Shown here piece by piece: positions 1-57,842 of a DNA stretch of 57,842 nt. The stretch spans positions 1-57,842 of the forward strand of contig JBJHBX010000001.1 of the NCBI GenBank assembly GCA_050485725.1, given 5' to 3'. Below the pieces are notes generated by a model. The model searched no databases. It saw only the letters and a list, made by a program, of their open reading frames with translations, and was not told where the DNA came from. The position numbers and the translations under genes were made by a program. The number at the start of each line of letters is the position of its first letter. Position 1 is the first letter of the stretch. Source of the stretch: Gemmatimonadales bacterium (GTDB lineage Bacteria > Gemmatimonadota > Gemmatimonadetes > Longimicrobiales > Gaopeijiaceae).

Positions 1-156
1 CGGAAGACGTGGCCCGGGTTCCGCCGACGCCCAGGCCGGCCTGCCGAGGAGGCCCGTGCTGGCGGCGACACCGGCCACGGCCGCGCCTTTGATGAAGGTT
101 CGGCGAGAGAGATCCCTCTCGAAGGCGGATCGGGCCATCTGATCTTTACTGCGCAT
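1..156 (-). CDS. 5' end (52 codons) of a Tat-exported protein. The rest lies outside the window. A multicopper-oxidase role is only a guess from context.
   Basis: Reverse-strand translation from the ATG at 156-154 reads MRSKDQMARSAFERDLSRRTFIKGAAVAGVAASTGLLGRPAWA. It has a twin-arginine motif (SRRTFIKG) followed by a hydrophobic region. Confidence 0.55.
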   Translation of the reverse strand, partial: MRSKDQMARSAFERDLSRRTFIKGAAVAGVAASTGLLGRPAWASAEPGPRLP

Positions 157-220
157 CCTGACTGCTCCGGGGTGATCTGATTGCTCCTGGGAGGATTTAC
201 AGGAGATCGGGGTCGTTGGC

Positions 221-328
221 TTTACGCTGCGTCAAGAGGTAGGGTATCCCATCCCTTTACGCGCTGTCAAGGGGTGTTCGGGCAACCGCCGGCAGGTTCT
301 CCGCGGCCCTCTCTTGACGTGGCGTAAA
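221..328. promoter_or_regulatory. Three copies of a 17-bp imperfect palindrome, CTTTAC-N5-GTCAAG, in the divergent intergenic region. Putative BlaI/CopY-type operators.
   Basis: TTTACGCTGCGTCAAG at 221-236, TTTACGCGCTGTCAAG at 256-271, and the inverted copy CTTGACGTGGCGTAAA at 313-328. All three were read directly from the sequence. Confidence 0.5.
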
Positions 329-436
329 GGGGAGGGTAGCCTTAGCAGTGAAACGATCCGTCTTGTCCTCAGGAGTCCCGCGGGCGTTGCCCGTCGGGGA
401 ATGAGGAAGACAAGAAAGCACTCGGGGCATAGGGGG

Positions 437-907
437 ATGGCTTTGAACAAAAGGCCGATCCGTGCGGAGGCCGCTTCTGGTGAGCCGCGGCTTCACAGTT
501 CGGTACGTCTGGACGCTGAGGGCCTCGCCAAGGTCCTCGGTGATCTCGAGTTGCGTATCATGAAAATCGTATGGGCGATTGGCCGGCCGGCGACGAGCCG
601 CGAAGTCTTCGAGCGTGTCGTGGTGGAGCATGACGTGGCGATCCTGACCGTGGTTACCGTCATGAATCGGTTGGTGGGGAAGCGGTTGATGGTACGGGAG
701 AAGCGAGATGGACTCCTTCACTACGAACCGTCGATGAGCGAGGCGGAGCTGCACGAGTATGCCGCGCGCCGTCTCGTCCAGGGCATTCTCTCGCTCGGGA
801 GGTCCGCCATAGCGGTCTCGTTCGTAGACGCCCTGGCTGAGCAGGATCCCGAGCAGCTTGCCGAGTTGGAGCGCATAGTCCAGCATCGGCTGCGGGGAGA
901 AGGGTAG
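437..907 (+). CDS. BlaI/MecI/CopY-family winged-helix transcriptional repressor
   Basis: The segment LGDLELRIMKIVWAIGRPATSREVFERVVVEHDVAILTVVTVMNRLVGKRLMVREKRDGLLHYEP is typical of the penicillinase-repressor family. The ORF is open from 314, and the ATG at 437 was chosen. The stop overlaps the next gene's start (TAGTG). The start position is uncertain. Confidence 0.8.
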   Translation: MALNKRPIRAEAASGEPRLHSSVRLDAEGLAKVLGDLELRIMKIVWAIGRPATSREVFERVVVEHDVAILTVVTVMNRLVGKRLMVREKRDGLLHYEPSMSEAELHEYAARRLVQGILSLGRSAIAVSFVDALAEQDPEQLAELERIVQHRLRGEG

Positions 908-1944
908 TGGTGCGCGGAGACGGACGAGCCTGGCACTCCCGTCTCGCGAACCTTGAGCGGACGCGTCGGCAAGCGATCACGCTTGCAATCGCAGTGATCG
1001 TGGTCGCGGCGCTGAGTCCTGTCCTCAGTCATCACCTGCTTCCCGTCAGTGAGGCCGCGATCGAAAGCGGCCACCTCATTGCCCTCTGTGTAGTTGCACT
1101 TCGGGCCTTGATGGCGCCACTCCACGAGATCTTTCACGCCCTTCTCTGGGGTGGGCTCATATACGCGCTGTGGGATCGAGTGCGAGCCTGGCGGCTTGGG
1201 CGGCGAGAAATGTCGCTTCTCGCAGTTCACGAAGTCGGTTCCAGGGATGCGCTACGGCAGGCAGCCGAAACCGCAGGAATCGACCCCGCGCGAGTGCGGG
1301 CCGTGTCAGGTCTTCCGGGCGCGGCTCTTACGATCGGTTGGTGGAAACCTCTGATTTATGTTTCCCACGAAACAGTGGAGCGCCTTAATCACGGTCAACT
1401 CGTGGCCGTGCTAGCGCACGAGGGCGCGCACCTCCGTCGCCGGGATCCGCTTCGCATCTCGATCCTTCGTTTTCTTTCCTGCCTGTTTTTCTGGCTTCCG
1501 GCGCTCCGTCAACTCGGCGACGATCTCGCCGACGAGATCGAGATCATCGCCGACGACGAGGCTGCCGCAAGACAGCCGTTGGTGCTGGCGTCGGCGCTCG
1601 TCGAGGTGGCCAAGTTCGGGCGGCAGCCCCTGCCACAGACCGCGGTAGGATTCAACGACCGGCCACTCTTCGACAGGCGTGTGCGACGTCTCATCGGGGA
1701 AGCTCCCGTGCCGCGCAGCCGCCTCACGCGCCGCTCCGTGGCGGGAGGGGCGCTCGTGCTTTTTCTTGTCATGACCTCGGGCATCGTGGTCGCCACGGTC
1801 TCTCCGACCGGCCCGATGTCACATTATGCCGAGCACTGTGAAAACCACGACCTGCCGGTGATCGGTCACCTCCTCTGTCTTCTTGATCGACCCGATCGGA
1901 TGACCGACGATCGCCTTCACCAAACTCACCCGTCCTCCATCTGA
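907..1944 (+). CDS. M56 (BlaR1/MecR1-like) membrane metalloprotease signal transducer. It lacks a penicillin-binding sensor domain and has a His/Cys-rich C-terminal tail.
   Basis: HExxH motif in LAHEGAHLRRRD, several hydrophobic segments, and a tail reading SHYAEHCENHDLPVIGHLLCLL...HQTH. The GTG start overlaps the stop of the repressor gene. Confidence 0.8.
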   Translation: MVRGDGRAWHSRLANLERTRRQAITLAIAVIVVAALSPVLSHHLLPVSEAAIESGHLIALCVVALRALMAPLHEIFHALLWGGLIYALWDRVRAWRLGRREMSLLAVHEVGSRDALRQAAETAGIDPARVRAVSGLPGAALTIGWWKPLIYVSHETVERLNHGQLVAVLAHEGAHLRRRDPLRISILRFLSCLFFWLPALRQLGDDLADEIEIIADDEAAARQPLVLASALVEVAKFGRQPLPQTAVGFNDRPLFDRRVRRLIGEAPVPRSRLTRRSVAGGALVLFLVMTSGIVVATVSPTGPMSHYAEHCENHDLPVIGHLLCLLDRPDRMTDDRLHQTHPSSI

Positions 1945-1952
1945 TCCGATGA

Positions 1953-1986
1953 ATTCGTTCGACCTGAATCGGGGATTCGTTCGACC
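1953..1986. repeat. 12-nt direct repeat ATTCGTTCGACC, two copies 22 nt apart, upstream of the efflux operon
   Basis: Identical 12-mers at 1953-1964 and 1975-1986. Confidence 0.6.
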
Positions 1987-1991
1987 GTATG

Positions 1992-2008
1992 CTTTACGCA
2001 TTGTAAAG
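1992..2008. promoter_or_regulatory. Fourth copy of the operator-like box, here a perfect palindrome CTTTAC-N5-GTAAAG, upstream of the cusC-like gene
   Basis: CTTTACGCATTGTAAAG at 1992-2008. It has the same half-sites and spacing as the boxes at 221-328. Confidence 0.45.
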
Positions 2009-2111
2009 CTACCGGGCGCATCCCTCCTCCGGCTGAAACGAGCTCTACCCGGTTCACGGGCACCGATGGAGAGAACATGCGCACTTCCTTCATGACAAGG
2101 CGGATAGGAGT

Positions 2112-2415
2112 ATGGTAGGCCTTCGCGGTATGCGGCGCGTCTTCGCGATAGCCCTTTGGCTCGCCGTTCCGACAACCCCGGGCATCGCCCAGACGCTACC
2201 TGAGCTACCCTCGCCGCTCGGTCTCAGCGATGTGATTCGGTTGGCCGGCGAGCGTAGAGACGAGATCGAGGTCGCCCGAGCACGCACCCGCGCCGGCGAA
2301 GCCCTGCCGGCCATCGTGTCCGGCCTTGAGGATCCGATGCTCTCCCCGTCCATCGACCACTATCCGTTCATGATGGGCGGCGCGGACTACAGCCTCACCA
2401 TCGAACAGCAGATTC
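2112..2415 (+). pseudogene. cusC: N-terminal fragment of a TolC/CusC/CzcC-family outer-membrane efflux protein, interrupted by an IS element
   Basis: Signal-peptide-like MRRVFAIALWLAVPTTPGIAQ, followed by OMF-like sequence. The frame runs into the IS and stops at 2423. It continues in frame at 3652 once the IS and one TSD copy are removed (IEQQ-IPLSRL). Confidence 0.8.
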
Positions 2416-2441
2416 GGTGGTGACCCCCGACTCTGATCCAG

Positions 2442-3340
2442 TCAGAACGAGACACCGGGGTTGATCTGGAGGGGGGTGGTCGTCCACCCCTCCGGCTTCT
2501 CCTCACCTTCCTCTTCCCTCCCGAACTCCGTGGGAGTCAGCCGCCCGAGGGAACTGTGGGGGCGCAGGGTGTTGTAGCTCCCCCGCCATCCCTCGATGGT
2601 CCGGCGAGCATCGTCCAGAGACAGGAACCAGTGCTGGTTGAGGCACTCGTCCCGGAGCGTCCCGTTGAACCGTTCCACGAAGCAGTTGTCCACCGGCTTG
2701 CCCGGGCGGATGAACTCGACGGTGACCCCCCTGGAGTAGGCCCAGGCGTCGAAGGCCCGGCTCGTGAACTCGGGGCCGTTGTCCACCACCAGGACCTTCG
2801 GAAGGCCGCGGTCCTCCCGCAGCCGCTCCAGCACTTGAATGACCCCGATGGAGGGGATCGAGTGGGCCACATGGACCGCCAGGCTCTCGCGGCTGAATTC
2901 GTCCACCACCGTCAGGCACCGGAACGGACGGCCGGAGCTCAGGGTGTCGGCCACGAAGTCCATGCTCCACCGCTCGTTCACCGCTCCCAGGGGCTGCCGC
3001 TCCAGCCGGGGTCGCTGGCTTCGCCGTCGCTTCCCCTTCCGGCGCACCGCGAGGCCCTCCTCCCGGTACATCCGCTGAACCCGCTTCCGGTTCACCGGCC
3101 AGCCTTCCCGCACCAGAAGGCTGTGGATCATCCGGTAACCCCACCGGACATGCTGGCCGGCCAGCTCCTTGATCCGCTCCCTCAGCTCCACCTGGGGCGA
3201 CTTCAGGGTCCGGTACCGCATCGTCGACCTCGGAAACCCGGTCCACCGGATCGCCCGGCGCTCCGACACTCCCCACACGGCTCGCACCTGCCCGACGGCC
3301 CGGCGCCGCTCCCGGGGCGTCACGACCCTTTTCCCAGAAG
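2442..3340 (-). CDS. IS3-family transposase OrfB (DDE/rve integrase core). Probably made as an OrfAB fusion by a -1 frameshift at GGGAAAAGG (3335-3327).
   Basis: WSMDFVADTL...VVDNGPEFTS...NCFVERFNGTLRDECL is a typical rve domain. A -1 slip at GGGAAAAG joins ...LLGK to RVVTPRERRRAVGQ, as read from the sequence. Confidence 0.85.
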
Positions 3341-3586
3341 GTCCTTCAGCACCTGGAGGTTCAAGGCCTGGTCCGCCACCAGGCGCTTCAGTTGCCGATT
3401 CTCCTCCTCCAGCCCCTTCAGACGCCGCGCGTCCCCCACCTCCATGCCCCCGTACTTCCTCCGCCACCGATAGAACGTCTCCCGGCTGATCCCCTCCCGC
3501 CGGCAGATGTCCTTCACCTCCGCCCCAGACTCCGCCTCCCGGAGCATCCGGATGATCTGCTCCTCCGTGTACCGACTCCTTCGCAT
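3320..3586 (-). CDS. IS3-family transposase OrfA (HTH)
   Basis: MRRSRYTEEQIIRMLREAESGAEVKDICRREGISRETFYRWRRKYGGM followed by a leucine-zipper-like tail. GGAGGAGG lies upstream of the ATG at 3586. Confidence 0.85.
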   Translation of the reverse strand: MRRSRYTEEQIIRMLREAESGAEVKDICRREGISRETFYRWRRKYGGMEVGDARRLKGLEEENRQLKRLVADQALNLQVLKDLLGKGS

Positions 3587-3651
3587 GGACTCCTCCTCCG
3601 CGTACGCTGGGAGTCCCATTCTAGCCGGGTCAGGGTCCGGGGGTCACCACC

Positions 3652-4614
3652 ATTCCCCTGTCGAGGCTTCGCCGGAACCGCCGTGATTCGGCGCTCGCGG
3701 ACGTCGATCGGCTGCGCGCCGGGGTCGATCAGGCCGTTCTCGATGTCGGTGAGCAGGCCGCTGAAGCCTTTCTCATGCTGCACGAGCGCCGCCGCACCCA
3801 GGCCCTCGTCGCCGACCAACTCACCTTCGCGGGGGATGTCGTGTCGGCGGCCAACGCACGCTACGCCAGCGGTACCGCACCGCAGTCCGATGTCCTCCGA
3901 GCCGAGTTGGAAGTAGCGCGTCTCGAAGCCTTCGCGCGTACGCTCGTCCATGAGGTGCGGGGTGCGGAGGCGATGCTGATGGTCAGCCTCGCGATGGACG
4001 TCGACCAACCCGTGCCGGAGCTCGCTCAGATGGAGTTCGCGGTACCCGTGCCGACATGGGCGACCATCAGCGATGCCCTTCCCGGGCGTCCCGAGTTGGC
4101 CGCGGGACGGGCCGAGGTCGCGAGAGCCGAAGCGGAGATCGCCGTGATGCGTGACATGTTCCGGCCAATGATCCTGATCCGGACCGGCCCCGCTTCCACG
4201 ATGGCGGAAGGCCGTGGCTGGATGGCGATGATTGGTATCAGCCTCCCGATCTGGCGGGGAAGGCTACGCGCCGGCGTGGAGGAAGCGCGAGCCATGTACG
4301 CGATGTCGGAGGCCGATCTGCGAGCGATGACACGTATGATCGAAGGCGACGCGGCGGTGGCCTTGAGCCGGCTCCAGGCGGCCTGGGATCGGCAAGCGGC
4401 GATCGCGTCCGATGTGCTCCCACGTGCGCGAATGGCCATGGATCCCGCGGTCGCCGGATACGCATCGGGGCAGCTACCGCTCATCAGCGTGATCGAAACG
4501 GTCCAGGCGCTCTGGCTCGTACAGGCGGATCTGATCGCGGCCGAAACCGAACTCGGCCTGGCGTGGACACGCCTCGGTCGTGCCGCCGGATCCTACGCGG
4601 AGATCTTCCGATGA
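3652..4614 (+). pseudogene. cusC: C-terminal part of the same IS-disrupted outer-membrane efflux protein gene
   Basis: The in-frame translation IPLSRLRRNRRDSALADVDRL...YASGTAPQSDVLRAELEVARLE is OMF-like. The stop overlaps the next gene's start (ATGA at 4611-4614). Confidence 0.8.
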
Positions 4615-5849
4615 CACTCGACATCACGTTTCGGCACATTCGGGCACCCCTGATTTCGGCTGCCGTCACTACCGCCGTCCTGGTCGCGGCGCTGTGGATC
4701 CAGCATGCTCGCCAGGGGTGGCCCTTCGGATCACCGGAACGGCAGATCACATCCGCGACGGTGTCACATGAAGGGATGCAGGAGGACGAATCACAGCCTG
4801 AACGCGTGCCCATCGAGGTCGCGCCGGAAACACAGCAGGCACTCGGCATCCGGATGGAGGTCGTCGGCCTACAGACCCTGACGCAGACCATTCAGGCCCC
4901 GGCAACCGTCGTACCGGACGAATCGCGGATCTCGCGTGTGCACACGCGAGTCGCCGGCTGGGTCGAGCAACTCGATGTGAGTACCACCGGTGAGACAGTG
5001 CGGAGCGGACAGCCGCTCGCGCGGATCTTCTCGCAGGAGCTGCTTTCATCACAGACGGAGTACCTCGCAGCACGGCGAGCCACGACCGATGCGGGCATCA
5101 CGAGTGCCGTCGTTGCGAGCGGGCGCGTACGCCTCTCCGTGCTCGGCATGTCCGCTGACGAGATCGACGCCATCGAACGGACCGGCGAACCGATCAGCCT
5201 CGTGACGGTGACGGCGCCGCGGAGTGGCGTGGTCATCAACCAGGGCGTTACGGTGGGAACCGCGGTCGATCCATCCACTCCTCTGATCACCGTGGCCGAT
5301 CTGTCGTCGGTGTGGGTGTTCGCGGAGGTTCCCGAAGGCAGTGTCGGCGCGGTGAGGCTCGGTACCACCACGCGTCTGGACTTCCCGGCTTCCGGACGAG
5401 CACCCTTTACCGGACGGATGGACTTCCTCTATCCGACGCTGACGGAACGCACGCGCACGCTCCGCGTCCGGTTCAGCGTCGCGAATTCGGACGGCATGTT
5501 GCGCCCCGGCCTGTACGGCACAGCCATGTTCGAGGCGGAAGGGATCCAGGCGATCACGGTCCCGCGGGATGCGATTGTCGACACGGGGCGGCAGCAGCAT
5601 GTCTTCGTCGCCGTCGACGACGTCTTCGAGCCACGCCTCGTCACCCTTGGAGTACGGCTCGCGGACCGCGTGGAGATCCGTTCGGGGCTTGAGGAGGGGG
5701 AACGGATCGTGGCGTCGGGCGTGTTCCTGCTCGACTCCGAAAGCCGCCTGCGCGCCACCGGCGGAGGGGTGGGCCACGCTCATGGCGCGACCCCGGCCTC
5801 CGAGAGTCCGCCTCCGTCCGCCGACCCCCACGCGGGTCACCGGGAGTAG
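4611..5849 (+). CDS. cusB: RND efflux periplasmic adaptor (membrane fusion protein, CusB/CzcB family) with a His-rich C-terminal tail
   Basis: N-terminal TM segment, beta-barrel/lipoyl-like MFP sequence (VHTRVAGWVEQL..., RLDFPASGRAPFTGRMDFLYP) and a tail reading GHAHGATP...PHAGHRE. The start was chosen at the ATGA overlap. Confidence 0.85.
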   Translation: MTLDITFRHIRAPLISAAVTTAVLVAALWIQHARQGWPFGSPERQITSATVSHEGMQEDESQPERVPIEVAPETQQALGIRMEVVGLQTLTQTIQAPATVVPDESRISRVHTRVAGWVEQLDVSTTGETVRSGQPLARIFSQELLSSQTEYLAARRATTDAGITSAVVASGRVRLSVLGMSADEIDAIERTGEPISLVTVTAPRSGVVINQGVTVGTAVDPSTPLITVADLSSVWVFAEVPEGSVGAVRLGTTTRLDFPASGRAPFTGRMDFLYPTLTERTRTLRVRFSVANSDGMLRPGLYGTAMFEAEGIQAITVPRDAIVDTGRQQHVFVAVDDVFEPRLVTLGVRLADRVEIRSGLEEGERIVASGVFLLDSESRLRATGGGVGHAHGATPASESPPPSADPHAGHRE

Positions 5850-5855
5850 ACGATC

Positions 5856-8800
5856 ATGGTCGATCGCATCATCGAGCTGTCGACCCGGCACCTCTGGGTC
5901 ACGATCGGCGTCGCGCTCCTGGCCGCACTGTGGGCGATCGACTCCGTTCGCAAGACACCCCTCGACGCGCTGCCGGACATCTCCGATCCACAGGTCATCG
6001 TCTTCACCGAATGGATGGGGAGAAGTCCCGATCTCGTCGAGGATCAGGTCACCTATCCGCTCGTGCAAGCGCTCCAGAGCACGCCGGGGGTCGTTGCGGT
6101 CCGCGGCTACTCGATGTTCGGCATGAGCTTCGCCTATCTGCTCTTCGATGAGGGAACCGACATCTACTGGGCGCGCACGCGGGTGCTCGAACAAATGGGG
6201 CGCGTGCAGCAACTCCTGCCGTCGGACGCCACGACGTCGCTCGGCCCCGACGCAAGCGGCGTTGGATGGGTCTACCAGTACGTACTGCGGGACACCAGTG
6301 GCCGCATGGATCTGGCGGAACTCAGGGCATTGCAGGACTTCACCGTGCGTCCGGCCTTGCAGGCCGTCACGGGCGTCTCGGAAGTCGCCTCCCTGGGGGG
6401 CTTCGAACGTCAGTATCAGATCCTGATCGATCCCGAACGCATGGTGAGCTTCGGGCTCACGCTGGGTGATCTGACTCGGTCCGTGCGCGATGCCAATGCC
6501 GAGGTGGGTGCACGGGTGCTGGAGCTGGCCGGCCGTGAATATGTGCTGAGAGGTCGTGGCTACGTCACGGAGTTGGCCGACCTCGAGCGGAGCGTCGTCA
6601 CAGTGGGACCCGGCGGCGTGCCGGTTCGGCTCGGAGATGTCGCACGAGTCCAGCACGGTCCGGAGATCCGCCGAGGAGCGGCCGACTACAATGGGACCGG
6701 CGAAGCGGTGGGCGGCATCGTGGTGATGCGTATCGGTTCGAACGCGCTCGAAGTCATCCGGGCGCTCGAGGACCAGATCGCAGTGCTTCGCCTACCGGAC
6801 GGCGTCGAATTCATCCCCACCTATGATCGATCGGAGCTGATCATCGGCTCGGTGGAAACGCTGCGGAACACACTCGTCCAGCAGGCGATCATCGTCACCA
6901 TCATCTGTCTGGTCTTCCTCTTCCACGTGCGCTCGGCGCTCGTGATCATGATCGTGCTGCCGCTGTCGGTGCTGTTGTCGTTCATCGGCATACGGTATCT
7001 CGGCCTCACGACGAACATCATGTCCCTCGGTGGAATCGCAATCGCCATCGTGGAGCTGTCCGACGCTTCCATCGTGCTCATGGAGAACGCGCACGTTCGA
7101 TTGGCGGCCGCGCGATCTACCGCCGATCGGAAGCGGATCATCGTGGACGCGTGCAAGGAGGTCGGGCGGCCGATCTTCTTCTCGGTGATCCTGGTCGCGG
7201 TCTCGTTCCTTCCCGTCTTCACGATGGCCGGTCAGGCGGGCCGACTGTTCACGCCTCTCGCCTATACGAAAACCTTCGCGATGCTCGCGGCGGCGATCCT
7301 GTCCATCACGCTGGCGCCGGCTCTGATGGTGCTTCTGCTCCGCGGGCGCTTCCGCACCGAGGCCGAGAATCCGGTAGGCCGGATCCTCGTCGCGCTGTAC
7401 CGTCCCGTGGCCGAGTTCGTCGTGCGCATGCGGTGGCTCGCCGCCGGGCTCACGCTCGTCGCCATCCTCGTCACGGTTCCGGTGTTCCAGCGGCTCGGCT
7501 CGGAGTTCATGCCGCCTCTCGATGAGGGCACGCTGCTCGTGATGCCCACGACCTTTCCGGGGATCTCCATCGAAGAGGCGCGTCGCGCTCTCATCGCGCA
7601 GGATCGCATTATCATGCAGTTTCCCGAAGTCCACTCCGTGCACGGGAAGGTGGGCCGCGCGGAGACGGCTACGGATCCGGCGCAGCTCGACATGATCGAA
7701 TCGGTCATCATGTTGCGCTCTCGCGATGAGTGGCCGACCCGCGATACACCACGTTGGTATAGTGAACGCGCCCCGGAATGGACCAAACGCGCCGTGCTCC
7801 GGCGGGTCTGGCCGGAACAGCGGGCGCGCACGCTGGACGAGCTCTCCCGGGATATGGACGTGGCGCTCCAGATGCCCGGCTATCAGATGGCCATCGCCCC
7901 TCCCATTCGTACCCGGATCGACATGCTGACGACCGGTGTGAGGACACCGGTGGGCGTGAAGGTATTCGGCGACGACCTGGAGCAGATCGAGCATATCAGC
8001 GTGATGCTCGAAGGAATGCTCCGGCAGGTTCCGGGCACCCGGAGCACGTTCGCCGAACGGCAGACAGGGCGCGAGTACGTGGACATCGTGCCGAACCGTG
8101 AGGCCATCGCCCGCTATGGCCTGACCGTGCGTGACGTGCAGGATTTCGTCGAGGTGGCGATCGGTGGCATGCCGGTCTCGACGGCGATCGCCGGCCGGTC
8201 CCGCTTCTCCATCAACCTCCGCGTGGCGGCCGACTGGCGCTCCGATCCCGAAGCGCTGCTCACGCTGCTCGTTCCCGTTCCCTCCAGCGGTGATCTGATC
8301 ACCGCTGGAGGCGGGAACATCGGGGCGGGAGCCAGCCCCCAGCGGGGCGGCATGACCGGAGCCGCCAGCGTCGCCGGCGGGATGGGTGGTGATGGGGGAA
8401 TGGCCGGAATGGGAGGCGGAGGCGGTGCGGGGGCACCGGCGGGGATGGGCACGATGGGCGGAGTGCCGGCGAATGCAATGTCTCCGTCGATGGGGGGCGC
8501 GGCGGCCGCCACTCCTGACTTCATGGAACAGTGGCGTCAGCCCGGCGCCGCGGTACCGCTGGGGTATCTCGCTGATGTGCGGGTCACGACCGGACCTCCG
8601 ATGATTCGGAACGAGAACGGTGTTCTCGTGGGATACGTCTATGGCGATATCGACCAGTCACAGCGCGATCTGGGAGGTTGGGTAGACGACGCCAAGGTAC
8701 TCGTGGACGAGCAACTGGACCTGCCTCCCGGCTACCGCCTGGAGTGGACCGGGCAGTATGAGTATCTCGCCGAAATGCAGGAGCGCCTCCGATACGTCAT

Positions 8801-9326
8801 CCCGCTCACGCTCCTGCTTGTAGTGGCACTACTCTATCTGTCGATGCGTGGCTGGGCACAGACCTTCCTCGTCCTGGCAACGGTGCCGTTGGCACTTGCG
8901 GGAAGCATCTGGCTGCTCGCGATCCTGGGGTACAATCTGTCTACTGCCGTGTGGGTCGGCCTGATCGCGGTCGCCGGCGTCGCCGCGCAGACGGGTGTCG
9001 TGATGATCGTCTACCTGGACGAGGCCTTCAACCGATACATGCGCGAGGGCCGCATCCAGACAATGGCCGACGTCGACGCCGCTGTCGTGGAGGGAGCGTC
9101 CACCCGTGTGCGACCGCTTCTCATGACGGTCGTGACGACGGTGTTCGGACTGATGCCGCTGCTCTGGGAGAGCGGAGTGGGAGCCGATGTCTCCGCGCGC
9201 ACCGCCGCCCCGGTCGTCGGCGGAATGTGGTCGTGCATCATCCTCACGCTGCTCGTTCTGCCGGCGGCTTACTCGATCTGGCGACGGCAACAGGTCCGCC
9301 GGATGATGATGGCCTCATCCACCTGA
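5856..9326 (+). CDS. cusA: Heavy-metal RND transporter, CusA-like (monovalent Cu/Ag type), with a Gly/Met-rich insertion of about 85 aa
   Basis: 1156 aa with a 12-TM RND layout. The TM4 segment GGIAIAIVELSDASIVLMENAH resembles the CusA type and lacks the DFG...D...EN pattern. The insertion reads GGMTGAASVAGGMGGDGGMAGMGGGGGAGAPAGMGTMGGVPANAMSPSMGG. Confidence 0.9.
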   Translation: MVDRIIELSTRHLWVTIGVALLAALWAIDSVRKTPLDALPDISDPQVIVFTEWMGRSPDLVEDQVTYPLVQALQSTPGVVAVRGYSMFGMSFAYLLFDEGTDIYWARTRVLEQMGRVQQLLPSDATTSLGPDASGVGWVYQYVLRDTSGRMDLAELRALQDFTVRPALQAVTGVSEVASLGGFERQYQILIDPERMVSFGLTLGDLTRSVRDANAEVGARVLELAGREYVLRGRGYVTELADLERSVVTVGPGGVPVRLGDVARVQHGPEIRRGAADYNGTGEAVGGIVVMRIGSNALEVIRALEDQIAVLRLPDGVEFIPTYDRSELIIGSVETLRNTLVQQAIIVTIICLVFLFHVRSALVIMIVLPLSVLLSFIGIRYLGLTTNIMSLGGIAIAIVELSDASIVLMENAHVRLAAARSTADRKRIIVDACKEVGRPIFFSVILVAVSFLPVFTMAGQAGRLFTPLAYTKTFAMLAAAILSITLAPALMVLLLRGRFRTEAENPVGRILVALYRPVAEFVVRMRWLAAGLTLVAILVTVPVFQRLGSEFMPPLDEGTLLVMPTTFPGISIEEARRALIAQDRIIMQFPEVHSVHGKVGRAETATDPAQLDMIESVIMLRSRDEWPTRDTPRWYSERAPEWTKRAVLRRVWPEQRARTLDELSRDMDVALQMPGYQMAIAPPIRTRIDMLTTGVRTPVGVKVFGDDLEQIEHISVMLEGMLRQVPGTRSTFAERQTGREYVDIVPNREAIARYGLTVRDVQDFVEVAIGGMPVSTAIAGRSRFSINLRVAADWRSDPEALLTLLVPVPSSGDLITAGGGNIGAGASPQRGGMTGAASVAGGMGGDGGMAGMGGGGGAGAPAGMGTMGGVPANAMSPSMGGAAAATPDFMEQWRQPGAAVPLGYLADVRVTTGPPMIRNENGVLVGYVYGDIDQSQRDLGGWVDDAKVLVDEQLDLPPGYRLEWTGQYEYLAEMQERLRYVIPLTLLLVVALLYLSMRGWAQTFLVLATVPLALAGSIWLLAILGYNLSTAVWVGLIAVAGVAAQTGVVMIVYLDEAFNRYMREGRIQTMADVDAAVVEGASTRVRPLLMTVVTTVFGLMPLLWESGVGADVSARTAAPVVGGMWSCIILTLLVLPAAYSIWRRQQVRRMMMASST

Positions 9327-9331
9327 GAATC

Positions 9332-9397
9332 GACCCGGACGACAGCCACGTTCTCGCCACGGCGATCCACGCCGACCCGGATGTCATCCTGACCTCG
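9332..9397 (+). pseudogene. Possible C-terminal remnant of a PIN-domain (VapC-like) toxin gene
   Basis: The translation DPDDSHVLATAIHADPDVILTS resembles the C-terminal DPxDxxxLAxAxxxxAxxLVTxD block of PIN proteins. There is no N-terminal part and no start codon. Confidence 0.3.
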
Positions 9398-9509
9398 ACA
9401 CACGGGGCTTGTCGAGACCGTAGCACGGTTCGAATATCGGCGGAACCGGCTGTAGCACGGAAAGTTGGGCGACTTTGGAACCTGGGAATCGGAGTGGAGT
9501 CAATTCGCT

Positions 9510-10136
9510 ATGGACAACGCTGTCGCGCTGGTACAGGCGTACCTGAGAATCAACGGGTACTTTACGGTTGCCGAGTACCCGGTGGTCGAGGCCGTAGGGG
9601 CAGGAGGGCATCGCAGCGTGACCGATCTGGACATCCTGGCGTTTCGCTTCCCTCTCGCGGGCGGGTATGATTCTCATGCCGGCGACCGCAGAAGAATCGT
9701 CGAGGCTGAGGTCATCACGCTGGATCCGGTGCTCGGTCGAGACAGCAAGCTTTCCGATATGCTGGTGGGCGAAGTGAAGGAAGGACGCACCCGCGTGAAC
9801 GAAGCCATGCGTGATCCCGCAGTGCTACACGCAGCCCTGACACGCTTCGGCTGTTGTGGAGCGAACGAGGCCCCGGAGATCGTCGGGAGGCTGATACGAT
9901 CGGGTAATGCCACCACCACCGCTGGTCATCAGATACGAATGGTTGCGTTCGGTTCGACTGTCTCCGAAGTGCCCCACGGTTACACCGCGATCTCACTCGG
10001 CCACATCGTCCAGTTTCTTCGTGATTACCTGCGCCACAACTGGGGAATCGTACGTCATGTGCAGATGAAGGAACCGACCTTGGGGATGTTGCTGCTGCTC
10101 GAAAAGGCCATTCGTAGTATCGAGACGGCTGAGTAG
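9510..10136 (+). CDS. Hypothetical protein with an N-terminal PD-(D/E)xK nuclease-like motif
   Basis: VALVQAYLRINGYFTVAEYPV...VTDLDILAFRF...MLVGEVKEG fits the E / D / ExK spacing of restriction-endonuclease-fold proteins. The ORF is open from 9465 and the ATG at 9510 was chosen. Confidence 0.6.
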   Translation: MDNAVALVQAYLRINGYFTVAEYPVVEAVGAGGHRSVTDLDILAFRFPLAGGYDSHAGDRRRIVEAEVITLDPVLGRDSKLSDMLVGEVKEGRTRVNEAMRDPAVLHAALTRFGCCGANEAPEIVGRLIRSGNATTTAGHQIRMVAFGSTVSEVPHGYTAISLGHIVQFLRDYLRHNWGIVRHVQMKEPTLGMLLLLEKAIRSIETAE

Positions 10137-10145
10137 CGAGTGGGC

Positions 10146-11474
10146 ATGAAGCCACCCGAGGAACCGGCGAGCGCTTACCGGCGGGTGAATTCCCTGTTAC
10201 GGCGGTGCTGCCAGGGACATTGTACACCCCACTCCGGTCATGCTTGTGACCGCCCCCCGCCGTTCGAGTTGGGGCTGCTAACAAGTCCTGGCGAGCTTGA
10301 GCCGAAGGGGCCGCTCCATCCGGGAGTCGAAGCTCGCCTACGTGTGCTGAGCGGACAGCCGATCACCCGCGCCAACACGGTCCAACTACTCTTGGACGGC
10401 ACGCAATCGTACACGGCCATGCTCGATCTTGTCGACCGGGCTCGTGACGAAATTCTCTTCGAGAACTTCATCTTCCGGGCGGATGCGATAGGACTCGGTT
10501 TCGCGGAAGAACTTCACCGTCGGGCGGAAGACGGAGTCGAAGTCCGGTTGCTACACGACCCACTCGGTTCAAGGTTGAGCACCCTGTCCCTCGCCCGTCG
10601 CTTTCGAGGCACTCCGGCGCAGGTGCGGCCCTTCAATCCACCGCGACCGACCCTGGCATCTCTTCGCCTTGGCAGGGATCACCGAAAGCTCGTCGTCCAG
10701 GATCGAGCCCGCATGGTCGTTGGCGGGCTGTGTATCGCCGACCTGTGGGTGGGCAATTGCGTTTCGCGCTGCACATGGCGCGATTCGGCCATCCTCGTGG
10801 AAGGAGAATCCGTCGCTCAGGCGGCGGGTGAGTTCGAGAGCATGTGGTGGACAGGCGCGCCGCGTGCGTCCCGCACTCGTCCCCTGGAAAGAAGCCGAGC
10901 CGCCAACGGGACAACGATCGACCCGCAGGGGGAGGTACCGGTCCGCGTGCTTGCCGATGGGCCCAATCGCCGCTGCCTGGAGGAGATTCTCGTGGAGGTC
11001 ATCCTTGCAGCGCGCGAGGAGATTCTGATCACGAATCCCTACTTCGTTCCGACACTGCGTGTGGTCGGAGCCCTGGCTACCGCCGCGCGCCGAGGCGTGA
11101 ACGTGGAGCTTCTCCTTCCTCACTCCGGCGACCATCCCATCGTGGATCTTGCGGCCGAACATCTCCTGATGGAACTGTTGCGCGACGGTGTGACAGTGCG
11201 CTACTGGACAGGCCCTATGATCCACGCGAAAACCCTGGTGGTGGATGGCCGCTGGTCACTCATTGGTTCAAGCAACTTGGACATGTTCAGTCTCCGGCGT
11301 AACGCTGAATTGAACGTCGAGGTGCATGGAGCCGCGCTCGGCGAACAGATGGTGGAAGTTTTCCGGCGCGATTGTGAACGGAGCGTACCGTTCACCTATG
11401 CGGAGTGGAGAAGCCGTCCACGACGACGACGATGGGTCACATGGATGGCGGCTCTGGGCCGATCCTGGATGTAG
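10146..11474 (+). CDS. Phospholipase D superfamily protein with two HKD motifs (ClsB / cardiolipin-synthase-like)
   Basis: HKD motifs in DHRKLVVQDRARMVVGGLCIAD and IHAKTLVVDGRWSLIGSSNLDMFSLRRNAELN. The start is uncertain (GTG at 10140, ATG at 10146, or a later codon). Confidence 0.8.
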   Translation: MKPPEEPASAYRRVNSLLRRCCQGHCTPHSGHACDRPPPFELGLLTSPGELEPKGPLHPGVEARLRVLSGQPITRANTVQLLLDGTQSYTAMLDLVDRARDEILFENFIFRADAIGLGFAEELHRRAEDGVEVRLLHDPLGSRLSTLSLARRFRGTPAQVRPFNPPRPTLASLRLGRDHRKLVVQDRARMVVGGLCIADLWVGNCVSRCTWRDSAILVEGESVAQAAGEFESMWWTGAPRASRTRPLERSRAANGTTIDPQGEVPVRVLADGPNRRCLEEILVEVILAAREEILITNPYFVPTLRVVGALATAARRGVNVELLLPHSGDHPIVDLAAEHLLMELLRDGVTVRYWTGPMIHAKTLVVDGRWSLIGSSNLDMFSLRRNAELNVEVHGAALGEQMVEVFRRDCERSVPFTYAEWRSRPRRRRWVTWMAALGRSWM

Positions 11475-11654
11475 GGGGTTGGACATCGCCGACCGTCGGG
11501 AGGTGCCACCCAGCCTTTCTCGCGAAGCAGAGTCACCTTCGGGCGGCCCTTTTCGTTGAAGGTAGCCGGCTGCGGGAGGTAAGCCGGGATGGGCTGCTCG
11601 CCATCGGATCGAAGGTTTCCGATCTCCATCCTGGTGCCGGTGTCCACGTCCCAC

Positions 11655-14060
11655 TCATCCACTCCAAGAGGATTGGGGAGCATATGTGAGCAACCGCAGG
11701 GCGTTCGCGATGACCACCAGGGTGCTTCCCTCGTGGAAGAGCACGGCAATCCCGATCCCGAACATCCCCGTGGTGGTGGCGACGATGAGGAGCGCGATCA
11801 CGCCCAGCGCGACGTAGAGGTTCTGGCGGATGATCCTTCTCGCCTGGCGGGAGAGCCCGATGGCGAAGGGAAGCTTGCTCAGATCATCCGCCATGAGCGC
11901 CACGTCCGCCGTTTCCAGCGCGACGGCGGTGCCCGCGCCACCCATGGCGATCCCCACGGTGGCATGGGCCAAGGCGGGAGCATCGTTGACTCCGTCCCCC
12001 ACCATGGCCACCTGCCCGTGCTGATCGAGGAGTGATCGCACGGCGGTCACCTTGTCCTCCGGAAGCAGGTCGGCCCGGACCTCGTCGATCCCCACTTCCT
12101 TCCCGATGGCGGTCCCAACGCCCTGGTTGTCCCCGGTCAGCATCACGAGAGGGCCGATCCCCAGGGCTCGGAGCTGGTCCAGCACGTCCCGGACTCCGTC
12201 CCGGGGCCGGTCCGCGACCCCGATGACCCCCAGCCAGCGCTCACCATGACGGACCGCCATCGTGCTCCGGCCCCGTGCCTGTAGCGCCCCTACGGCCTCG
12301 CGGATTTCTCCGGGAATGGAAATACCCGCCTCCTCCCATAGCCGGAGGTTCCCTACTTCCACCGTGGCGCCGGCGACGTTCGAGCGGATCCCCCGGGCCG
12401 TGAGGCTTTCCAGCTCACCCGCATCCGGCAGCGTCAGCCCCGCCTCTTCCGCCCGCCGCACGACGGCCTGGGCGAGGGGATGCTGGCTTCGCCGCTCCAC
12501 GGCCGCCGCCAAGCTCAGGAGTTCTGCCTCGTCCACGTCGGTGGCGGGCTCGAGCTCCGTGACCTCCGGTTCGCCGATGGTGAGCGTACCGGTCTTGTCC
12601 AGGGCCAGCGCCCGCAGGCCGCCCAGGTTTTCGAGGTGCGCGCCGCCCTTGATGAGCACACCGCGCCGCGCCGCCTGGGCGATCCCGGCCAGCACCGCCG
12701 ACGGCGTGCCCAATGCCAGTGCGCAGGGAGAGGCCGCCACGAGCAGGGCCATCCCCCGATAGAAACTGGTGCTCCAGTCCCATATCCCGAGCAGGGGCGG
12801 GATCGTGATGAGGAGCACATCCGCCACCAGGACGGCCGGGACGAACACCCGCTCGAAACGTTCGGTGAATCGCTGGGTCGGCGCCTTCTGGGTCTGAGCC
12901 TCCTCCACGAGCTGGACCACCCGGTCGAGGGTACGGTCTCCCACCGCTCGGGTGGCCACGATCTCCAGGGCGCCGTCTCCGTTTACCGTGCCGGCGAAGA
13001 CCTCGTCTCCTCCGGTCTTCTCCACGGGAACGGACTCTCCGGTGATCGGGGCCTGGTTCACCGCCGAGCGACCCTGGCGCACCTCGCCATCCACGGGAAT
13101 CCGCTCCGCAGGACGGACCACCACCGTCTCCCCCGGAGCGACCTCCTCCACCGGCACCTCCACCTCCTTCCCGTTCCGCACGACCCGGGCGCGCGGCGGG
13201 GCGAGATCGGCCAGCGCCCGGATCGCGTTCCGGGCTCTCCCCAGGGCGTAATGCTCCAGCGCGTGGGCCAGGGAGAAGAGGAAGAGAAGGAAGGCGCCCT
13301 CGGCCCATTCCCCCAACGCGGCGGCGCCAAGAGCGGCCAGGAGCATCAGGAGCTCGATGTCGAAGGTGACCCGTCCCTTCCGGAGATCGGTGATCCAGTG
13401 CCGCACCAGGTCGAAACCGCCGAACCCGTAAGCCGCGACGTAGAGCGCCACCGCCGCGAGGGGTTCGAACCCCAGCCACCGCTCTCCCACCCAGGCGATC
13501 AGGAGCAGGGTGCCGGCGGCCAGGCTCCACGCCAGCTCCCTGTTCCGGGCATACCACTCCGCCTTCTCGGGAACGGGGTCCCGTGGAGGGCCCTCCGCCG
13601 CCTCGGTGGGAGGCGCGCTGGGATAGCCCATCCCGGCGAACTCGGAGCGGATCCGGTCGATGGAGACGAGCTCCCGGTCGAACTCGACCCGCGCGCGCTG
13701 GGCGGCGATGTTCACCGAGGCGCTCAGGACCCCGTCGATCCCTTCGAGACTCTCTTCGATCCGTCGCGCCGCGTCCTCCCCACGGATGACCCGGATGGGG
13801 AGCACGGCGTGGCCGAAGCGCTCGGTCACCGTCGCGCCCGCCGCATCGGCGATCCGCCGGACCTCGCTGAGTGGAATCAGCGCGGGGTCGTAGTGGAGGC
13901 AGAGAACAGCACCCTCGGGATCCTCCGGATTCAGCACGTGGGTGCGGACGATCCCCTGCGTTCCCTCCAGAATCGTCTCCAGCCGTGCGACACACGCATC
14001 CCGCGCGTCGGGTACGTCCGGGAGGAGGAGGGGCAGGTCCAGGCGAAGGTGATCGGTCAT
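11655..14060 (-). CDS. P1B-type heavy-metal-translocating ATPase (SPC / HEGST motifs, so Zn/Cd/Co type is likely)
   Basis: DKTGTLT, GDGVNDAPAL, a TM motif AASPCALALGTP, and VLFHEGSTLVVIANALRLL. The N-terminal ferredoxin-like domains lack CxxC. The ATG overlaps the czcA stop (ATGA). Confidence 0.9.
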   Translation of the reverse strand: MTDHLRLDLPLLLPDVPDARDACVARLETILEGTQGIVRTHVLNPEDPEGAVLCLHYDPALIPLSEVRRIADAAGATVTERFGHAVLPIRVIRGEDAARRIEESLEGIDGVLSASVNIAAQRARVEFDRELVSIDRIRSEFAGMGYPSAPPTEAAEGPPRDPVPEKAEWYARNRELAWSLAAGTLLLIAWVGERWLGFEPLAAVALYVAAYGFGGFDLVRHWITDLRKGRVTFDIELLMLLAALGAAALGEWAEGAFLLFLFSLAHALEHYALGRARNAIRALADLAPPRARVVRNGKEVEVPVEEVAPGETVVVRPAERIPVDGEVRQGRSAVNQAPITGESVPVEKTGGDEVFAGTVNGDGALEIVATRAVGDRTLDRVVQLVEEAQTQKAPTQRFTERFERVFVPAVLVADVLLITIPPLLGIWDWSTSFYRGMALLVAASPCALALGTPSAVLAGIAQAARRGVLIKGGAHLENLGGLRALALDKTGTLTIGEPEVTELEPATDVDEAELLSLAAAVERRSQHPLAQAVVRRAEEAGLTLPDAGELESLTARGIRSNVAGATVEVGNLRLWEEAGISIPGEIREAVGALQARGRSTMAVRHGERWLGVIGVADRPRDGVRDVLDQLRALGIGPLVMLTGDNQGVGTAIGKEVGIDEVRADLLPEDKVTAVRSLLDQHGQVAMVGDGVNDAPALAHATVGIAMGGAGTAVALETADVALMADDLSKLPFAIGLSRQARRIIRQNLYVALGVIALLIVATTTGMFGIGIAVLFHEGSTLVVIANALRLLTYAPQSSWSG

Positions 14061-17000
14061 CTGACGACCTCCTGTGTCGGTGTCTCCGCGTTCCGCTCGA
14101 AGGAAAGGTAGAGGAGCGGAAGTACGAGGAGCGTGAGAAGCGTCGCGGTGACGAGCCCTCCGATCACGACGGTGGCGAGCGGGCGCTGGACCTCGGCTCC
14201 CGCGCCCTGCGAGAGCGCCATGGGGAGGAATCCCAGGCTCGCCACGAGCGCCGTCATCAGGACCGGTCGCAGCCGGGTCATCCCGCCCTCGCGGACGGCT
14301 TCCTCCATGCTACGCCCTTCCCGCCGGAGCTGGTTGATGTAGGTGACCAGAACCAGGCCGTTCAGCACCGCCACGCCGAAGAGGGCGATGAAGCCGACAC
14401 CCGCCGAGATGCTGAAGGGCATCCCCCGGAGCAGCAGCGCGAACACGCCCCCTACCGTGGCCAACGGGATCCCGGTGAAGACCAGGACCGACTGTCGCAG
14501 GGAGCCGAAGGTGGCGTAGAGGAGCAGAAAGATGAGCAGGAGCGAGAGCGGCACCACCAGCATCAGGCGCCGAGTCCCTCGTTCCAGGTTCTCGAACTGC
14601 CCACCGAAGCCGACCTGGTAGCCAGCGGGAAGTACAATGGTGCCGTCGGCGAACAGATCCTCCACCTCCCCGACGAAAGAGCCCATATCCCGGCCGCGGA
14701 CGTTCCCTTCCACGATCACCAGACGGCTTCCGGCCTCATGGCTGATGTCCGAGGGCCCCTGCACCACCTCGATGCGGGCCAACTGTCCGAGCGGAACCCG
14801 CTCTCCTCCCGGCGCGCTCACCCGCAGGCCGGCCACGGCCTGCGGACTCCGGCGTGCGGACTCGGGGAAGCGGACCACCAGGGGGAACCGGCGCTGCCCC
14901 TCCAGCACGGTCGTAGTCTCCACGCCGCCCACCGCTTCCACGGTGCGCATCACATCGCCGGCGTTGATGCCGTAGCGAGCGAGTTGGTCGGGCAGAACCG
15001 TGATTTCGAGCTGAGGAAGTCCCGAGAGCTGCTGGGCGCGAAAGCCCGTGGCGCCTTCGAGCCCCGACACCACCGCCACCGTCCGGTTCGCCGTGGCGGC
15101 CAGAAGGTCCAGGTCTTCTCCGTAAATCTTGATGGCGAGATCGCTGCGGACCCCGGCGATGAGTTCGTTGACTCGGAGTTCGATGGGCTGGCTGAAGCTG
15201 GCCACGAGTCCGGGGATCTTCTCCAGTTCCTCCGTCATCAGGACTTCCAGTTCCGCCTTGTTCCGAGCCCGGGCCCACTCCCTCCGGGGATGGAGCATCA
15301 CGAAGACATCGCTGATGTTCACCCCCATGGGGTCGGTGGCGATCTCGGGACGCCCGGTCTTGGAGACGATGTCGCGGATCTCGTCAGGGAAGGCCGCCCG
15401 GAGGTGCGCCTCCATCATCGTGGACTGCCGGACCGACTCCTCCAGGGAAATGCTGGGAAGGCGGAGCACTTGAATGGCCAGGTCTCCTTCGTCCAGGCGC
15501 GGGATGAACTCCGATCCCAGGAAGGGAATCGCGATGATGGCGGCCGTCACCAGCCCGGCCGCTCCCGCCAGCACGATCTTTCCGCGGCTCAGCGTCCATT
15601 CGAGCACGGGCCGGTAGGCCCGCTTGGCCTGCCGCATCAGCCAGACTTCCTTCTCCTGGACTTTCCCCCGGAGGAAGTAGGAGACCAGCACCGGGGTGAG
15701 GAGGAAGGTCAGGATCAGCGATCCGGCCAGAGCCATGACCACCGTCATGGCCATGGGGCGGAAGAGTTTCCCCTCCACTCCCTCCAGGGTGAGGATGGGA
15801 AGGTAGACGACGATGATGATTCCCACGCCGAAGAGGATGGGGCGGGCGACTTCGGCGCAGGAGTCCAGCACCGTCTGTAGAAAACCTTTCTTCTTCTCGT
15901 CACGCTCAGCCAGATGGCGCATGGAGTTCTCCACCATCACCACCGAGCCGTCCACCACCAGGCCGAAGTCGATGGCACCCAGGCTCATCAAGCTTCCGGC
16001 GATCCCCAGCCGGAGCATTCCGCTGAAGGCGAACATCATGGACAGCGGGATCGCCAGCGCCACGATGAGTGCCACCCGGAGGTTGCCCAGTAGAAGGAAG
16101 AGGACCGCCACCACCAGGAGAGCCCCTTCCAGGAGGTTCGTCCGGACGGTGGCGATGGTCCGGTCCACCAGTTCGGTACGGTCGTAGAAAGCCCGCAGCC
16201 GAACCCCGTCGGGAAGGGTTCGGGCCACCGCGTCGAAGCGTTCCCTCACCGCTTCCACCAGAGTGCGGGAGTTCTCGCCCATGCGCATCATGACGATCCC
16301 GATGACAGTCTCCCCCTCCCCGTTCGCCGTCACCGCGCCCTGTCGGATGGTATGCCCGATCTGGATCTCGGCCAGGTCACCCACGCGGACCGGCGTTCCT
16401 TCGCGGCTCGTCACCACGATCCCCCGGATCTGTTCCAGGTCCTGCACCTGGCCCACTCCCCGGACGATGAGCTGCTCTGCTCCCTGGGTGATGTAGCCGC
16501 CGCCGGCGTTCACGTTGTTGGCCGCCACGGCGTCCAGAACCTGTTCCAGCGTGAGGCCGAACTGGACCAGCGCCTCGGGACGGATCAGGATCTCGTACTG
16601 CTTCGCGAATCCCCCGAAGGAGTTCACTTCCGCCACCCCCGGGACCCCCCGGAGCTGCGGGGCCACCACCCAGTCCTGAAGGGTACGAAGCTCCGTAGCG
16701 TCGAACCCCGATCCGGGATCCGCCTCGATCGTGTACTGGAAGATCTCCCCCAGTCCGGTGGAGATCGGTCCCATCTCCGGCGTTCCGAACCCTTCGGGGA
16801 TCTGCTCCCGTGCTTCCTGGAGCCGCTCCTGGACCTGCTGGCGGGCGAAGTAGATGTCGGTCCCTTCCTCGAAGACCACCGTCACCTGCGAGAGCCCGAA
16901 CTTGGAGAGGGAGCGCACCTCCTCCAGCCTCGGGAGCCCGAACATGGCCAGCTCTACCGGAAGGGTGATCTGCTGCTCCACCTCCAGCGGAGAGAGGGAA

Positions 17001-17158
17001 GGAGCATTGGTATTGATCTGCACCTGGACGTTGGTCACGTCCGGAATCGCGTCGATGGGGAGGCTGATCATCGACCGGACCCCGACCCCCACCAGGAGAG
17101 CCGTGAGGGCCAGGACGAGGAGCCGGTTCCTGAGCGCGAAGGCGATGACGTTCCTCAT
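14057..17158 (-). CDS. czcA: Heavy-metal RND transporter, CzcA type (divalent cations)
   Basis: MRNVIAFALRNRLLVLAL at the N-terminus. TM4 reads LGAIDFGLVVDGSVVMVEN, which is the DFG-D-EN signature. GAGGAGG lies upstream of the ATG at 17158. The longer ORF back to 17290 is rejected. Confidence 0.9.
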   Translation of the reverse strand: MRNVIAFALRNRLLVLALTALLVGVGVRSMISLPIDAIPDVTNVQVQINTNAPSLSPLEVEQQITLPVELAMFGLPRLEEVRSLSKFGLSQVTVVFEEGTDIYFARQQVQERLQEAREQIPEGFGTPEMGPISTGLGEIFQYTIEADPGSGFDATELRTLQDWVVAPQLRGVPGVAEVNSFGGFAKQYEILIRPEALVQFGLTLEQVLDAVAANNVNAGGGYITQGAEQLIVRGVGQVQDLEQIRGIVVTSREGTPVRVGDLAEIQIGHTIRQGAVTANGEGETVIGIVMMRMGENSRTLVEAVRERFDAVARTLPDGVRLRAFYDRTELVDRTIATVRTNLLEGALLVVAVLFLLLGNLRVALIVALAIPLSMMFAFSGMLRLGIAGSLMSLGAIDFGLVVDGSVVMVENSMRHLAERDEKKKGFLQTVLDSCAEVARPILFGVGIIIVVYLPILTLEGVEGKLFRPMAMTVVMALAGSLILTFLLTPVLVSYFLRGKVQEKEVWLMRQAKRAYRPVLEWTLSRGKIVLAGAAGLVTAAIIAIPFLGSEFIPRLDEGDLAIQVLRLPSISLEESVRQSTMMEAHLRAAFPDEIRDIVSKTGRPEIATDPMGVNISDVFVMLHPRREWARARNKAELEVLMTEELEKIPGLVASFSQPIELRVNELIAGVRSDLAIKIYGEDLDLLAATANRTVAVVSGLEGATGFRAQQLSGLPQLEITVLPDQLARYGINAGDVMRTVEAVGGVETTTVLEGQRRFPLVVRFPESARRSPQAVAGLRVSAPGGERVPLGQLARIEVVQGPSDISHEAGSRLVIVEGNVRGRDMGSFVGEVEDLFADGTIVLPAGYQVGFGGQFENLERGTRRLMLVVPLSLLLIFLLLYATFGSLRQSVLVFTGIPLATVGGVFALLLRGMPFSISAGVGFIALFGVAVLNGLVLVTYINQLRREGRSMEEAVREGGMTRLRPVLMTALVASLGFLPMALSQGAGAEVQRPLATVVIGGLVTATLLTLLVLPLLYLSFERNAETPTQEVVR

Positions 17159-17168
17159 CCGTGCCTCC

Positions 17169-18347
17169 TCAATGCCCGTGACCGGCTTCGCCGATCTCGG
17201 CTCTGGCCAGCTCGGACCGGAGGGCGAAGGCTCCGGGGCCGACCACCCGGTTACCCGCTTCCAGGCCGGACAGGACGATGATCCGCCCACCGTCGGCCGG
17301 CTCCCCCACCTCGATGGTCTGGACCCGGAACTCCCCGATTTGGTCTCCGGGGACGAAGACCGCGGTCCGCCCTTCTACCTGCTGCACGGCCTCCGCGGGA
17401 ATCACCATGACGGGAACACCGGCCCGGTCCACATGGATATTGGCGGTGGCGAACATCCCCGGTCTGAGCGCACGATCAAGGTTCGGCAACTCCACCCGGA
17501 GCCGGACCGTCCGACTGGCCAGATCCAGGATGTCTCCCACGTAGGCGATCTCCCCGGGGAAGACCCGCCCAGGGTATGCGGCGGTGGTAATCTCCACCGT
17601 CTGGCCCGGCCGGACCCTGGAGAGGTCCCGTTCGTAGATGTCCAACTCGATCCACAGGCGGTCGAGGTCGGCCACGGTGAAGAGCTGATCCGTGGAGCCT
17701 GCCACTTCACCCAGGGTGGCGTGCCGGGCCACGACGACGCCCTGAAAGGGCGCGGCCAGGGCGTACTGTCCGCCGTGACCCTCTCCGGCGCCCAGCACCC
17801 GCAGCCGCTGGCGGGCTCCGTTCAATGCCGCCTCGGCCCGGCGAAGATCAGCCTCGGCGTCCAGGAGCTCCTTCCGGCTGGAGATCCCCTGCTCCTCCAG
17901 GCGGTGCTCCCGCTCGAAGTTCTCTCGGGCGATCCCCACCAGGGCCGCAGCCTCCTCCTCGGCCGCCCGGAGATGGCCCACCTCGGGGCTCTCCAGAATG
18001 GCCAGGGGCTGACCCGTGGTGACCGTCGTTCCCAGATCCACCAGGACCCGGGCGATCCGGCCCTCGATGGAGGGCCCCACGTGGCTCACCCGATCGGCGG
18101 TGTAGGTGATGGTTCCGGTGACCGGGAGGCTCGTGGTCTGAACGGTCTCCACGGATACGAGCGTGATGCCGGCGATGGCGATGGCCGTGGAATCCAACTG
18201 GACGACATCATGGTCGTCGGCCTGATCTTCCTCCTCCACAATGTCCCCGGATCGTGCTCCCCCGCAGGCGGCGAGGGTGAGCAGGACGACCAACAGCATG
18301 CCGCGTTGAATCCACGGTTGCGTCTGCGTTCCGTTCCTATCGTTCAT
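17169..18347 (-). CDS. czcB: RND efflux periplasmic adaptor (CzcB-like), probably a lipoprotein
   Basis: The signal LLVVLLTLAACGG and an MFP core (VSHVGPSIEGRIARVLVDLG..., coiled-coil hairpin). The start at 18347 overlaps the czcC stop (ATGA). Confidence 0.85.
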   Translation of the reverse strand: MNDRNGTQTQPWIQRGMLLVVLLTLAACGGARSGDIVEEEDQADDHDVVQLDSTAIAIAGITLVSVETVQTTSLPVTGTITYTADRVSHVGPSIEGRIARVLVDLGTTVTTGQPLAILESPEVGHLRAAEEEAAALVGIARENFEREHRLEEQGISSRKELLDAEADLRRAEAALNGARQRLRVLGAGEGHGGQYALAAPFQGVVVARHATLGEVAGSTDQLFTVADLDRLWIELDIYERDLSRVRPGQTVEITTAAYPGRVFPGEIAYVGDILDLASRTVRLRVELPNLDRALRPGMFATANIHVDRAGVPVMVIPAEAVQQVEGRTAVFVPGDQIGEFRVQTIEVGEPADGGRIIVLSGLEAGNRVVGPGAFALRSELARAEIGEAGHGH

Positions 18348-19705
18348 CTCGGATCTCCCATCGAGTCCGGAGTCGTATCTGCTCCGAGTGTGGCAGTGGC
18401 TGATTGCAGGTCCACCAGCGCGCGACGCGCGGCGAGCCACGCGTCCCAGTAGCTGAGTTCCGCATCGAGGAGTTGGTTGCGAAGCAGGAGGAGGGTGGGG
18501 AGCGCGATCCTGCCTTCCTGAAAGGCGACAGCGAGAAGCCTCTGGTTCTCGCGTGCGGGGAGGAGCGCCTCCTCTTCGAGCACCCGGATTTCTTCGCCCG
18601 CGGACTGGTAGGCGTCGAGCGCGGCCATGACCTCCGCCCGGATGGCCAGTTCGGTCGCCTCACGGTGGTATCGGGCCTGCTCGGAGCGAGCCCGGTTCTC
18701 GGCGACGATTCCCTGATTCCGCTGGAAGAGAGGGATCGGCAGGCTCACGCCGACTCCGACGCGGGGCGATCCGAGGCCGGTGCGGGGATCCGGGGTCCCT
18801 CCAACGGCCGGGAGTGGTTCTTCGCGCTCGATGAAGACACCGACTCGCGGGCTTGGTATCGCTTCGCGGCGAGCGAGTGTTGCGCGCGCATCGGCCTCCT
18901 CCATGGCCCGGCTCCACGCGGCGAGATCCGGCCGTCGGCTCAGCGCAAGCGAGAGAAGAACGTCCGGGTTCAGGTCGGCGGGTTCCGCGAGGTCCCCGGC
19001 GCCGGCCACCAGCCGGATCTCCTGACCGGGCGGGATGCCGATCAACCGTTTCAGCTCCAGCCGGGCGGCCAGGGCTTCCCGTTCCGCGGCGAGCCTCCGG
19101 GCTCGGGCCCGGCCCGCTTCGATCTCCGCGAGATTGGCGTCCATGACACTGATCTCGCCCTCGCGGGCCTGGATCCGGGTCACCTCCACCAGCCGTCGAT
19201 TGAGGCTGTCAAGCTCGACTACCACGGCGAGCCGCTCCTGCGCGGCAAGCGCTTCGAAGAACGCGTGGCTGGCATCCGCCAGCGTCCGGCGGATCGCGTC
19301 GTCCACGATGGCCTCGGATCGCAACAGGCCGAAGCCGGCCGCTCGAATCCGCTGGCGCCTCTGCCCGGCCACCTCCAGCTCCTGACTCAGAGAGATCTCG
19401 AACTCGCCGATCGCACCGTTCGACCAACCGCCCGGTGCCCGTAGATCCAACTCGGGGTTTGGGGCGAGGACACGCGCTTGGGTGAGCTGGCCGCGCGCGA
19501 TCTCGGTCTCCCGGCGCTCGGCGAGAAGCTCCGGGCTCCGGGAGAGCACCTGACGCTGTGCCTCCGATAGGGTAATGCTCAGTGTATCCGCGGACGCCTC
19601 ATCGAGACGGCCGGGAGGGATGGCCTGTGCCGAGACTGCACCCGCTTCGTCGTGGAGAGCGGGCAGGACCAGCAGACAGGCCACGAGCAACAGGGGTCGT
19701 TGCAT
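18344..19705 (-). CDS. czcC: TolC-family outer-membrane efflux protein (CzcC-like)
   Basis: Signal peptide MQRPLLLVACLLVLPALH plus two OEP-like repeats. The start was chosen at the ATG at 19705. Confidence 0.85.
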   Translation of the reverse strand: MQRPLLLVACLLVLPALHDEAGAVSAQAIPPGRLDEASADTLSITLSEAQRQVLSRSPELLAERRETEIARGQLTQARVLAPNPELDLRAPGGWSNGAIGEFEISLSQELEVAGQRRQRIRAAGFGLLRSEAIVDDAIRRTLADASHAFFEALAAQERLAVVVELDSLNRRLVEVTRIQAREGEISVMDANLAEIEAGRARARRLAAEREALAARLELKRLIGIPPGQEIRLVAGAGDLAEPADLNPDVLLSLALSRRPDLAAWSRAMEEADARATLARREAIPSPRVGVFIEREEPLPAVGGTPDPRTGLGSPRVGVGVSLPIPLFQRNQGIVAENRARSEQARYHREATELAIRAEVMAALDAYQSAGEEIRVLEEEALLPARENQRLLAVAFQEGRIALPTLLLLRNQLLDAELSYWDAWLAARRALVDLQSATATLGADTTPDSMGDPR

Positions 19706-19852
19706 GCGTGCCTCTTCCGTTTGTGCCCAGGCGCGATGGGCACACGGACGGGTGCCGATCCGGCACCGCCCGGGCACACGTGGCCTGGGGACGTCAACTG
19801 TTCGGGATTACGGAGTGCGGTGACGGGAAAGGCCCGCTACCGCCGGAAGAGG

Positions 19853-20206
19853 CTATGCCCGGGGAGGGCGGAGGGAAGGCTCGATGACGCGATCCAACAG
19901 GAAAGAAGGTTCGAGAAACGAAACGAAGGCATCCAGCGGGCCGGCGACCAAAAGGACCTCCGCTCCGTTCAACTGCTCCCCGTGCTGATGGGTGCAGTGG
20001 TCGCTGGACGTGCCGTGCTGGTGATCCGGGCCGTGCGGCGATCCGTGCTCGTGACTGCCTTCACCGTCCCGGCCGTGATCATGAGCGGTGGCTTCGACCA
20101 GGCTTTCATGATGCACCACGCCGTCACGCAACTCGCCGATCACCGCCTCCGCTGAGGAGAGGGTGACGGCAAGCAACATGAACGCGGCGATCAGGCGTCG
20201 GTACAT
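19853..20206 (-). CDS. Small secreted His-rich protein, the first gene of the czc operon (CzcI-like position)
   Basis: MYRRLIAAFMLLAVTLSSAEA is a signal peptide. It is followed by HHESLVEATAHDHGRDGEGSHEHGSPHGPDHQHGTSSDHCTHQHGE. GGAG lies upstream of the ATG at 20206. Confidence 0.6.
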   Translation of the reverse strand: MYRRLIAAFMLLAVTLSSAEAVIGELRDGVVHHESLVEATAHDHGRDGEGSHEHGSPHGPDHQHGTSSDHCTHQHGEQLNGAEVLLVAGPLDAFVSFLEPSFLLDRVIEPSLRPPRA

Positions 20207-20434
20207 CGCTCCAATGCGCAAGAGGGTCCTGAGCTGCCCAATACCCTGAAACGTACCTCCGGTTCGGCTGAACCGGAAGCGGCTCCTCCTCGTGCCGATC
20301 CCACTTGGCGCTGTACAAACCTGGGATTCCTCATCACTCCAGAAGTGATCGGTCCGGTCTCGTGACGAGTGAGAAGAGGGTTCAGCGCGCGGGAAACCGC
20401 GTAGGACCCCGCTCCCCCTTCTCAGGAGACGATC

Positions 20435-21001
20435 ATGCGCATCGCGCAGACGACCCCCACCCAGCTCCTTGCGATTCGGCCGGTCAACGGGCCCCGGATC
20501 TCTATCACCCAGCACGACATCTCCATGGATGTGGACCGCATCGTCGAGCACTTCGTCCGCTGCGGGGTGCTGCGGCCGGGAAGCCAGGTGACGATCCACG
20601 TGCGGAAGATCTTCGCCGCTCCATCCGACGCGCTCCGTGTCACCCACATCGCCCGACGCATGGGCCTGAGCAGGCGGACGCTTGGACGCCGCTTTCGGGC
20701 GGAGGGTGTCCCACCTCCGGTCGCCTGGATCGGATTGGCCCGGGCCGCACATGCCCACCGGCGCATCCTTCGCGGGGGGCTGCTGCAAGAGGCTTCCGAT
20801 GCCGCCGGCTATCCCGACCAGTTCACCATGTCGAACGCCATCTACCGGATCATCGGTTTGCGTCCGAGCCGCCTGCGGGAGGTAAGCCCGGAGGGGATGC
20901 TCGATGTCTGGATCGCCCGGCAGCGGGAGAGAGGCGCCCTCACCGGACCGTCGCCACCTCGTCATACCTGCCCGCTCTGCGGACAAGCTTTGACTAGTTG
21001 A
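20435..21001 (+). CDS. AraC-family HTH transcriptional regulator, divergent from the czc operon
   Basis: IARRMGLSRRTLGRRFRAEG...ASDAAGYPDQFTMSNAIYRIIGLRPSRLR is a double-HTH AraC signature. AGGAGA lies upstream of the ATG. Confidence 0.75.
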   Translation: MRIAQTTPTQLLAIRPVNGPRISITQHDISMDVDRIVEHFVRCGVLRPGSQVTIHVRKIFAAPSDALRVTHIARRMGLSRRTLGRRFRAEGVPPPVAWIGLARAAHAHRRILRGGLLQEASDAAGYPDQFTMSNAIYRIIGLRPSRLREVSPEGMLDVWIARQRERGALTGPSPPRHTCPLCGQALTS

Positions 21002-21131
21002 GGCATGGTGTCGGGATAGCCGCCGCGGGCGGCCCGCGCATTCAGTCACCGGGACCGGACGGGAGAAGAGGAATGGGGTGACTTCGATCCGAAGGGGATC
21101 GAGGACTCACTCCAGACCGAAGGAGGTCCCC

Positions 21132-22169
21132 ATGGCGCACGAACTCGACCGGAGGGAGAACGGGAGAGCAGCGATGTTCTCCGTCCGGCTGACGCCCTGG
21201 CATCGCGAGGGCACCCTGCTCACCGAGGCACCGTCGCTCGACGAGGCGTTGCAGGTGGCAGGACTCGACTTCGAGGTGGAGGTCCGCCCGCTCTACACGC
21301 GGGTCCACCAGTATCCCGGCGTCCCCCACATCTACGGGTACCAGCAAGCGGGAAGCGCGTGCGCGACCGTGCGGACGGACCGCGAGACCGTGTTGGGCAT
21401 CGTATCCGAGCGTTACCAGCCGCTACGGAACCGCGACGCCTTCGGCGTGCTGGAGCCCCTGCTCGACGCGGGGCTCGCGTCGCTGGAGACCGGGGGCTCG
21501 CTCCGGGGTGGCCGCGACGTGTGGATGATGGTCCGCTTCAACGTGGACTCGCCCCTTGTGCGCGAGGTGTTCGCCGACGAGTTGATCCCCTTCGGGCTCG
21601 TCTCCAACAACCACGCCGGGCAGCGGAAGGTGATCGTGCAGGAAACGCCGATCCGGGTGGTGTGCGCGAACACCCTCGGGATCGCGCTGAACAGGAGGGA
21701 TCGGGCGCTTGGTGTTCGCCACACCGGATCGGTGGAAGCCCGGACGGTGGAGGCGGCGAAGCAGCTCTGGAGCGGCCTGATCGAGCGGTACGAGGCGGCC
21801 GCCCGCCAGTACGAGCTGCTCAAGGCCCGGCATCTGGACACCGTGCTCTTCCGGAAACTCGTGCTCGACACCGTGGCCCGGATCCCCGCGCGGTTGGACC
21901 GTGCCGGTCTCACCCCCCGTCAGGAGACGGCCCGCACTCGGATCCTCTCACGGCGGAACCGGATCGAGCACCTCTGGGAGCACGGCGCGGGTCACCGAGG
22001 CGACCACAGCATGTACGAGGCGTACAACGCCGCCGTGGAGTCTCTCGACCACGACACCTCGCTCTGGCGGGTGCGGGGACCGCGCACGCAGGCGCTCTAC
22101 GATGGGCGGCTGGCTCAGACGAAGAACCGCGTGCTGACCGCGCTGATCGGAGCGGCGAGTTCCAACTGA
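21132..22169 (+). CDS. DUF932 (phage/plasmid-like TIGR03299-type) protein common in ICEs
   Basis: MFSVRLTPWHREG...GIVSERYQPLRNRDAFGVLEPLL...GRDVWMMVRF...PIRVVCANTL. GAAGGAGG lies upstream of the ATG at 21132. Confidence 0.75.
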   Translation: MAHELDRRENGRAAMFSVRLTPWHREGTLLTEAPSLDEALQVAGLDFEVEVRPLYTRVHQYPGVPHIYGYQQAGSACATVRTDRETVLGIVSERYQPLRNRDAFGVLEPLLDAGLASLETGGSLRGGRDVWMMVRFNVDSPLVREVFADELIPFGLVSNNHAGQRKVIVQETPIRVVCANTLGIALNRRDRALGVRHTGSVEARTVEAAKQLWSGLIERYEAAARQYELLKARHLDTVLFRKLVLDTVARIPARLDRAGLTPRQETARTRILSRRNRIEHLWEHGAGHRGDHSMYEAYNAAVESLDHDTSLWRVRGPRTQALYDGRLAQTKNRVLTALIGAASSN

Positions 22170-22356
22170 AAGGCCTCTCCCGACCGGCCCGTGGCCAGCG
22201 TCCGGCATTCGGATCTCCGGAGGCGTCGCGGGCCGGTCAGCGGGGAGGGAGAGATGAGAAGAGGGAAAGGGTGATCCGAGACAAGGGTCGTTTCCGTCTC
22301 GGTGCTCCGGGAAGTCCCCGGGGCGGGCAGCACGAACCATCACCCAGGAGGACACC

Positions 22357-22767
22357 ATGTCCCGCAACCTCAACAAGGTCATGCTCCTCGGAAACGCCGG
22401 CCGCGATCCGGATCTGCACGAGACGGCTTCCGGCAAGAAGGTCGCCCACCTCTCGCTCGCCACGAGCCGCCGGATCGGACGCGGCGAGGAGGCCGAGCAG
22501 AAGACCGAATGGCACCGGCTCACGTTCTGGGACGGGCTCGCCGACATCGCGGCGGACTACATCCGCAAGGGCGACCGCCTCTACGTGGAGGGGCGGCTGG
22601 AGTACGACTCGTTCGAGAAGAACGGCGTCACGATCCCTACCGTGGAGATCGTCGTCAGCGAACTCATCATGCTGGGAGGCTCACCGCCGCCGGCACTCGC
22701 GGGAGCGGGCGCGCGGACGGGGACCAGCTTCCCGGGAGGCGAGGAGGACGACGACCTCCCGTTCTGA
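22357..22767 (+). CDS. ssb: Single-stranded DNA-binding protein
   Basis: OB-fold sequence NKVMLLGNAGRDPDL...TEWHRLTFWDGLADIAADYIRKGDRLYVEGRLEY, a Gly/Pro-rich linker and an acidic tail ending DDDLPF. Confidence 0.95.
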   Translation: MSRNLNKVMLLGNAGRDPDLHETASGKKVAHLSLATSRRIGRGEEAEQKTEWHRLTFWDGLADIAADYIRKGDRLYVEGRLEYDSFEKNGVTIPTVEIVVSELIMLGGSPPPALAGAGARTGTSFPGGEEDDDLPF

Positions 22768-22827
22768 CCCCCGATAATCGCGCTTGTCATCTTTAAAGTC
22801 GCGATTGTTAAGTCGTAGAATAGAGAA

Positions 22828-22863
22828 ACCGCCTCCGGGGGTCTCCGGGGGCGGTCTCTTTTC
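22828..22863 (+). terminator. Rho-independent terminator after ssb
   Basis: An 11-bp stem (ACCGCCTCCGG / CCGGGGGCGGT), a 6-nt loop, then CTCTTTTC. Confidence 0.7.
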
Positions 22864-23013
22864 AACCGCCTTCGTGGGCGGTATATTCCGATGACGAATC
22901 CGGTCACGTTATCAGGAGAATGCTAATGGCCCAGCATCTGAAGGTGTTGAAATCACTGGAGGGGTAAGCGGGCCAGGAAAAACGACGCGCCTGATAAACG
23001 GCCGGAGTACGCA

Positions 23014-24222
23014 GTGATCACTGCGGATGTGGGCACGGGCGAAGAGGTGCCCCTCCTGGTCGAGGCCGCGACCTGGCTGCCCATCGATCTCCCGCTCCGT
23101 TGGGTCGTCTTTCAGCGGCGATATGAGGTCGCTGCCTCGACGATCCGGAATGACCTCGCCGCACTCCGCTATCTCTACCGCTGGGCCGATCGGCTCGATG
23201 CGTTCCCGCACGGCCTGGAGGGACGACTCGCCTCCGGGGGCTCCCTCACCTACGACGAGTTAACAAGCCTGGCCGCGGCGCTCCGTTCGGCCATCGCCGT
23301 TCGCAAGGAGGGATTGGCGGAAGGAGCGTCTGTTGGCCGTATCGCTCATTCGGTCCGTCTCTTTCTACAATGGACCATCGTGCCCGCGAGCCGCGGTGAG
23401 CCCGGGGCTCCGCCATCTGATCAGGCGCAGATCGAGCGCCAGATCGACAGGATCCTCAAGCCGCTCTCCAAGGGTGCAGGTGCGGGCCGGCGGCAGGAGA
23501 CGCCCGCCGACGAGATCGAGCGGATAGAACGCGTGATTGCACCTGCAATCACCGCGAGCGGCCGCATCGTATCTCCGCTTCGCTGGCACAAGGACAATCC
23601 CTTCAAGAGAACCACACGTCTCCGGAACTGGCTCATGTGGTGTCTCGCCGTCGACGAGGGACTCCGCCTCGGCGAGATCCTGGCCCTGTACGTTTCAGAC
23701 TTCCCGGACGTGGCGGGAACCCCCACGGTCCGTGTCGTTGGGCGCGCGGATAATCCGCTTGATAAGCGAAAGTCGAAGCCGCAGGCGAAAACGCTGGACC
23801 GCGTCCTTCCCGCGAGTCCTCGGGTACAGGCGGCGCTCCGCGCCTACTTGACGAGCCGCCCCCCGGTCGGCCGACGCCCCGGGGGGACCCCGTTCCTCAT
23901 CACCACCGCACGCGGGAACCCGCTGGGCGAGAGCGCGGCGGGTAGTATCGTAGAGGTCCTGCGCGGTGCCGGTCTCGCGTCCGGGCTGTGCACCTTCCAT
24001 GGGCTCCGACACGCATGGGCCGAAGATCTCGCGGAGGCACTCTTCGCAAAAAACCGGAATGAGCGCGAAACCGTGATCGCTAAGCTCCGGGCACTCGGCG
24101 GATGGGCGCTCACTTCCAGGATGCCCGCCCACTATGCGGATGGCGCGATCGCCCGTGACGCCATGAGGGACATGCGGGAGAGACAGTCTCGGCTCTTCAA
24201 CTTCGTGGAGGTGGCCGGATGA
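23014..24222 (+). CDS. Tyrosine recombinase 1 of a trio (GInt GinA-like position)
   Basis: LRLGEILAL (Arg I), HGLRHAWAEDL (HxxR) and LGGWALTSRMPAHYAD (catalytic Tyr region). GTG start. Confidence 0.85.
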   Translation: MITADVGTGEEVPLLVEAATWLPIDLPLRWVVFQRRYEVAASTIRNDLAALRYLYRWADRLDAFPHGLEGRLASGGSLTYDELTSLAAALRSAIAVRKEGLAEGASVGRIAHSVRLFLQWTIVPASRGEPGAPPSDQAQIERQIDRILKPLSKGAGAGRRQETPADEIERIERVIAPAITASGRIVSPLRWHKDNPFKRTTRLRNWLMWCLAVDEGLRLGEILALYVSDFPDVAGTPTVRVVGRADNPLDKRKSKPQAKTLDRVLPASPRVQAALRAYLTSRPPVGRRPGGTPFLITTARGNPLGESAAGSIVEVLRGAGLASGLCTFHGLRHAWAEDLAEALFAKNRNERETVIAKLRALGGWALTSRMPAHYADGAIARDAMRDMRERQSRLFNFVEVAG

Positions 24223-25766
24223 GGATGGATGCGAGCCATGCGGGACTCCCGCTCCCGTTCCGGGGAGATGAGCCCGTAGCCCTGCCGGCGGCGGCTCGGA
24301 CCAAGTGCGGCCAGGTCTTCGACCCTCGAGCAGACCTCTGGGTGGTGCGCAAACACGCCGATGGAGGAAACACGCTTCACTTCGATTGGACGAAGCTGGC
24401 GGGCTTCTCGCGAGAGGCGGTGGGCCTGGCGAAGCGGATTCTCGCAGACCGGGCGCCCTCCTACGCGGGCACCACGACGTGGAACGACTTCTACATGCTG
24501 ATGCGCTTCGCGGCGTGGCTCCCAGGTTACGCCGCACGTGCAGGCACGCGGGAGCTCCTGCCGTTCCGGTGGCGTGCCCTGGACACGCCTGGCTTCGCCG
24601 CCTTCCTCGACCACGGCCTTAGCACCGCGCAGAAGGGGAACGACTTCGCGCGTTTGCGGGATCTCTACCGCTGGGGGGTCGACGCTCTCCGTCACCCCAG
24701 CTTCGCTCCCGATGTCCTGGTGGCGATCGAAGGGACGAGAGCTCCGGGGAACTCCAAGGGGCAGGCGGTGCGGGCTGGCGACGCCACGAAAGGAGAACTC
24801 GACGCCCGCGAACTCGAACTCATCCTCGACGCTCTGCGCGAGGGGAGAGGGCGGGCCACCGATCGGGCGACTGTCGCCCTGTGCCTCGCGCTCGGCCGGA
24901 ACAGCAATCAGTACGTGCGCTGTGTGAACGGCGACTTGGTCCGCTACCCCTATCCCTCTATCGGTCCGCTCGCCCAGAACGGGAAGCGCCACCTCTACGA
25001 ACTTCGCATCCCGCGCCAGAAGAAGCGCGGATCGCGCGTCGAGTACCGATCCTGGCCGCTCGACGAGCGCGTGGGACTCATGCTCGACGCGGTCCAGCGG
25101 GGTGGCGGCAAGGACCCTCTCCTTTGGTGGGTGCACGAGGAGAGTAAGGGCCAGCCCGATCTGGCGCTGAATACGATCCTGAAGCGGTGGGCGCGAGATG
25201 CTCGGATCATCTCGCCGCGGACCCGTCGCCCGATCGTGCTCAACCCGCGGCGCTTCCGCGTCACCCTGCTGACGAACGCGGCCGACGAAGGCGCATCCCC
25301 GATGAAGCTGGCCGAACTGGCGGATCACACGGATCAGCAGAACGTCAAGGTCTACGTCGACAACTCGCCGGGCTACCTCGTGCGTCTCTCCGATCGCGTG
25401 GATCAGATCTATGATCCGCTCGTGAAGCGATTCGCGGGGAAGGTGGCCTCGCGCGCTGATGCCAAGCCTGGGGTGACGGGGCGCGTGATCCCGGGCGCGA
25501 CCCCGACCCTTCCGGTCCTGGACACCGGAGGGATTGGCGTGTGCGGCGCCGGCGGGCCGTGCCACCGGAACCCTGTCGTGTCATGCTATAGGTGCAACAA
25601 GTTCGTCGCCTGGAAGGAGGGGCGGCACGAGGATGTGGTCGTGGCGCTGGAGCGGGCCATGGAGCAGATGAGCCCCCGTATCGCACTCCTGCTTGCCCCG
25701 AGTCTGGCGGCGGCACGTGAGGTCGTAGCTGCGATTCAGGAGGAAACTACCCTGGAGGCCGAGTGA
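24219..25766 (+). CDS. Tyrosine recombinase 2 of the trio (GinB-like position), divergent, with a C-terminal Cys cluster
   Basis: ATGA overlap with the upstream gene. It contains ALCLALGRNSNQ, RRFRVTLLTNAADEG and LADHTDQQNVKVYVDN. The C-terminus reads CGAGGPCHRNPVVSCYRCNKF. Confidence 0.75.
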   Translation: MRMDASHAGLPLPFRGDEPVALPAAARTKCGQVFDPRADLWVVRKHADGGNTLHFDWTKLAGFSREAVGLAKRILADRAPSYAGTTTWNDFYMLMRFAAWLPGYAARAGTRELLPFRWRALDTPGFAAFLDHGLSTAQKGNDFARLRDLYRWGVDALRHPSFAPDVLVAIEGTRAPGNSKGQAVRAGDATKGELDARELELILDALREGRGRATDRATVALCLALGRNSNQYVRCVNGDLVRYPYPSIGPLAQNGKRHLYELRIPRQKKRGSRVEYRSWPLDERVGLMLDAVQRGGGKDPLLWWVHEESKGQPDLALNTILKRWARDARIISPRTRRPIVLNPRRFRVTLLTNAADEGASPMKLAELADHTDQQNVKVYVDNSPGYLVRLSDRVDQIYDPLVKRFAGKVASRADAKPGVTGRVIPGATPTLPVLDTGGIGVCGAGGPCHRNPVVSCYRCNKFVAWKEGRHEDVVVALERAMEQMSPRIALLLAPSLAAAREVVAAIQEETTLEAE

Positions 25767-27778
25767 GCATGCGGAACCTGGACCCGGTCGCGTCGGCCGC
25801 GGACGCCTACGTGGAGCGCGGCCGTGCCGCCCTGCGGAACAAGCTCCCTGGCGCCGACTTCGATGCCGCAGCGTGGGACGCGAAGCCCCTCTGGCGAGAC
25901 GTGTCCGACAAGGTCGCCTGGCTGTACTTCACCCTCGAAGGGTCGACGGTAACCCCACTTCCGCACGGATTCGCCCGCGTCATCAAGGCATACGTTGCGC
26001 TTCAGAGCGAGTCGCTCAGCCGGCGGAAGCAGAAGGCCGACGCCGCCCGGTGGCTGTGGGCGGCCGTCTCCGAGCGGCTCGGTCAGGATGCCGGCGCCCG
26101 ATTCGTGTGGGCGGACCTCCAGTCGATCGACGTGCGCCGCGCCACGCAGATCATGGAAGAGCGCGGTCTGGGGTCGAAAGGGCGGTACAACGTCGACACC
26201 GCTTTGCGCACCATCCTCCGGGAACTCGCGGGTACCGGCGTGTGCCCGTCCCTGCCGCTCGGGCCGCGCTTGCCTCGTGGCCGCGATGGCAATCTGGTCC
26301 GCGTGGACGAGGAGGTCGATCTCGTCCCGCCCACGCTACTGGCGGCGCTCGGCGACATCTTCGCGAAGTACGCCACCTCTTGGGAAGATCGCCTGATGTC
26401 GGCCGTCATCGCGCTGGCCCTCGCCACGGGACTGCGCTTCAACGAACTGAGCACGATTCCGCTCGATCCGATCGAGGAGGTGGAGCGGGATCTCCGCGGT
26501 CCGGACGGCAAGATCAAGCGCCACAAGCTCTGGCGGGTGCGGCGCTACAAGTCGAAGTCGTCTCGCACCGGCGGGGGGGGCCGAAAGTCAGAGGAGGCGC
26601 AGTGGATGACCGCGACGCAAGCCGAGCTCGCCCGTGAAGCGGTCCGGCGTATCCGGGACCTGACCGCGGCGTCGCGCAGGGTCGTAGCCGCCCTGGTGCG
26701 CGCTGGGAGGTGGGCGCTGCCGGCACCGTACACTCCTTCCTCCTGGCTGGAGGCGAGCGAGATCGCGAACGTGCTCGGGGTCAGCCGCGATATGGCCACC
26801 AAGATTCTGCGGGAGGAAGGCGGCGAGGCAGATCCGGATGCGCCGCGCGCAGGTATGCTCCGCATGAGCGGCGCCTCGCTGGAGGCATACATGAACGCGC
26901 GACTGAAGCCGAATGATCTGGTCCTCATGATCGGAGCGAACGGCCGGCCGATCCCGCTCTCCGAGGGTCTCCTTTGTCTCCGCGTCAATGAGACGCATTC
27001 GGCAAAGGCCACGCTGTCCCTCCCCCAGAAGCTGACCGCCTCGATGCTTCAGAACTGGCTGGTCGGGTCGACCGACAAGCCGAATGTCTTCCAGCGCATG
27101 GCCAAGGCGGGCGTTCGATTCGCCGGCGTCGATCCGGAGAAGAAGGTGCTCAGCTCGCACGACTTCCGCCGCTGGTTCGCCACCTCGGCGCTTCGTGCCG
27201 GTGCCACGGAGTTCGACCTGATGCGATGGCAGGGCCGCGAGCACATGGGGGACCTGGGCGCGTACGACTATCGGACGATGGCGGACCGGGTCGAGGCGGT
27301 GAAGCGTGACATCAAGAGCGGGAAGCTCCAGGGCGTGCTTGCGACAACGTACGTCCAGCTTGCCGAGACCATCCGGGATCAATGGCTGGACGATGCGGTC
27401 ACGTCGCTCCACGTGACGCCGATCGGCCTCTGTGCAAAGGACTTCGGCTCGGGGCGCTGTGAGTACCAGGTGAACTGCTTCAACGCCTGCGAGCATCACC
27501 TCGTACAGATCACCGATCCGAAGACTCGGCAGCAGGTCGTCCAGCTCAAGTGCCGGAACGAAGAGGTCGTGAGGCTCAACGAGGAGCGTGCCCTCCGTGA
27601 GGGCTACGAGCTCGCATCGCAGTGGCGCCAGGAATACGATCAGACGATCACCTACATGGATCACCTGCTCACGGCCAAGCCGGACGAGGCGGGATACGTC
27701 CGTGCGCCGGAAGGTGCGCCATCGCGCTATCTCCCGGTGGACCAGGTAGGACCCATGGAACTACACATGGAGGTTTGA
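25763..27778 (+). CDS. Tyrosine recombinase 3 of the trio (GinC-like position), with a C-terminal Cys cluster
   Basis: GTGA overlap with the upstream gene. It contains ALATGLRFNELS, HDFRRWFATSALRAG and REHMGDLGAYDYRT. The C-terminus reads CAKDFGSGRCEYQVNCFNACEHH. Confidence 0.8.
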   Translation: MSMRNLDPVASAADAYVERGRAALRNKLPGADFDAAAWDAKPLWRDVSDKVAWLYFTLEGSTVTPLPHGFARVIKAYVALQSESLSRRKQKADAARWLWAAVSERLGQDAGARFVWADLQSIDVRRATQIMEERGLGSKGRYNVDTALRTILRELAGTGVCPSLPLGPRLPRGRDGNLVRVDEEVDLVPPTLLAALGDIFAKYATSWEDRLMSAVIALALATGLRFNELSTIPLDPIEEVERDLRGPDGKIKRHKLWRVRRYKSKSSRTGGGGRKSEEAQWMTATQAELAREAVRRIRDLTAASRRVVAALVRAGRWALPAPYTPSSWLEASEIANVLGVSRDMATKILREEGGEADPDAPRAGMLRMSGASLEAYMNARLKPNDLVLMIGANGRPIPLSEGLLCLRVNETHSAKATLSLPQKLTASMLQNWLVGSTDKPNVFQRMAKAGVRFAGVDPEKKVLSSHDFRRWFATSALRAGATEFDLMRWQGREHMGDLGAYDYRTMADRVEAVKRDIKSGKLQGVLATTYVQLAETIRDQWLDDAVTSLHVTPIGLCAKDFGSGRCEYQVNCFNACEHHLVQITDPKTRQQVVQLKCRNEEVVRLNEERALREGYELASQWRQEYDQTITYMDHLLTAKPDEAGYVRAPEGAPSRYLPVDQVGPMELHMEV

Positions 27779-28224
27779 TGCCACGCCCCCCGTATCCGGT
27801 CCAGCGCGCACGCCGCGTCCTCGCCCAGTGGATTGCGATCGCGAAGGAGCGACCGGCCGATGAGGCACCGATCACGGTCGAAGCGGCGCAACGTGTACTG
27901 AGGGAGAAGGACCCGAAGCTCGTGGCGAGTCGCCATACCCTCTGGAAACACGGCATCACCCGTTTGCTGGAGCAGGGGGCAGAGGCCCAGAAGGCGGGCG
28001 TCGGCGAGACCGCACGAGCCAGCGAACGGCAGGGCTACGTGGAACGCTTTGAGGCCATGAATGCTCGCATCCGGGAGGTAGAGGCCCGGAACCGAGAACT
28101 GCTCGGGCAGATCGCGACGATGACCTTCAACGCGCGGCGGCTCAACGTCAATGCGGCGGAACTCCGTGCGCCCATGCCGAAGCCGGACCGATCGAGATCC
28201 CGCGCGGGCCGCCGGAACGCATGA
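27778..28224 (+). CDS. Small helical protein, the fourth gene of the recombinase operon (GinD-like position)
   Basis: MPRPPYPVQRARRVLAQWIAIAKERP... with a coiled-coil-like centre (RFEAMNARIREVEARNRELLGQI). The start overlaps the upstream stop (TGATG) and the stop overlaps the next start (ATGA). Confidence 0.65.
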   Translation: MPRPPYPVQRARRVLAQWIAIAKERPADEAPITVEAAQRVLREKDPKLVASRHTLWKHGITRLLEQGAEAQKAGVGETARASERQGYVERFEAMNARIREVEARNRELLGQIATMTFNARRLNVNAAELRAPMPKPDRSRSRAGRRNA

Positions 28225-30401
28225 TAGCGACGAGTGCGGTGGCCGCGAGCAGGCGGAGCGCAACGAGCGTCGCCGGTGTGGTCGTGGAGACCCTCGCCCT
28301 CGCGACCATGTCCCAGCCGCTGTCGGTCATCCGCGTGGAGACCGGTTCGAGGCGCGTCGTGCGGTGTGTGGGCCTGGAGATAGGTGAACTCGCGGATGGG
28401 ATGCATGTCGAGCTCGATGGACACTGGGAGGTGGACGAGCGGTACGGACGGCAGTTTCGGATTCGCCGGGTCCGCTCCACACTCCTCCCGAACGAGGTAG
28501 AGGGGATCTCCGCCTATCTCGGCGCCGTGGTCCCGGGAATCGGCCGGCGGCGGGCCGCCACCCTCGTGAAGGTCCTTGGCGTGGAGGCGCTGGGGAAACT
28601 GCGTGCGGCTGAGAGTGACGCCCTGGTCCGGCAGATCTTTCCAGGCTCCACCGGTTTGCAGGTGGTCGCCGGCCTCGAATCTTGGCGCCGGGCGGAGCGC
28701 GCCGCGGCAGCGTCGGCCCGCCTCACGGAGCATCTCCTGCGCGCGGGCGTGACGCCGCGCCTGGCACGTCGCATCGTGGGGTACTTCCATGAGGCCGAAG
28801 CGGCGGAGGTCGCGGCTCTCCGCCATCCATACCGGCTACTCGACGTGCCCGGTCTCGGGTGGACTCGCGCCGACGCTGTGGCCCGTCTGCTTGGGGTGGA
28901 CCCTGCCGCACCCGAACGACTGCTCGGAGCCGCCCGATGGGCGCTTGCCGAGGCAAGGCGACATGGCCACAGTGGTGCGCCGGCCCGGTGGATCGGACAG
29001 CGCATCGGGGTGCATACGGGCGGCGCTGCGCCTCCGGTGGCCGTGCGTGCGGCCCTACACCGGCTCCGGGAGGATGGTCACGCGGTCGAGCGCGGGGGTG
29101 TGCTCCTCGACCCATCCACGGCCGTGGAGGAGTGGCGCCTCGCTGTCGTCGCGAGTCGGCTCCTCGCCGAGCCGACGATTCTCACCGAGGAGCACGTGCA
29201 GATCGTCCGGGATGCAATCGGCGCCGGGAGGCTCAACGACACTCAGGCGGACGCCGTCTGGGCGGCCGTGCGTCACCGGCTGGCCGTCCTGACCGGCCGG
29301 CCGGGAGCGGGGAAGACGACGACGCTTCGGGTCCTGCTGGACGTGTATCGCAAGATCGGTCTCGAGGTGCGGCTGGTAGCGCCGACGGGGAAGGCGGCGT
29401 CCCGCGCCCAGGAGGTGACCGGCGTGCCCGCCTGCACCATCCACCGCCTGCTCTCGGAGGGACGGGTGAGCGCGGATGCCGTCGTCATCGACGAAGCGTC
29501 GATGTGCGACCTCGAGCTCGCCGCCCGCCTGCTGGGCGCGCTCGATCCGGCGCGAACGCGTGTGCTCGTGGTCGGGGATGCCGATCAGCTTCCGAGCGTG
29601 GGGCATGGACAGGTGCTCGCCGACCTGATCGCCTCGGGACGGGTGCCGGTTACTCGCCTCACGCAGGTGTACCGCCAGGGGGAGGGAAGCCGCCTGCTCG
29701 CCAACGCGCACGCCCTGCTGGACGGCGCGCCGCTGGACCTCGCGGAGGGCGGCGACTGGCGATGCGTCCTGCTGGATGACGCCGTTCTGCCGGGTGACAT
29801 GGCACGAACGGTCGGCGCGGAGTGGCGCGCGCTCTCCGCGGCATTCGACCTGGCCACGGAGGTCCAAATCCTCGCACCGATGAAGCGAGGCGTCTGCGGA
29901 GTCGATCGCCTGAGTCCGCGGGTCCAGGCAGCCCTCACAGCCGGCTCGCGCGAAGGCCCTGCGGTCGCCGGTGGGAGCCGCGCACGGGTCGGCGACCGGC
30001 TCGTGATGACCCGAAACGGCTACGATCTGGAGGTGCCCGTCTTCAACGGCGAGCAGGGGACGGTGACGGATGTCAGCGGGTCCAGCCTGACGATGCAGGT
30101 CGATGCGGAGCGATCCGTAACGCTCCGTGGCGCTCAGTGCCTCTTCGTGCGCCTCGCCTGGGCGATGACGGTTCACCGGAGCCAGGGAAGCGAGTATCCG
30201 GCCGTCATCCTTGCATACCATCATGTCGCGCACGCGCCGATGATGGACCTGGGCGTCCTGTATACCGCCATGACGCGCGCCCGCCGACGCTTCGTCCTCT
30301 TGACGACGCCGTCCGCCCTCGCCATGACGGCGGCCAAACACGCCAGACGGCAACGGTGGACCGGGCTGGCGACGTGCCTCCGAGAACTAATGGGAGCCTG
30401 A
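28221..30401 (+). CDS. RecD2/TraA-like SF1B DNA helicase
   Basis: Helicase motifs GRPGAGKTT, VVIDEASM, VVGDADQLPSVGHG, TVHRSQGSEYPAVIL and LYTAMTRARRRFVLL. The N-terminus has an OB/HhH-like region. Confidence 0.9.
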   Translation: MIATSAVAASRRSATSVAGVVVETLALATMSQPLSVIRVETGSRRVVRCVGLEIGELADGMHVELDGHWEVDERYGRQFRIRRVRSTLLPNEVEGISAYLGAVVPGIGRRRAATLVKVLGVEALGKLRAAESDALVRQIFPGSTGLQVVAGLESWRRAERAAAASARLTEHLLRAGVTPRLARRIVGYFHEAEAAEVAALRHPYRLLDVPGLGWTRADAVARLLGVDPAAPERLLGAARWALAEARRHGHSGAPARWIGQRIGVHTGGAAPPVAVRAALHRLREDGHAVERGGVLLDPSTAVEEWRLAVVASRLLAEPTILTEEHVQIVRDAIGAGRLNDTQADAVWAAVRHRLAVLTGRPGAGKTTTLRVLLDVYRKIGLEVRLVAPTGKAASRAQEVTGVPACTIHRLLSEGRVSADAVVIDEASMCDLELAARLLGALDPARTRVLVVGDADQLPSVGHGQVLADLIASGRVPVTRLTQVYRQGEGSRLLANAHALLDGAPLDLAEGGDWRCVLLDDAVLPGDMARTVGAEWRALSAAFDLATEVQILAPMKRGVCGVDRLSPRVQAALTAGSREGPAVAGGSRARVGDRLVMTRNGYDLEVPVFNGEQGTVTDVSGSSLTMQVDAERSVTLRGAQCLFVRLAWAMTVHRSQGSEYPAVILAYHHVAHAPMMDLGVLYTAMTRARRRFVLLTTPSALAMTAAKHARRQRWTGLATCLRELMGA

Positions 30402-30964
30402 TGGGACGAAACCCTGAGCGCGAGCGCGAAAGGGTCCTCCAGAAGGTGCGCGCGTATCTGGCGCGTGCCACCATGGATCGCTCGCTGGAGCTGACGTATG
30501 ACGCGATCGCCGCGGCGGCGGGTGTCTCGCGCTCGCACTTCGCGAAGACCCAGGAGCCCGACATCCTGGAACTCGTCTCGGAGATCCAGGCGCTCCGCGC
30601 AGAACGCACAGGGGCGAGTGCCGATGCGCCGCCTATGGCTTCGCCCAGCGGGGCGACACGGCCGGGGAGCGCCAAGAACGACGTGGCGGACCTCTCCGAT
30701 TCCGCGCTCGCGGCCGACATCCGCTACACTGTCCAGGAACTCGCCCGCCACACGCAGGTCTGGCTGGGGCATCACCGGGCGCTGGCCTCGATCGACGACG
30801 CCCCGCTCGCGCTCTACGACCTCGACCGAATGCTGGGGAGCCTGTACCGCGACAGGGAGCGCCTGGCCGCGCTCATCTCCGAACGGGATCGACGCGCCCA
30901 GGGCCATCCGGCGGAGCCGCAACTTGCCATCGACCTGACGGGGGCAGGCCATCCCGGGACCTGA
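30401..30964 (+). CDS. Hypothetical 187-aa protein, the last gene of the coupled operon (possible N-terminal HTH)
   Basis: The ATG overlaps the helicase stop (TGATG). TYDAIAAAAGVSRSHFAK is HTH-like. No recognisable family. Confidence 0.55.
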   Translation: MGRNPERERERVLQKVRAYLARATMDRSLELTYDAIAAAAGVSRSHFAKTQEPDILELVSEIQALRAERTGASADAPPMASPSGATRPGSAKNDVADLSDSALAADIRYTVQELARHTQVWLGHHRALASIDDAPLALYDLDRMLGSLYRDRERLAALISERDRRAQGHPAEPQLAIDLTGAGHPGT

Positions 30965-30966
30965 TC

Positions 30967-31014
30967 ACTCCCAGTTCGCCGAGATCGGCAGTTTGATCTC
31001 GGCGAACTGGGAGT
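30967..31014. repeat. Perfect 20-bp inverted repeat with an 8-nt loop
   Basis: ACTCCCAGTTCGCCGAGATC-ggcagttt-GATCTCGGCGAACTGGGAGT. It starts 3 nt after the orf187 stop, and no T-tract follows it. Confidence 0.9.
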
Positions 31015-31019
31015 CCCCC

Positions 31020-31051
31020 TTGACCCCGTACTATGGTACAGGGTGTATCGT
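31020..31051 (+). promoter_or_regulatory. MerR-type mer promoter/operator
   Basis: TTGACC (31020-31025), the dyad CCGTAC-TATG-GTACAGG inside a 19-20-nt spacer, then GTATCGT. This layout resembles the Tn21 merO sequence TTGACTCCGTACATGAGTACGGAAGTAAGGT. Confidence 0.7.
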
Positions 31052-31083
31052 GTGATCGTACCCGTAGGCGGAGGCAGTCTGAT

Positions 31084-31515
31084 ATGCAGGGCGAGACCAT
31101 CGGCGTGGTGGCGCGGCGATCCGGTGTCGGAATCGAGACGATTCGATTCTACGAGCGGGAGGGGCTGATCGAGGCGCCCCCGCGCAGTGCTGCGGGATAC
31201 CGCCGGTATCCGGAGGAGGCGATTGAGCGGATCCGCTTCATCCAGCGCGCCAAGGATCTGGGCTTCTCACTCGCTGAGGTCCGCGCGCTCCTGGACCTGC
31301 GAGTGCGCTCGGACGCCGACTGCCATGACGTGCGGCTCCGCGCAGAGAGAAAGATCGCCGACATCGAGGCCCGGATCCGGGACCTGGGCGCGATGCGTGA
31401 GGCGCTCGCGGAACTGACACGGGCCTGCTCAGCGGGTAAGACCACCTCCGAGTGCCCGATCCTTGAATCGCTCAGCCGGGCCTGGAACGGCTCGCAGACG
31501 ACTACGAAGGGATGA
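31084..31515 (+). CDS. merR: Hg(II)-responsive MerR regulator, co-directional with merTPA
   Basis: IGVVARRSGVGIETIRFYEREGLI is the HTH. The conserved Cys positions are present (DADCHDV, and ACSAGKTTSECP). Confidence 0.9.
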   Translation: MQGETIGVVARRSGVGIETIRFYEREGLIEAPPRSAAGYRRYPEEAIERIRFIQRAKDLGFSLAEVRALLDLRVRSDADCHDVRLRAERKIADIEARIRDLGAMREALAELTRACSAGKTTSECPILESLSRAWNGSQTTTKG

Positions 31516-31907
31516 CACGCACGAACCTGAAGGACATGGACGCACCAGGAGTGGAGGTGCGTACTCGCACCTCGATCGGCCTGGGTGCGGCGCTGCTCGC
31601 CGTGCTGGGCGGGCTCGGGGCCTCGCTCTGCTGTATCGGCCCGATTCTCTTCGTGACCCTCGGAATCGGTGCTGGCCTGGCGAGCACCTTCGAGCCGCTC
31701 AGGCCACTCTTCACCGCGATCACCGTCGTCGCACTCGCCATCGGTTTTTATGTGGTCTACGGACGGAGGCCTGCACCCGTGTGCGGTCCGGATGGCGCCT
31801 GTGCAACCCCGATGCGGCGGGTCCGTGATCGCGTGGTGCTGTGGATCGCCACGCTGGTGGCGCTGCTCTTCTGGAGCTTCAACTACTGGTCGCTCCTTCT
31901 GGTCTGA
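31512..31907 (+). CDS. merT: Mercuric ion transport protein MerT
   Basis: The TM1 Cys pair in GASLCCIGPILFVTLG, then FEPLRPLF, and a second Cys pair in PVCGPDGAC. ATGA overlap with merR. Confidence 0.8.
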   Translation: MTRTNLKDMDAPGVEVRTRTSIGLGAALLAVLGGLGASLCCIGPILFVTLGIGAGLASTFEPLRPLFTAITVVALAIGFYVVYGRRPAPVCGPDGACATPMRRVRDRVVLWIATLVALLFWSFNYWSLLLV

Positions 31908-31920
31908 ACCTTTCCGTCGC

Positions 31921-32313
31921 ATGGAGATGCCTCTCATGTGCAAGACTGCCCGACTGCTCGCGCTCGCATCATCCCTTGCCCTGGCGTCCTCGGTCGCCGC
32001 CTGCGGTCGTGGTGGCGCCGAGCCGCAGGGGAACGTGGATGCGATGCCGGTCTCGCCGCCCAGTGCGGCCGCGGAGCCCACGACGACCGCTCGACTCACC
32101 CGTGTCGAGTTTCACGTGGAGGGGATGACGTGTGGCGGATGCGTGATCGGCACCCGTGCCGCTCTGAAGAAGCTGGACGGCGTGCGGGAGGCCGATGCGA
32201 GTTACGAGAACTCCAGCGCCTGGGCACAGTACGATGCAACCCGCGTCACCCCGGAGCAGATGATCGCCGCGATCAAGGAACTCGGCTACACGGCGACGGT
32301 GGTGCGGACCTGA
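31921..32313 (+). CDS. merP: MerP-like periplasmic Hg-binding protein (lipoprotein form, HMA domain)
   Basis: A lipobox in LALASSVAAC, a long linker, and an HMA fold with GMTCGGC. Confidence 0.8.
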   Translation: MEMPLMCKTARLLALASSLALASSVAACGRGGAEPQGNVDAMPVSPPSAAAEPTTTARLTRVEFHVEGMTCGGCVIGTRAALKKLDGVREADASYENSSAWAQYDATRVTPEQMIAAIKELGYTATVVRT

Positions 32314-32345
32314 GGCCCGCTCGCGACCTCTGCAAGGAAACTACG

Positions 32346-34022
32346 ATGAAGGTGGAACTTCGTATCGAAGGGATGACATGCCTCGCCTGCGCGCGTCATG
32401 TGGAATCCGCGCTCCGGGGCGCACCAGGCGTCCAGCAGGCGCACGTGGACTACGCTACTGGGCGCGCAACGGTCCTGGCCAAGGACGCGGTGCAGGAGCG
32501 AGACCTCCTGGATGCCGTCGCGGGGGGCGGGTATAGGGCGGTCGCCGAGCCGTCGGCTGCTCCCACGTCGCGCCCCGAGGCCACCATGCCCGTCGGGAGC
32601 GATGCGGATGGTGATGCCGATTTCGATCTTCTGGTCATCGGGACCGGTGGGGCCGGAACCGCCGCCGCGATCAGGGCGGCGGAGATCGGCGCCCGGGTGG
32701 CGGTCGTCGAGGGTGCTGACGTGGTCGGTGGCACCTGCGTCAACATCGGCTGCATTCCGTCGAAGTATCTGATCGAGGCCGCGCACCACTTCCACACGGC
32801 GCGGACAATCTTCCCCGGGATCGCGGCTTGTGATCCTCATCTCGCCTGGGCCGAAGTGATCCGGCGGAAGCGCGAAATCGTCGACCGGCTCCGTCAGGAG
32901 AAGTACCTGGACGTGCTCGCCTCGTATCCGGAGATTACGCTCCTGCACGGCCGTGCCCGGCTCACGGCGCCCGGGCGAGTGGATGTGTCCGGTCGTGAGC
33001 TACGTGCGGCTCGCGTCGTGGTCGCCACGGGGACGAGGCCGGGCATGCCGCCTGTGCCGGGGCTGAACGAGGCGGGGGCACTCGACAGTACGTCCGTGAT
33101 GGAACTCGAGTCGCTCCCCGACTCGATGATCGTGATCGGCGGCGGATCCATCGGGCTGGAGCTGGGCCAAGCCTTCGCGCGCTTCGGGGTCAAGGTCGTG
33201 GTCCTGGAAGCCGCCGTTCGGATCCTGATCGGAGAGGATCCGGAGATCTCGGACGTGCTGGCCGACTCGCTTCGCGCCGAAGGAATCGAGGTCCATACGG
33301 GCGTGCAGGTCACGCGCGTCGAGCGCGACTCCCAGGGCTTCGTCGTCCACATGCGGGACGGGAGTGTCGCGGGACAGCTCCGTGCGGAACAACTCCTTAT
33401 AGCCACCGGACGCATCCCCAACACCGAGGACCTGGGCCTTGAGGCCGTAGGGGTGGAGATCGATGCCCGAGGCTTCATCCGCGTCGATGAGTACATGCGC
33501 ACTACGAGCCCGAGTGTCTTCGCCGGCGGAGACGTGACAGGCGGTCCCGGATACGTCTATGTGGCGGCCCTGGGAGGCGGCATCGCCGCTCAGGCCGCTC
33601 TCGAGGATCGGGCGGCGGAAGGGGCGATCGCGATAGACCTGAGTGCGGTCCCCCGAGTCGTCTTCACGGACCCGCAGGTGGCGGCAGTCGGCATGTCCGA
33701 AGGTGAAGCGACAGCGGCAGGGATCAGCGTCCAGGTGACCACGCTGCCCGTTTCCGCGATGCCTCGCGCGGTCGTTTCACACCGGGGCCGCGGCGTGATC
33801 AAACTCGTCTCTGAGACAGGTACCGATCGTCTGCTCGGCGCTCACGTCGTCGCGCCGAACGCCGGCGACCTGATCGGCGAGGCGGTGCTCGCCGTCCGAT
33901 TCGGCCTGACCACCAGGGACGTGGTCTCGACGCTCCATGCGTACCTCACCTGGGGTGAGGGACTCAAGCTCGCCGCCCAGACCTTCACCAAGGACGTCGC
34001 GAAGCTCTCTTGCTGTGCGTGA
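32346..34022 (+). CDS. merA: Mercuric reductase MerA with an NmerA domain
   Basis: N-terminal GMTCLAC, FAD-binding LLVIGTGGAGTAAA, the redox-active GGTCVNIGCIPSK, and a C-terminal Cys pair in KLSCCA. Confidence 0.95.
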   Translation: MKVELRIEGMTCLACARHVESALRGAPGVQQAHVDYATGRATVLAKDAVQERDLLDAVAGGGYRAVAEPSAAPTSRPEATMPVGSDADGDADFDLLVIGTGGAGTAAAIRAAEIGARVAVVEGADVVGGTCVNIGCIPSKYLIEAAHHFHTARTIFPGIAACDPHLAWAEVIRRKREIVDRLRQEKYLDVLASYPEITLLHGRARLTAPGRVDVSGRELRAARVVVATGTRPGMPPVPGLNEAGALDSTSVMELESLPDSMIVIGGGSIGLELGQAFARFGVKVVVLEAAVRILIGEDPEISDVLADSLRAEGIEVHTGVQVTRVERDSQGFVVHMRDGSVAGQLRAEQLLIATGRIPNTEDLGLEAVGVEIDARGFIRVDEYMRTTSPSVFAGGDVTGGPGYVYVAALGGGIAAQAALEDRAAEGAIAIDLSAVPRVVFTDPQVAAVGMSEGEATAAGISVQVTTLPVSAMPRAVVSHRGRGVIKLVSETGTDRLLGAHVVAPNAGDLIGEAVLAVRFGLTTRDVVSTLHAYLTWGEGLKLAAQTFTKDVAKLSCCA

Positions 34023-34377
34023 GAGCACTGGTCAGGCGTGGGGATATGCCGACATCAGGGTGGATGATGCTGCTACGTATTTTGTGAAATAACTGGACGA
34101 TGTGACGAATAACGACACGGCGTTATCGGATAGTACCCTTCTGAAGGGGTCCAGCGGCGTGGGGTCGGTTTCTTCCGGCCTCACGCCGTTTCCTTGGGCC
34201 TCCTCAGCAACGTTCACCGCCGGGCATCCCTTCCCTCCGGCGACAACGCATCCAGCCCCCTCCGGTCGCCAGCGGAGAAGAGTGGATCGGGTGATCCGCG
34301 CGCGCTCGGCTGCCGGGTTCTCCTCTCCCGGTTCGACTGAGCGCGCGGCACCGCCACCATCTCAGGAGGGGATCATC

Positions 34378-34785
34378 ATGATTCTCCGCGACGACGAGGA
34401 ATCTGACGACCACATCCGCCCCCTGATCCTCATCCGTATCGCCAACGCCACGGCCGCGCTCGTGGCCGCGTTCGATGCTGCGTCGTACACCGACGACGTG
34501 GATGAACGAAGCCTGCGGTTCGCGGACGTGTCATTCTCCGCCGCCCGGGGACACGATGAGTTGCACGCGACCCTGGTGCGTCTGTACGAGGAGTCGGGTG
34601 AGCACCCGGAACTCGAACAGCTCAAGCTGGCCTGCGGGTTGTTCGCCGCGGCTCAGGCGTGCGCGACCTTCGCGACCGGGGCAGAGGTGATCGACCCCGG
34701 AAGCCCCGCCTACATCGAGCACACCGGCTCGTATCGGATCGGGCTTGAGTGGATCGTGCGGCTGCTCGCGCAGTTCGGTCCGTGA
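34378..34785 (+). CDS. Hypothetical protein (135 aa)
   Basis: AGGAGGGGATCATC precedes the ATG. The sequence is helical with high GC3. No family recognised. Confidence 0.5.
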   Translation: MILRDDEESDDHIRPLILIRIANATAALVAAFDAASYTDDVDERSLRFADVSFSAARGHDELHATLVRLYEESGEHPELEQLKLACGLFAAAQACATFATGAEVIDPGSPAYIEHTGSYRIGLEWIVRLLAQFGP

Positions 34786-35067
34786 AGGTGATCGCGAGCT
34801 GAGCCCCCCATCCCGCCGAACACCCTCCTCACCACCGCACCCAATAAGGAGGCCGTCGCTCCGCGCCGGCCCCGTTTTTCGTTTGTGGACTGCTGCCTCT
34901 CGGTTTTCTGAAATGTACACCCGGGAGCCACGCGTCAAGGATCTCCGGCTTCGCCTCCGCCGAGCGGCTTACGCCGTCCTTGACCCGCGGCGCCACCCGG
35001 GTGCGTAGCGGGCTAATCGCCCGAGAGGGCAGAAGGCAGTTGTTCACTTCAACGGAGGCTCACCGCC

Positions 35068-35652
35068 ATGTCCGCGACTCGCTATTCCATCCCGCCGTTC
35101 ACGACCACGGTCCGGAACGACCGCCGCTTTCTCCACTGTGTCGCATGCGGCACCTGGCAGAAGGAACGCTCCTACGCCCTCTGCTCCGAGTGCTACCGGG
35201 TCAACGGATCCCTCGACCGAGGTTTCTTCACCTGCTTCGCCCGTCACGCGGTTCGGGAGACTCCGGAATACAGCTACCGGTCCCATCCCGAGTTCGACCG
35301 CGCGAGCCGGATCTACGCCCGACGCTGGAAGAGGGAGCGGGACCTCGCCGAACTCGACGCCCGGATTCCCGCCTTCCGGTACCGGCCTGCCGACGCTGAC
35401 CGCCGGGCGCGTTACGCCGAGGAGCCCTACGACGGGCTCGGGTCCCACGACCTCAGCGACCTGCTCGAATGGCAGATGCACGGGGTCGAGCTTCCCCGGC
35501 CCGAGCGATCCACCCATCGGGAGCTGACCGACGCCGAGATTGCGCGCTGGGATGCCCAGGTGGATGCCTGGGCCAGGAAGCGGGGCGTGAACCTCGCGCA
35601 CGAGCCGGCCCCCGAGGATGGGGAGTCCCGGCCCCAAGGCCCGGACGGATGA
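35068..35652 (+). CDS. Hypothetical protein with an N-terminal CxxC...CxxC zinc-ribbon-like motif
   Basis: HCVACGTWQKERSYALCSECY. The ATG is preceded by ACGGAGG. Confidence 0.5.
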   Translation: MSATRYSIPPFTTTVRNDRRFLHCVACGTWQKERSYALCSECYRVNGSLDRGFFTCFARHAVRETPEYSYRSHPEFDRASRIYARRWKRERDLAELDARIPAFRYRPADADRRARYAEEPYDGLGSHDLSDLLEWQMHGVELPRPERSTHRELTDAEIARWDAQVDAWARKRGVNLAHEPAPEDGESRPQGPDG

Positions 35653-35857
35653 TCCGGGTCGGTCGCCTTCCCGGCGCCTGCCGGAAGGTGTTCGCCCTTC
35701 GGTCGAACATCCCTGTACGGGATCTCCCACCTTCAGCGGTCGTGTAGGCAGGAGGGCCCTCCGCGGAGAGTCGATAGCGCAGGGAGCGAGCAATGGGAGA
35801 GGGCCCTCGCGCCTCCTGCGACCTCCGCCTTCACTTCGACCGTTTGAGTCCCCCGCT

Positions 35858-36175
35858 ATGAACCCGTCGCCGTACTCCTCACGACGAAAGCCGCGCAAGG
35901 TCCGCTACCACGACCACGAGTGGGAACGGGTCGTCCGGCATGCGCAGGCGTGCGGTCTGCCGACCGCCACGTTCGTTCGCAGGGTCTCCCTCGGAGCCAA
36001 GCCGAGAGCCCGGCGCAACCGCACCGAGAACGACCTCATCCTCCAGCTCGGACGGATCGCCGCCGACCTCCATCGGCTCGTGAATCTCAGTGAGCAGGGG
36101 AACGCTTCCTCGTCGTCGGCCGATCTGGAACGCCTTCTGAACGAGATCCTCGCGGCGGTCCGCAGGATCGGCTGA
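35858..36175 (+). CDS. mobC: MobC-like relaxosome accessory protein (RHH type)
   Basis: VRYHDHEWERVVRHAQACGLPTATFVRRVSLG...LILQLGRIAADLHRLVNL matches the MobC pattern (RHH followed by a GxNLNQ-like helix). Confidence 0.6.
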   Translation: MNPSPYSSRRKPRKVRYHDHEWERVVRHAQACGLPTATFVRRVSLGAKPRARRNRTENDLILQLGRIAADLHRLVNLSEQGNASSSSADLERLLNEILAAVRRIG

Positions 36176-36191
36176 TGCGTGAGGAGGAAGG

Positions 36192-37181
36192 TTATCCTGC
36201 CGGCAGCCCAGCCTCCCTCACTGGCCCGGGGAACAACACCTGAGGGACCCACCACAGATAGACGATCATCCCGAAGAGCTCAATCAGGGACTGAAAGACG
36301 ACCACGACCGCCGCCAACTCGAATCCTCCCGGCAGCGCGAGCACCAGGGGCAAGATCACGAACGAGTTCCGCGTACCAAAGCTGAAGGCCAGCGTCCGTC
36401 CTCGTTCCACGGGAAGTCCGAAGAGCCGGGAGAGAAACCGCGCGATCATGCCACCCGCCACGAGGAACAGGGTGAACACTGCGATGAGCCTTCCCACCAG
36501 TTCGAGGGACATCGCGCCCAGCACGATGTCCACCTGCGATGCGGCGACCAGCAGGATCACCAACGCTAAGAGGGCGATGGAGATCCTCCCCGCCCCGTCG
36601 AGCCGGGCAGCTCGCCTCGGGGTCTTGGCCGCCCACCCCTGGGTCAGTGCGGCAGCCCCGAGAGGCAGCAGGATGAGACCGACGAATACGACCGCCATGC
36701 GGCCACCCGCGAGTCCGAGCGCGACATCGCCTCCAAGGAAAATCCAGAGATAGACGGGCAGGAGCAGCATCTGGAGGAGCAGGCCGAGCGGTGAGAAGGC
36801 GATCGCTCGTCCCGCGTCGCCGCCGCCGAGCTGGGTGAAGGAGACGAACCAGTCGGTACAGGGAACCAGCAGGACCACCAACACCCCCAACCGGACCGCG
36901 GGGTCGTCCGGCAGTAGGCTCAGCAGAGCCCAGGCCACCAGGGGAACGACGACGAAGTTCCCGGTCACTGCGGCCGCGAGGAACCTCCCGTCCGCGGCCG
37001 CCTCCCGGATTCCGGCCATCGGCACCTGGAGGAAGGTGGTGTAGAGAAGCGCACCGAGCGCCGGCCAGAGTAGCGTCTCGAGGGCGGCCGCCCCCTCCGG
37101 GAAGAGGGTGCCCACGGCCAGACCGCAGAGAACCGCTCCCAGGTAGATGAGGATCTGGTACCTGTCGATTCCGTCCGTCAT
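36192..37181 (-). CDS. ACR3/BASS-superfamily permease (arsenic-resistance-protein-like)
   Basis: About 10 TM segments, with NFVVVPLVAWALL and LLVPCTDWFVSFTQLGGGD. The start overlaps the stop of the out-of-frame TlpA C-terminus (ATGA at 37178-37181). Confidence 0.7.
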   Translation of the reverse strand: MTDGIDRYQILIYLGAVLCGLAVGTLFPEGAAALETLLWPALGALLYTTFLQVPMAGIREAAADGRFLAAAVTGNFVVVPLVAWALLSLLPDDPAVRLGVLVVLLVPCTDWFVSFTQLGGGDAGRAIAFSPLGLLLQMLLLPVYLWIFLGGDVALGLAGGRMAVVFVGLILLPLGAAALTQGWAAKTPRRAARLDGAGRISIALLALVILLVAASQVDIVLGAMSLELVGRLIAVFTLFLVAGGMIARFLSRLFGLPVERGRTLAFSFGTRNSFVILPLVLALPGGFELAAVVVVFQSLIELFGMIVYLWWVPQVLFPGPVREAGLPAG

Positions 37182-37719
37182 CCCGGGACCGGAGGACTCT
37201 CCAGCAATTCCTGCACGGCGGCCCGCAGATCCGCCTCGTGGAGGACGCCATGCACGGTCCGGCGGATCTCTGTTGATCCATCAGGTAGGAGACCGGCACA
37301 CCCGTCGCCCCGAAGCGCCGCGTTGCGTCCTCGGTGGCCATGGCCACGGGGAAGCTGTAGCCGTGTTCACGGAAGAAGGATTCAACCGTGCCGGGAGCGT
37401 CGTCGATGGAGAGGGCCAGGATCGTGAAGCCGTGATCCCGGTACTCGTCGAAGACCGCCTGGAAACCCGGCATCTCCGAGCGGCAGCTTCCGCACCAGGT
37501 GGCCCAGAAGTTCACGAGCACCACCTGCCCCCGGAGGTCATCGAGGGAGACCTGTTCGCCGGCGAGCGTCCGCACGCTGAGGCCTTCGATGCGCTCACTG
37601 GTCGGCCGGGTATCCACGGCCGTGAGACCTTCAGGGAGGAGGCGGTAGCCGAGAGTACCGAGGGCGGCAAGTACGACCGCTGTTGCCAGAAACCGCACGC
37701 CCCGTCGTTGTCTGAACAT
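37178..37719 (-). pseudogene. TlpA/ResA-like membrane-anchored thioredoxin with an apparent 1-nt frameshift near 37268-37274
   Basis: The first frame gives ...VVLVNFWATWCGSCRSEMP...GATGVPVSYLMDQQ. The natural-looking C-terminus EIRRTVHGVLHEADLRAAVQELLESPPVPG* is in another frame and ends at 37178. Confidence 0.7.
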
Positions 37720-37769
37720 GATATCCCGTCTGAGCAAGTGGGTGCCGAGACCCTCTGGCACTGGCCTCT

Positions 37770-38177
37770 TCAGTCGCGGCCATCGAGAGGTCCCGGTGTG
37801 AAATGGGAGAATAACTCATCTGCGGCATCGGCAATCGCCACCGGCGCGGTGATCGTCACGTGGACACCCACCTCGTCGTGCGTGACGTGGAAGTCGAGGA
37901 AGGCGCAGCAGTCCGATTCCCGGGCCACCAGATTCTCGACCTCGGCCAATGCCGACCGGTCGTAGGTCAGGCGCAGGACCGATCCCTCCCTCCGGCTGCG
38001 ATGCAGCGAGCGGAAGGCCAGATCGCGGATGTCCGCGAGACGCACCTGGAGGTCCCGGGGTCCAAGCGTGCAGGCGATCGCCAGCGCGCTCCTGCCCTCG
38101 TCGATCGAGTTGGCCCCATCTGTCAAGGCCGGGTCGCCGGAGTCGGGGCGACCCATCGAACGGTTGATGCCGCTCAT
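37770..38177 (-). CDS. Conserved-looking small Cys protein (ACTL...E-x-CCxFLxF), putative metal-binding
   Basis: AIACTLGPRDLQVRLADIR...VENLVARESDCCAFLDFHV. It is the first gene downstream of a MerR-type promoter. Confidence 0.6.
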   Translation of the reverse strand: MSGINRSMGRPDSGDPALTDGANSIDEGRSALAIACTLGPRDLQVRLADIRDLAFRSLHRSRREGSVLRLTYDRSALAEVENLVARESDCCAFLDFHVTHDEVGVHVTITAPVAIADAADELFSHFTPGPLDGRD

Positions 38178-38220
38178 CAGAATGCCTCATCCCATCGCTT
38201 CGGATTCCATCACCTGGCGA

Positions 38221-38251
38221 AAGGTAATCCTTCAAGTAACTTGAAGGTCAA
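38221..38251 (-). promoter_or_regulatory. MerR-family-type promoter with a 19-nt spacer containing a perfect dyad
   Basis: On the minus strand: TTGACC, then ttcaagttacttgaaggat (19 nt), then TACCTT. The dyad CCTTCAAGT-A-ACTTGAAGG lies at 38229-38247. Confidence 0.7.
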
Positions 38252-38266
38252 CAGGAGATCGGAACC

Positions 38267-38710
38267 ATGACCATGCACTCCCGCGCATTGACCATCGGAG
38301 CCCTGGCGAAAGCCACCGGGGTCTCCGCTCCGACGATCCGGTATTACGAGGAGATCGGGCTGATCCCCAGGGCGAGCCGCAGTCCGGGCGGGCAACGCGC
38401 ATACGGCGAACCCGACATCGAGCGGCTGACCTTCATTCGCAGGTGCCGCGACTTCGGATTCTCCATCGATCAGGTGCGGCTCCTTGCGGATCTCTCCGTC
38501 AGTCCGGACCGGGACTGCACCGAGGTAGGCGATATCGCCAGAGCGCATCTCGACGACGTGCAGAGGAAACTGGCCGACCTTCGCGAACTGGAGAAGAGCC
38601 TCATGGTCTTCGTCGATCGATGTGAGACCCTCTGCTCGGGTGGCCCGGGCCGCGACTGCGTGGTGTTCACGGACATCACGATATCGAGAGCCGTGCGGGA
38701 GCGGACGTAG
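38267..38710 (+). CDS. MerR-family heavy-metal-responsive regulator (CadR/PbrR/ZntR-like)
   Basis: LTIGALAKATGVSAPTIRYYEEIGLIP is the HTH. The C-terminal metal-site Cys residues are in DRCETLCSGGPGRDC. Confidence 0.85.
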   Translation: MTMHSRALTIGALAKATGVSAPTIRYYEEIGLIPRASRSPGGQRAYGEPDIERLTFIRRCRDFGFSIDQVRLLADLSVSPDRDCTEVGDIARAHLDDVQRKLADLRELEKSLMVFVDRCETLCSGGPGRDCVVFTDITISRAVRERT

Positions 38711-38940
38711 GAAAGATGTTTCCGCCAACTGGGCGCAGCCATGGGTCGAGCCGTCCCCATCGTTCCTCCGGCATCGAAAAAGCTTGTAGACCAAAGGCCC
38801 CGATTCCTGGGAGCAGAGCTTGGTAATGTGTTGTGAAAACGCCGCGCTACCTCTATGCGGACCCTACCCCTCCCCGACCAGATCAATGGGAGGGCCAAGT
38901 GATGCGGCTTCCGTGGTATTCACAAGCGATGCCTTGTCAG

Positions 38941-40854
38941 TCAGAGATCAGCCAGTAATGGGGAGCCTCGTAGTCGAGCAGCCCTCAGCCCGTTGACGAT
39001 GACCACAACTTCCGCGACCTCGTGAACAAGGACGACGGATGCGAGGCCGAGGACGCCGAATAGCGAAAGCGGCAAGAGGATCGCGATGATGAGCAAGGAA
39101 AGAATGACATTCTGGTTCATGATCCGTAGCCCCCGCTGGGCATGGGCAAGCCCCTGGGGGATGAGGCGCAGATCTTTGCCGGTGAAGGCCACGTCGGCCG
39201 ATTCGATTGCGGCATCGGAGCCAGCCGCACCCATCGCAATGCCCACATCGGCGACAGCCAGAGCGGGTGCGTCGTTGATGCCATCTCCGACCATGGCCGT
39301 CGGACGCTCTGCCGAAAGCCTCTGAACCAGGCGCGACTTGTCTGCGGGACGAAGTTCGGCATGTACGTCCGTGATTCCCGCGAGTTGGGCGAGCGCGCCG
39401 GCGGTGCGATGGTTATCCCCGGTGAGCATCGTCGAGCCGATACCCTGATCGCGCAGCGCCGTGATCGCATGGCGTGCCTCGGCACGGAGTTCGTCGCGGA
39501 TGCCGATGAGGCCGATGGCGGCTCCATTGCGATGAACGACCACGACGGTCATACCATCGATTTCCATATCTTCTGACTGCTCGCCGAGTGTTCCGGCGTC
39601 GAGCCACCTCGGACTACCCACGCTCACGGTCGCCCCTTCAACGGTACCTACAAGGCCCGCTCCAGCCTCTTCGACGACATCGACTGCGGCCAACGTTCCA
39701 GCACCGGTACTGACGATGGCATGGGCAAGCGGATGGATGCTGTACGCTTCGAGCGCAGCCGCGTGGCTGAGCACCGTCGATTCGTTCCAGTTGGCGGCCG
39801 CCACGACCCTCGCGACGGTAGGCTGGTTCCTCGTCAAGGTCCCTGTCTTGTCAAAAGCAACATGACGAATTGAGCCGAGACGCTCGAACGCCGCTCCGCT
39901 CTTGATCACGATACCAAAGTTCGTGGTCGCGCCGATGGCTGAGACGACGGTCACGGGCACCGCAATCGCGAGAGCACAGGGCGAGGCAGCCACCAGGACA
40001 ACAAGAGCCCGGGTTATCCACAGTTCCGGATCGCCCAACAGCGACCCGAACAATGCCACAGCCAAAGCAAGCAGGATCACACCAGGCACCAAGGGCCGTG
40101 CAATCCGATCTGCCAGCCGGGCCCGCTTGCCCTTCTCCTGCTGCGCTTGTTCGACCAGAGTGACGATGTGGGTCAGCGAGTTGTCGATGCCGTCGGCGGT
40201 CGCCTCAATGTGCAAGGCGCTGGATAAGTTGATCACCCCCGCCATGACGGGATCGCCCACCGCAACTTCCGCCGGGATGGATTCACCGGTGACCGCCGAC
40301 ATGTCCATGCTGCTCATTCCTTCCAGCACGATGCCGTCTGTCGGCACCCGTTCACCGGGCCGCACAAGCATGGTTTGGCCGATCACCAACTCGCTGGCCC
40401 GAACCTGTCGATGTTCATCGTTCACCAGCACGGTGGCCGTCTCAGGGACCAGATCCAGAAGCGAGCGAAGACCCGCTCTCGCCTTGTCCATCGCCCGCCG
40501 TTCGAGTGCCTCGGCAATCGAAAAGAGGAACGCCAACGCCGCAGCCTCCTCAACATATCCCAGAATCACCGCCCCGGTGGCACTGATCGTCATCAGCAGA
40601 CCGATGCCGATTTTCTTATGCCATAGCCTGCGAATCGCGTTGGGAGCGAACTGCGACGCTCCAATCAATAGAGACGACCAGAACAACACCGACGCGATGC
40701 GTTCCAAACCGACCCATTCGCAGATCAAACCGGAACCGAGCAGCGCGCCCGATAGCAGTGGGATAACAATTATCTGGTCACGCCACCACGGCTTGGCTTT
40801 GCTATCATCGTCGTGGTGGTGTTCTCGCGCCATCGTATCCCGCTTCCTGTCCAT
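38941..40854 (-). CDS. P1B-type heavy-metal ATPase without an HMA domain, with a short His-rich N-terminus and an SPC motif
   Basis: MAREHHHDDD, AASPCALAIAVP, DKTGTLT, GDGINDAPAL and VLVHEVAEVVVIVNGLR. The start is ambiguous (40854, 40833 or 40893). Confidence 0.9.
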   Translation of the reverse strand: MDRKRDTMAREHHHDDDSKAKPWWRDQIIVIPLLSGALLGSGLICEWVGLERIASVLFWSSLLIGASQFAPNAIRRLWHKKIGIGLLMTISATGAVILGYVEEAAALAFLFSIAEALERRAMDKARAGLRSLLDLVPETATVLVNDEHRQVRASELVIGQTMLVRPGERVPTDGIVLEGMSSMDMSAVTGESIPAEVAVGDPVMAGVINLSSALHIEATADGIDNSLTHIVTLVEQAQQEKGKRARLADRIARPLVPGVILLALAVALFGSLLGDPELWITRALVVLVAASPCALAIAVPVTVVSAIGATTNFGIVIKSGAAFERLGSIRHVAFDKTGTLTRNQPTVARVVAAANWNESTVLSHAAALEAYSIHPLAHAIVSTGAGTLAAVDVVEEAGAGLVGTVEGATVSVGSPRWLDAGTLGEQSEDMEIDGMTVVVVHRNGAAIGLIGIRDELRAEARHAITALRDQGIGSTMLTGDNHRTAGALAQLAGITDVHAELRPADKSRLVQRLSAERPTAMVGDGINDAPALAVADVGIAMGAAGSDAAIESADVAFTGKDLRLIPQGLAHAQRGLRIMNQNVILSLLIIAILLPLSLFGVLGLASVVLVHEVAEVVVIVNGLRAARLRGSPLLADL

Positions 40855-40926
40855 GACAGTTTTTCTCCGCAGATGGCCTTGAACGGTCAGCAATCACGAG
40901 TCAGGGTAGCGCACATGGAACGCACG

Positions 40927-43161
40927 TCAGTGCCCTCCGAATCGCACCCGCATCCCCCCGTTCACGACGAATCCTTCGATGGGAGCCCACGCGTCCACGG
41001 TCCAGCGCCCGTCCGGCGCCCGGTGGTCCCGAACGAGCGGGTCGTACCGGCTCTGCCGAACGTTGAGGAGATTCTCCGCGTTCACGAAGAAGCTGTAGGC
41101 TCCGCGACGAACCTCCCCCAGGATCCCGAGATGTACCTGGGGACGCCCTTCGTTCCGATAGGGATTGTCGTCGAGCGGCTGCCGTCCGGTATAGTAGGCT
41201 TCGACCCCCAGAAGTCCCCGATCGTGATCCTCCCACATGGCCACCAGTCCCGCTGTGTGCCGGGGGGTGAGGGGAACGTCGCGGCGGCCAGAGGCGGTCG
41301 GGCGAGGCTCCGTGGCCTGCACGAAGACGTAGCTCCCGGTGAGGGCGAGGTCGTCCCACCGGTAGCGCGCCAGGAGTTCCGTCCCCACCGTTCGGGTTTC
41401 TCCCTCCACGTTCGCCAGCCGGACCCCCTCATCCACCGGAAGCAGATGCACCGCATCTTCCACTCTGGACCCGAAGAGGGTCGCGTTCAGCTCGAAGGTC
41501 CGGATCGTGCGACCCACGTCCAGCGACGCGGTCCATGCGCGCTCCGATCGGAGGCCGTCCATTGGCTCCAGACGTGAGAGCCCCGCCGCTTCGAGCTCTT
41601 CCACGAAGGGGGTGGGCGCGAAGAAGCCGCCCCCCACCGAGATACGGGCCGTCCAGGGACCGGGCCGGTAGAGGGCGGACACCCTCGGGCTCAGGTGGGA
41701 TCCGTACTCGCTGTGGGCATCCCACCGCAGGCTGGCCGAGGCCCGCAGGTCCGGAGAGAATCCGATCTCGTCCTGAACGAACAGCCCCGGCACGGTGAAG
41801 GTGTAGTCGAAGCCCGGAAACGTCTCGGATCGGTAGACGTCCCGGTGGACGGCGCCGCCCACCACCCAGGTGTGGCGGCCGGAGGCGCCGGTGAGGCTCG
41901 CCTCCCCGAAGAGGGTGCCGTGCCGGTCCTCCTCCAACCGGTCTCCGAAGCGATGGCCGTGGCTCTGGGTCATCCCCGATGCACGGAGCTGGAGGAAAGC
42001 GAGATCACCCACCGGGTATTGAGCGGTGAGGCCGGCGTCCAGACGATCCGTGTCGAGGGATTCGACAAACTCGCTTCCGTCCGGGAGGGTCCGCCCGGCG
42101 ATCGTCCCCCCTTCCCGCTGCTCCGTCATCCCTCCCACGGTGACGAACGCGGCCCGTCCTCCCTCCCCTCTCCAGAACAGCCGCGGCCTCACCGTCCAAC
42201 GCTGGTGGGCCGGAACGTCGGCCCAGCCTCCGCCACTGAGATCCTGTTGGTTCTGCCGGTGGGCTCCTCCCACCATTGAGTAGCCCCACGCCTCCGACAG
42301 GGGACCGGCCGCGTAGGCCGTCACATCCTGTCCGTTCTGCGTTGTGGCGTTCAGGAGAAACTCCATCTCCGGTTCATCGTCCGGCCTTCGTGAAACGAGG
42401 TTGACGACCCCGCCCAAAGCCGAGGCTCCGTAGAGCGCGGACGCCACCCCTTTGATGACCTCCACCTGACCCAGGTCGGTAGGCGGAATCTGAAGGAGCC
42501 CGATGGATCCGGCCTGACCGCCATAGAGAGGGAGGCCGTCGGCAAGGAGCTGGGTGTATCGGCCCCGCATCCCTTGGACCCGGATGTTGGCGGATCCCAG
42601 GGACGGAGAGGTGACTTGGATCCTGAGCCCCCCGGTCTCGTTCAGAAGCATGGCAATGTTGCCGGGAGTCATGAGGGCCTTCTCCTCGATCTCCTCACGA
42701 TCCAGCACCTCCACCCGGATCGGCTCGTCCTGGACCCGGCGGCCCGTCCGGGTCGAGGTCACCATGACACCTTCCAGCTCCACAGCCTCCGACCGGAGTT
42801 CCACGACGACCGAGATCTCTCGCCCCGCCGCCACCTGAACTTGGACCACTGCCAGCTCGTAACCAAGTCTGCGCACCTCGATCCGGACATCCCCAGCCGG
42901 AAGCGGGAGTCGAGCGTTTCCCTCGTTGTTCGTGAGGGACTGCACCGCACCGGCCCGGATCTCGGCTCCTGACACGGGATCACCCCCGCTATGGACACGA
43001 ACCGCCACCGTCCCCTGCTCCTGCGCATGGAGGGGAGAGACCGTCCATAAAAGTAAAGCGGGCAGCGACACCAGCAGGTAGAGCAGGCCAGCGCGGAAGG
43101 CGTTGGCTCTCATAACGTTCAAACAGACACGCGAATGATTGAGCAAAAAAAACGCGGTCAT
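40927..43161 (-). CDS. TonB-dependent outer-membrane receptor with an N-terminal carboxypeptidase-regulatory-like domain
   Basis: GTVAVRVHSGGDPVSGAEIRAG...NARLPLPAGDVRIEVRRLGYE, then a plug (IRVQGMRGRYTQLLADGLPLYGG), a beta-barrel and a C-terminal aromatic end. The ATG at 43161 overlaps the arsR-family stop (ATGA). Confidence 0.85.
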   Translation of the reverse strand: MTAFFLLNHSRVCLNVMRANAFRAGLLYLLVSLPALLLWTVSPLHAQEQGTVAVRVHSGGDPVSGAEIRAGAVQSLTNNEGNARLPLPAGDVRIEVRRLGYELAVVQVQVAAGREISVVVELRSEAVELEGVMVTSTRTGRRVQDEPIRVEVLDREEIEEKALMTPGNIAMLLNETGGLRIQVTSPSLGSANIRVQGMRGRYTQLLADGLPLYGGQAGSIGLLQIPPTDLGQVEVIKGVASALYGASALGGVVNLVSRRPDDEPEMEFLLNATTQNGQDVTAYAAGPLSEAWGYSMVGGAHRQNQQDLSGGGWADVPAHQRWTVRPRLFWRGEGGRAAFVTVGGMTEQREGGTIAGRTLPDGSEFVESLDTDRLDAGLTAQYPVGDLAFLQLRASGMTQSHGHRFGDRLEEDRHGTLFGEASLTGASGRHTWVVGGAVHRDVYRSETFPGFDYTFTVPGLFVQDEIGFSPDLRASASLRWDAHSEYGSHLSPRVSALYRPGPWTARISVGGGFFAPTPFVEELEAAGLSRLEPMDGLRSERAWTASLDVGRTIRTFELNATLFGSRVEDAVHLLPVDEGVRLANVEGETRTVGTELLARYRWDDLALTGSYVFVQATEPRPTASGRRDVPLTPRHTAGLVAMWEDHDRGLLGVEAYYTGRQPLDDNPYRNEGRPQVHLGILGEVRRGAYSFFVNAENLLNVRQSRYDPLVRDHRAPDGRWTVDAWAPIEGFVVNGGMRVRFGGH

Positions 43162-43544
43162 GCGATCTTCTCCAGAACCTTCCCTCCGATGTCGGCGATC
43201 CACGGCCGGGAGAGGGAGTAGTAGACGAGTTTGCCTTCCCGCCGGGTCTCCACGAGATCCAACTCGAAGAGCCGTCGAAGGTGGTGGGAAGTAGCGGAAA
43301 TACTGGCACCCAGGATGTGGGCCAAGTCGCATACGCAGAGTTCCTCCGCCTCCCGGAGCGCGTGAAGGATAAGGAGGCGGTTCCGGTCCGCCAGTAACGC
43401 GAACACTTTTCGTGTGGCCTCCAGCGCGGCCTTGTCCGGTTGGCACGACCGGACTCTCTGCACCACTTCTTCGTCGACACAGAGGACGTCACAGAAATCC
43501 GGGACGGCCGCCGAAGAGCGAGGAGGATTATCATTCTTGCGCAT
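43158..43544 (-). CDS. ArsR/SmtB-family metalloregulator
   Basis: LLILHALREAEELCVCDLAHILGASISATSHHLRRLFELDLVETRREGKLVYYSL. Confidence 0.9.
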   Translation of the reverse strand: MRKNDNPPRSSAAVPDFCDVLCVDEEVVQRVRSCQPDKAALEATRKVFALLADRNRLLILHALREAEELCVCDLAHILGASISATSHHLRRLFELDLVETRREGKLVYYSLSRPWIADIGGKVLEKIA

Positions 43545-43613
43545 GCTTGAATGTTACCATGGCGCCAAGCAGCGCCGCAAGGGGTCGAGCCCTGCCCGCC
43601 ATAAGGGGAGCAA

Positions 43614-44459
43614 ATGTCGATGGCAACGTCTTGGTCGCTGATCTTCCTCGGTGCTGCATCGCTCTGGTGGCCGCGCCTCCACCGACTCAGTCTCGGCCTA
43701 CTTGCCGGCGGCTACGTCCTCGCGCTGGCCGGCGGTTTCCTCGACGGCCGTGCTCTTCTCGTGATCGCCCTGCTCGTCGCGCTCGCCTGGATGGTCCGGC
43801 CTGAGCGTCCGGCTCGCTGGCGTATCTCGGCGCACGTCGTGTTCGTCGCGCTGGCGGTGGCCCTCGCCCTCCATATTGTCCCCGGCTTCCACAACCCCCG
43901 GGTCATCGGGCCTGTGCAGTTCACCCCGGACGCCGTGCCCTTCGCCATGTACCTGAACTTTGACAAGCCGCTCGCGGGCTACTGGCTCCTCCTCGTGTGG
44001 CCCGCGCTGGCGCTCCGCCGTGACGGCTCCCGCGGGCTCCTACGGGGGGTGGGGATCGGAGCGGTGACCGCAGCGGTGTGCCTTGGGCTGGGAGTCGCGC
44101 TGGGCGCGGCCGCCTTCGCCCCGAAGTGGCCGCACCTCGGATGGCTCTGGGCGCTCAACAACCTCCTCCTCGTGTGCATGACCGAGGAAGCCGTCTTCCG
44201 GGGCTACCTCCAGGAGTCGCTCACCCGCCGCTTCCACGAATCCCGCCACGGGAATGCTCTCGCCATCGGCGTTGCCTCGGTCCTGTTCGGTGCCGCCCAC
44301 TTCGCGGGCGGACCCGTCCTGATCGCCCTCTCCGCGCTCGCGGGCGTCGGCTACGGCCTCGCGTACCGGGTCGGAGGCCTCCAGGCGGCCGTCCTCGCTC
44401 ACTTCGGCCTCAACCTCGCTCACTTCACCCTCTTCACCTACCCGATGCTCGCGGGCTGA
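43614..44459 (+). CDS. CPBP-family (CAAX/Abi) intramembrane glutamic protease
   Basis: A multi-TM protein with TEEAVFRGYL (EExxxR motif) and LFGAAHF (FxxxH motif). Confidence 0.8.
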   Translation: MSMATSWSLIFLGAASLWWPRLHRLSLGLLAGGYVLALAGGFLDGRALLVIALLVALAWMVRPERPARWRISAHVVFVALAVALALHIVPGFHNPRVIGPVQFTPDAVPFAMYLNFDKPLAGYWLLLVWPALALRRDGSRGLLRGVGIGAVTAAVCLGLGVALGAAAFAPKWPHLGWLWALNNLLLVCMTEEAVFRGYLQESLTRRFHESRHGNALAIGVASVLFGAAHFAGGPVLIALSALAGVGYGLAYRVGGLQAAVLAHFGLNLAHFTLFTYPMLAG

Positions 44460-44571
44460 GGCCCCGACCCGGGGGAAGCCCGGTCGCCCGGGTCCGGGCC
44501 AGGGCGTGTTCAACGGTCCCTATATGTATAAGGACTGATCCACGACCCCGAGCCCTCGCGGAGGGGAGAGC

Positions 44572-46335
44572 ATGATCGGCAAGGTGATGAAGGGCCGGGG
44601 GTTCACCGGGCTCGCCCGCTACCTCGAAACCGGCCGCGATGAGAACTCCTCGGATCGTGTCGAGTGGATCGAAGCCCGCAACCTCCCGACGAACGATCCC
44701 GAGACGGCGAGTCTCCTCATGCGAGCGACGGCCTCTCAGTCGAATCGCGTCCAGAGGCCCGTCTACCACATCGCGCTCTCCTTCGACCCCGAAGATGAGG
44801 TCGATCAGGAGACCATGGTCCGTGTGGCCGACCGGCTCCTCACCGACCTGGAGTTGACCGAGCATCAGGCGCTCATCGTCGCGCACGGCGACACCCGCCA
44901 TGCCCACGTCCACCTGATGGTCAATCGGGTCCATCCCGAGACGGGTCGCGCGTGGGACCCGAAGCACGACTACGCCCGCATCGAGCGTTCGCTCCGGGAG
45001 CAGGAGCGGGAGCTGAGCCTCCGGGCCGTGCCGGGTCACCACCATCAGCTCGAAGGACAGGAGCCGCCGAACCGCTCCGGGGCGCTGACCACGGGTCAGC
45101 TCCGGAAGTGGGAGCGAACGGGGGAGGTGCCCTTCGACGAACTCGTCCGGCAGACGGTCCGGGAGGATCTCCGGGCAGCGCGGAGCTGGCGGGAACTCGA
45201 AGCCCGCCTCGCCGAGAAGGGACTCCGCCTGGAAGTCCGGGAACGCGGCCTCGTGGTGACGGACGGCAACGAAGCAGTGAAGGCATCGAGCGTCGCGCCG
45301 GAGCTCTCACGACCAAACCTCGAACAGCGATATGGAGCGATGAATGAACAATGGGAGGACACCGACGGACGGACCGACACCCCCAGGCTTACGAGAGAGG
45401 ATGACGCGGGCGAACGAGTTCCAGGCGTTGCCGCCGGAGATTCTGGATTCCCTGCTGACTCTTCCCGACCGGCTGACCCTGGCCTCGAAAAAAACGTTCC
45501 GGATGCTGGCCGACCAGGAGAGGTCGCTGAGCGAGACCGAGAGGAATATCGCCCACACGACCGAGATACTCCGGAAGCAGGCCGACCGGATCACACGGAT
45601 GCAGACGGGCGTGATTCTGCTGGCGCTGATCGCGGGGACGCTGGGCGGAACGGCGGCCGCGCTGATAGTCCTCCACTGGATGCCGTGAGGCGAACGATCG
45701 ACACCCTCGAACGGCGGATCGAGCTGGAGGCCACCCGGGACGCGGTGGGAGACGAACTCGACCGGGCGCAGATGAGCCTGACCCGGATCGAGGCTCAGCG
45801 GGCCGAGGCGGAGGGAGCGTCACAGCGGTTCGACGACACGCTCTCCAGGGTCTACCGCGACCCGGCCGCTGCACGGAGTGCGTTCGAGGCGCGGGCTCAG
45901 GAGCAGGGGGACGGCCCCGCCGCCGGCGAGCTGAGCCGTGAACCCGAGCGGTTCGGGGAACTGCGAGGCACGCAGATCGGACCAGTTCGCTCGGAGGAGC
46001 GAAAGGAGGCGCTTCGCACCGCTTCCGATCTCGAACGGCTCGGGGCGGACCATCTCCGGGGCACGCGGCAACTTTCACTCACGCAGGATCGGTACGACGC
46101 CGCGAAGGCCACCGTCACCGACCTCGAAGCACGCCTGAAGGGATTGGACGCGGAACTCGCTCGGGGACCCGGAAGCGCGACGATCCGTCACCGGCTCGAA
46201 CGGCAGCTCCAAGCCATGCGCCCCGCCCAGCGAACCGCGCTCCACCGCTCCCTACCGATCCCCCAGCAGCGGCTCGTCTCGGCCGCGGTCATGGCCGGAC
46301 GCTCGTTCGCCTCGGAGCAAGGGCATGAGCGGTAG
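44572..46335 (+). CDS. MobA/VirD2-family relaxase. The N-terminal relaxase domain is secure. The structure of the ORF beyond about 45340 is uncertain (see findings).
   Basis: VYHIALSFDPED and the 3-His motif HGDTRHAHVHLMVNRV. No in-frame stop occurs until 46335, but codon third-position usage looks non-coding across about 45400-45685. Confidence 0.8.
   Translation: MIGKVMKGRGFTGLARYLETGRDENSSDRVEWIEARNLPTNDPETASLLMRATASQSNRVQRPVYHIALSFDPEDEVDQETMVRVADRLLTDLELTEHQALIVAHGDTRHAHVHLMVNRVHPETGRAWDPKHDYARIERSLREQERELSLRAVPGHHHQLEGQEPPNRSGALTTGQLRKWERTGEVPFDELVRQTVREDLRAARSWRELEARLAEKGLRLEVRERGLVVTDGNEAVKASSVAPELSRPNLEQRYGAMNEQWEDTDGRTDTPRLTREDDAGERVPGVAAGDSGFPADSSRPADPGLEKNVPDAGRPGEVAERDREEYRPHDRDTPEAGRPDHTDADGRDSAGADRGDAGRNGGRADSPPLDAVRRTIDTLERRIELEATRDAVGDELDRAQMSLTRIEAQRAEAEGASQRFDDTLSRVYRDPAAARSAFEARAQEQGDGPAAGELSREPERFGELRGTQIGPVRSEERKEALRTASDLERLGADHLRGTRQLSLTQDRYDAAKATVTDLEARLKGLDAELARGPGSATIRHRLERQLQAMRPAQRTALHRSLPIPQQRLVSAAVMAGRSFASEQGHER
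45401..45688 (+). CDS. Nested or overlapping small membrane-anchored protein (mobB-like arrangement), in a different frame from the relaxase ORF
   Basis: MTRANEFQALPPEILDSLL...RKQADRITRMQTGVILLALIAGTLGGTAAALIVLHWMP. GC3 is high in this frame. There is a C-terminal TM segment. The stop overlaps an in-frame-1 GTG (GTGA at 45685-45688). Confidence 0.55.
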   Translation: MTRANEFQALPPEILDSLLTLPDRLTLASKKTFRMLADQERSLSETERNIAHTTEILRKQADRITRMQTGVILLALIAGTLGGTAAALIVLHWMP

Positions 46336-46508
46336 GGCGTTTGCCGCGGCTACCGGGAGAAGACATCTTGGGGAGAACCCGCCGCTCATTCTCGATGCTT
46401 CGAGAAAACGGAAACCCCCGAGACGGCGAACCGTCCCGGGGGTCCCACCTCGGCGACTTACTGCCCCCGAAGGGTTGATACAGCAGAGGACGACCCGAGG
46501 AATTACGT

Positions 46509-47258
46509 ATGAATGATAGGGAAAACCGGCCCTCCGGTCAACCCATGTCCTTGGCCGCCGTGCGGCATGCCCTGTCGGAAGAGAGGCTGGCCGCCTATGC
46601 GCTACCGCAGGATCACGACGAGATGGACTCGGTGGCCAGATACCTCTGGAACGTTGCGCTGGCCAGCGCTCTCCTTCCCTCGTTGCATGCCGTGGAGATC
46701 ACCCTCCGGAACAACCTGTTCAATGCCTCCCGCAAGGTAATCGACGAGTCTCAGCTCCGATTTTCCGAGGTCGCCTGTTGGCTCGACGCCAACCCCTCCC
46801 TGCTCTACGAGAGAGAGTTCAAGGCCGTTCAGGACGCGAAGGACTCCATCCGGCGGACGAAGAAACCCGTGACCCCGGGGCGATTGGTTTCCAATCTCCC
46901 TTTCGGTTTTTGGGTGAGCCTTTGCCGAAACCCCTACGAACACGGACGCCGGGGAGGCCCCGGCCTGTGGCCTTCAGCCTTGAAGTATGCCTTCCCTTTT
47001 CGCCCCAAGGACCACCAGACTCTGAGCGCCGTTCGGCAACGGCTCGATGAGATCCGCGAGTTCAGGAACCGGGTGTTCCACCACGAACCGATCTGGAATC
47101 GGGATGTCTCCCGGTATCACCGACGCTTGGTGGAAGTGATCGGCTGGATGAACCAGGGCGTGGCGGAGGCAGTCCGTGACACTTCCCCTGCCGAGCGGCT
47201 CTATCGTGCCGGGCCCGCAGCCTATCGAGACCTTGCGGGATCCCTCGTGAGACCTTGA
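46509..47258 (+). CDS. Abi_2 (AbiD/AbiF-like) abortive-infection protein with a HEPN-type Rx4H motif
   Basis: ARYLWNVALASALLPSLHAVEITLRNNL...LDEIREFRNRVFHHEPIW. GAGGAA lies upstream of the ATG. Confidence 0.75.
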   Translation: MNDRENRPSGQPMSLAAVRHALSEERLAAYALPQDHDEMDSVARYLWNVALASALLPSLHAVEITLRNNLFNASRKVIDESQLRFSEVACWLDANPSLLYEREFKAVQDAKDSIRRTKKPVTPGRLVSNLPFGFWVSLCRNPYEHGRRGGPGLWPSALKYAFPFRPKDHQTLSAVRQRLDEIREFRNRVFHHEPIWNRDVSRYHRRLVEVIGWMNQGVAEAVRDTSPAERLYRAGPAAYRDLAGSLVRP

Positions 47259-47340
47259 CCTCGAAAGAAGAGACTTTCGCGGAGAAAAGTGGGGTGCAGG
47301 AACGGCCTGCGATGAGACTCGCCCAAGCAGGAGACACTCC

Positions 47341-47814
47341 ATGTACCGCATCCCCATCTACCAGGTAAAGCTCGTCCGCGACGGAAGCCTGGCCACCGAA
47401 CGCAAGAAGGTCGGTGCTCCGGAGGCCGCCGCGAGCGTGCTGCACCAATACTTCGACGAAGCCGACCGCGAACACTTCGTGGCGCTCCTTCTCGATACCA
47501 AGCACCAGATCATCGGCATCAACACCGTGACCGTCGGCGTCCTCGACGCTTCCCTCATCCACCCGCGCGAGATCTTCAAGCCCGCGATCCTCGCCAACGC
47601 CGCCGCCATCATCCTCGCCCACAACCATCCGAGCGGGGATCCGACTCCATCCCCAGAGGATCGGGCTGTCACCCGGCAGACGGTGGAAGCGGGACGATTG
47701 ATCGGGATCGCGGTGCTCGACCACGTGATCGTAGGGGACAAGCCCCGTTACTTCAGCTTCCTCGAAGCAGGAGCCATGGACTTCAACGTCGGGTTCGCCA
47801 GGCGAGCGGCATAG
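47341..47814 (+). CDS. radC: RadC-like JAB/MPN domain protein
   Basis: ILAHNHPSGDPTPSPEDRAVTRQTVEAGRLIGIAVLDHVIVG. Confidence 0.9.
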   Translation: MYRIPIYQVKLVRDGSLATERKKVGAPEAAASVLHQYFDEADREHFVALLLDTKHQIIGINTVTVGVLDASLIHPREIFKPAILANAAAIILAHNHPSGDPTPSPEDRAVTRQTVEAGRLIGIAVLDHVIVGDKPRYFSFLEAGAMDFNVGFARRAA

Positions 47815-47832
47815 CCTGCTCGCACGGCAACC

Positions 47833-48384
47833 CTACACGACTTCCGATGTGTCGTCCTGTCCAGGAGTCATTGGGATTCGCCCTTCTCCCTTCGGGAACA
47901 CGAACGCCGCTGCGGCCCAAGCTGCACTCGGATCTCCACCAACGATCAGAAGCACCGGCTCCGGGCAATTGTATTTTCGGTCGGAGGCAATCGACCTGAG
48001 TTGTCGATCATCCACTCCACTGGGGTCAGGTGAGGCTCCAGGATGGAAGTGCCACTCTCCGAGGTAGTATCGGCGCTCCCTCCGCCACAACCGATCAAGG
48101 AGCGGTTGCAGCCCGATGGTGCCGCGACGGAATCGTGTGCGGGTGGCTGTCGAATCCTCGGGTGGCCCCGTCACCTGATGTACCACGGCGCAATCATGTC
48201 GGCCGGTGTATTGGCCGATGAGGATGCCGCCCGTTTCCACCTCGCCCGCTGCGCGGCAGTATGCTAAGATCGATTCGACGACGGTCTCGGGCACCTTCAG
48301 GCCAAAGCGTCGGCTCACCGCCCAGAACTCCAGGTCAGCCACGGTCAGGAGGATCCTGGCATCTGCGGATGCCGGAGAACCCAT
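47833..48384 (-). CDS. cap3: CBASS Cap3 (JAB/JAMM isopeptidase)
   Basis: VETGGILIG followed by EWHFHPGASPDPSGVD (JAMM motif HxHx7Sx2D). It is the last gene of the operon. The annotated start overlaps cap2 by 50 nt. Confidence 0.8.
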   Translation of the reverse strand: MGSPASADARILLTVADLEFWAVSRRFGLKVPETVVESILAYCRAAGEVETGGILIGQYTGRHDCAVVHQVTGPPEDSTATRTRFRRGTIGLQPLLDRLWRRERRYYLGEWHFHPGASPDPSGVDDRQLRSIASDRKYNCPEPVLLIVGGDPSAAWAAAAFVFPKGEGRIPMTPGQDDTSEVV

Positions 48385-50161
48385 CCGCGTCCCGCATCTG
48401 CTCGAACACGATCAGCTCCGGCTCGGTCGGTGGATCCTGGATCCTCTGTTCAATCCATTTCACCGCAGCGGCTCCAAGAAGCCATACATCATCGACCCGG
48501 GCAGGGAAGACGGGGTGCCAGCAGCCTATCCCCTCGCGCGGCACCTCCATGCCTTGGGCTTCAGCGATCTGCGCACGCAACCACGGCTGCATCCGATCGA
48601 CAAACTCTTCGTGAGGGAAGGCGTTTCCAGCAGCGCTGAAGCAGAACAGCCGTTGCGCGTGGAGGCCGAGCGAGATCGAGAAAAAGAGCTTCTCGCCCCC
48701 CCAGTCGTACGCTCCAAGCGCAGCAGGAAGGGCCTGATCCCCCGTGAGGTCGATCACCACGTCCGCGGCCTCAATAACCCCAACCTCCTCGGCTTTGTCG
48801 GGTGGAAACGAGCCGATGGCTGTGACCTTGGCATGCGGTGATGCGGCATTCAGCCGGGATGCTACGGATGGTCCTTTGTCCGAGCCTACATCCGTCAAGG
48901 TAGCGGTGTGACGGACCAGATTGCCGGCCCTGATCTGATCGTCTTCAGAAAGGCTGAGCTCCGATACTCCGGCCCGCACCAGTAGCTCGGCGACGTAGCT
49001 GCCGAGGGCTCCCCCACCGATGATCACGAATCGGAGCCGGACAACCTCGGCTGGTAAGCGACCTCTACCTGAGAGATCGCTTGGGCTCCAGTTCTCAGAT
49101 CGGACCCAGGGAACATTCCTATCGAGGCGGAACGTACTCATGCGGTCGTTCAACCACGCCGCCTGCTCACCGTCTCGGAACCCATCGCGTTTCCCCCTTG
49201 CCAGCCGGGGAAGTTGGAGTGGCAACCAGTACAAGATCGCTTGTTCCCCACCCCGAATGTTCGGAATAGGAAAGCCAAGCAGCAGGTAATGCTGACCGGC
49301 ATCACGTACGGCTGGAAGGAGATCGCGAAGGTCATCGGGGATCGTGACGCCGTGCGGCTGAAGGGCGTCGCGTAGGTCGCTCCACGTGACAGGTGCCCGC
49401 CACGGGGGAAGGTGAGGGACATCGGGAAGCCGTACCCAGAGGCCCACTGCGTCCCGACCTGTCGCTGCGGTGATCCAATCGCCCCACTGCGGCACGACCA
49501 GATCGTTCCTCCGGTTGTCCTGGAAGGCTCGAACCACGGCGACCTCCGGCCGATCTCGGAGCCGAGTGAGGCGGACAAGCCCACGGTCCTCTTCCACCTG
49601 CGCCCACTGAGCAAACGACTCCTGATCCTCCCAGAACGCGACGATTGGCGAGGGCGGTGGACCGAAGTCGGGAAGTTCGAATGGCTCGCCCGGCACGATG
49701 AGCCTGCCCCGGTCTGCTGCCTCAAGCCATTCACATGCCCGACGAACATGCCATTGCAGGCGGAGATCGGCGTCATATGGCTCGGTGTCAAGCACCGGCC
49801 CCAAGGCGTGCACACCTGTATCGACGCAGATGTTACCTGTACGCCAGGGGAGCCGCTCACCACCCGGAAGGTTTAGATTCTGATGATGATGCGTAGTCTC
49901 CAGCCCGTCGCGGTTCGCCGGGTAGATTTTGACTGCGCCCCAGGGATAGACGGCTTCGGTGAGTACATACCAGGCGGAGCGGGCGGGGACACCGCCGGCC
50001 CCGTCCGCGATGTTCATGCGGATCAGAAGGGTCCAGCGTCGTACATCGGGATTCCACTCGAACTCCCGCAGGATCTCAACCCTGTCGAGGACGTTGAGCG
50101 ACTCCCGCGCAACCTGGAGGTTGCGCGGGAGTACCGACGGCTCGGCTTCTGCTTTCGTCAA
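48335..50161 (-). CDS. cap2: CBASS Cap2 (E2-like and E1/ThiF-like fusion)
   Basis: A Rossmann E1 segment FVIIGGGALGSYVAELLVRAGVSELSLSEDDQIRAGNLVRH and an N-terminal E2-like region containing GNICVD. The TTG start overlaps the CD-NTase stop (TTGA). Confidence 0.8.
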   Translation of the reverse strand: MTKAEAEPSVLPRNLQVARESLNVLDRVEILREFEWNPDVRRWTLLIRMNIADGAGGVPARSAWYVLTEAVYPWGAVKIYPANRDGLETTHHHQNLNLPGGERLPWRTGNICVDTGVHALGPVLDTEPYDADLRLQWHVRRACEWLEAADRGRLIVPGEPFELPDFGPPPSPIVAFWEDQESFAQWAQVEEDRGLVRLTRLRDRPEVAVVRAFQDNRRNDLVVPQWGDWITAATGRDAVGLWVRLPDVPHLPPWRAPVTWSDLRDALQPHGVTIPDDLRDLLPAVRDAGQHYLLLGFPIPNIRGGEQAILYWLPLQLPRLARGKRDGFRDGEQAAWLNDRMSTFRLDRNVPWVRSENWSPSDLSGRGRLPAEVVRLRFVIIGGGALGSYVAELLVRAGVSELSLSEDDQIRAGNLVRHTATLTDVGSDKGPSVASRLNAASPHAKVTAIGSFPPDKAEEVGVIEAADVVIDLTGDQALPAALGAYDWGGEKLFFSISLGLHAQRLFCFSAAGNAFPHEEFVDRMQPWLRAQIAEAQGMEVPREGIGCWHPVFPARVDDVWLLGAAAVKWIEQRIQDPPTEPELIVFEQMRDADGFSGIRRCQDPPDRG

Positions 50162-51240
50162 CCGAACGTCCCGACCCCGACGGTTGTCGCACCCGCTCGC
50201 GGAGTATAGCCGCTCTGGGATCCGCCACCTTCATTCTGGCTGGACTTCGGTGGCTCGGGGAATCGCGAACCGAAGAGCTCCCGCCAGAGCCTGCCACTCT
50301 CTTCCTTGGAGGTCGAGTCGTATGCTCGCCGGGCCAGGTCCGCGGCGTTCTTCACGAGCTTCATGAAACCCTTGAAATCCTCGCCCGAGACCCGCTTCAA
50401 CACGTTCTGGTCCACCCCGTGATCGCGGACCACCGGAACGAGCCCGATCGTGGCGTAGCCGTCATAGCGGAGTACCATCTCTTCGAGCGCCCGCACGACG
50501 CCTTCGGCTACGCCCTCGATGCCATCGGGGCAACAGACCCACACCAGGTGCTCGACCGGATAGCCCTTCGGATGCCTGGGCTCCGGGTTCAAGCGCCTCC
50601 ACCACTTCAACGCCTTCACGACGTTCACGTAGTGTGTGTTACACGCCTTGTTTTTCTCCCGGGTCTTCCTGATCTGTTCGAGCGGGTGCGTGTCTTGCCA
50701 CTCGTTGGCGTCCCGGTCCGGGATTCTGAGCGGCTCGAACTTCCACGGGGACCGTCCCTTCGCACTGGCTTCCAGTGCCCAGAAGTCGATAGCCTCGTTC
50801 AGGGCGAAGCTCCCACCGCTCGCGGCCTTGGCAAGCCGGTCTTCCTCTACCTCCGACGGAGCCGACGTGAGGACGATGTCCAGATCCACGTAGGACATCT
50901 CGATTCCGATGGAGCGACCCTGTAGGCGGTACTTGCCCTCGTAATGCTCGTCGAGGAAGGGGACGAAGAGGGACATCGCCTCCTGGGGCGTATACTCGGC
51001 CTCGCTCAGGTTGGTGACGACGATGATATCCGCGTCCGCTCGCTGCCCATCCTTGGGTCTCACGGCAGTGTGGCGGACATAGCTGCCCTGGAGGAAGGTC
51101 GAGACGGTGATCTTGCGGAGGTCTTCGTCGGCCGCAAGCCGGTCCCGCAGCGTCCTATGCCCGGTCTGTAGTTGAGATCGCTGGTTCTCGGTGAGCCGAA
51201 TGTTCTTCAGGAACTCGGCGAACTGGGGAGGAAGGTCCAT
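50158..51240 (-). CDS. CD-NTase (SMODS-type cGAS/DncV-like nucleotidyltransferase)
   Basis: FLQGSYVRHTAVRP...RADADIIVVTN gives the GS...DxD signature, and IEMSYVDLDIVL supplies the third acidic residue. Confidence 0.8.
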   Translation of the reverse strand: MDLPPQFAEFLKNIRLTENQRSQLQTGHRTLRDRLAADEDLRKITVSTFLQGSYVRHTAVRPKDGQRADADIIVVTNLSEAEYTPQEAMSLFVPFLDEHYEGKYRLQGRSIGIEMSYVDLDIVLTSAPSEVEEDRLAKAASGGSFALNEAIDFWALEASAKGRSPWKFEPLRIPDRDANEWQDTHPLEQIRKTREKNKACNTHYVNVVKALKWWRRLNPEPRHPKGYPVEHLVWVCCPDGIEGVAEGVVRALEEMVLRYDGYATIGLVPVVRDHGVDQNVLKRVSGEDFKGFMKLVKNAADLARRAYDSTSKEESGRLWRELFGSRFPEPPKSSQNEGGGSQSGYTPRAGATTVGVGTFG

Positions 51241-51243
51241 GGC

Positions 51244-52761
51244 TCAGGCACCGTTCGGGGACGGGAAGATACCCGAACACTCGTAGGGGAGTGGTCGGAC
51301 GCGGTCGAAGTCGTGTTCATAGATACAACACGGGCCGAGGACCCGTGCGAGTTGCCCCATGAAGAAGAGGAGGCCGGCGGGCGCCGCGGCGAAGAGATGA
51401 ACGCGCCCACCTCGTGGGACGGTGCCCTGTGCGGCTCGCGCAAGGGCAATCGCGCTTTGGGCAAGTTGGAACGCGTGGGTTCCATCGCGGACGGCGGTGG
51501 GACTTGGCTTCGGGAGGACTCGAAGCGGGATCACCTGGCCGATCTCCGGCATGTGGTCGCGCGCGTAGCCCACTACGTCGTCCGCGATCTCGTGAGTCAC
51601 GCTGATGGCAAAGGCCAGATCGGATCCGTCACCCATCTCGACTCTCCCGCGTTCCCACAGCGGGTCGTCCGTGGGCACGGCCGTAAGGGGTTGCCACACC
51701 TGGCGGCCCCCGCCGACCTGGACTGGATAGACCTCGATACCGGCCTTGGAGTCCAAGGCGTAGCCGGCGGCGAACGCGACTGTATTGTGCGTCCGCAGTT
51801 CCAGATGAACCGGTACATCGGCGGCGAGCCCGGTCACGAACTCACGGACCGAGGGCAGGATCCCTTCGTTCCACGCACCGTTCTCAACGGGCCAACGGCC
51901 ATTGAAGTGGTGGAGAAGGCAGAGCATCGCATCCTGCTCGTCGCCCATCCTCTCGGTGCCGCGGCTGAAGCTCCGGATGCCAACCCTTCGTGGAGTCGGT
52001 CGGCTACCGAGCGGAGGTCCGACCCAGAGCCCATCCCGCCGACCAATCTCCCTCAGCTCGTCAGCAGTGAATCTGGTTCGTCCCGCCTGCACTAACTTCC
52101 GTGGTAGGTCGTCGTAGAGGGTGCTGAGCGTGTCCTGGTCGTAAGGCTTCCAGCCAGCGGCTCGGAGCTTCTCGCTCACATGCTCCCGGAGGTCGCTCAT
52201 CTGAGGAGCGGGTCTGACGCGCAGAGGCGCCACGACGAGCCGTAGATCTTCGTCGGTATCGATCCCCAGGTGTTTCTTCCACCGATCCCGCACACCACCC
52301 ATCTCGCTTCGCGGACCTCCCACTTTCAAGACATCCCATCGCAGCCGCCCATCGGTGTTCTCCACGAGCTTGGTCAACGGATCCCTCGGGTCGATCGGTG
52401 TGGGGATCGCGATGATGAATCGCGCCTCGATTCCCGTGGGTGCGTGCTCCCGCTGAACATCTCGGAGGCGTTCCAGGAGGGAGACCTTCGATGCGTTGAT
52501 GAAGTCCGGGTCGGTGAGGGCGTCGCAGGTGAAAGGGTCGCCGCTGACGACTCGGAACTTGATCTGGTAGAACTCCCTAAGGGCTCCGGACGGATCCGGA
52601 TCTCGGTAGTAGACGGCTACGTCGTCGAACCCCCGAGCCTCGTCCACTTCGTAGCCGACCGCCTCTACGTTCGGGTTGAGGTACAGGTCGGCTGCCTTCC
52701 GCCAGAACCACATGCCCTGGGTATCGAAGCCCTGATGGAGCCCAACGACGCTGTTTGCCAC
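51244..52761 (-). CDS. cap4: CBASS effector Cap4-like (N-terminal DUF4297 PD-(D/E)xK nuclease and C-terminal SAVED sensor)
   Basis: GFDTQGMWFWRKAADLYL...EVDEARGFDDVAVYY...FYQIKF. The SAVED-like C-terminus reads VHLFAAAPAGLLFFMGQLARVLGPCCIYEHDF. GTG start. Confidence 0.7.
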   Translation of the reverse strand: MANSVVGLHQGFDTQGMWFWRKAADLYLNPNVEAVGYEVDEARGFDDVAVYYRDPDPSGALREFYQIKFRVVSGDPFTCDALTDPDFINASKVSLLERLRDVQREHAPTGIEARFIIAIPTPIDPRDPLTKLVENTDGRLRWDVLKVGGPRSEMGGVRDRWKKHLGIDTDEDLRLVVAPLRVRPAPQMSDLREHVSEKLRAAGWKPYDQDTLSTLYDDLPRKLVQAGRTRFTADELREIGRRDGLWVGPPLGSRPTPRRVGIRSFSRGTERMGDEQDAMLCLLHHFNGRWPVENGAWNEGILPSVREFVTGLAADVPVHLELRTHNTVAFAAGYALDSKAGIEVYPVQVGGGRQVWQPLTAVPTDDPLWERGRVEMGDGSDLAFAISVTHEIADDVVGYARDHMPEIGQVIPLRVLPKPSPTAVRDGTHAFQLAQSAIALARAAQGTVPRGGRVHLFAAAPAGLLFFMGQLARVLGPCCIYEHDFDRVRPLPYECSGIFPSPNGA

Positions 52762-53028
52762 GATCTGCCGAGTCCCTGAACTGTGCGAACGGGTTCCACT
52801 TCCTCCGCCTGGGAAGCTCTCTGGTGAGCGAGGTTCTCCAGAAGACCCTCACCGTCCGAGCCATTTCCCCGTGTACCCCGCAACCTCAAGCGGGTTTCGG
52901 GAAAACTTCGGGGATAAGTTACTGGGTTTGATGTACCCGATCCACCGGCGTTGACGCGAAGGGCGGCCTCTCCCAACACCCTCTCGCAGACACGTGGAGC
53001 TAACCCGCCGCGAAGCCGCGAACGCGGC

Positions 53029-53337
53029 TCAGAATCGGCGGCTGTAGTAGTAAGGCGACCGCCCTTCGGCCCGGGCGAGTGCGAGGAGGATCACGAACAC
53101 CGCGAACATCGCCGAGACGAGAAGGCGGACGAACCCGTCCATGATCCACATCCCGGCGAGGGGACGCTCCCGACGCCCACGCCGGCGATAGGCGACCCAG
53201 CGGTACACGAGCCATGCGACGGCAAAGGCGTACATCGCCACGACCCCGATCAGGTTCCAGTCCAGATCGGACGCCATGGTCAGGTACTCCCTGGGAAGGG
53301 TACCCTCCAGCCGGGCCAGCCACTCCGTCCAGTTCAT
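53029..53337 (-). CDS. Small two-TM membrane protein (102 aa)
   Basis: MNWTEWLARLEG...LIGVVAMYAFAVAWLVYRWVAY then RRRGRRERP then GFVRLLVSAMFAVFVILLALA. The longer ORF back to 53496 is rejected. Confidence 0.5.
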   Translation of the reverse strand: MNWTEWLARLEGTLPREYLTMASDLDWNLIGVVAMYAFAVAWLVYRWVAYRRRGRRERPLAGMWIMDGFVRLLVSAMFAVFVILLALARAEGRSPYYYSRRF

Positions 53338-53537
53338 GGTCTTCCTCCCGTCGAGGCCATATGAGCCGGGGGCCTCATACAACGCTGAAACACCACCCGC
53401 CTCCAACAGTTCAACAAGTACACGTTTGGGATGGGCAGGTCCATGGCTGGATGGGACTGCCCTGGGTGAGAAGAAGTGAGGGTGCACGGGGCGCATCGGC
53501 CTCGGCAGTCACCAGCCAGTATCAAAGGAGGATCATC

Positions 53538-53795
53538 ATGGCTAACTGGAGCGAACACCCGCCCGGGACCACGTATAAAGTGTGGGTCGAAGTGGAGGCG
53601 GAGTTCCCCGACGGCAGCCACGAGGAAGGTCACTATTTCGGGGCAGAACCCCACCTCGTGGATTCGTTCGAATCCCTGGACGCAGCCACCCGGTTGCAGG
53701 ATGAGCTCGGCTACTTCGGCCGAGGCGATGAAAGCGAGGCCAAGGGTCGATCGCTCGAATCCCGATCCCTTCACCGTGACGGTGGAACGCTATGA
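53538..53795 (+). CDS. Hypothetical small protein (85 aa)
   Basis: AAGGAGGATCATC precedes the ATG. MANWSEHPPGTTYKVWVEVEAEFPDGSHEEGHYFG. Confidence 0.5.
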   Translation: MANWSEHPPGTTYKVWVEVEAEFPDGSHEEGHYFGAEPHLVDSFESLDAATRLQDELGYFGRGDESEAKGRSLESRSLHRDGGTL

Positions 53796-53898
53796 GAAGA
53801 GGAGCGGGTGACCGTGCCGTTGCACGGCGACATCCCGCCTTCGCCTCACGCCCGGATGGTCCGAGGCCCGGCGCGAAGGCCCCTCTGGAGGTGTTCTC

Positions 53899-54396
53899 AT
53901 GGCTACGGTGCGATTCATCAACGAACTCGGCGCGGAGGTCTTCGTGCCCGTGTCGGGCGAGACGGCCCGCGAGATCCGGCAGGCCGTGCTCGGCACGCTC
54001 CGCGAGTACGGGCGCATGGGCTGGCGTAGCGGCGACGTGCCCCCGGGTGGCTTCCGTTTCCCTCTCGCCAACGAGCCCGACTTCGACTGGCGCCTCATCG
54101 GAGGCCGACGCGGCACCTGCACCGTGGACGGTGAGGACCGGGAAGGCGTGTGGTACGGCGGCCACTTCTACACCCGGCGGGAGCTGGAGCCGAACCGGCG
54201 CATGAAGCTCGCCGCCGCCGTGAAGTACAGCCGAGGTGCCAAGAACACCGACCCGCCCGAGATCGTCGAGGAAGGCGATGGCGCATTCCGCTACGTCACC
54301 CTCGCGGCGTTCCGCGGGGAAGGCCGGCGCCGGGAGGAATACGCGCTGCCGGCGGCTGCCACGAACGGCGCCGCGGCGGGAGGTGCTGTCCGATGA
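53899..54396 (+). CDS. Hypothetical phage-like protein (165 aa)
   Basis: Coding-like composition. The stop overlaps the next start (ATGA at 54393-54396). No family recognised. Confidence 0.55.
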   Translation: MATVRFINELGAEVFVPVSGETAREIRQAVLGTLREYGRMGWRSGDVPPGGFRFPLANEPDFDWRLIGGRRGTCTVDGEDREGVWYGGHFYTRRELEPNRRMKLAAAVKYSRGAKNTDPPEIVEEGDGAFRYVTLAAFRGEGRRREEYALPAAATNGAAAGGAVR

Positions 54397-54941
54397 GCGC
54401 GCCCATGCTGAAGCTCCACGAGTACGTGGACGAGTTGGAGCGGGTCCTCGACTGGATCGCCGACAACGAGGAGCAGGTCATCGCCGCCGGGGGCGAACTC
54501 CCGCCCGAACTGTGGGAGATGCTGGATCGGATCGAGGGCGACTTCACGGAGAAGGTGCGCCGCGTCGCGCTGGTGATCCTGAATCTGACCGCCAGCGCAA
54601 AGGCCGCGAACTCGGAGGGCGAGCGCCTGACCAGGATGAGCCGTGGCTACCAGCGGCAGGCGGAATCCCTAAAGCGGTACCTGCTGATCCAGTTGGAGCG
54701 GGCGGGCAAGGCGCGGGTCGAGACTCCGACGGTGAAGGTCCGGATCCAGAAGAACACTCGCCCCTCGATCCGCTGTGCCTCAGCCGAGATCCCAGAGCGG
54801 TTCCGTCGGGTGACGGTGGAACTGGACACCGCTGCCGCATACGAAGCGTTGAAGGCGGCGGGTCATCTTCCCGACGAGCCTGGGCTCCTCGCAGTCGATG
54901 GGCTGGTGGTTGAGCTGGGACGGCACATTCGGGTTTGGTGA
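54393..54941 (+). CDS. Siphovirus Gp157-like protein
   Basis: LKLHEYVDELERVLDWIADNEEQV...LTASAKAANSEGERLTRMSRGYQRQAESLKRYLLIQLERAG...VKVRIQKN has a pattern resembling the Gp157 family. The family assignment is from memory. Confidence 0.55.
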   Translation: MSAPMLKLHEYVDELERVLDWIADNEEQVIAAGGELPPELWEMLDRIEGDFTEKVRRVALVILNLTASAKAANSEGERLTRMSRGYQRQAESLKRYLLIQLERAGKARVETPTVKVRIQKNTRPSIRCASAEIPERFRRVTVELDTAAAYEALKAAGHLPDEPGLLAVDGLVVELGRHIRVW

Positions 54942-54970
54942 GAGTAGACTGGTGTCGTCCCCAACGAAAA

Positions 54971-54990
54971 GGGCCGCCCGGAGGCGGCCC
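54971..54990 (+). terminator. GC-rich hairpin after the Gp157-like gene
   Basis: GGGCCGCC-cgga-GGCGGCCC, followed by TGCTTCG. The T-tract is weak. Confidence 0.45.
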
Positions 54991-55006
54991 TGCTTCGCGA
55001 GAAAGG

Positions 55007-55030
55007 CTGCTATGGTTTCTGCTATGGTTT
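55007..55030. repeat. Perfect tandem duplication of 12 nt (CTGCTATGGTTT, two copies)
   Basis: Read directly at 55007-55018 and 55019-55030. Confidence 0.9.
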
Positions 55031-55115
55031 GGGTCCGGCTTTCTGCCGGACTTCGGTGTTTCGATGTCGGCGGGATCCTTGCACATTCCCTGGAATCACG
55101 CCATCTTCTCGGGAG

Positions 55116-55189
55116 CGGGACATAGCGCAGCCCGGTAGCGCACCTGAATGGGGTTCAGGGGGTCGCCGGTTCGAATCCGGCCGTCCCGA
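55116..55189 (+). tRNA. tRNA-Pro (anticodon GGG)
   Basis: It folds as a cloverleaf: acceptor CGGGACA/CGTCCCG (one A-C mismatch), D arm GCGC-AGCCCGGTA-GCGC, anticodon arm CCTGA-ATGGGGT-TCAGG, T arm GCCGG-TTCGAAT-CCGGC, and discriminator A. No CCA is encoded. Confidence 0.85.
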
Positions 55190-55200
55190 CTGCACGAAGC

Positions 55201-55230
55201 CCGACGGCCCATCCTCGGATGGGCCGTCGG
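55201..55230 (+). terminator. Hairpin downstream of tRNA-Pro
   Basis: CCGACGGCCCAT-cctcgg-ATGGGCCGTCGG, followed by TGTAT. Confidence 0.55.
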
Positions 55231-55284
55231 TGTATCCGGGAACCGGACACCCTCCCCGTCGTCCCCCCCTCTTCCGGAACGCGC

Positions 55285-57045
55285 ATGGCCCGGGTCCCCT
55301 CCTCCGCATTCCCCCCCCTCCCGGCGGGGTCGGGCCTCCGGGGAAAGGTCGGATGGCTTGCCGCCCTCGCAGTGGGGGTGGGCGCCTGCACCGCGGACGT
55401 GACCGGCCCGGACCCCAATGCGGCCGTCACCTGCAACGTGGCCGATGCCGTGGTCCTCCCCGTGGGAGGGACCCAACAGGCCAGGGGGGGCGGGGGAGCG
55501 GAGCTCTGCATCCGGGCTCCCGCAGAGGGTGGGGAGTACGTCCTGGTGACCTACGCGGGGGAGGTGCCCTCCACGAACCTGACCCGCCTTCGCTTCCTGG
55601 CCGAAGGGGTGGGTCCCGCGGCGGGACCTCCGGCGCCCGTCGCTCCGATCCCGGGAGGAGACGCCCTGGACCTCCATGGCCATGGTTTCCTCCGGGACGG
55701 AGCCTTCGACGCCGAGCTCCGGGCCCGGGAACGGACGGAGCTGGCCGGGAGGGTGGGGCCCGCCGGCGACGGAGCCCCGGCCCAGGTGCCGGGCTTCGCC
55801 CCGGCCGGCGTCCCGGCCGTGGGTTCCCTCCTGACCCTGAACGCCCAGCCCCGGTCCGCCTGCGACAATCCCATGCCCCGGGGCGCCCGGGTCATGGCCG
55901 TCTCCCAGCGAGCCGTCGTGGTGGCGGACACCCTGAATCCGTCCGGGGGATTCACGTCCGACGACTACGCCCACTTCGCCGCGGTCTTCGACACCCTGGT
56001 GGTGCCGGTCATGGACACCCACTTCGGGGAACCCACGGACCTGGACGGGAACGGACGGACCATCCTCTTCTTCACCCGGGAGGTGAACCGCCTCACCGAG
56101 GAGGGCTCCGAGCGGTTCGTGGGGGGCTTCTTCTACGCCCGGGACCTCTTTCCCCGGACCGGGACTTCCCGGCTCCAGGCGTGCCCCACCTCGAACCATG
56201 CCGAGATCCTCTATCTCATGGTCCCGGAACCGGGGCGCAACCCGGACAACGTGTGGGGGCGGGCGGCCGTTCGGCGGAACACCCCGTCCACCCTGGCCCA
56301 CGAACAGCAGCACCTGGTGAACGCCGCCCGGCGCCTCCACATCCTCCAGTCTCCCACGGCCTTCGAGGACACCTGGCTGAACGAGGGGCTGAGCCACACG
56401 GCGGAGGAGCTCCTCTTCTACCGGGCCAGCGGCCTCCAGCCCCGGTCGAACCTGGGCCTGGCGGATCTCCAGGCCGGAGGCTCACGGGTGCTGGACGCGG
56501 TGAACGCCCACCACCTCTCCAACATCCTGCGGTTCGAGCGCTACCTCAGGGATCCATCGGCGCACTCCCCCTTCGACGAGGAGGACACCCTGGAGGCCCG
56601 GGGGGCGGCCCACCAGTTCCTCCGGTACGCGGCCGACCGCCGGGGGGGGAACGATTCCGGGTTCCTCCGGTCGCTGGTGGATGCATCCAACGGGGGAGTG
56701 GCGAACTTGGCGGACCGGCTGGGCGGGGAGGAGGTGCTCCACGACTGGCTCGCGGACTGGACGGTGGCGACCTACGCCGACGCCCGGGTCCCCGGACTCG
56801 AGGCCCGTCATCGCCTCCTGAGTTGGAGCCATCCCTCCCTCTTCCAGCAGCTCCGGATCCAGCCCTACCCCATCCGGACCCGTCCCCTCTCCCCCGATGC
56901 GCCCCTCGAGGTGGAGCTTGTGGGAGGTGGGGCGGCCCACCTACGCTTCGGCGTGAGCGGGGGGGAAGGGGCGGTGATCCGCATCTCCCAGGGCCAGACC
57001 CACCCCTCTCCGTCCATTCGCTTCACCCTCCTCCGCACCCGATGA
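55285..57045 (+). CDS. Putative lipoprotein zinc metallopeptidase (HExxH)
   Basis: A lipobox in LAALAVGVGAC and the motif TLAHEQQHLVNAAR. GC3 is very high, so it looks like a core gene. The family was not verified. Confidence 0.65.
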   Translation: MARVPSSAFPPLPAGSGLRGKVGWLAALAVGVGACTADVTGPDPNAAVTCNVADAVVLPVGGTQQARGGGGAELCIRAPAEGGEYVLVTYAGEVPSTNLTRLRFLAEGVGPAAGPPAPVAPIPGGDALDLHGHGFLRDGAFDAELRARERTELAGRVGPAGDGAPAQVPGFAPAGVPAVGSLLTLNAQPRSACDNPMPRGARVMAVSQRAVVVADTLNPSGGFTSDDYAHFAAVFDTLVVPVMDTHFGEPTDLDGNGRTILFFTREVNRLTEEGSERFVGGFFYARDLFPRTGTSRLQACPTSNHAEILYLMVPEPGRNPDNVWGRAAVRRNTPSTLAHEQQHLVNAARRLHILQSPTAFEDTWLNEGLSHTAEELLFYRASGLQPRSNLGLADLQAGGSRVLDAVNAHHLSNILRFERYLRDPSAHSPFDEEDTLEARGAAHQFLRYAADRRGGNDSGFLRSLVDASNGGVANLADRLGGEEVLHDWLADWTVATYADARVPGLEARHRLLSWSHPSLFQQLRIQPYPIRTRPLSPDAPLEVELVGGGAAHLRFGVSGGEGAVIRISQGQTHPSPSIRFTLLRTR

Positions 57046-57067
57046 GTCCCCGGGAGGACGCCCGGCC

Positions 57068-57691
57068 TTGCCGCCCCTACGCCCCCCCCTTCCCCGCCAC
57101 CTTCCCGTCCTCCTCCTGCTGGCGTGCTGGGTGGCGGGGACCCCTGCGACCGCCCAGTCCCCTTCGCCCCGCCTCGGCCCCGAAGGACGGGTGGGGGCAC
57201 ACGTGGGTCTCGCGCTGGGGATGGGGACGCTGAAGGGAACCCTCTCTCCGCAGGTGGGGGGACGGGTGGGGGTGGACCTCCTTCCATGGCTTCGGGCAGG
57301 GGGGGAGGGCGTGGTCGTTCTGGACGCCCCCCGGGTGTCCCGTGACGAGTCCCCGGACCGCTCGGAGCTGAGGCTCGGGTACGGGGGGGTCTTCGTGGAG
57401 ATGGGTCGCCCCTCCCTGGCGGAAGGGGATCCCTGGGCCGCGGGGTTGCTCCTGGGTACGGGCACGGCCCGGATCCGGTCGCCGGCCCTGGGTTCCGAGC
57501 TGGATTCCCGGAACTTCGTCCTGGTGGAACCCTCCCTGGCCCGGGCCTTCCGGCCTGTGGGTCCCCTGCGGACCGGAGCGCGCATCGCCTATCGGTTGCC
57601 GGTGAACCCCCGCCCCCTGGTGGGCGTCCAGCCCCGGGACCTCCGGGGGCTCTCGTTCCGACTCACCCTTTCCCTGGAGCGAGCGCCCTGA
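57068..57691 (+). CDS. Hypothetical secreted or outer-membrane protein
   Basis: A signal-like LPVLLLLACWVAGTPATAQ followed by Gly-rich, alternating beta-strand-like sequence. Non-ATG start. Confidence 0.45.
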   Translation: MPPLRPPLPRHLPVLLLLACWVAGTPATAQSPSPRLGPEGRVGAHVGLALGMGTLKGTLSPQVGGRVGVDLLPWLRAGGEGVVVLDAPRVSRDESPDRSELRLGYGGVFVEMGRPSLAEGDPWAAGLLLGTGTARIRSPALGSELDSRNFVLVEPSLARAFRPVGPLRTGARIAYRLPVNPRPLVGVQPRDLRGLSFRLTLSLERAP

Positions 57692-57735
57692 AACCCCCAC
57701 CCCCCCCGCCCGCGCCCCTGGCCCATCCCTTCCCG

Positions 57736-57842
57736 GTGGCCGCCGTGGACACCGGCTCCAACGCCATCCGCTTCCTGGCGGCCCGGTTCGTGGCCCCCGG
57801 TCGGTTCCTGGAGATGGAGAGCGAGCGGGTCCCGGTCCGACT
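57736..57842 (+). CDS. 5' end of a Ppx/GppA-family phosphatase (partial, runs off the window)
   Basis: VAAVDTGSNAIRFLAARF matches the N-terminal DxGSNS(I/F)R motif of exopolyphosphatases. The start codon is uncertain. Confidence 0.5.
   Translation, partial: MAAVDTGSNAIRFLAARFVAPGRFLEMESERVPVR

Follow-up and report, generated by a model that had tools for sequence, protein, structure and literature searches.

A GInt-family integrative element with a RecD2-type helicase and a GinD-like protein alongside its recombinase genes

A block of six overlapping genes

Six co-directional open-reading frames lie at positions 23014–30964 on the + strand of the window (the whole stretch of DNA analysed, 57,842 nucleotides long), with neighbours overlapping by 1 or 4 nt. 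The original prediction had placed six frames of 402, 515, 671, 148, 726 and 187 aa here, overlapping at every junction, and both claims were confirmed: all six were recovered with these positions, sizes and strand, and the five junction strings (ATGA, GTGA, TGATG, ATGA and TGATG, in order) are exactly as it gave them. Compared with a 95%-identical variant, all six genes exhibited dN/dS values of 0.12–0.37, with purifying selection on the last two (a helicase gene and orf187) similar in strength to what the gin genes show, and by this measure the ORFs appear to be real genes under purifying selection. A sequence scan located a sole promoter-like site upstream of the block and none within it. 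The six genes form part only of an 11.4 kb element, which the prediction had not delimited and whose features are listed below.

22357–22767, + strand: ssb of the host ICE-like island, the integration target (PF00436 SSB in identical copies)
22759–22767, + strand: attL core CCGTTCTGA, the final ssb codons and stop (9-bp overlap between the blast segments of empty site L040)
22768–34144: the whole integrative element, 11,377 bp, delimited against the empty site and other copies
22768–22925, + strand: left end, AT-richer (GC 0.53)
22771–22777: terminal motif CCGATAA of the left end
22828–22855: terminator-like hairpin and T-run of the left end
22859–22887: promoter-like site of the left end, TTTTCA-17-TATATT
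22926–24222, + strand: ginA-like tyrosine recombinase, in the window copy 402 aa from GTG 23014 (ORF 23014–24222)
24219–25766, + strand: 515-aa ginB-like tyrosine recombinase (weak PF00589 match, C-terminal Cys-rich motif)
25763–27778, + strand: ginC-like large protein of tyrosine-recombinase fold, 671 aa, with invariant residues in the family alignment
27778–28224, + strand: ginD-like small protein, 148 aa, with an N-terminal HTH-like domain and a C-terminal helical region
28221–30401, + strand: RecD2-family SF1B helicase, 726 aa, with OB_YrrC, HHH_RecD2, AAA_30, SH3_13 and UvrD_C_2 domains
30401–30964, + strand: orf187, 187 aa, with an N-terminal HTH domain, a disordered linker and a C-terminal helical hairpin
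30967–31014, no strand: perfect 20-bp hairpin at the junction of core genes and mer cargo (arms 30967–30986 and 30995–31014, 8-nt loop)
31015–34022, + strand: mer cargo including promoter/operator (Pfam families in identical copies)
31084–31515, + strand: merR
31512–31907, + strand: merT
31936–32313, + strand: merP
32346–34022, + strand: merA
34023–34144, + strand: right end, 122 bp, GC 0.50 against ~0.67 for the element
34123–34129: motif TTATCGG of the right end, inverted relative to the left-end motif
34136–34144, + strand: attR core CCCTTCTGA, located against the empty site and other copies

Boundaries and integration site

Comparison with other copies and with empty sites indicates that window positions 22768–34144 are almost certainly a complete GInt-family integrative element, in identity as in boundaries, and that the six genes are the 5′ core of this discrete element, not a free-standing operon. 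An ICE-like heavy-metal island supplies the ssb gene, and the element has inserted at its last codons, leaving the ssb product unaltered. A 9-bp imperfect direct repeat flanks the element: the left copy, at the ssb stop, is CCGTTCTGA and the right-end copy is CCCTTCTGA. A simple pattern search for attR failed because it differs by one base. Published ssb-GInt repeats, for example CCGTTCTAAT and GTGCCGTTCT, match the attL core, and the att core itself varies between copies (CCG/CCA/CCC-TTCT-GA/AA). Among the ssb-GInts already described are a 9.7-kb one at Oter_2289 in Opitutus terrae and those of R. solanacearum PSI07 and S. baltica BA175. The attI junction of the circular form is predicted to read right end, CCNTTCTGA, left end; among the loci fetched, no contig with such a junction was seen. 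Inverted similarity of the termini is limited to the 7-nt motif near each end.

On two empty-site contigs (L040 and L042) ssb runs straight into the sequence from window position 34145 onwards, with a 9-bp overlap at the junction and 96–99% identity between the backbones of occupied and empty sites; this empty attB fits a never-occupied site or conservative excision alike. At least four further ssb alleles are followed by the same element, its right boundary always at window position 34144, and the five insertion contexts compared were each at an ssb stop codon, consistent with high target specificity. A relative (L030) likewise sits after ssb, and other copies lie behind chromosomal ssb genes that have tsaE/tsaB/rimI as neighbours, where no conjugation genes were seen. 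The host island in the window carries a relaxase and a NikA-like gene. Plasmid searches gave no near match to the element and nothing for the island relaxase, and an Rfam search returned no match.

The block was said to be closed by a perfect 20-bp hairpin 3 nt after the last stop; the stem is as described, but the spacing is 2 nt. No other perfect inverted repeat occurs in the element, and the hairpin has no trailing T-run and is followed directly by the mer promoter/operator. It carries two uncompensated mismatches in the 95% variants, and in most of the divergent relatives no equivalent was found directly after the orf187 homologue, which rules it out as a conserved functional site; it is element-specific, and neither conserved nor a canonical terminator. 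The merRTPA genes beyond it (dN/dS 0.20–0.32) are the cargo of the element.

Recombinases, GinD and class assignment

A PF00589 profile search matched all three recombinases, above the curated cut-off in the first alone (34.3 bits). The ginA gene is intact in three other copies, where it starts at ATG 22926 and encodes 431 aa, whilst the window copy has an extra G (+1) in a G-run near 22961–22964 and restarts at GTG 23014. GinB matched NF041502 (integrase_1) at 161 bits, under the 350-bit cut-off, and gene callers place the ginC start at ATG 25769 (669 aa). Family alignments show R..HxxR..W/H..Y conserved in GinA; R..xxR..Y in GinB, where Arg-I, Arg-II and Tyr are conserved but His-II is not; and R225, K265, H466, R469 and Y501, together with four Cys, invariant in six GinC family members. 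Catalytic Arg and Tyr are thus present on alignment in all three proteins, as the original prediction needed. PDB sequence searches with GinA, GinB and GinC yielded nothing usable, a word-indexed homologue search with GinC found one near-identical protein only, and GinD had no match in the profile libraries searched.

The four proteins exhibit colinear A/B/C/D homology to the ssb-targeting four-gene element of P. aeruginosa plasmid pTROUS1, the proteins of which served as the GInt reference in place of the P. stutzeri DSM 4166 or P. syringae 1448A type proteins. GinA shares 28% identity with integrase 1 of pTROUS1 (E 2e-21), the GinB family matches integrase 2 (E 7e-24), GinC family members match the 689-aa protein (E 1e-27 to 1e-35) and GinD matches the 149-aa protein (E 4e-5). 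The attR of the pTROUS1 element was not found. Together with the shared gene order, size gradient and ssb insertion, this homology supports the earlier assignment of the first four genes to the ginABCD type.

GInts consist of four co-transcribed 5′ genes, cargo and a short AT-rich 3′ end, flanked by short imperfect direct repeats of 10–17 nt (Bardaji 2017, PMC5385486). The element resembles them in its recombinases of ~400, 500 and 670 aa and small protein of ~150 aa at the 5′ end, in its tripartite layout of gin operon, cargo and short AT-richer right end, in its short imperfect direct repeats (here a 9-nt overlap), in its site-specific insertion overlapping the end of ssb with the protein unchanged, and in its metal-resistance cargo. 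It is small for a GInt at 11.4 kb, and its GinC has retained the first Arg along with all of the R-K-H-R-Y set, which Pseudomonas GinC is reported to have only incompletely (PMC5385486). It also has two genes translationally coupled to ginD, for a RecD2-type helicase and for a protein paralogous to GinD, and the GInt literature searched mentions neither.

Other multi-recombinase systems share some of these features. SEs, integrative elements that circularize with a strand bias, also have a tyrosine-recombinase system made up of four proteins, among them a large one of recombinase fold and a small HTH/coiled-coil auxiliary, integrate target-specifically, and are proposed to move by copy-out via a replicated figure-eight intermediate. 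Their order is intA-tfp-intB-srap, with the large Tfp second where the GinC/Tfp-like protein of our element is third, which ruled out membership; SE and GInt proteins form separate clusters, and a helicase is not described in SEs. Tn554, which the original prediction had offered with RIT elements as an alternative relative, has adjacent tyrosine recombinases and, as its third protein, the small TnpC, which reportedly resembles GinD, but its two recombinases (TnpA, TnpB) against three recombinase-fold genes here excluded it. RITs likewise have several adjacent tyrosine recombinases, but possess terminal inverted repeats and three recombination proteins of similar size (RitA-C), and were excluded by the 402/515/671-aa gradient, the fourth, ginD-like gene and the short direct repeats; both alternatives were thus rejected on gene number and order.

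The helicase and orf187

The fifth gene had been predicted to encode a “RecD/TraA-like” SF1B helicase with all motifs intact. The protein aligns to D. radiodurans RecD2 (3E1S, E 1e-64) with every SF1B motif in place and the Walker A lysine at K365, so the motif claim and the RecD half of the name stand; a TraA-type relaxase-helicase was ruled out, as a relaxase domain is absent and the N-terminus is a RecD2 OB/HHH module. It scores 446 bits against TIGR01448, the RecD2 equivalog model (cut-off 500 bits), with domain set and motifs complete, and shares with RecD2 the domain order OB, HHH, 1A/1B, SH3, 2A. Members of its clade nonetheless score at least 428 bits to each other versus ~310–330 bits to housekeeping RecD2, and every member examined is tied to recombinase-trio elements. 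We consequently read it as one of a diverged paralogue clade of RecD2-type 5′-3′ SF1B helicases. A plasmid search with the helicase gave generic RecD2 only, at ≤35% identity. The AF2 model has a pLDDT >90 across most of the protein.

The N-terminal HTH domain of orf187 matches the GinD family in hhalign (probability 95.3%, E 2e-8), and on this profile comparison appears to be a distant paralogue of GinD. The orf187 family had 46 representatives among 1.84e9 proteins, one of which (P0015) is a helicase fusion, and defines a new small protein family. The AF2 model (pLDDT 85.8) gave no significant Foldseek match and weak TetR-like ones only, a word-indexed homologue search found one near-identical protein only, a scan of genome contigs with an orf187 pattern revealed no relatives, and a plasmid search found nothing. 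A model of the concatenated helicase and orf187 (pLDDT 89, pTM 0.71) carries no inter-domain confidence and is silent on an interface.

Linkage to the gin genes

We examined eight further helicase-clade loci (L008, L010, L013, L024, L027, L029, L030 and L047), giving nine lineages with the window. In all eight, ginC-ginD lay directly upstream of the helicase or in the same element; two helicase homologues at ≤425 bits were without ginC-ginD linkage. Cargo differs between the lineages, as do the targets (ssb, tRNA-Gln and rtcB), and identity is 40–53% in the helicase and 14–36% in the recombinases. The stop of ginD and the start of the helicase overlap in five lineages, by 11 nt in L024 and by 4 nt in the other four (the window, L013, L027 and L030), whilst in L010 cargo separates the two, the helicase-orf187 pair lying inside the element ~150 bp from attR. 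Seven of the nine lineages, the window included, also have orf187: a homologue comes after the helicase gene in L008, L010, L013, L027 and L029 (in the last with an MgsA-like gene between), and in L024 the two are fused. In L047 the helicase is present and orf187 was not detectable. The synteny on which the original prediction had staked itself was thus kept in eight of eight further lineages for the helicase with the recombinase genes and ginD, and in six of eight for orf187 with the trio and helicase.

Divergence of the helicase and of GinC was weakly correlated (r 0.37, Mantel p ~0.13), so exchange of the module may have occurred. As other GInt relatives (L033, L034/L035, L037, pTROUS1 and Azospirillum) are without the pair, we regard it as a conserved accessory module, not as universal core. 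The GInt/SE literature searched makes no mention of a helicase, in keeping with the earlier view that this gene and the sixth lie outside the described GInt core. RecD2 together with xerD is on record from the lineage-C islands of Akkermansia (PMC9241678). Taken together, the helicase and orf187 are likely an element-intrinsic module tied to recombination.

A possible role in recombination-linked unwinding

Recombination of attL with attR and of attI with attB by GinABCD has been demonstrated in Pseudomonas GInts, where excision as a circular intermediate needs all four gin genes and a minimal pGInt0 with ginABCD alone integrates and excises, its circles being rescued in E. coli (Bardaji 2017, PMC5385486). 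For several GInts, circles form but no empty attB is left behind, and in SEs copy-out depends on a figure-eight intermediate being replicated. The best overall explanation of our data, to which we give a probability of roughly 0.6, is a GInt-family element with a helicase-orf187 module serving recombination-linked unwinding; the pair would most likely couple recombination to DNA unwinding and replicative copy-out. GinABCD would carry out both reactions as in Pseudomonas, orf187 would act as an adaptor whose GinD-like DNA-binding domain brings the helicase to the element ends or to the recombination intermediate, and the helicase would unwind the element duplex from the recombinase-made nick, allowing the figure-eight intermediate to be replicated and a circular copy released. 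We propose this specific copy-out unwinding role of the helicase only tentatively. Canonical GInts and SEs presumably rely on host helicases for the unwinding step. The pair is dispensable in canonical GInts, for which ginABCD alone suffices, and this speaks against the proposed explanation.

An arrangement of this kind would recall the TraI/TrwC relaxase-helicases and Helitron Rep-Hel proteins, in which a cleaving enzyme bound covalently to DNA is joined with a 5′-3′ SF1B helicase that unwinds the mobilised strand. The likeness is one of analogy: here cleavage would be by tyrosine recombinases, with a 3′-phosphotyrosyl link and free 5′-OH, and the helicase forms a polypeptide of its own, served by a proposed adaptor.

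A role after excision, with no part in recombination or copy-out, would leave the helicase and orf187 to maintain or replicate the excised double-stranded circle and prevent its loss before re-integration, much as helicases are used when ICEs replicate by rolling circle. Replication after excision is common among integrative elements, the pair is both conserved and intrinsic to the element, and pGInt0 circles are abundant enough for rescue, all of which would suit such a role; we consider it unlikely, as the 11.4 kb element has no initiator, primase or iteron-like origin, and the GinD-paralogous domain of orf187 and the coupling to ginD point to a recombination complex, not an origin.

Less probable again is that the pair is ordinary cargo in the first slot after ginD, serving anti-phage defence or anti-defence. 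GInts often carry restriction-modification or defence genes, many GInt relatives lack the pair, and the helicase matches PADLOC RecD-type models (typeIV_RecD 1.4e-52, PDC-S68 and RecD_like); these matches, however, are limited to the generic helicase core, orf187 has no PADLOC match, and no relatives were found on viral contigs. Cargo would also fit poorly with a position and ginD overlap that recur despite such diverged recombinases and differing cargo, and with an N-terminal domain common to orf187 and GinD. That the helicase aids horizontal transfer, driving the excised element through conjugation machinery that a co-resident element provides, like the RecD-like helicase domain of TraI/TraA relaxases, is very improbable: GInts have no known transfer route, the helicase core is weakly similar to the TraA_Ti and TraI models and the surrounding island has its relaxase and NikA-like gene, but the N-terminus is of RecD2 type and the copies behind chromosomal ssb have no conjugation genes in view.

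Returning to recombination-linked unwinding, a broader and rather doubtful extension is that the helicase and its GinD-like adaptor are the missing unwinding/replication component of GInt/SE transposition, the tyrosine-recombinase nick being handed to a 5′-3′ SF1B helicase that the element encodes. If true, multi-recombinase elements would move by replicative copy-out, the system would stand beside relaxase-helicase and Rep-Hel machines as their tyrosine-recombinase equivalent, and GInts without the helicase would need one from the host at this point.

Resistance and virulence genes are spread by GInts and their SE relatives, which may move by a cut-out or a copy-out route. The element in the window is a GInt that sits within a second mobile element, at the ssb of the latter, and moves mercury resistance between backbones. 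Its two relatives from genome collections are MAGs of Gemmatimonadota, and this phylum is not among the GInt hosts named in the literature searched. A subfamily with its own RecD2-type helicase and putative GinD-domain adaptor would offer a genetic handle on the intermediate replication step, and two genes in an 11.4 kb element with known attL, attR and attB may provide a small test system for unwinding.

Extent and mobility of the element

Features of the element and its insertion site:
22357–22767: ssb, directly upstream of the element, insertion target
ssb-side end of the element: attL, CCGTTCTGA
23014–30964, + strand: ginA, ginB, ginC, ginD (402, 515, 671 and 148 aa), helicase (726 aa), orf187 (187 aa)
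30967–30986/30995–31014: hairpin, 20-bp stem, 8-nt loop
downstream of the six genes: merRTPA operon
34136–34144: attR, CCCTTCTGA

Look-ups of the window proteins placed the same element, at 94–100% identity, after four or more other ssb alleles and before differing right flanks, and in every case the similarity among copies spanned the ssb stop to position 34144. Two contigs with an empty site (L040 and L042) carry an ICE backbone 96–99% identical to that of the window, with ssb joined directly to position 34145 onwards; in their alignment to the window the two segments share a 9-nt overlap. Because the copies end there and the empty sites join at 34145, a GInt-type element almost certainly occupies 22768–34144 (11,377 bp), and on these comparisons it is discrete and recently mobile.

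The element ends are AT-richer (GC 0.50–0.53), and a CCGATAA motif lies near each crossover site, inverted between the ends. Amongst near-identical copies (the window and L014–L018) the attR core is variable (CCG/CCA/CCC-TTCT-GA/AA), occurring across copies as CCGTTCTGA, CCATTCTGA, CCATTCTAA and CCCTTCTGA; the last, the window version, is identical to the ssb end (attL) of another host, L015. This match would agree with the published finding that att sites of GInts acquire bases from previous target sites, and the window core looks like the footprint of an earlier integration site. Between the window and the L014 copy (23014–34022), dS was 0.17–0.21 in ginA, ginB and merA and 0.02–0.08 from ginC to merP, a mosaic which suggests that element variants have recombined with each other. 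An ISL3 element interrupts ginC in one copy (L041, 11171–12411), and helicase ORFs are fragmented in two metagenome copies (L017, L020), where assembly errors may be responsible.

The surroundings are a Gram-negative, high-GC, ICE-like heavy-metal island, and by gene content this host island (1–22356 and 34145–57842) looks like an ICE or IME:
2442–3467: rve-type IS
35618–36175: NikA-like protein
44572–46335: relaxase (no match amongst PLSDB plasmids at E ≤ 1e-30)
47341–47814: RadC
50158–52761, − strand: CBASS-like pair, SMODS nucleotidyltransferase (360 aa) beside a SAVED-domain effector (505 aa)
53899–54396: DdrB-like protein (PF12747, E 1e-35)
metal/transport genes: two czc-type RND systems, P-type ATPase, ACR3-like SBF transporter
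other genes: AraC-type HTH protein, DUF932, Abi_2-like protein

The DdrB family is an alternative single-strand-binding protein of Deinococcus, here on an island also bearing a canonical ssb.

Operon structure and recombinases

The defining layout of a GInt is ginABCD at its 5′ end, then cargo, then a short AT-rich 3′ end, with flanking imperfect repeats of 10–17 nt; six are reported at an ssb end, bearing repeats like CCGTTCTAAT or GTGCCGTTCT (Bardaji 2017, PMC5385486). A 9.7-kb element of Opitutus terrae is among the published ssb-GInts. The original prediction that the first four genes follow this order and size gradient is supported by colinear homology to an ssb-linked plasmid element. 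Window GinC has remote relatives on plasmids. On P. aeruginosa pTROUS1 a plasmid-borne ssb precedes four genes (428, 520, 689 and 149 aa), after which comes a type ISP restriction enzyme; these four genes are matched colinearly by the A, B, C and D proteins of the window element family (window GinA at E 2e-21, window GinB at 7e-24, window GinD at 4e-5, and the GinC family members of L013, L024 and L027 at 1e-27 to 1e-35).

The six forward-strand ORFs and their overlaps, ATGA (24219), GTGA (25763), TGATG (27776), ATGA (28221) and TGATG (30399), are present exactly as predicted; gene callers start ginC at ATG 25769. A purine-rich stretch precedes each of the five junctions, no promoter-like site was found within the six-gene block, and upstream of ginA a terminator-like hairpin with a T-run (22828–22855) is followed by a promoter-like site (22859–22887). 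The hairpin said to close the operon does have a perfect 20-bp stem, beginning 2 nt past the orf187 stop; it lacks a T-run and is followed by a TTGACC −35 box and the mer operator. Whilst no other perfect inverted repeat occurs in the element region, the hairpin was ruled out as a family feature by two uncompensated mismatches in the ~95% identical variants and by the absence of a comparable structure directly 3′ of the orf187 homologue in most divergent relatives.

PF00589 matches all three recombinases, exceeding its curated cut-off in the first only. The R..HxxR..Y signatures expected of them are conserved in the GinA family alignment (R..HxxR..W/H..Y), but GinB keeps Arg-I, Arg-II and Tyr without His-II. 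The GinC family conserves R225, K265, H466, R469 and Y501, so that window GinC retains the first arginine reported missing from Pseudomonas GinC (Bardaji 2017, PMC5385486). Six GinC sequences share four invariant cysteines, in a C-terminal cluster at C557–C576 (27431–27490), and the GinB C-terminus (25440–25560) also has a conserved cysteine cluster; both are probably zinc-binding. A 39-nt stretch at 74% identity between ginA (23147–23185) and ginB (24637–24675), encoding the shared N-terminal motif ND..LR.LYRW, suggests that the N-terminal domains of the two proteins are paralogous. Window ginA has one additional G in a G-run near 22961–22964 relative to the copies in L001, L014 and L041, where ginA runs from ATG 22926 behind AGGAG (431 aa); it breaks that frame, leaving 402 aa. 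A homopolymer error may account for it, or a genuine mutation that inactivates or attenuates ginA.

The helicase and its association with gin genes

The 726-aa protein has the RecD2 domain set (Pfam: OB_YrrC, HHH_RecD2, AAA_30, SH3_13, UvrD_C_2). Its description as RecD/TraA-like holds for the first half only: the nearest NCBIfam model is TIGR01448 (RecD2; 446 bits against a 500-bit cut-off), with TraA and TraI models far below it. The alignment to D. radiodurans RecD2 covers residues 167–718 (E 1e-64), with the motifs intact, as predicted (Walker A, DE, GDxDQLP, YRQ, TVHRSQGSE, TRAR). Beyond identical copies the nearest homologues share 36–47% identity, and those of at least 428 bits stand clear of the housekeeping RecD2 plateau at ~310–330 bits.

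Within the reach of the contigs, all seven looked-up homologues of at least 428 bits share an element with ginC-ginD, which in most cases immediately precedes the helicase, as the proposed synteny requires; two others, at 425 and 410 bits, lie in unrelated contexts.

Gene order at the seven helicase loci, as far as each contig extends
L008: 463/586/668/132 aa, helicase, 212 aa
L010: 418/520/616/169 aa, cargo, helicase, 206 aa
L013: 499/666/165 aa, helicase, 189 aa
L024: GinC, 143 aa, helicase-orf187 fusion (919 aa)
L027: 440/575/657/134 aa, helicase, 180 aa
L029: 482/594/758/135 aa, helicase, MgsA-like gene, 174 aa
L047: GinC, GinD, helicase; orf187 absent

A species-genome scan with GinC found two Gemmatimonadota MAGs, one of which (L030) carries ssb, GinA-D and a helicase interrupted by IS21 (13231–15602). 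Cargo differs at every locus (MacB transporters; MerR/TonB/CDF; MmeI restriction-modification with ThiF/JAB; SIR2; mer) and targets vary: ssb, a truncated rtcB (L027), or the 3′ end of tRNA-Gln (L010; 745–816, between ispE and prs). In L010 attR is a ~24-nt partial tRNA copy (12809–12832), and the helicase pair lies ~150 bp inward of it, separated from ginD by cargo. Across lineages the helicases share 40–53% identity and GinC 14–36%, their distances being weakly correlated (r 0.37, Mantel p ~0.13).

GinD and orf187 have no Pfam match. The ~200-aa genes near the relatives' helicases are true orf187 homologues (28–45% identity, E down to 1e-27); an exhaustive phmmer search of 1.84 billion representatives yielded a family of 46 proteins at E ≤ 1e-3, one a helicase fusion. 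In orf187 a disordered linker joins an HTH-like N-terminal domain to a C-terminal helical hairpin (AF2 pLDDT 85.8). Foldseek gave the model no significant match, but in a profile-profile comparison its N-terminal 62 columns are homologous to GinD family proteins (probability 95.3%, E 2e-8). In L047 (2405–3171) the N-terminal HTH of GinD is partly duplicated in tandem: the 84-aa copy stands before full GinD (170 aa), and may be an alternative supply of a second GinD-like domain. Comparison of the two element variants gives the helicase and orf187 the same dN/dS, 0.29, which falls in the gin/mer gene range. The concatenated pair was modelled at pLDDT 89 and pTM 0.71, neither of which measures an interface.

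Role of the helicase–orf187 pair

Purifying selection, a position and start/stop overlap tied to ginD, one fusion and a domain in common with GinD argue that the pair is probably (about 0.7) intrinsic to the element and tied to recombination. How it might act is more tentative, and unwinding for copy-out is a possibility we rate below even odds: orf187 would bring the helicase to the element ends or the recombination complex, the 5′-3′ helicase would unwind DNA from the recombinase nick, and this would permit replication of a figure-eight intermediate, freeing a circular copy. Such a route fits the several GInts which circularise without leaving an empty attB (Bardaji 2017, PMC5385486), and the model for SEs (strand-biased circularizing integrative elements), which requires replication of a single-strand-bridged figure-eight and host factors. 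That the pair instead serves replication after excision is unlikely, and defence or anti-defence cargo is more doubtful still, as PADLOC matches are confined to the generic helicase core. A transfer-helper function for the helicase is very improbable.

A recombination-linked pair is not needed by every GInt. Amongst metagenome relatives with GinC at ~30% identity, searched to contig reach, no helicase lies downstream within 6.9 kb (L033), 1–2.3 kb (L034/L035) or 3.6 kb (L037), nor was one found at the pTROUS1 and Azospirillum loci, and a minimal pGInt0 with ginABCD alone integrates and excises (Bardaji 2017, PMC5385486). Helicase and orf187 are therefore an accessory module in a subset of GInts, not universal core. 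The prediction that the helicase lies outside the described core agrees with those parts of the GInt and SE literature covered by text or term searches, which make no mention of one. A comparative study of Akkermansia records RecD2 alongside xerD on lineage-specific islands but does not analyse them (PMC9241678), and these may be a related case. What is new here is a subfamily of GInts that carries an additional module, the helicase and its putative adaptor.
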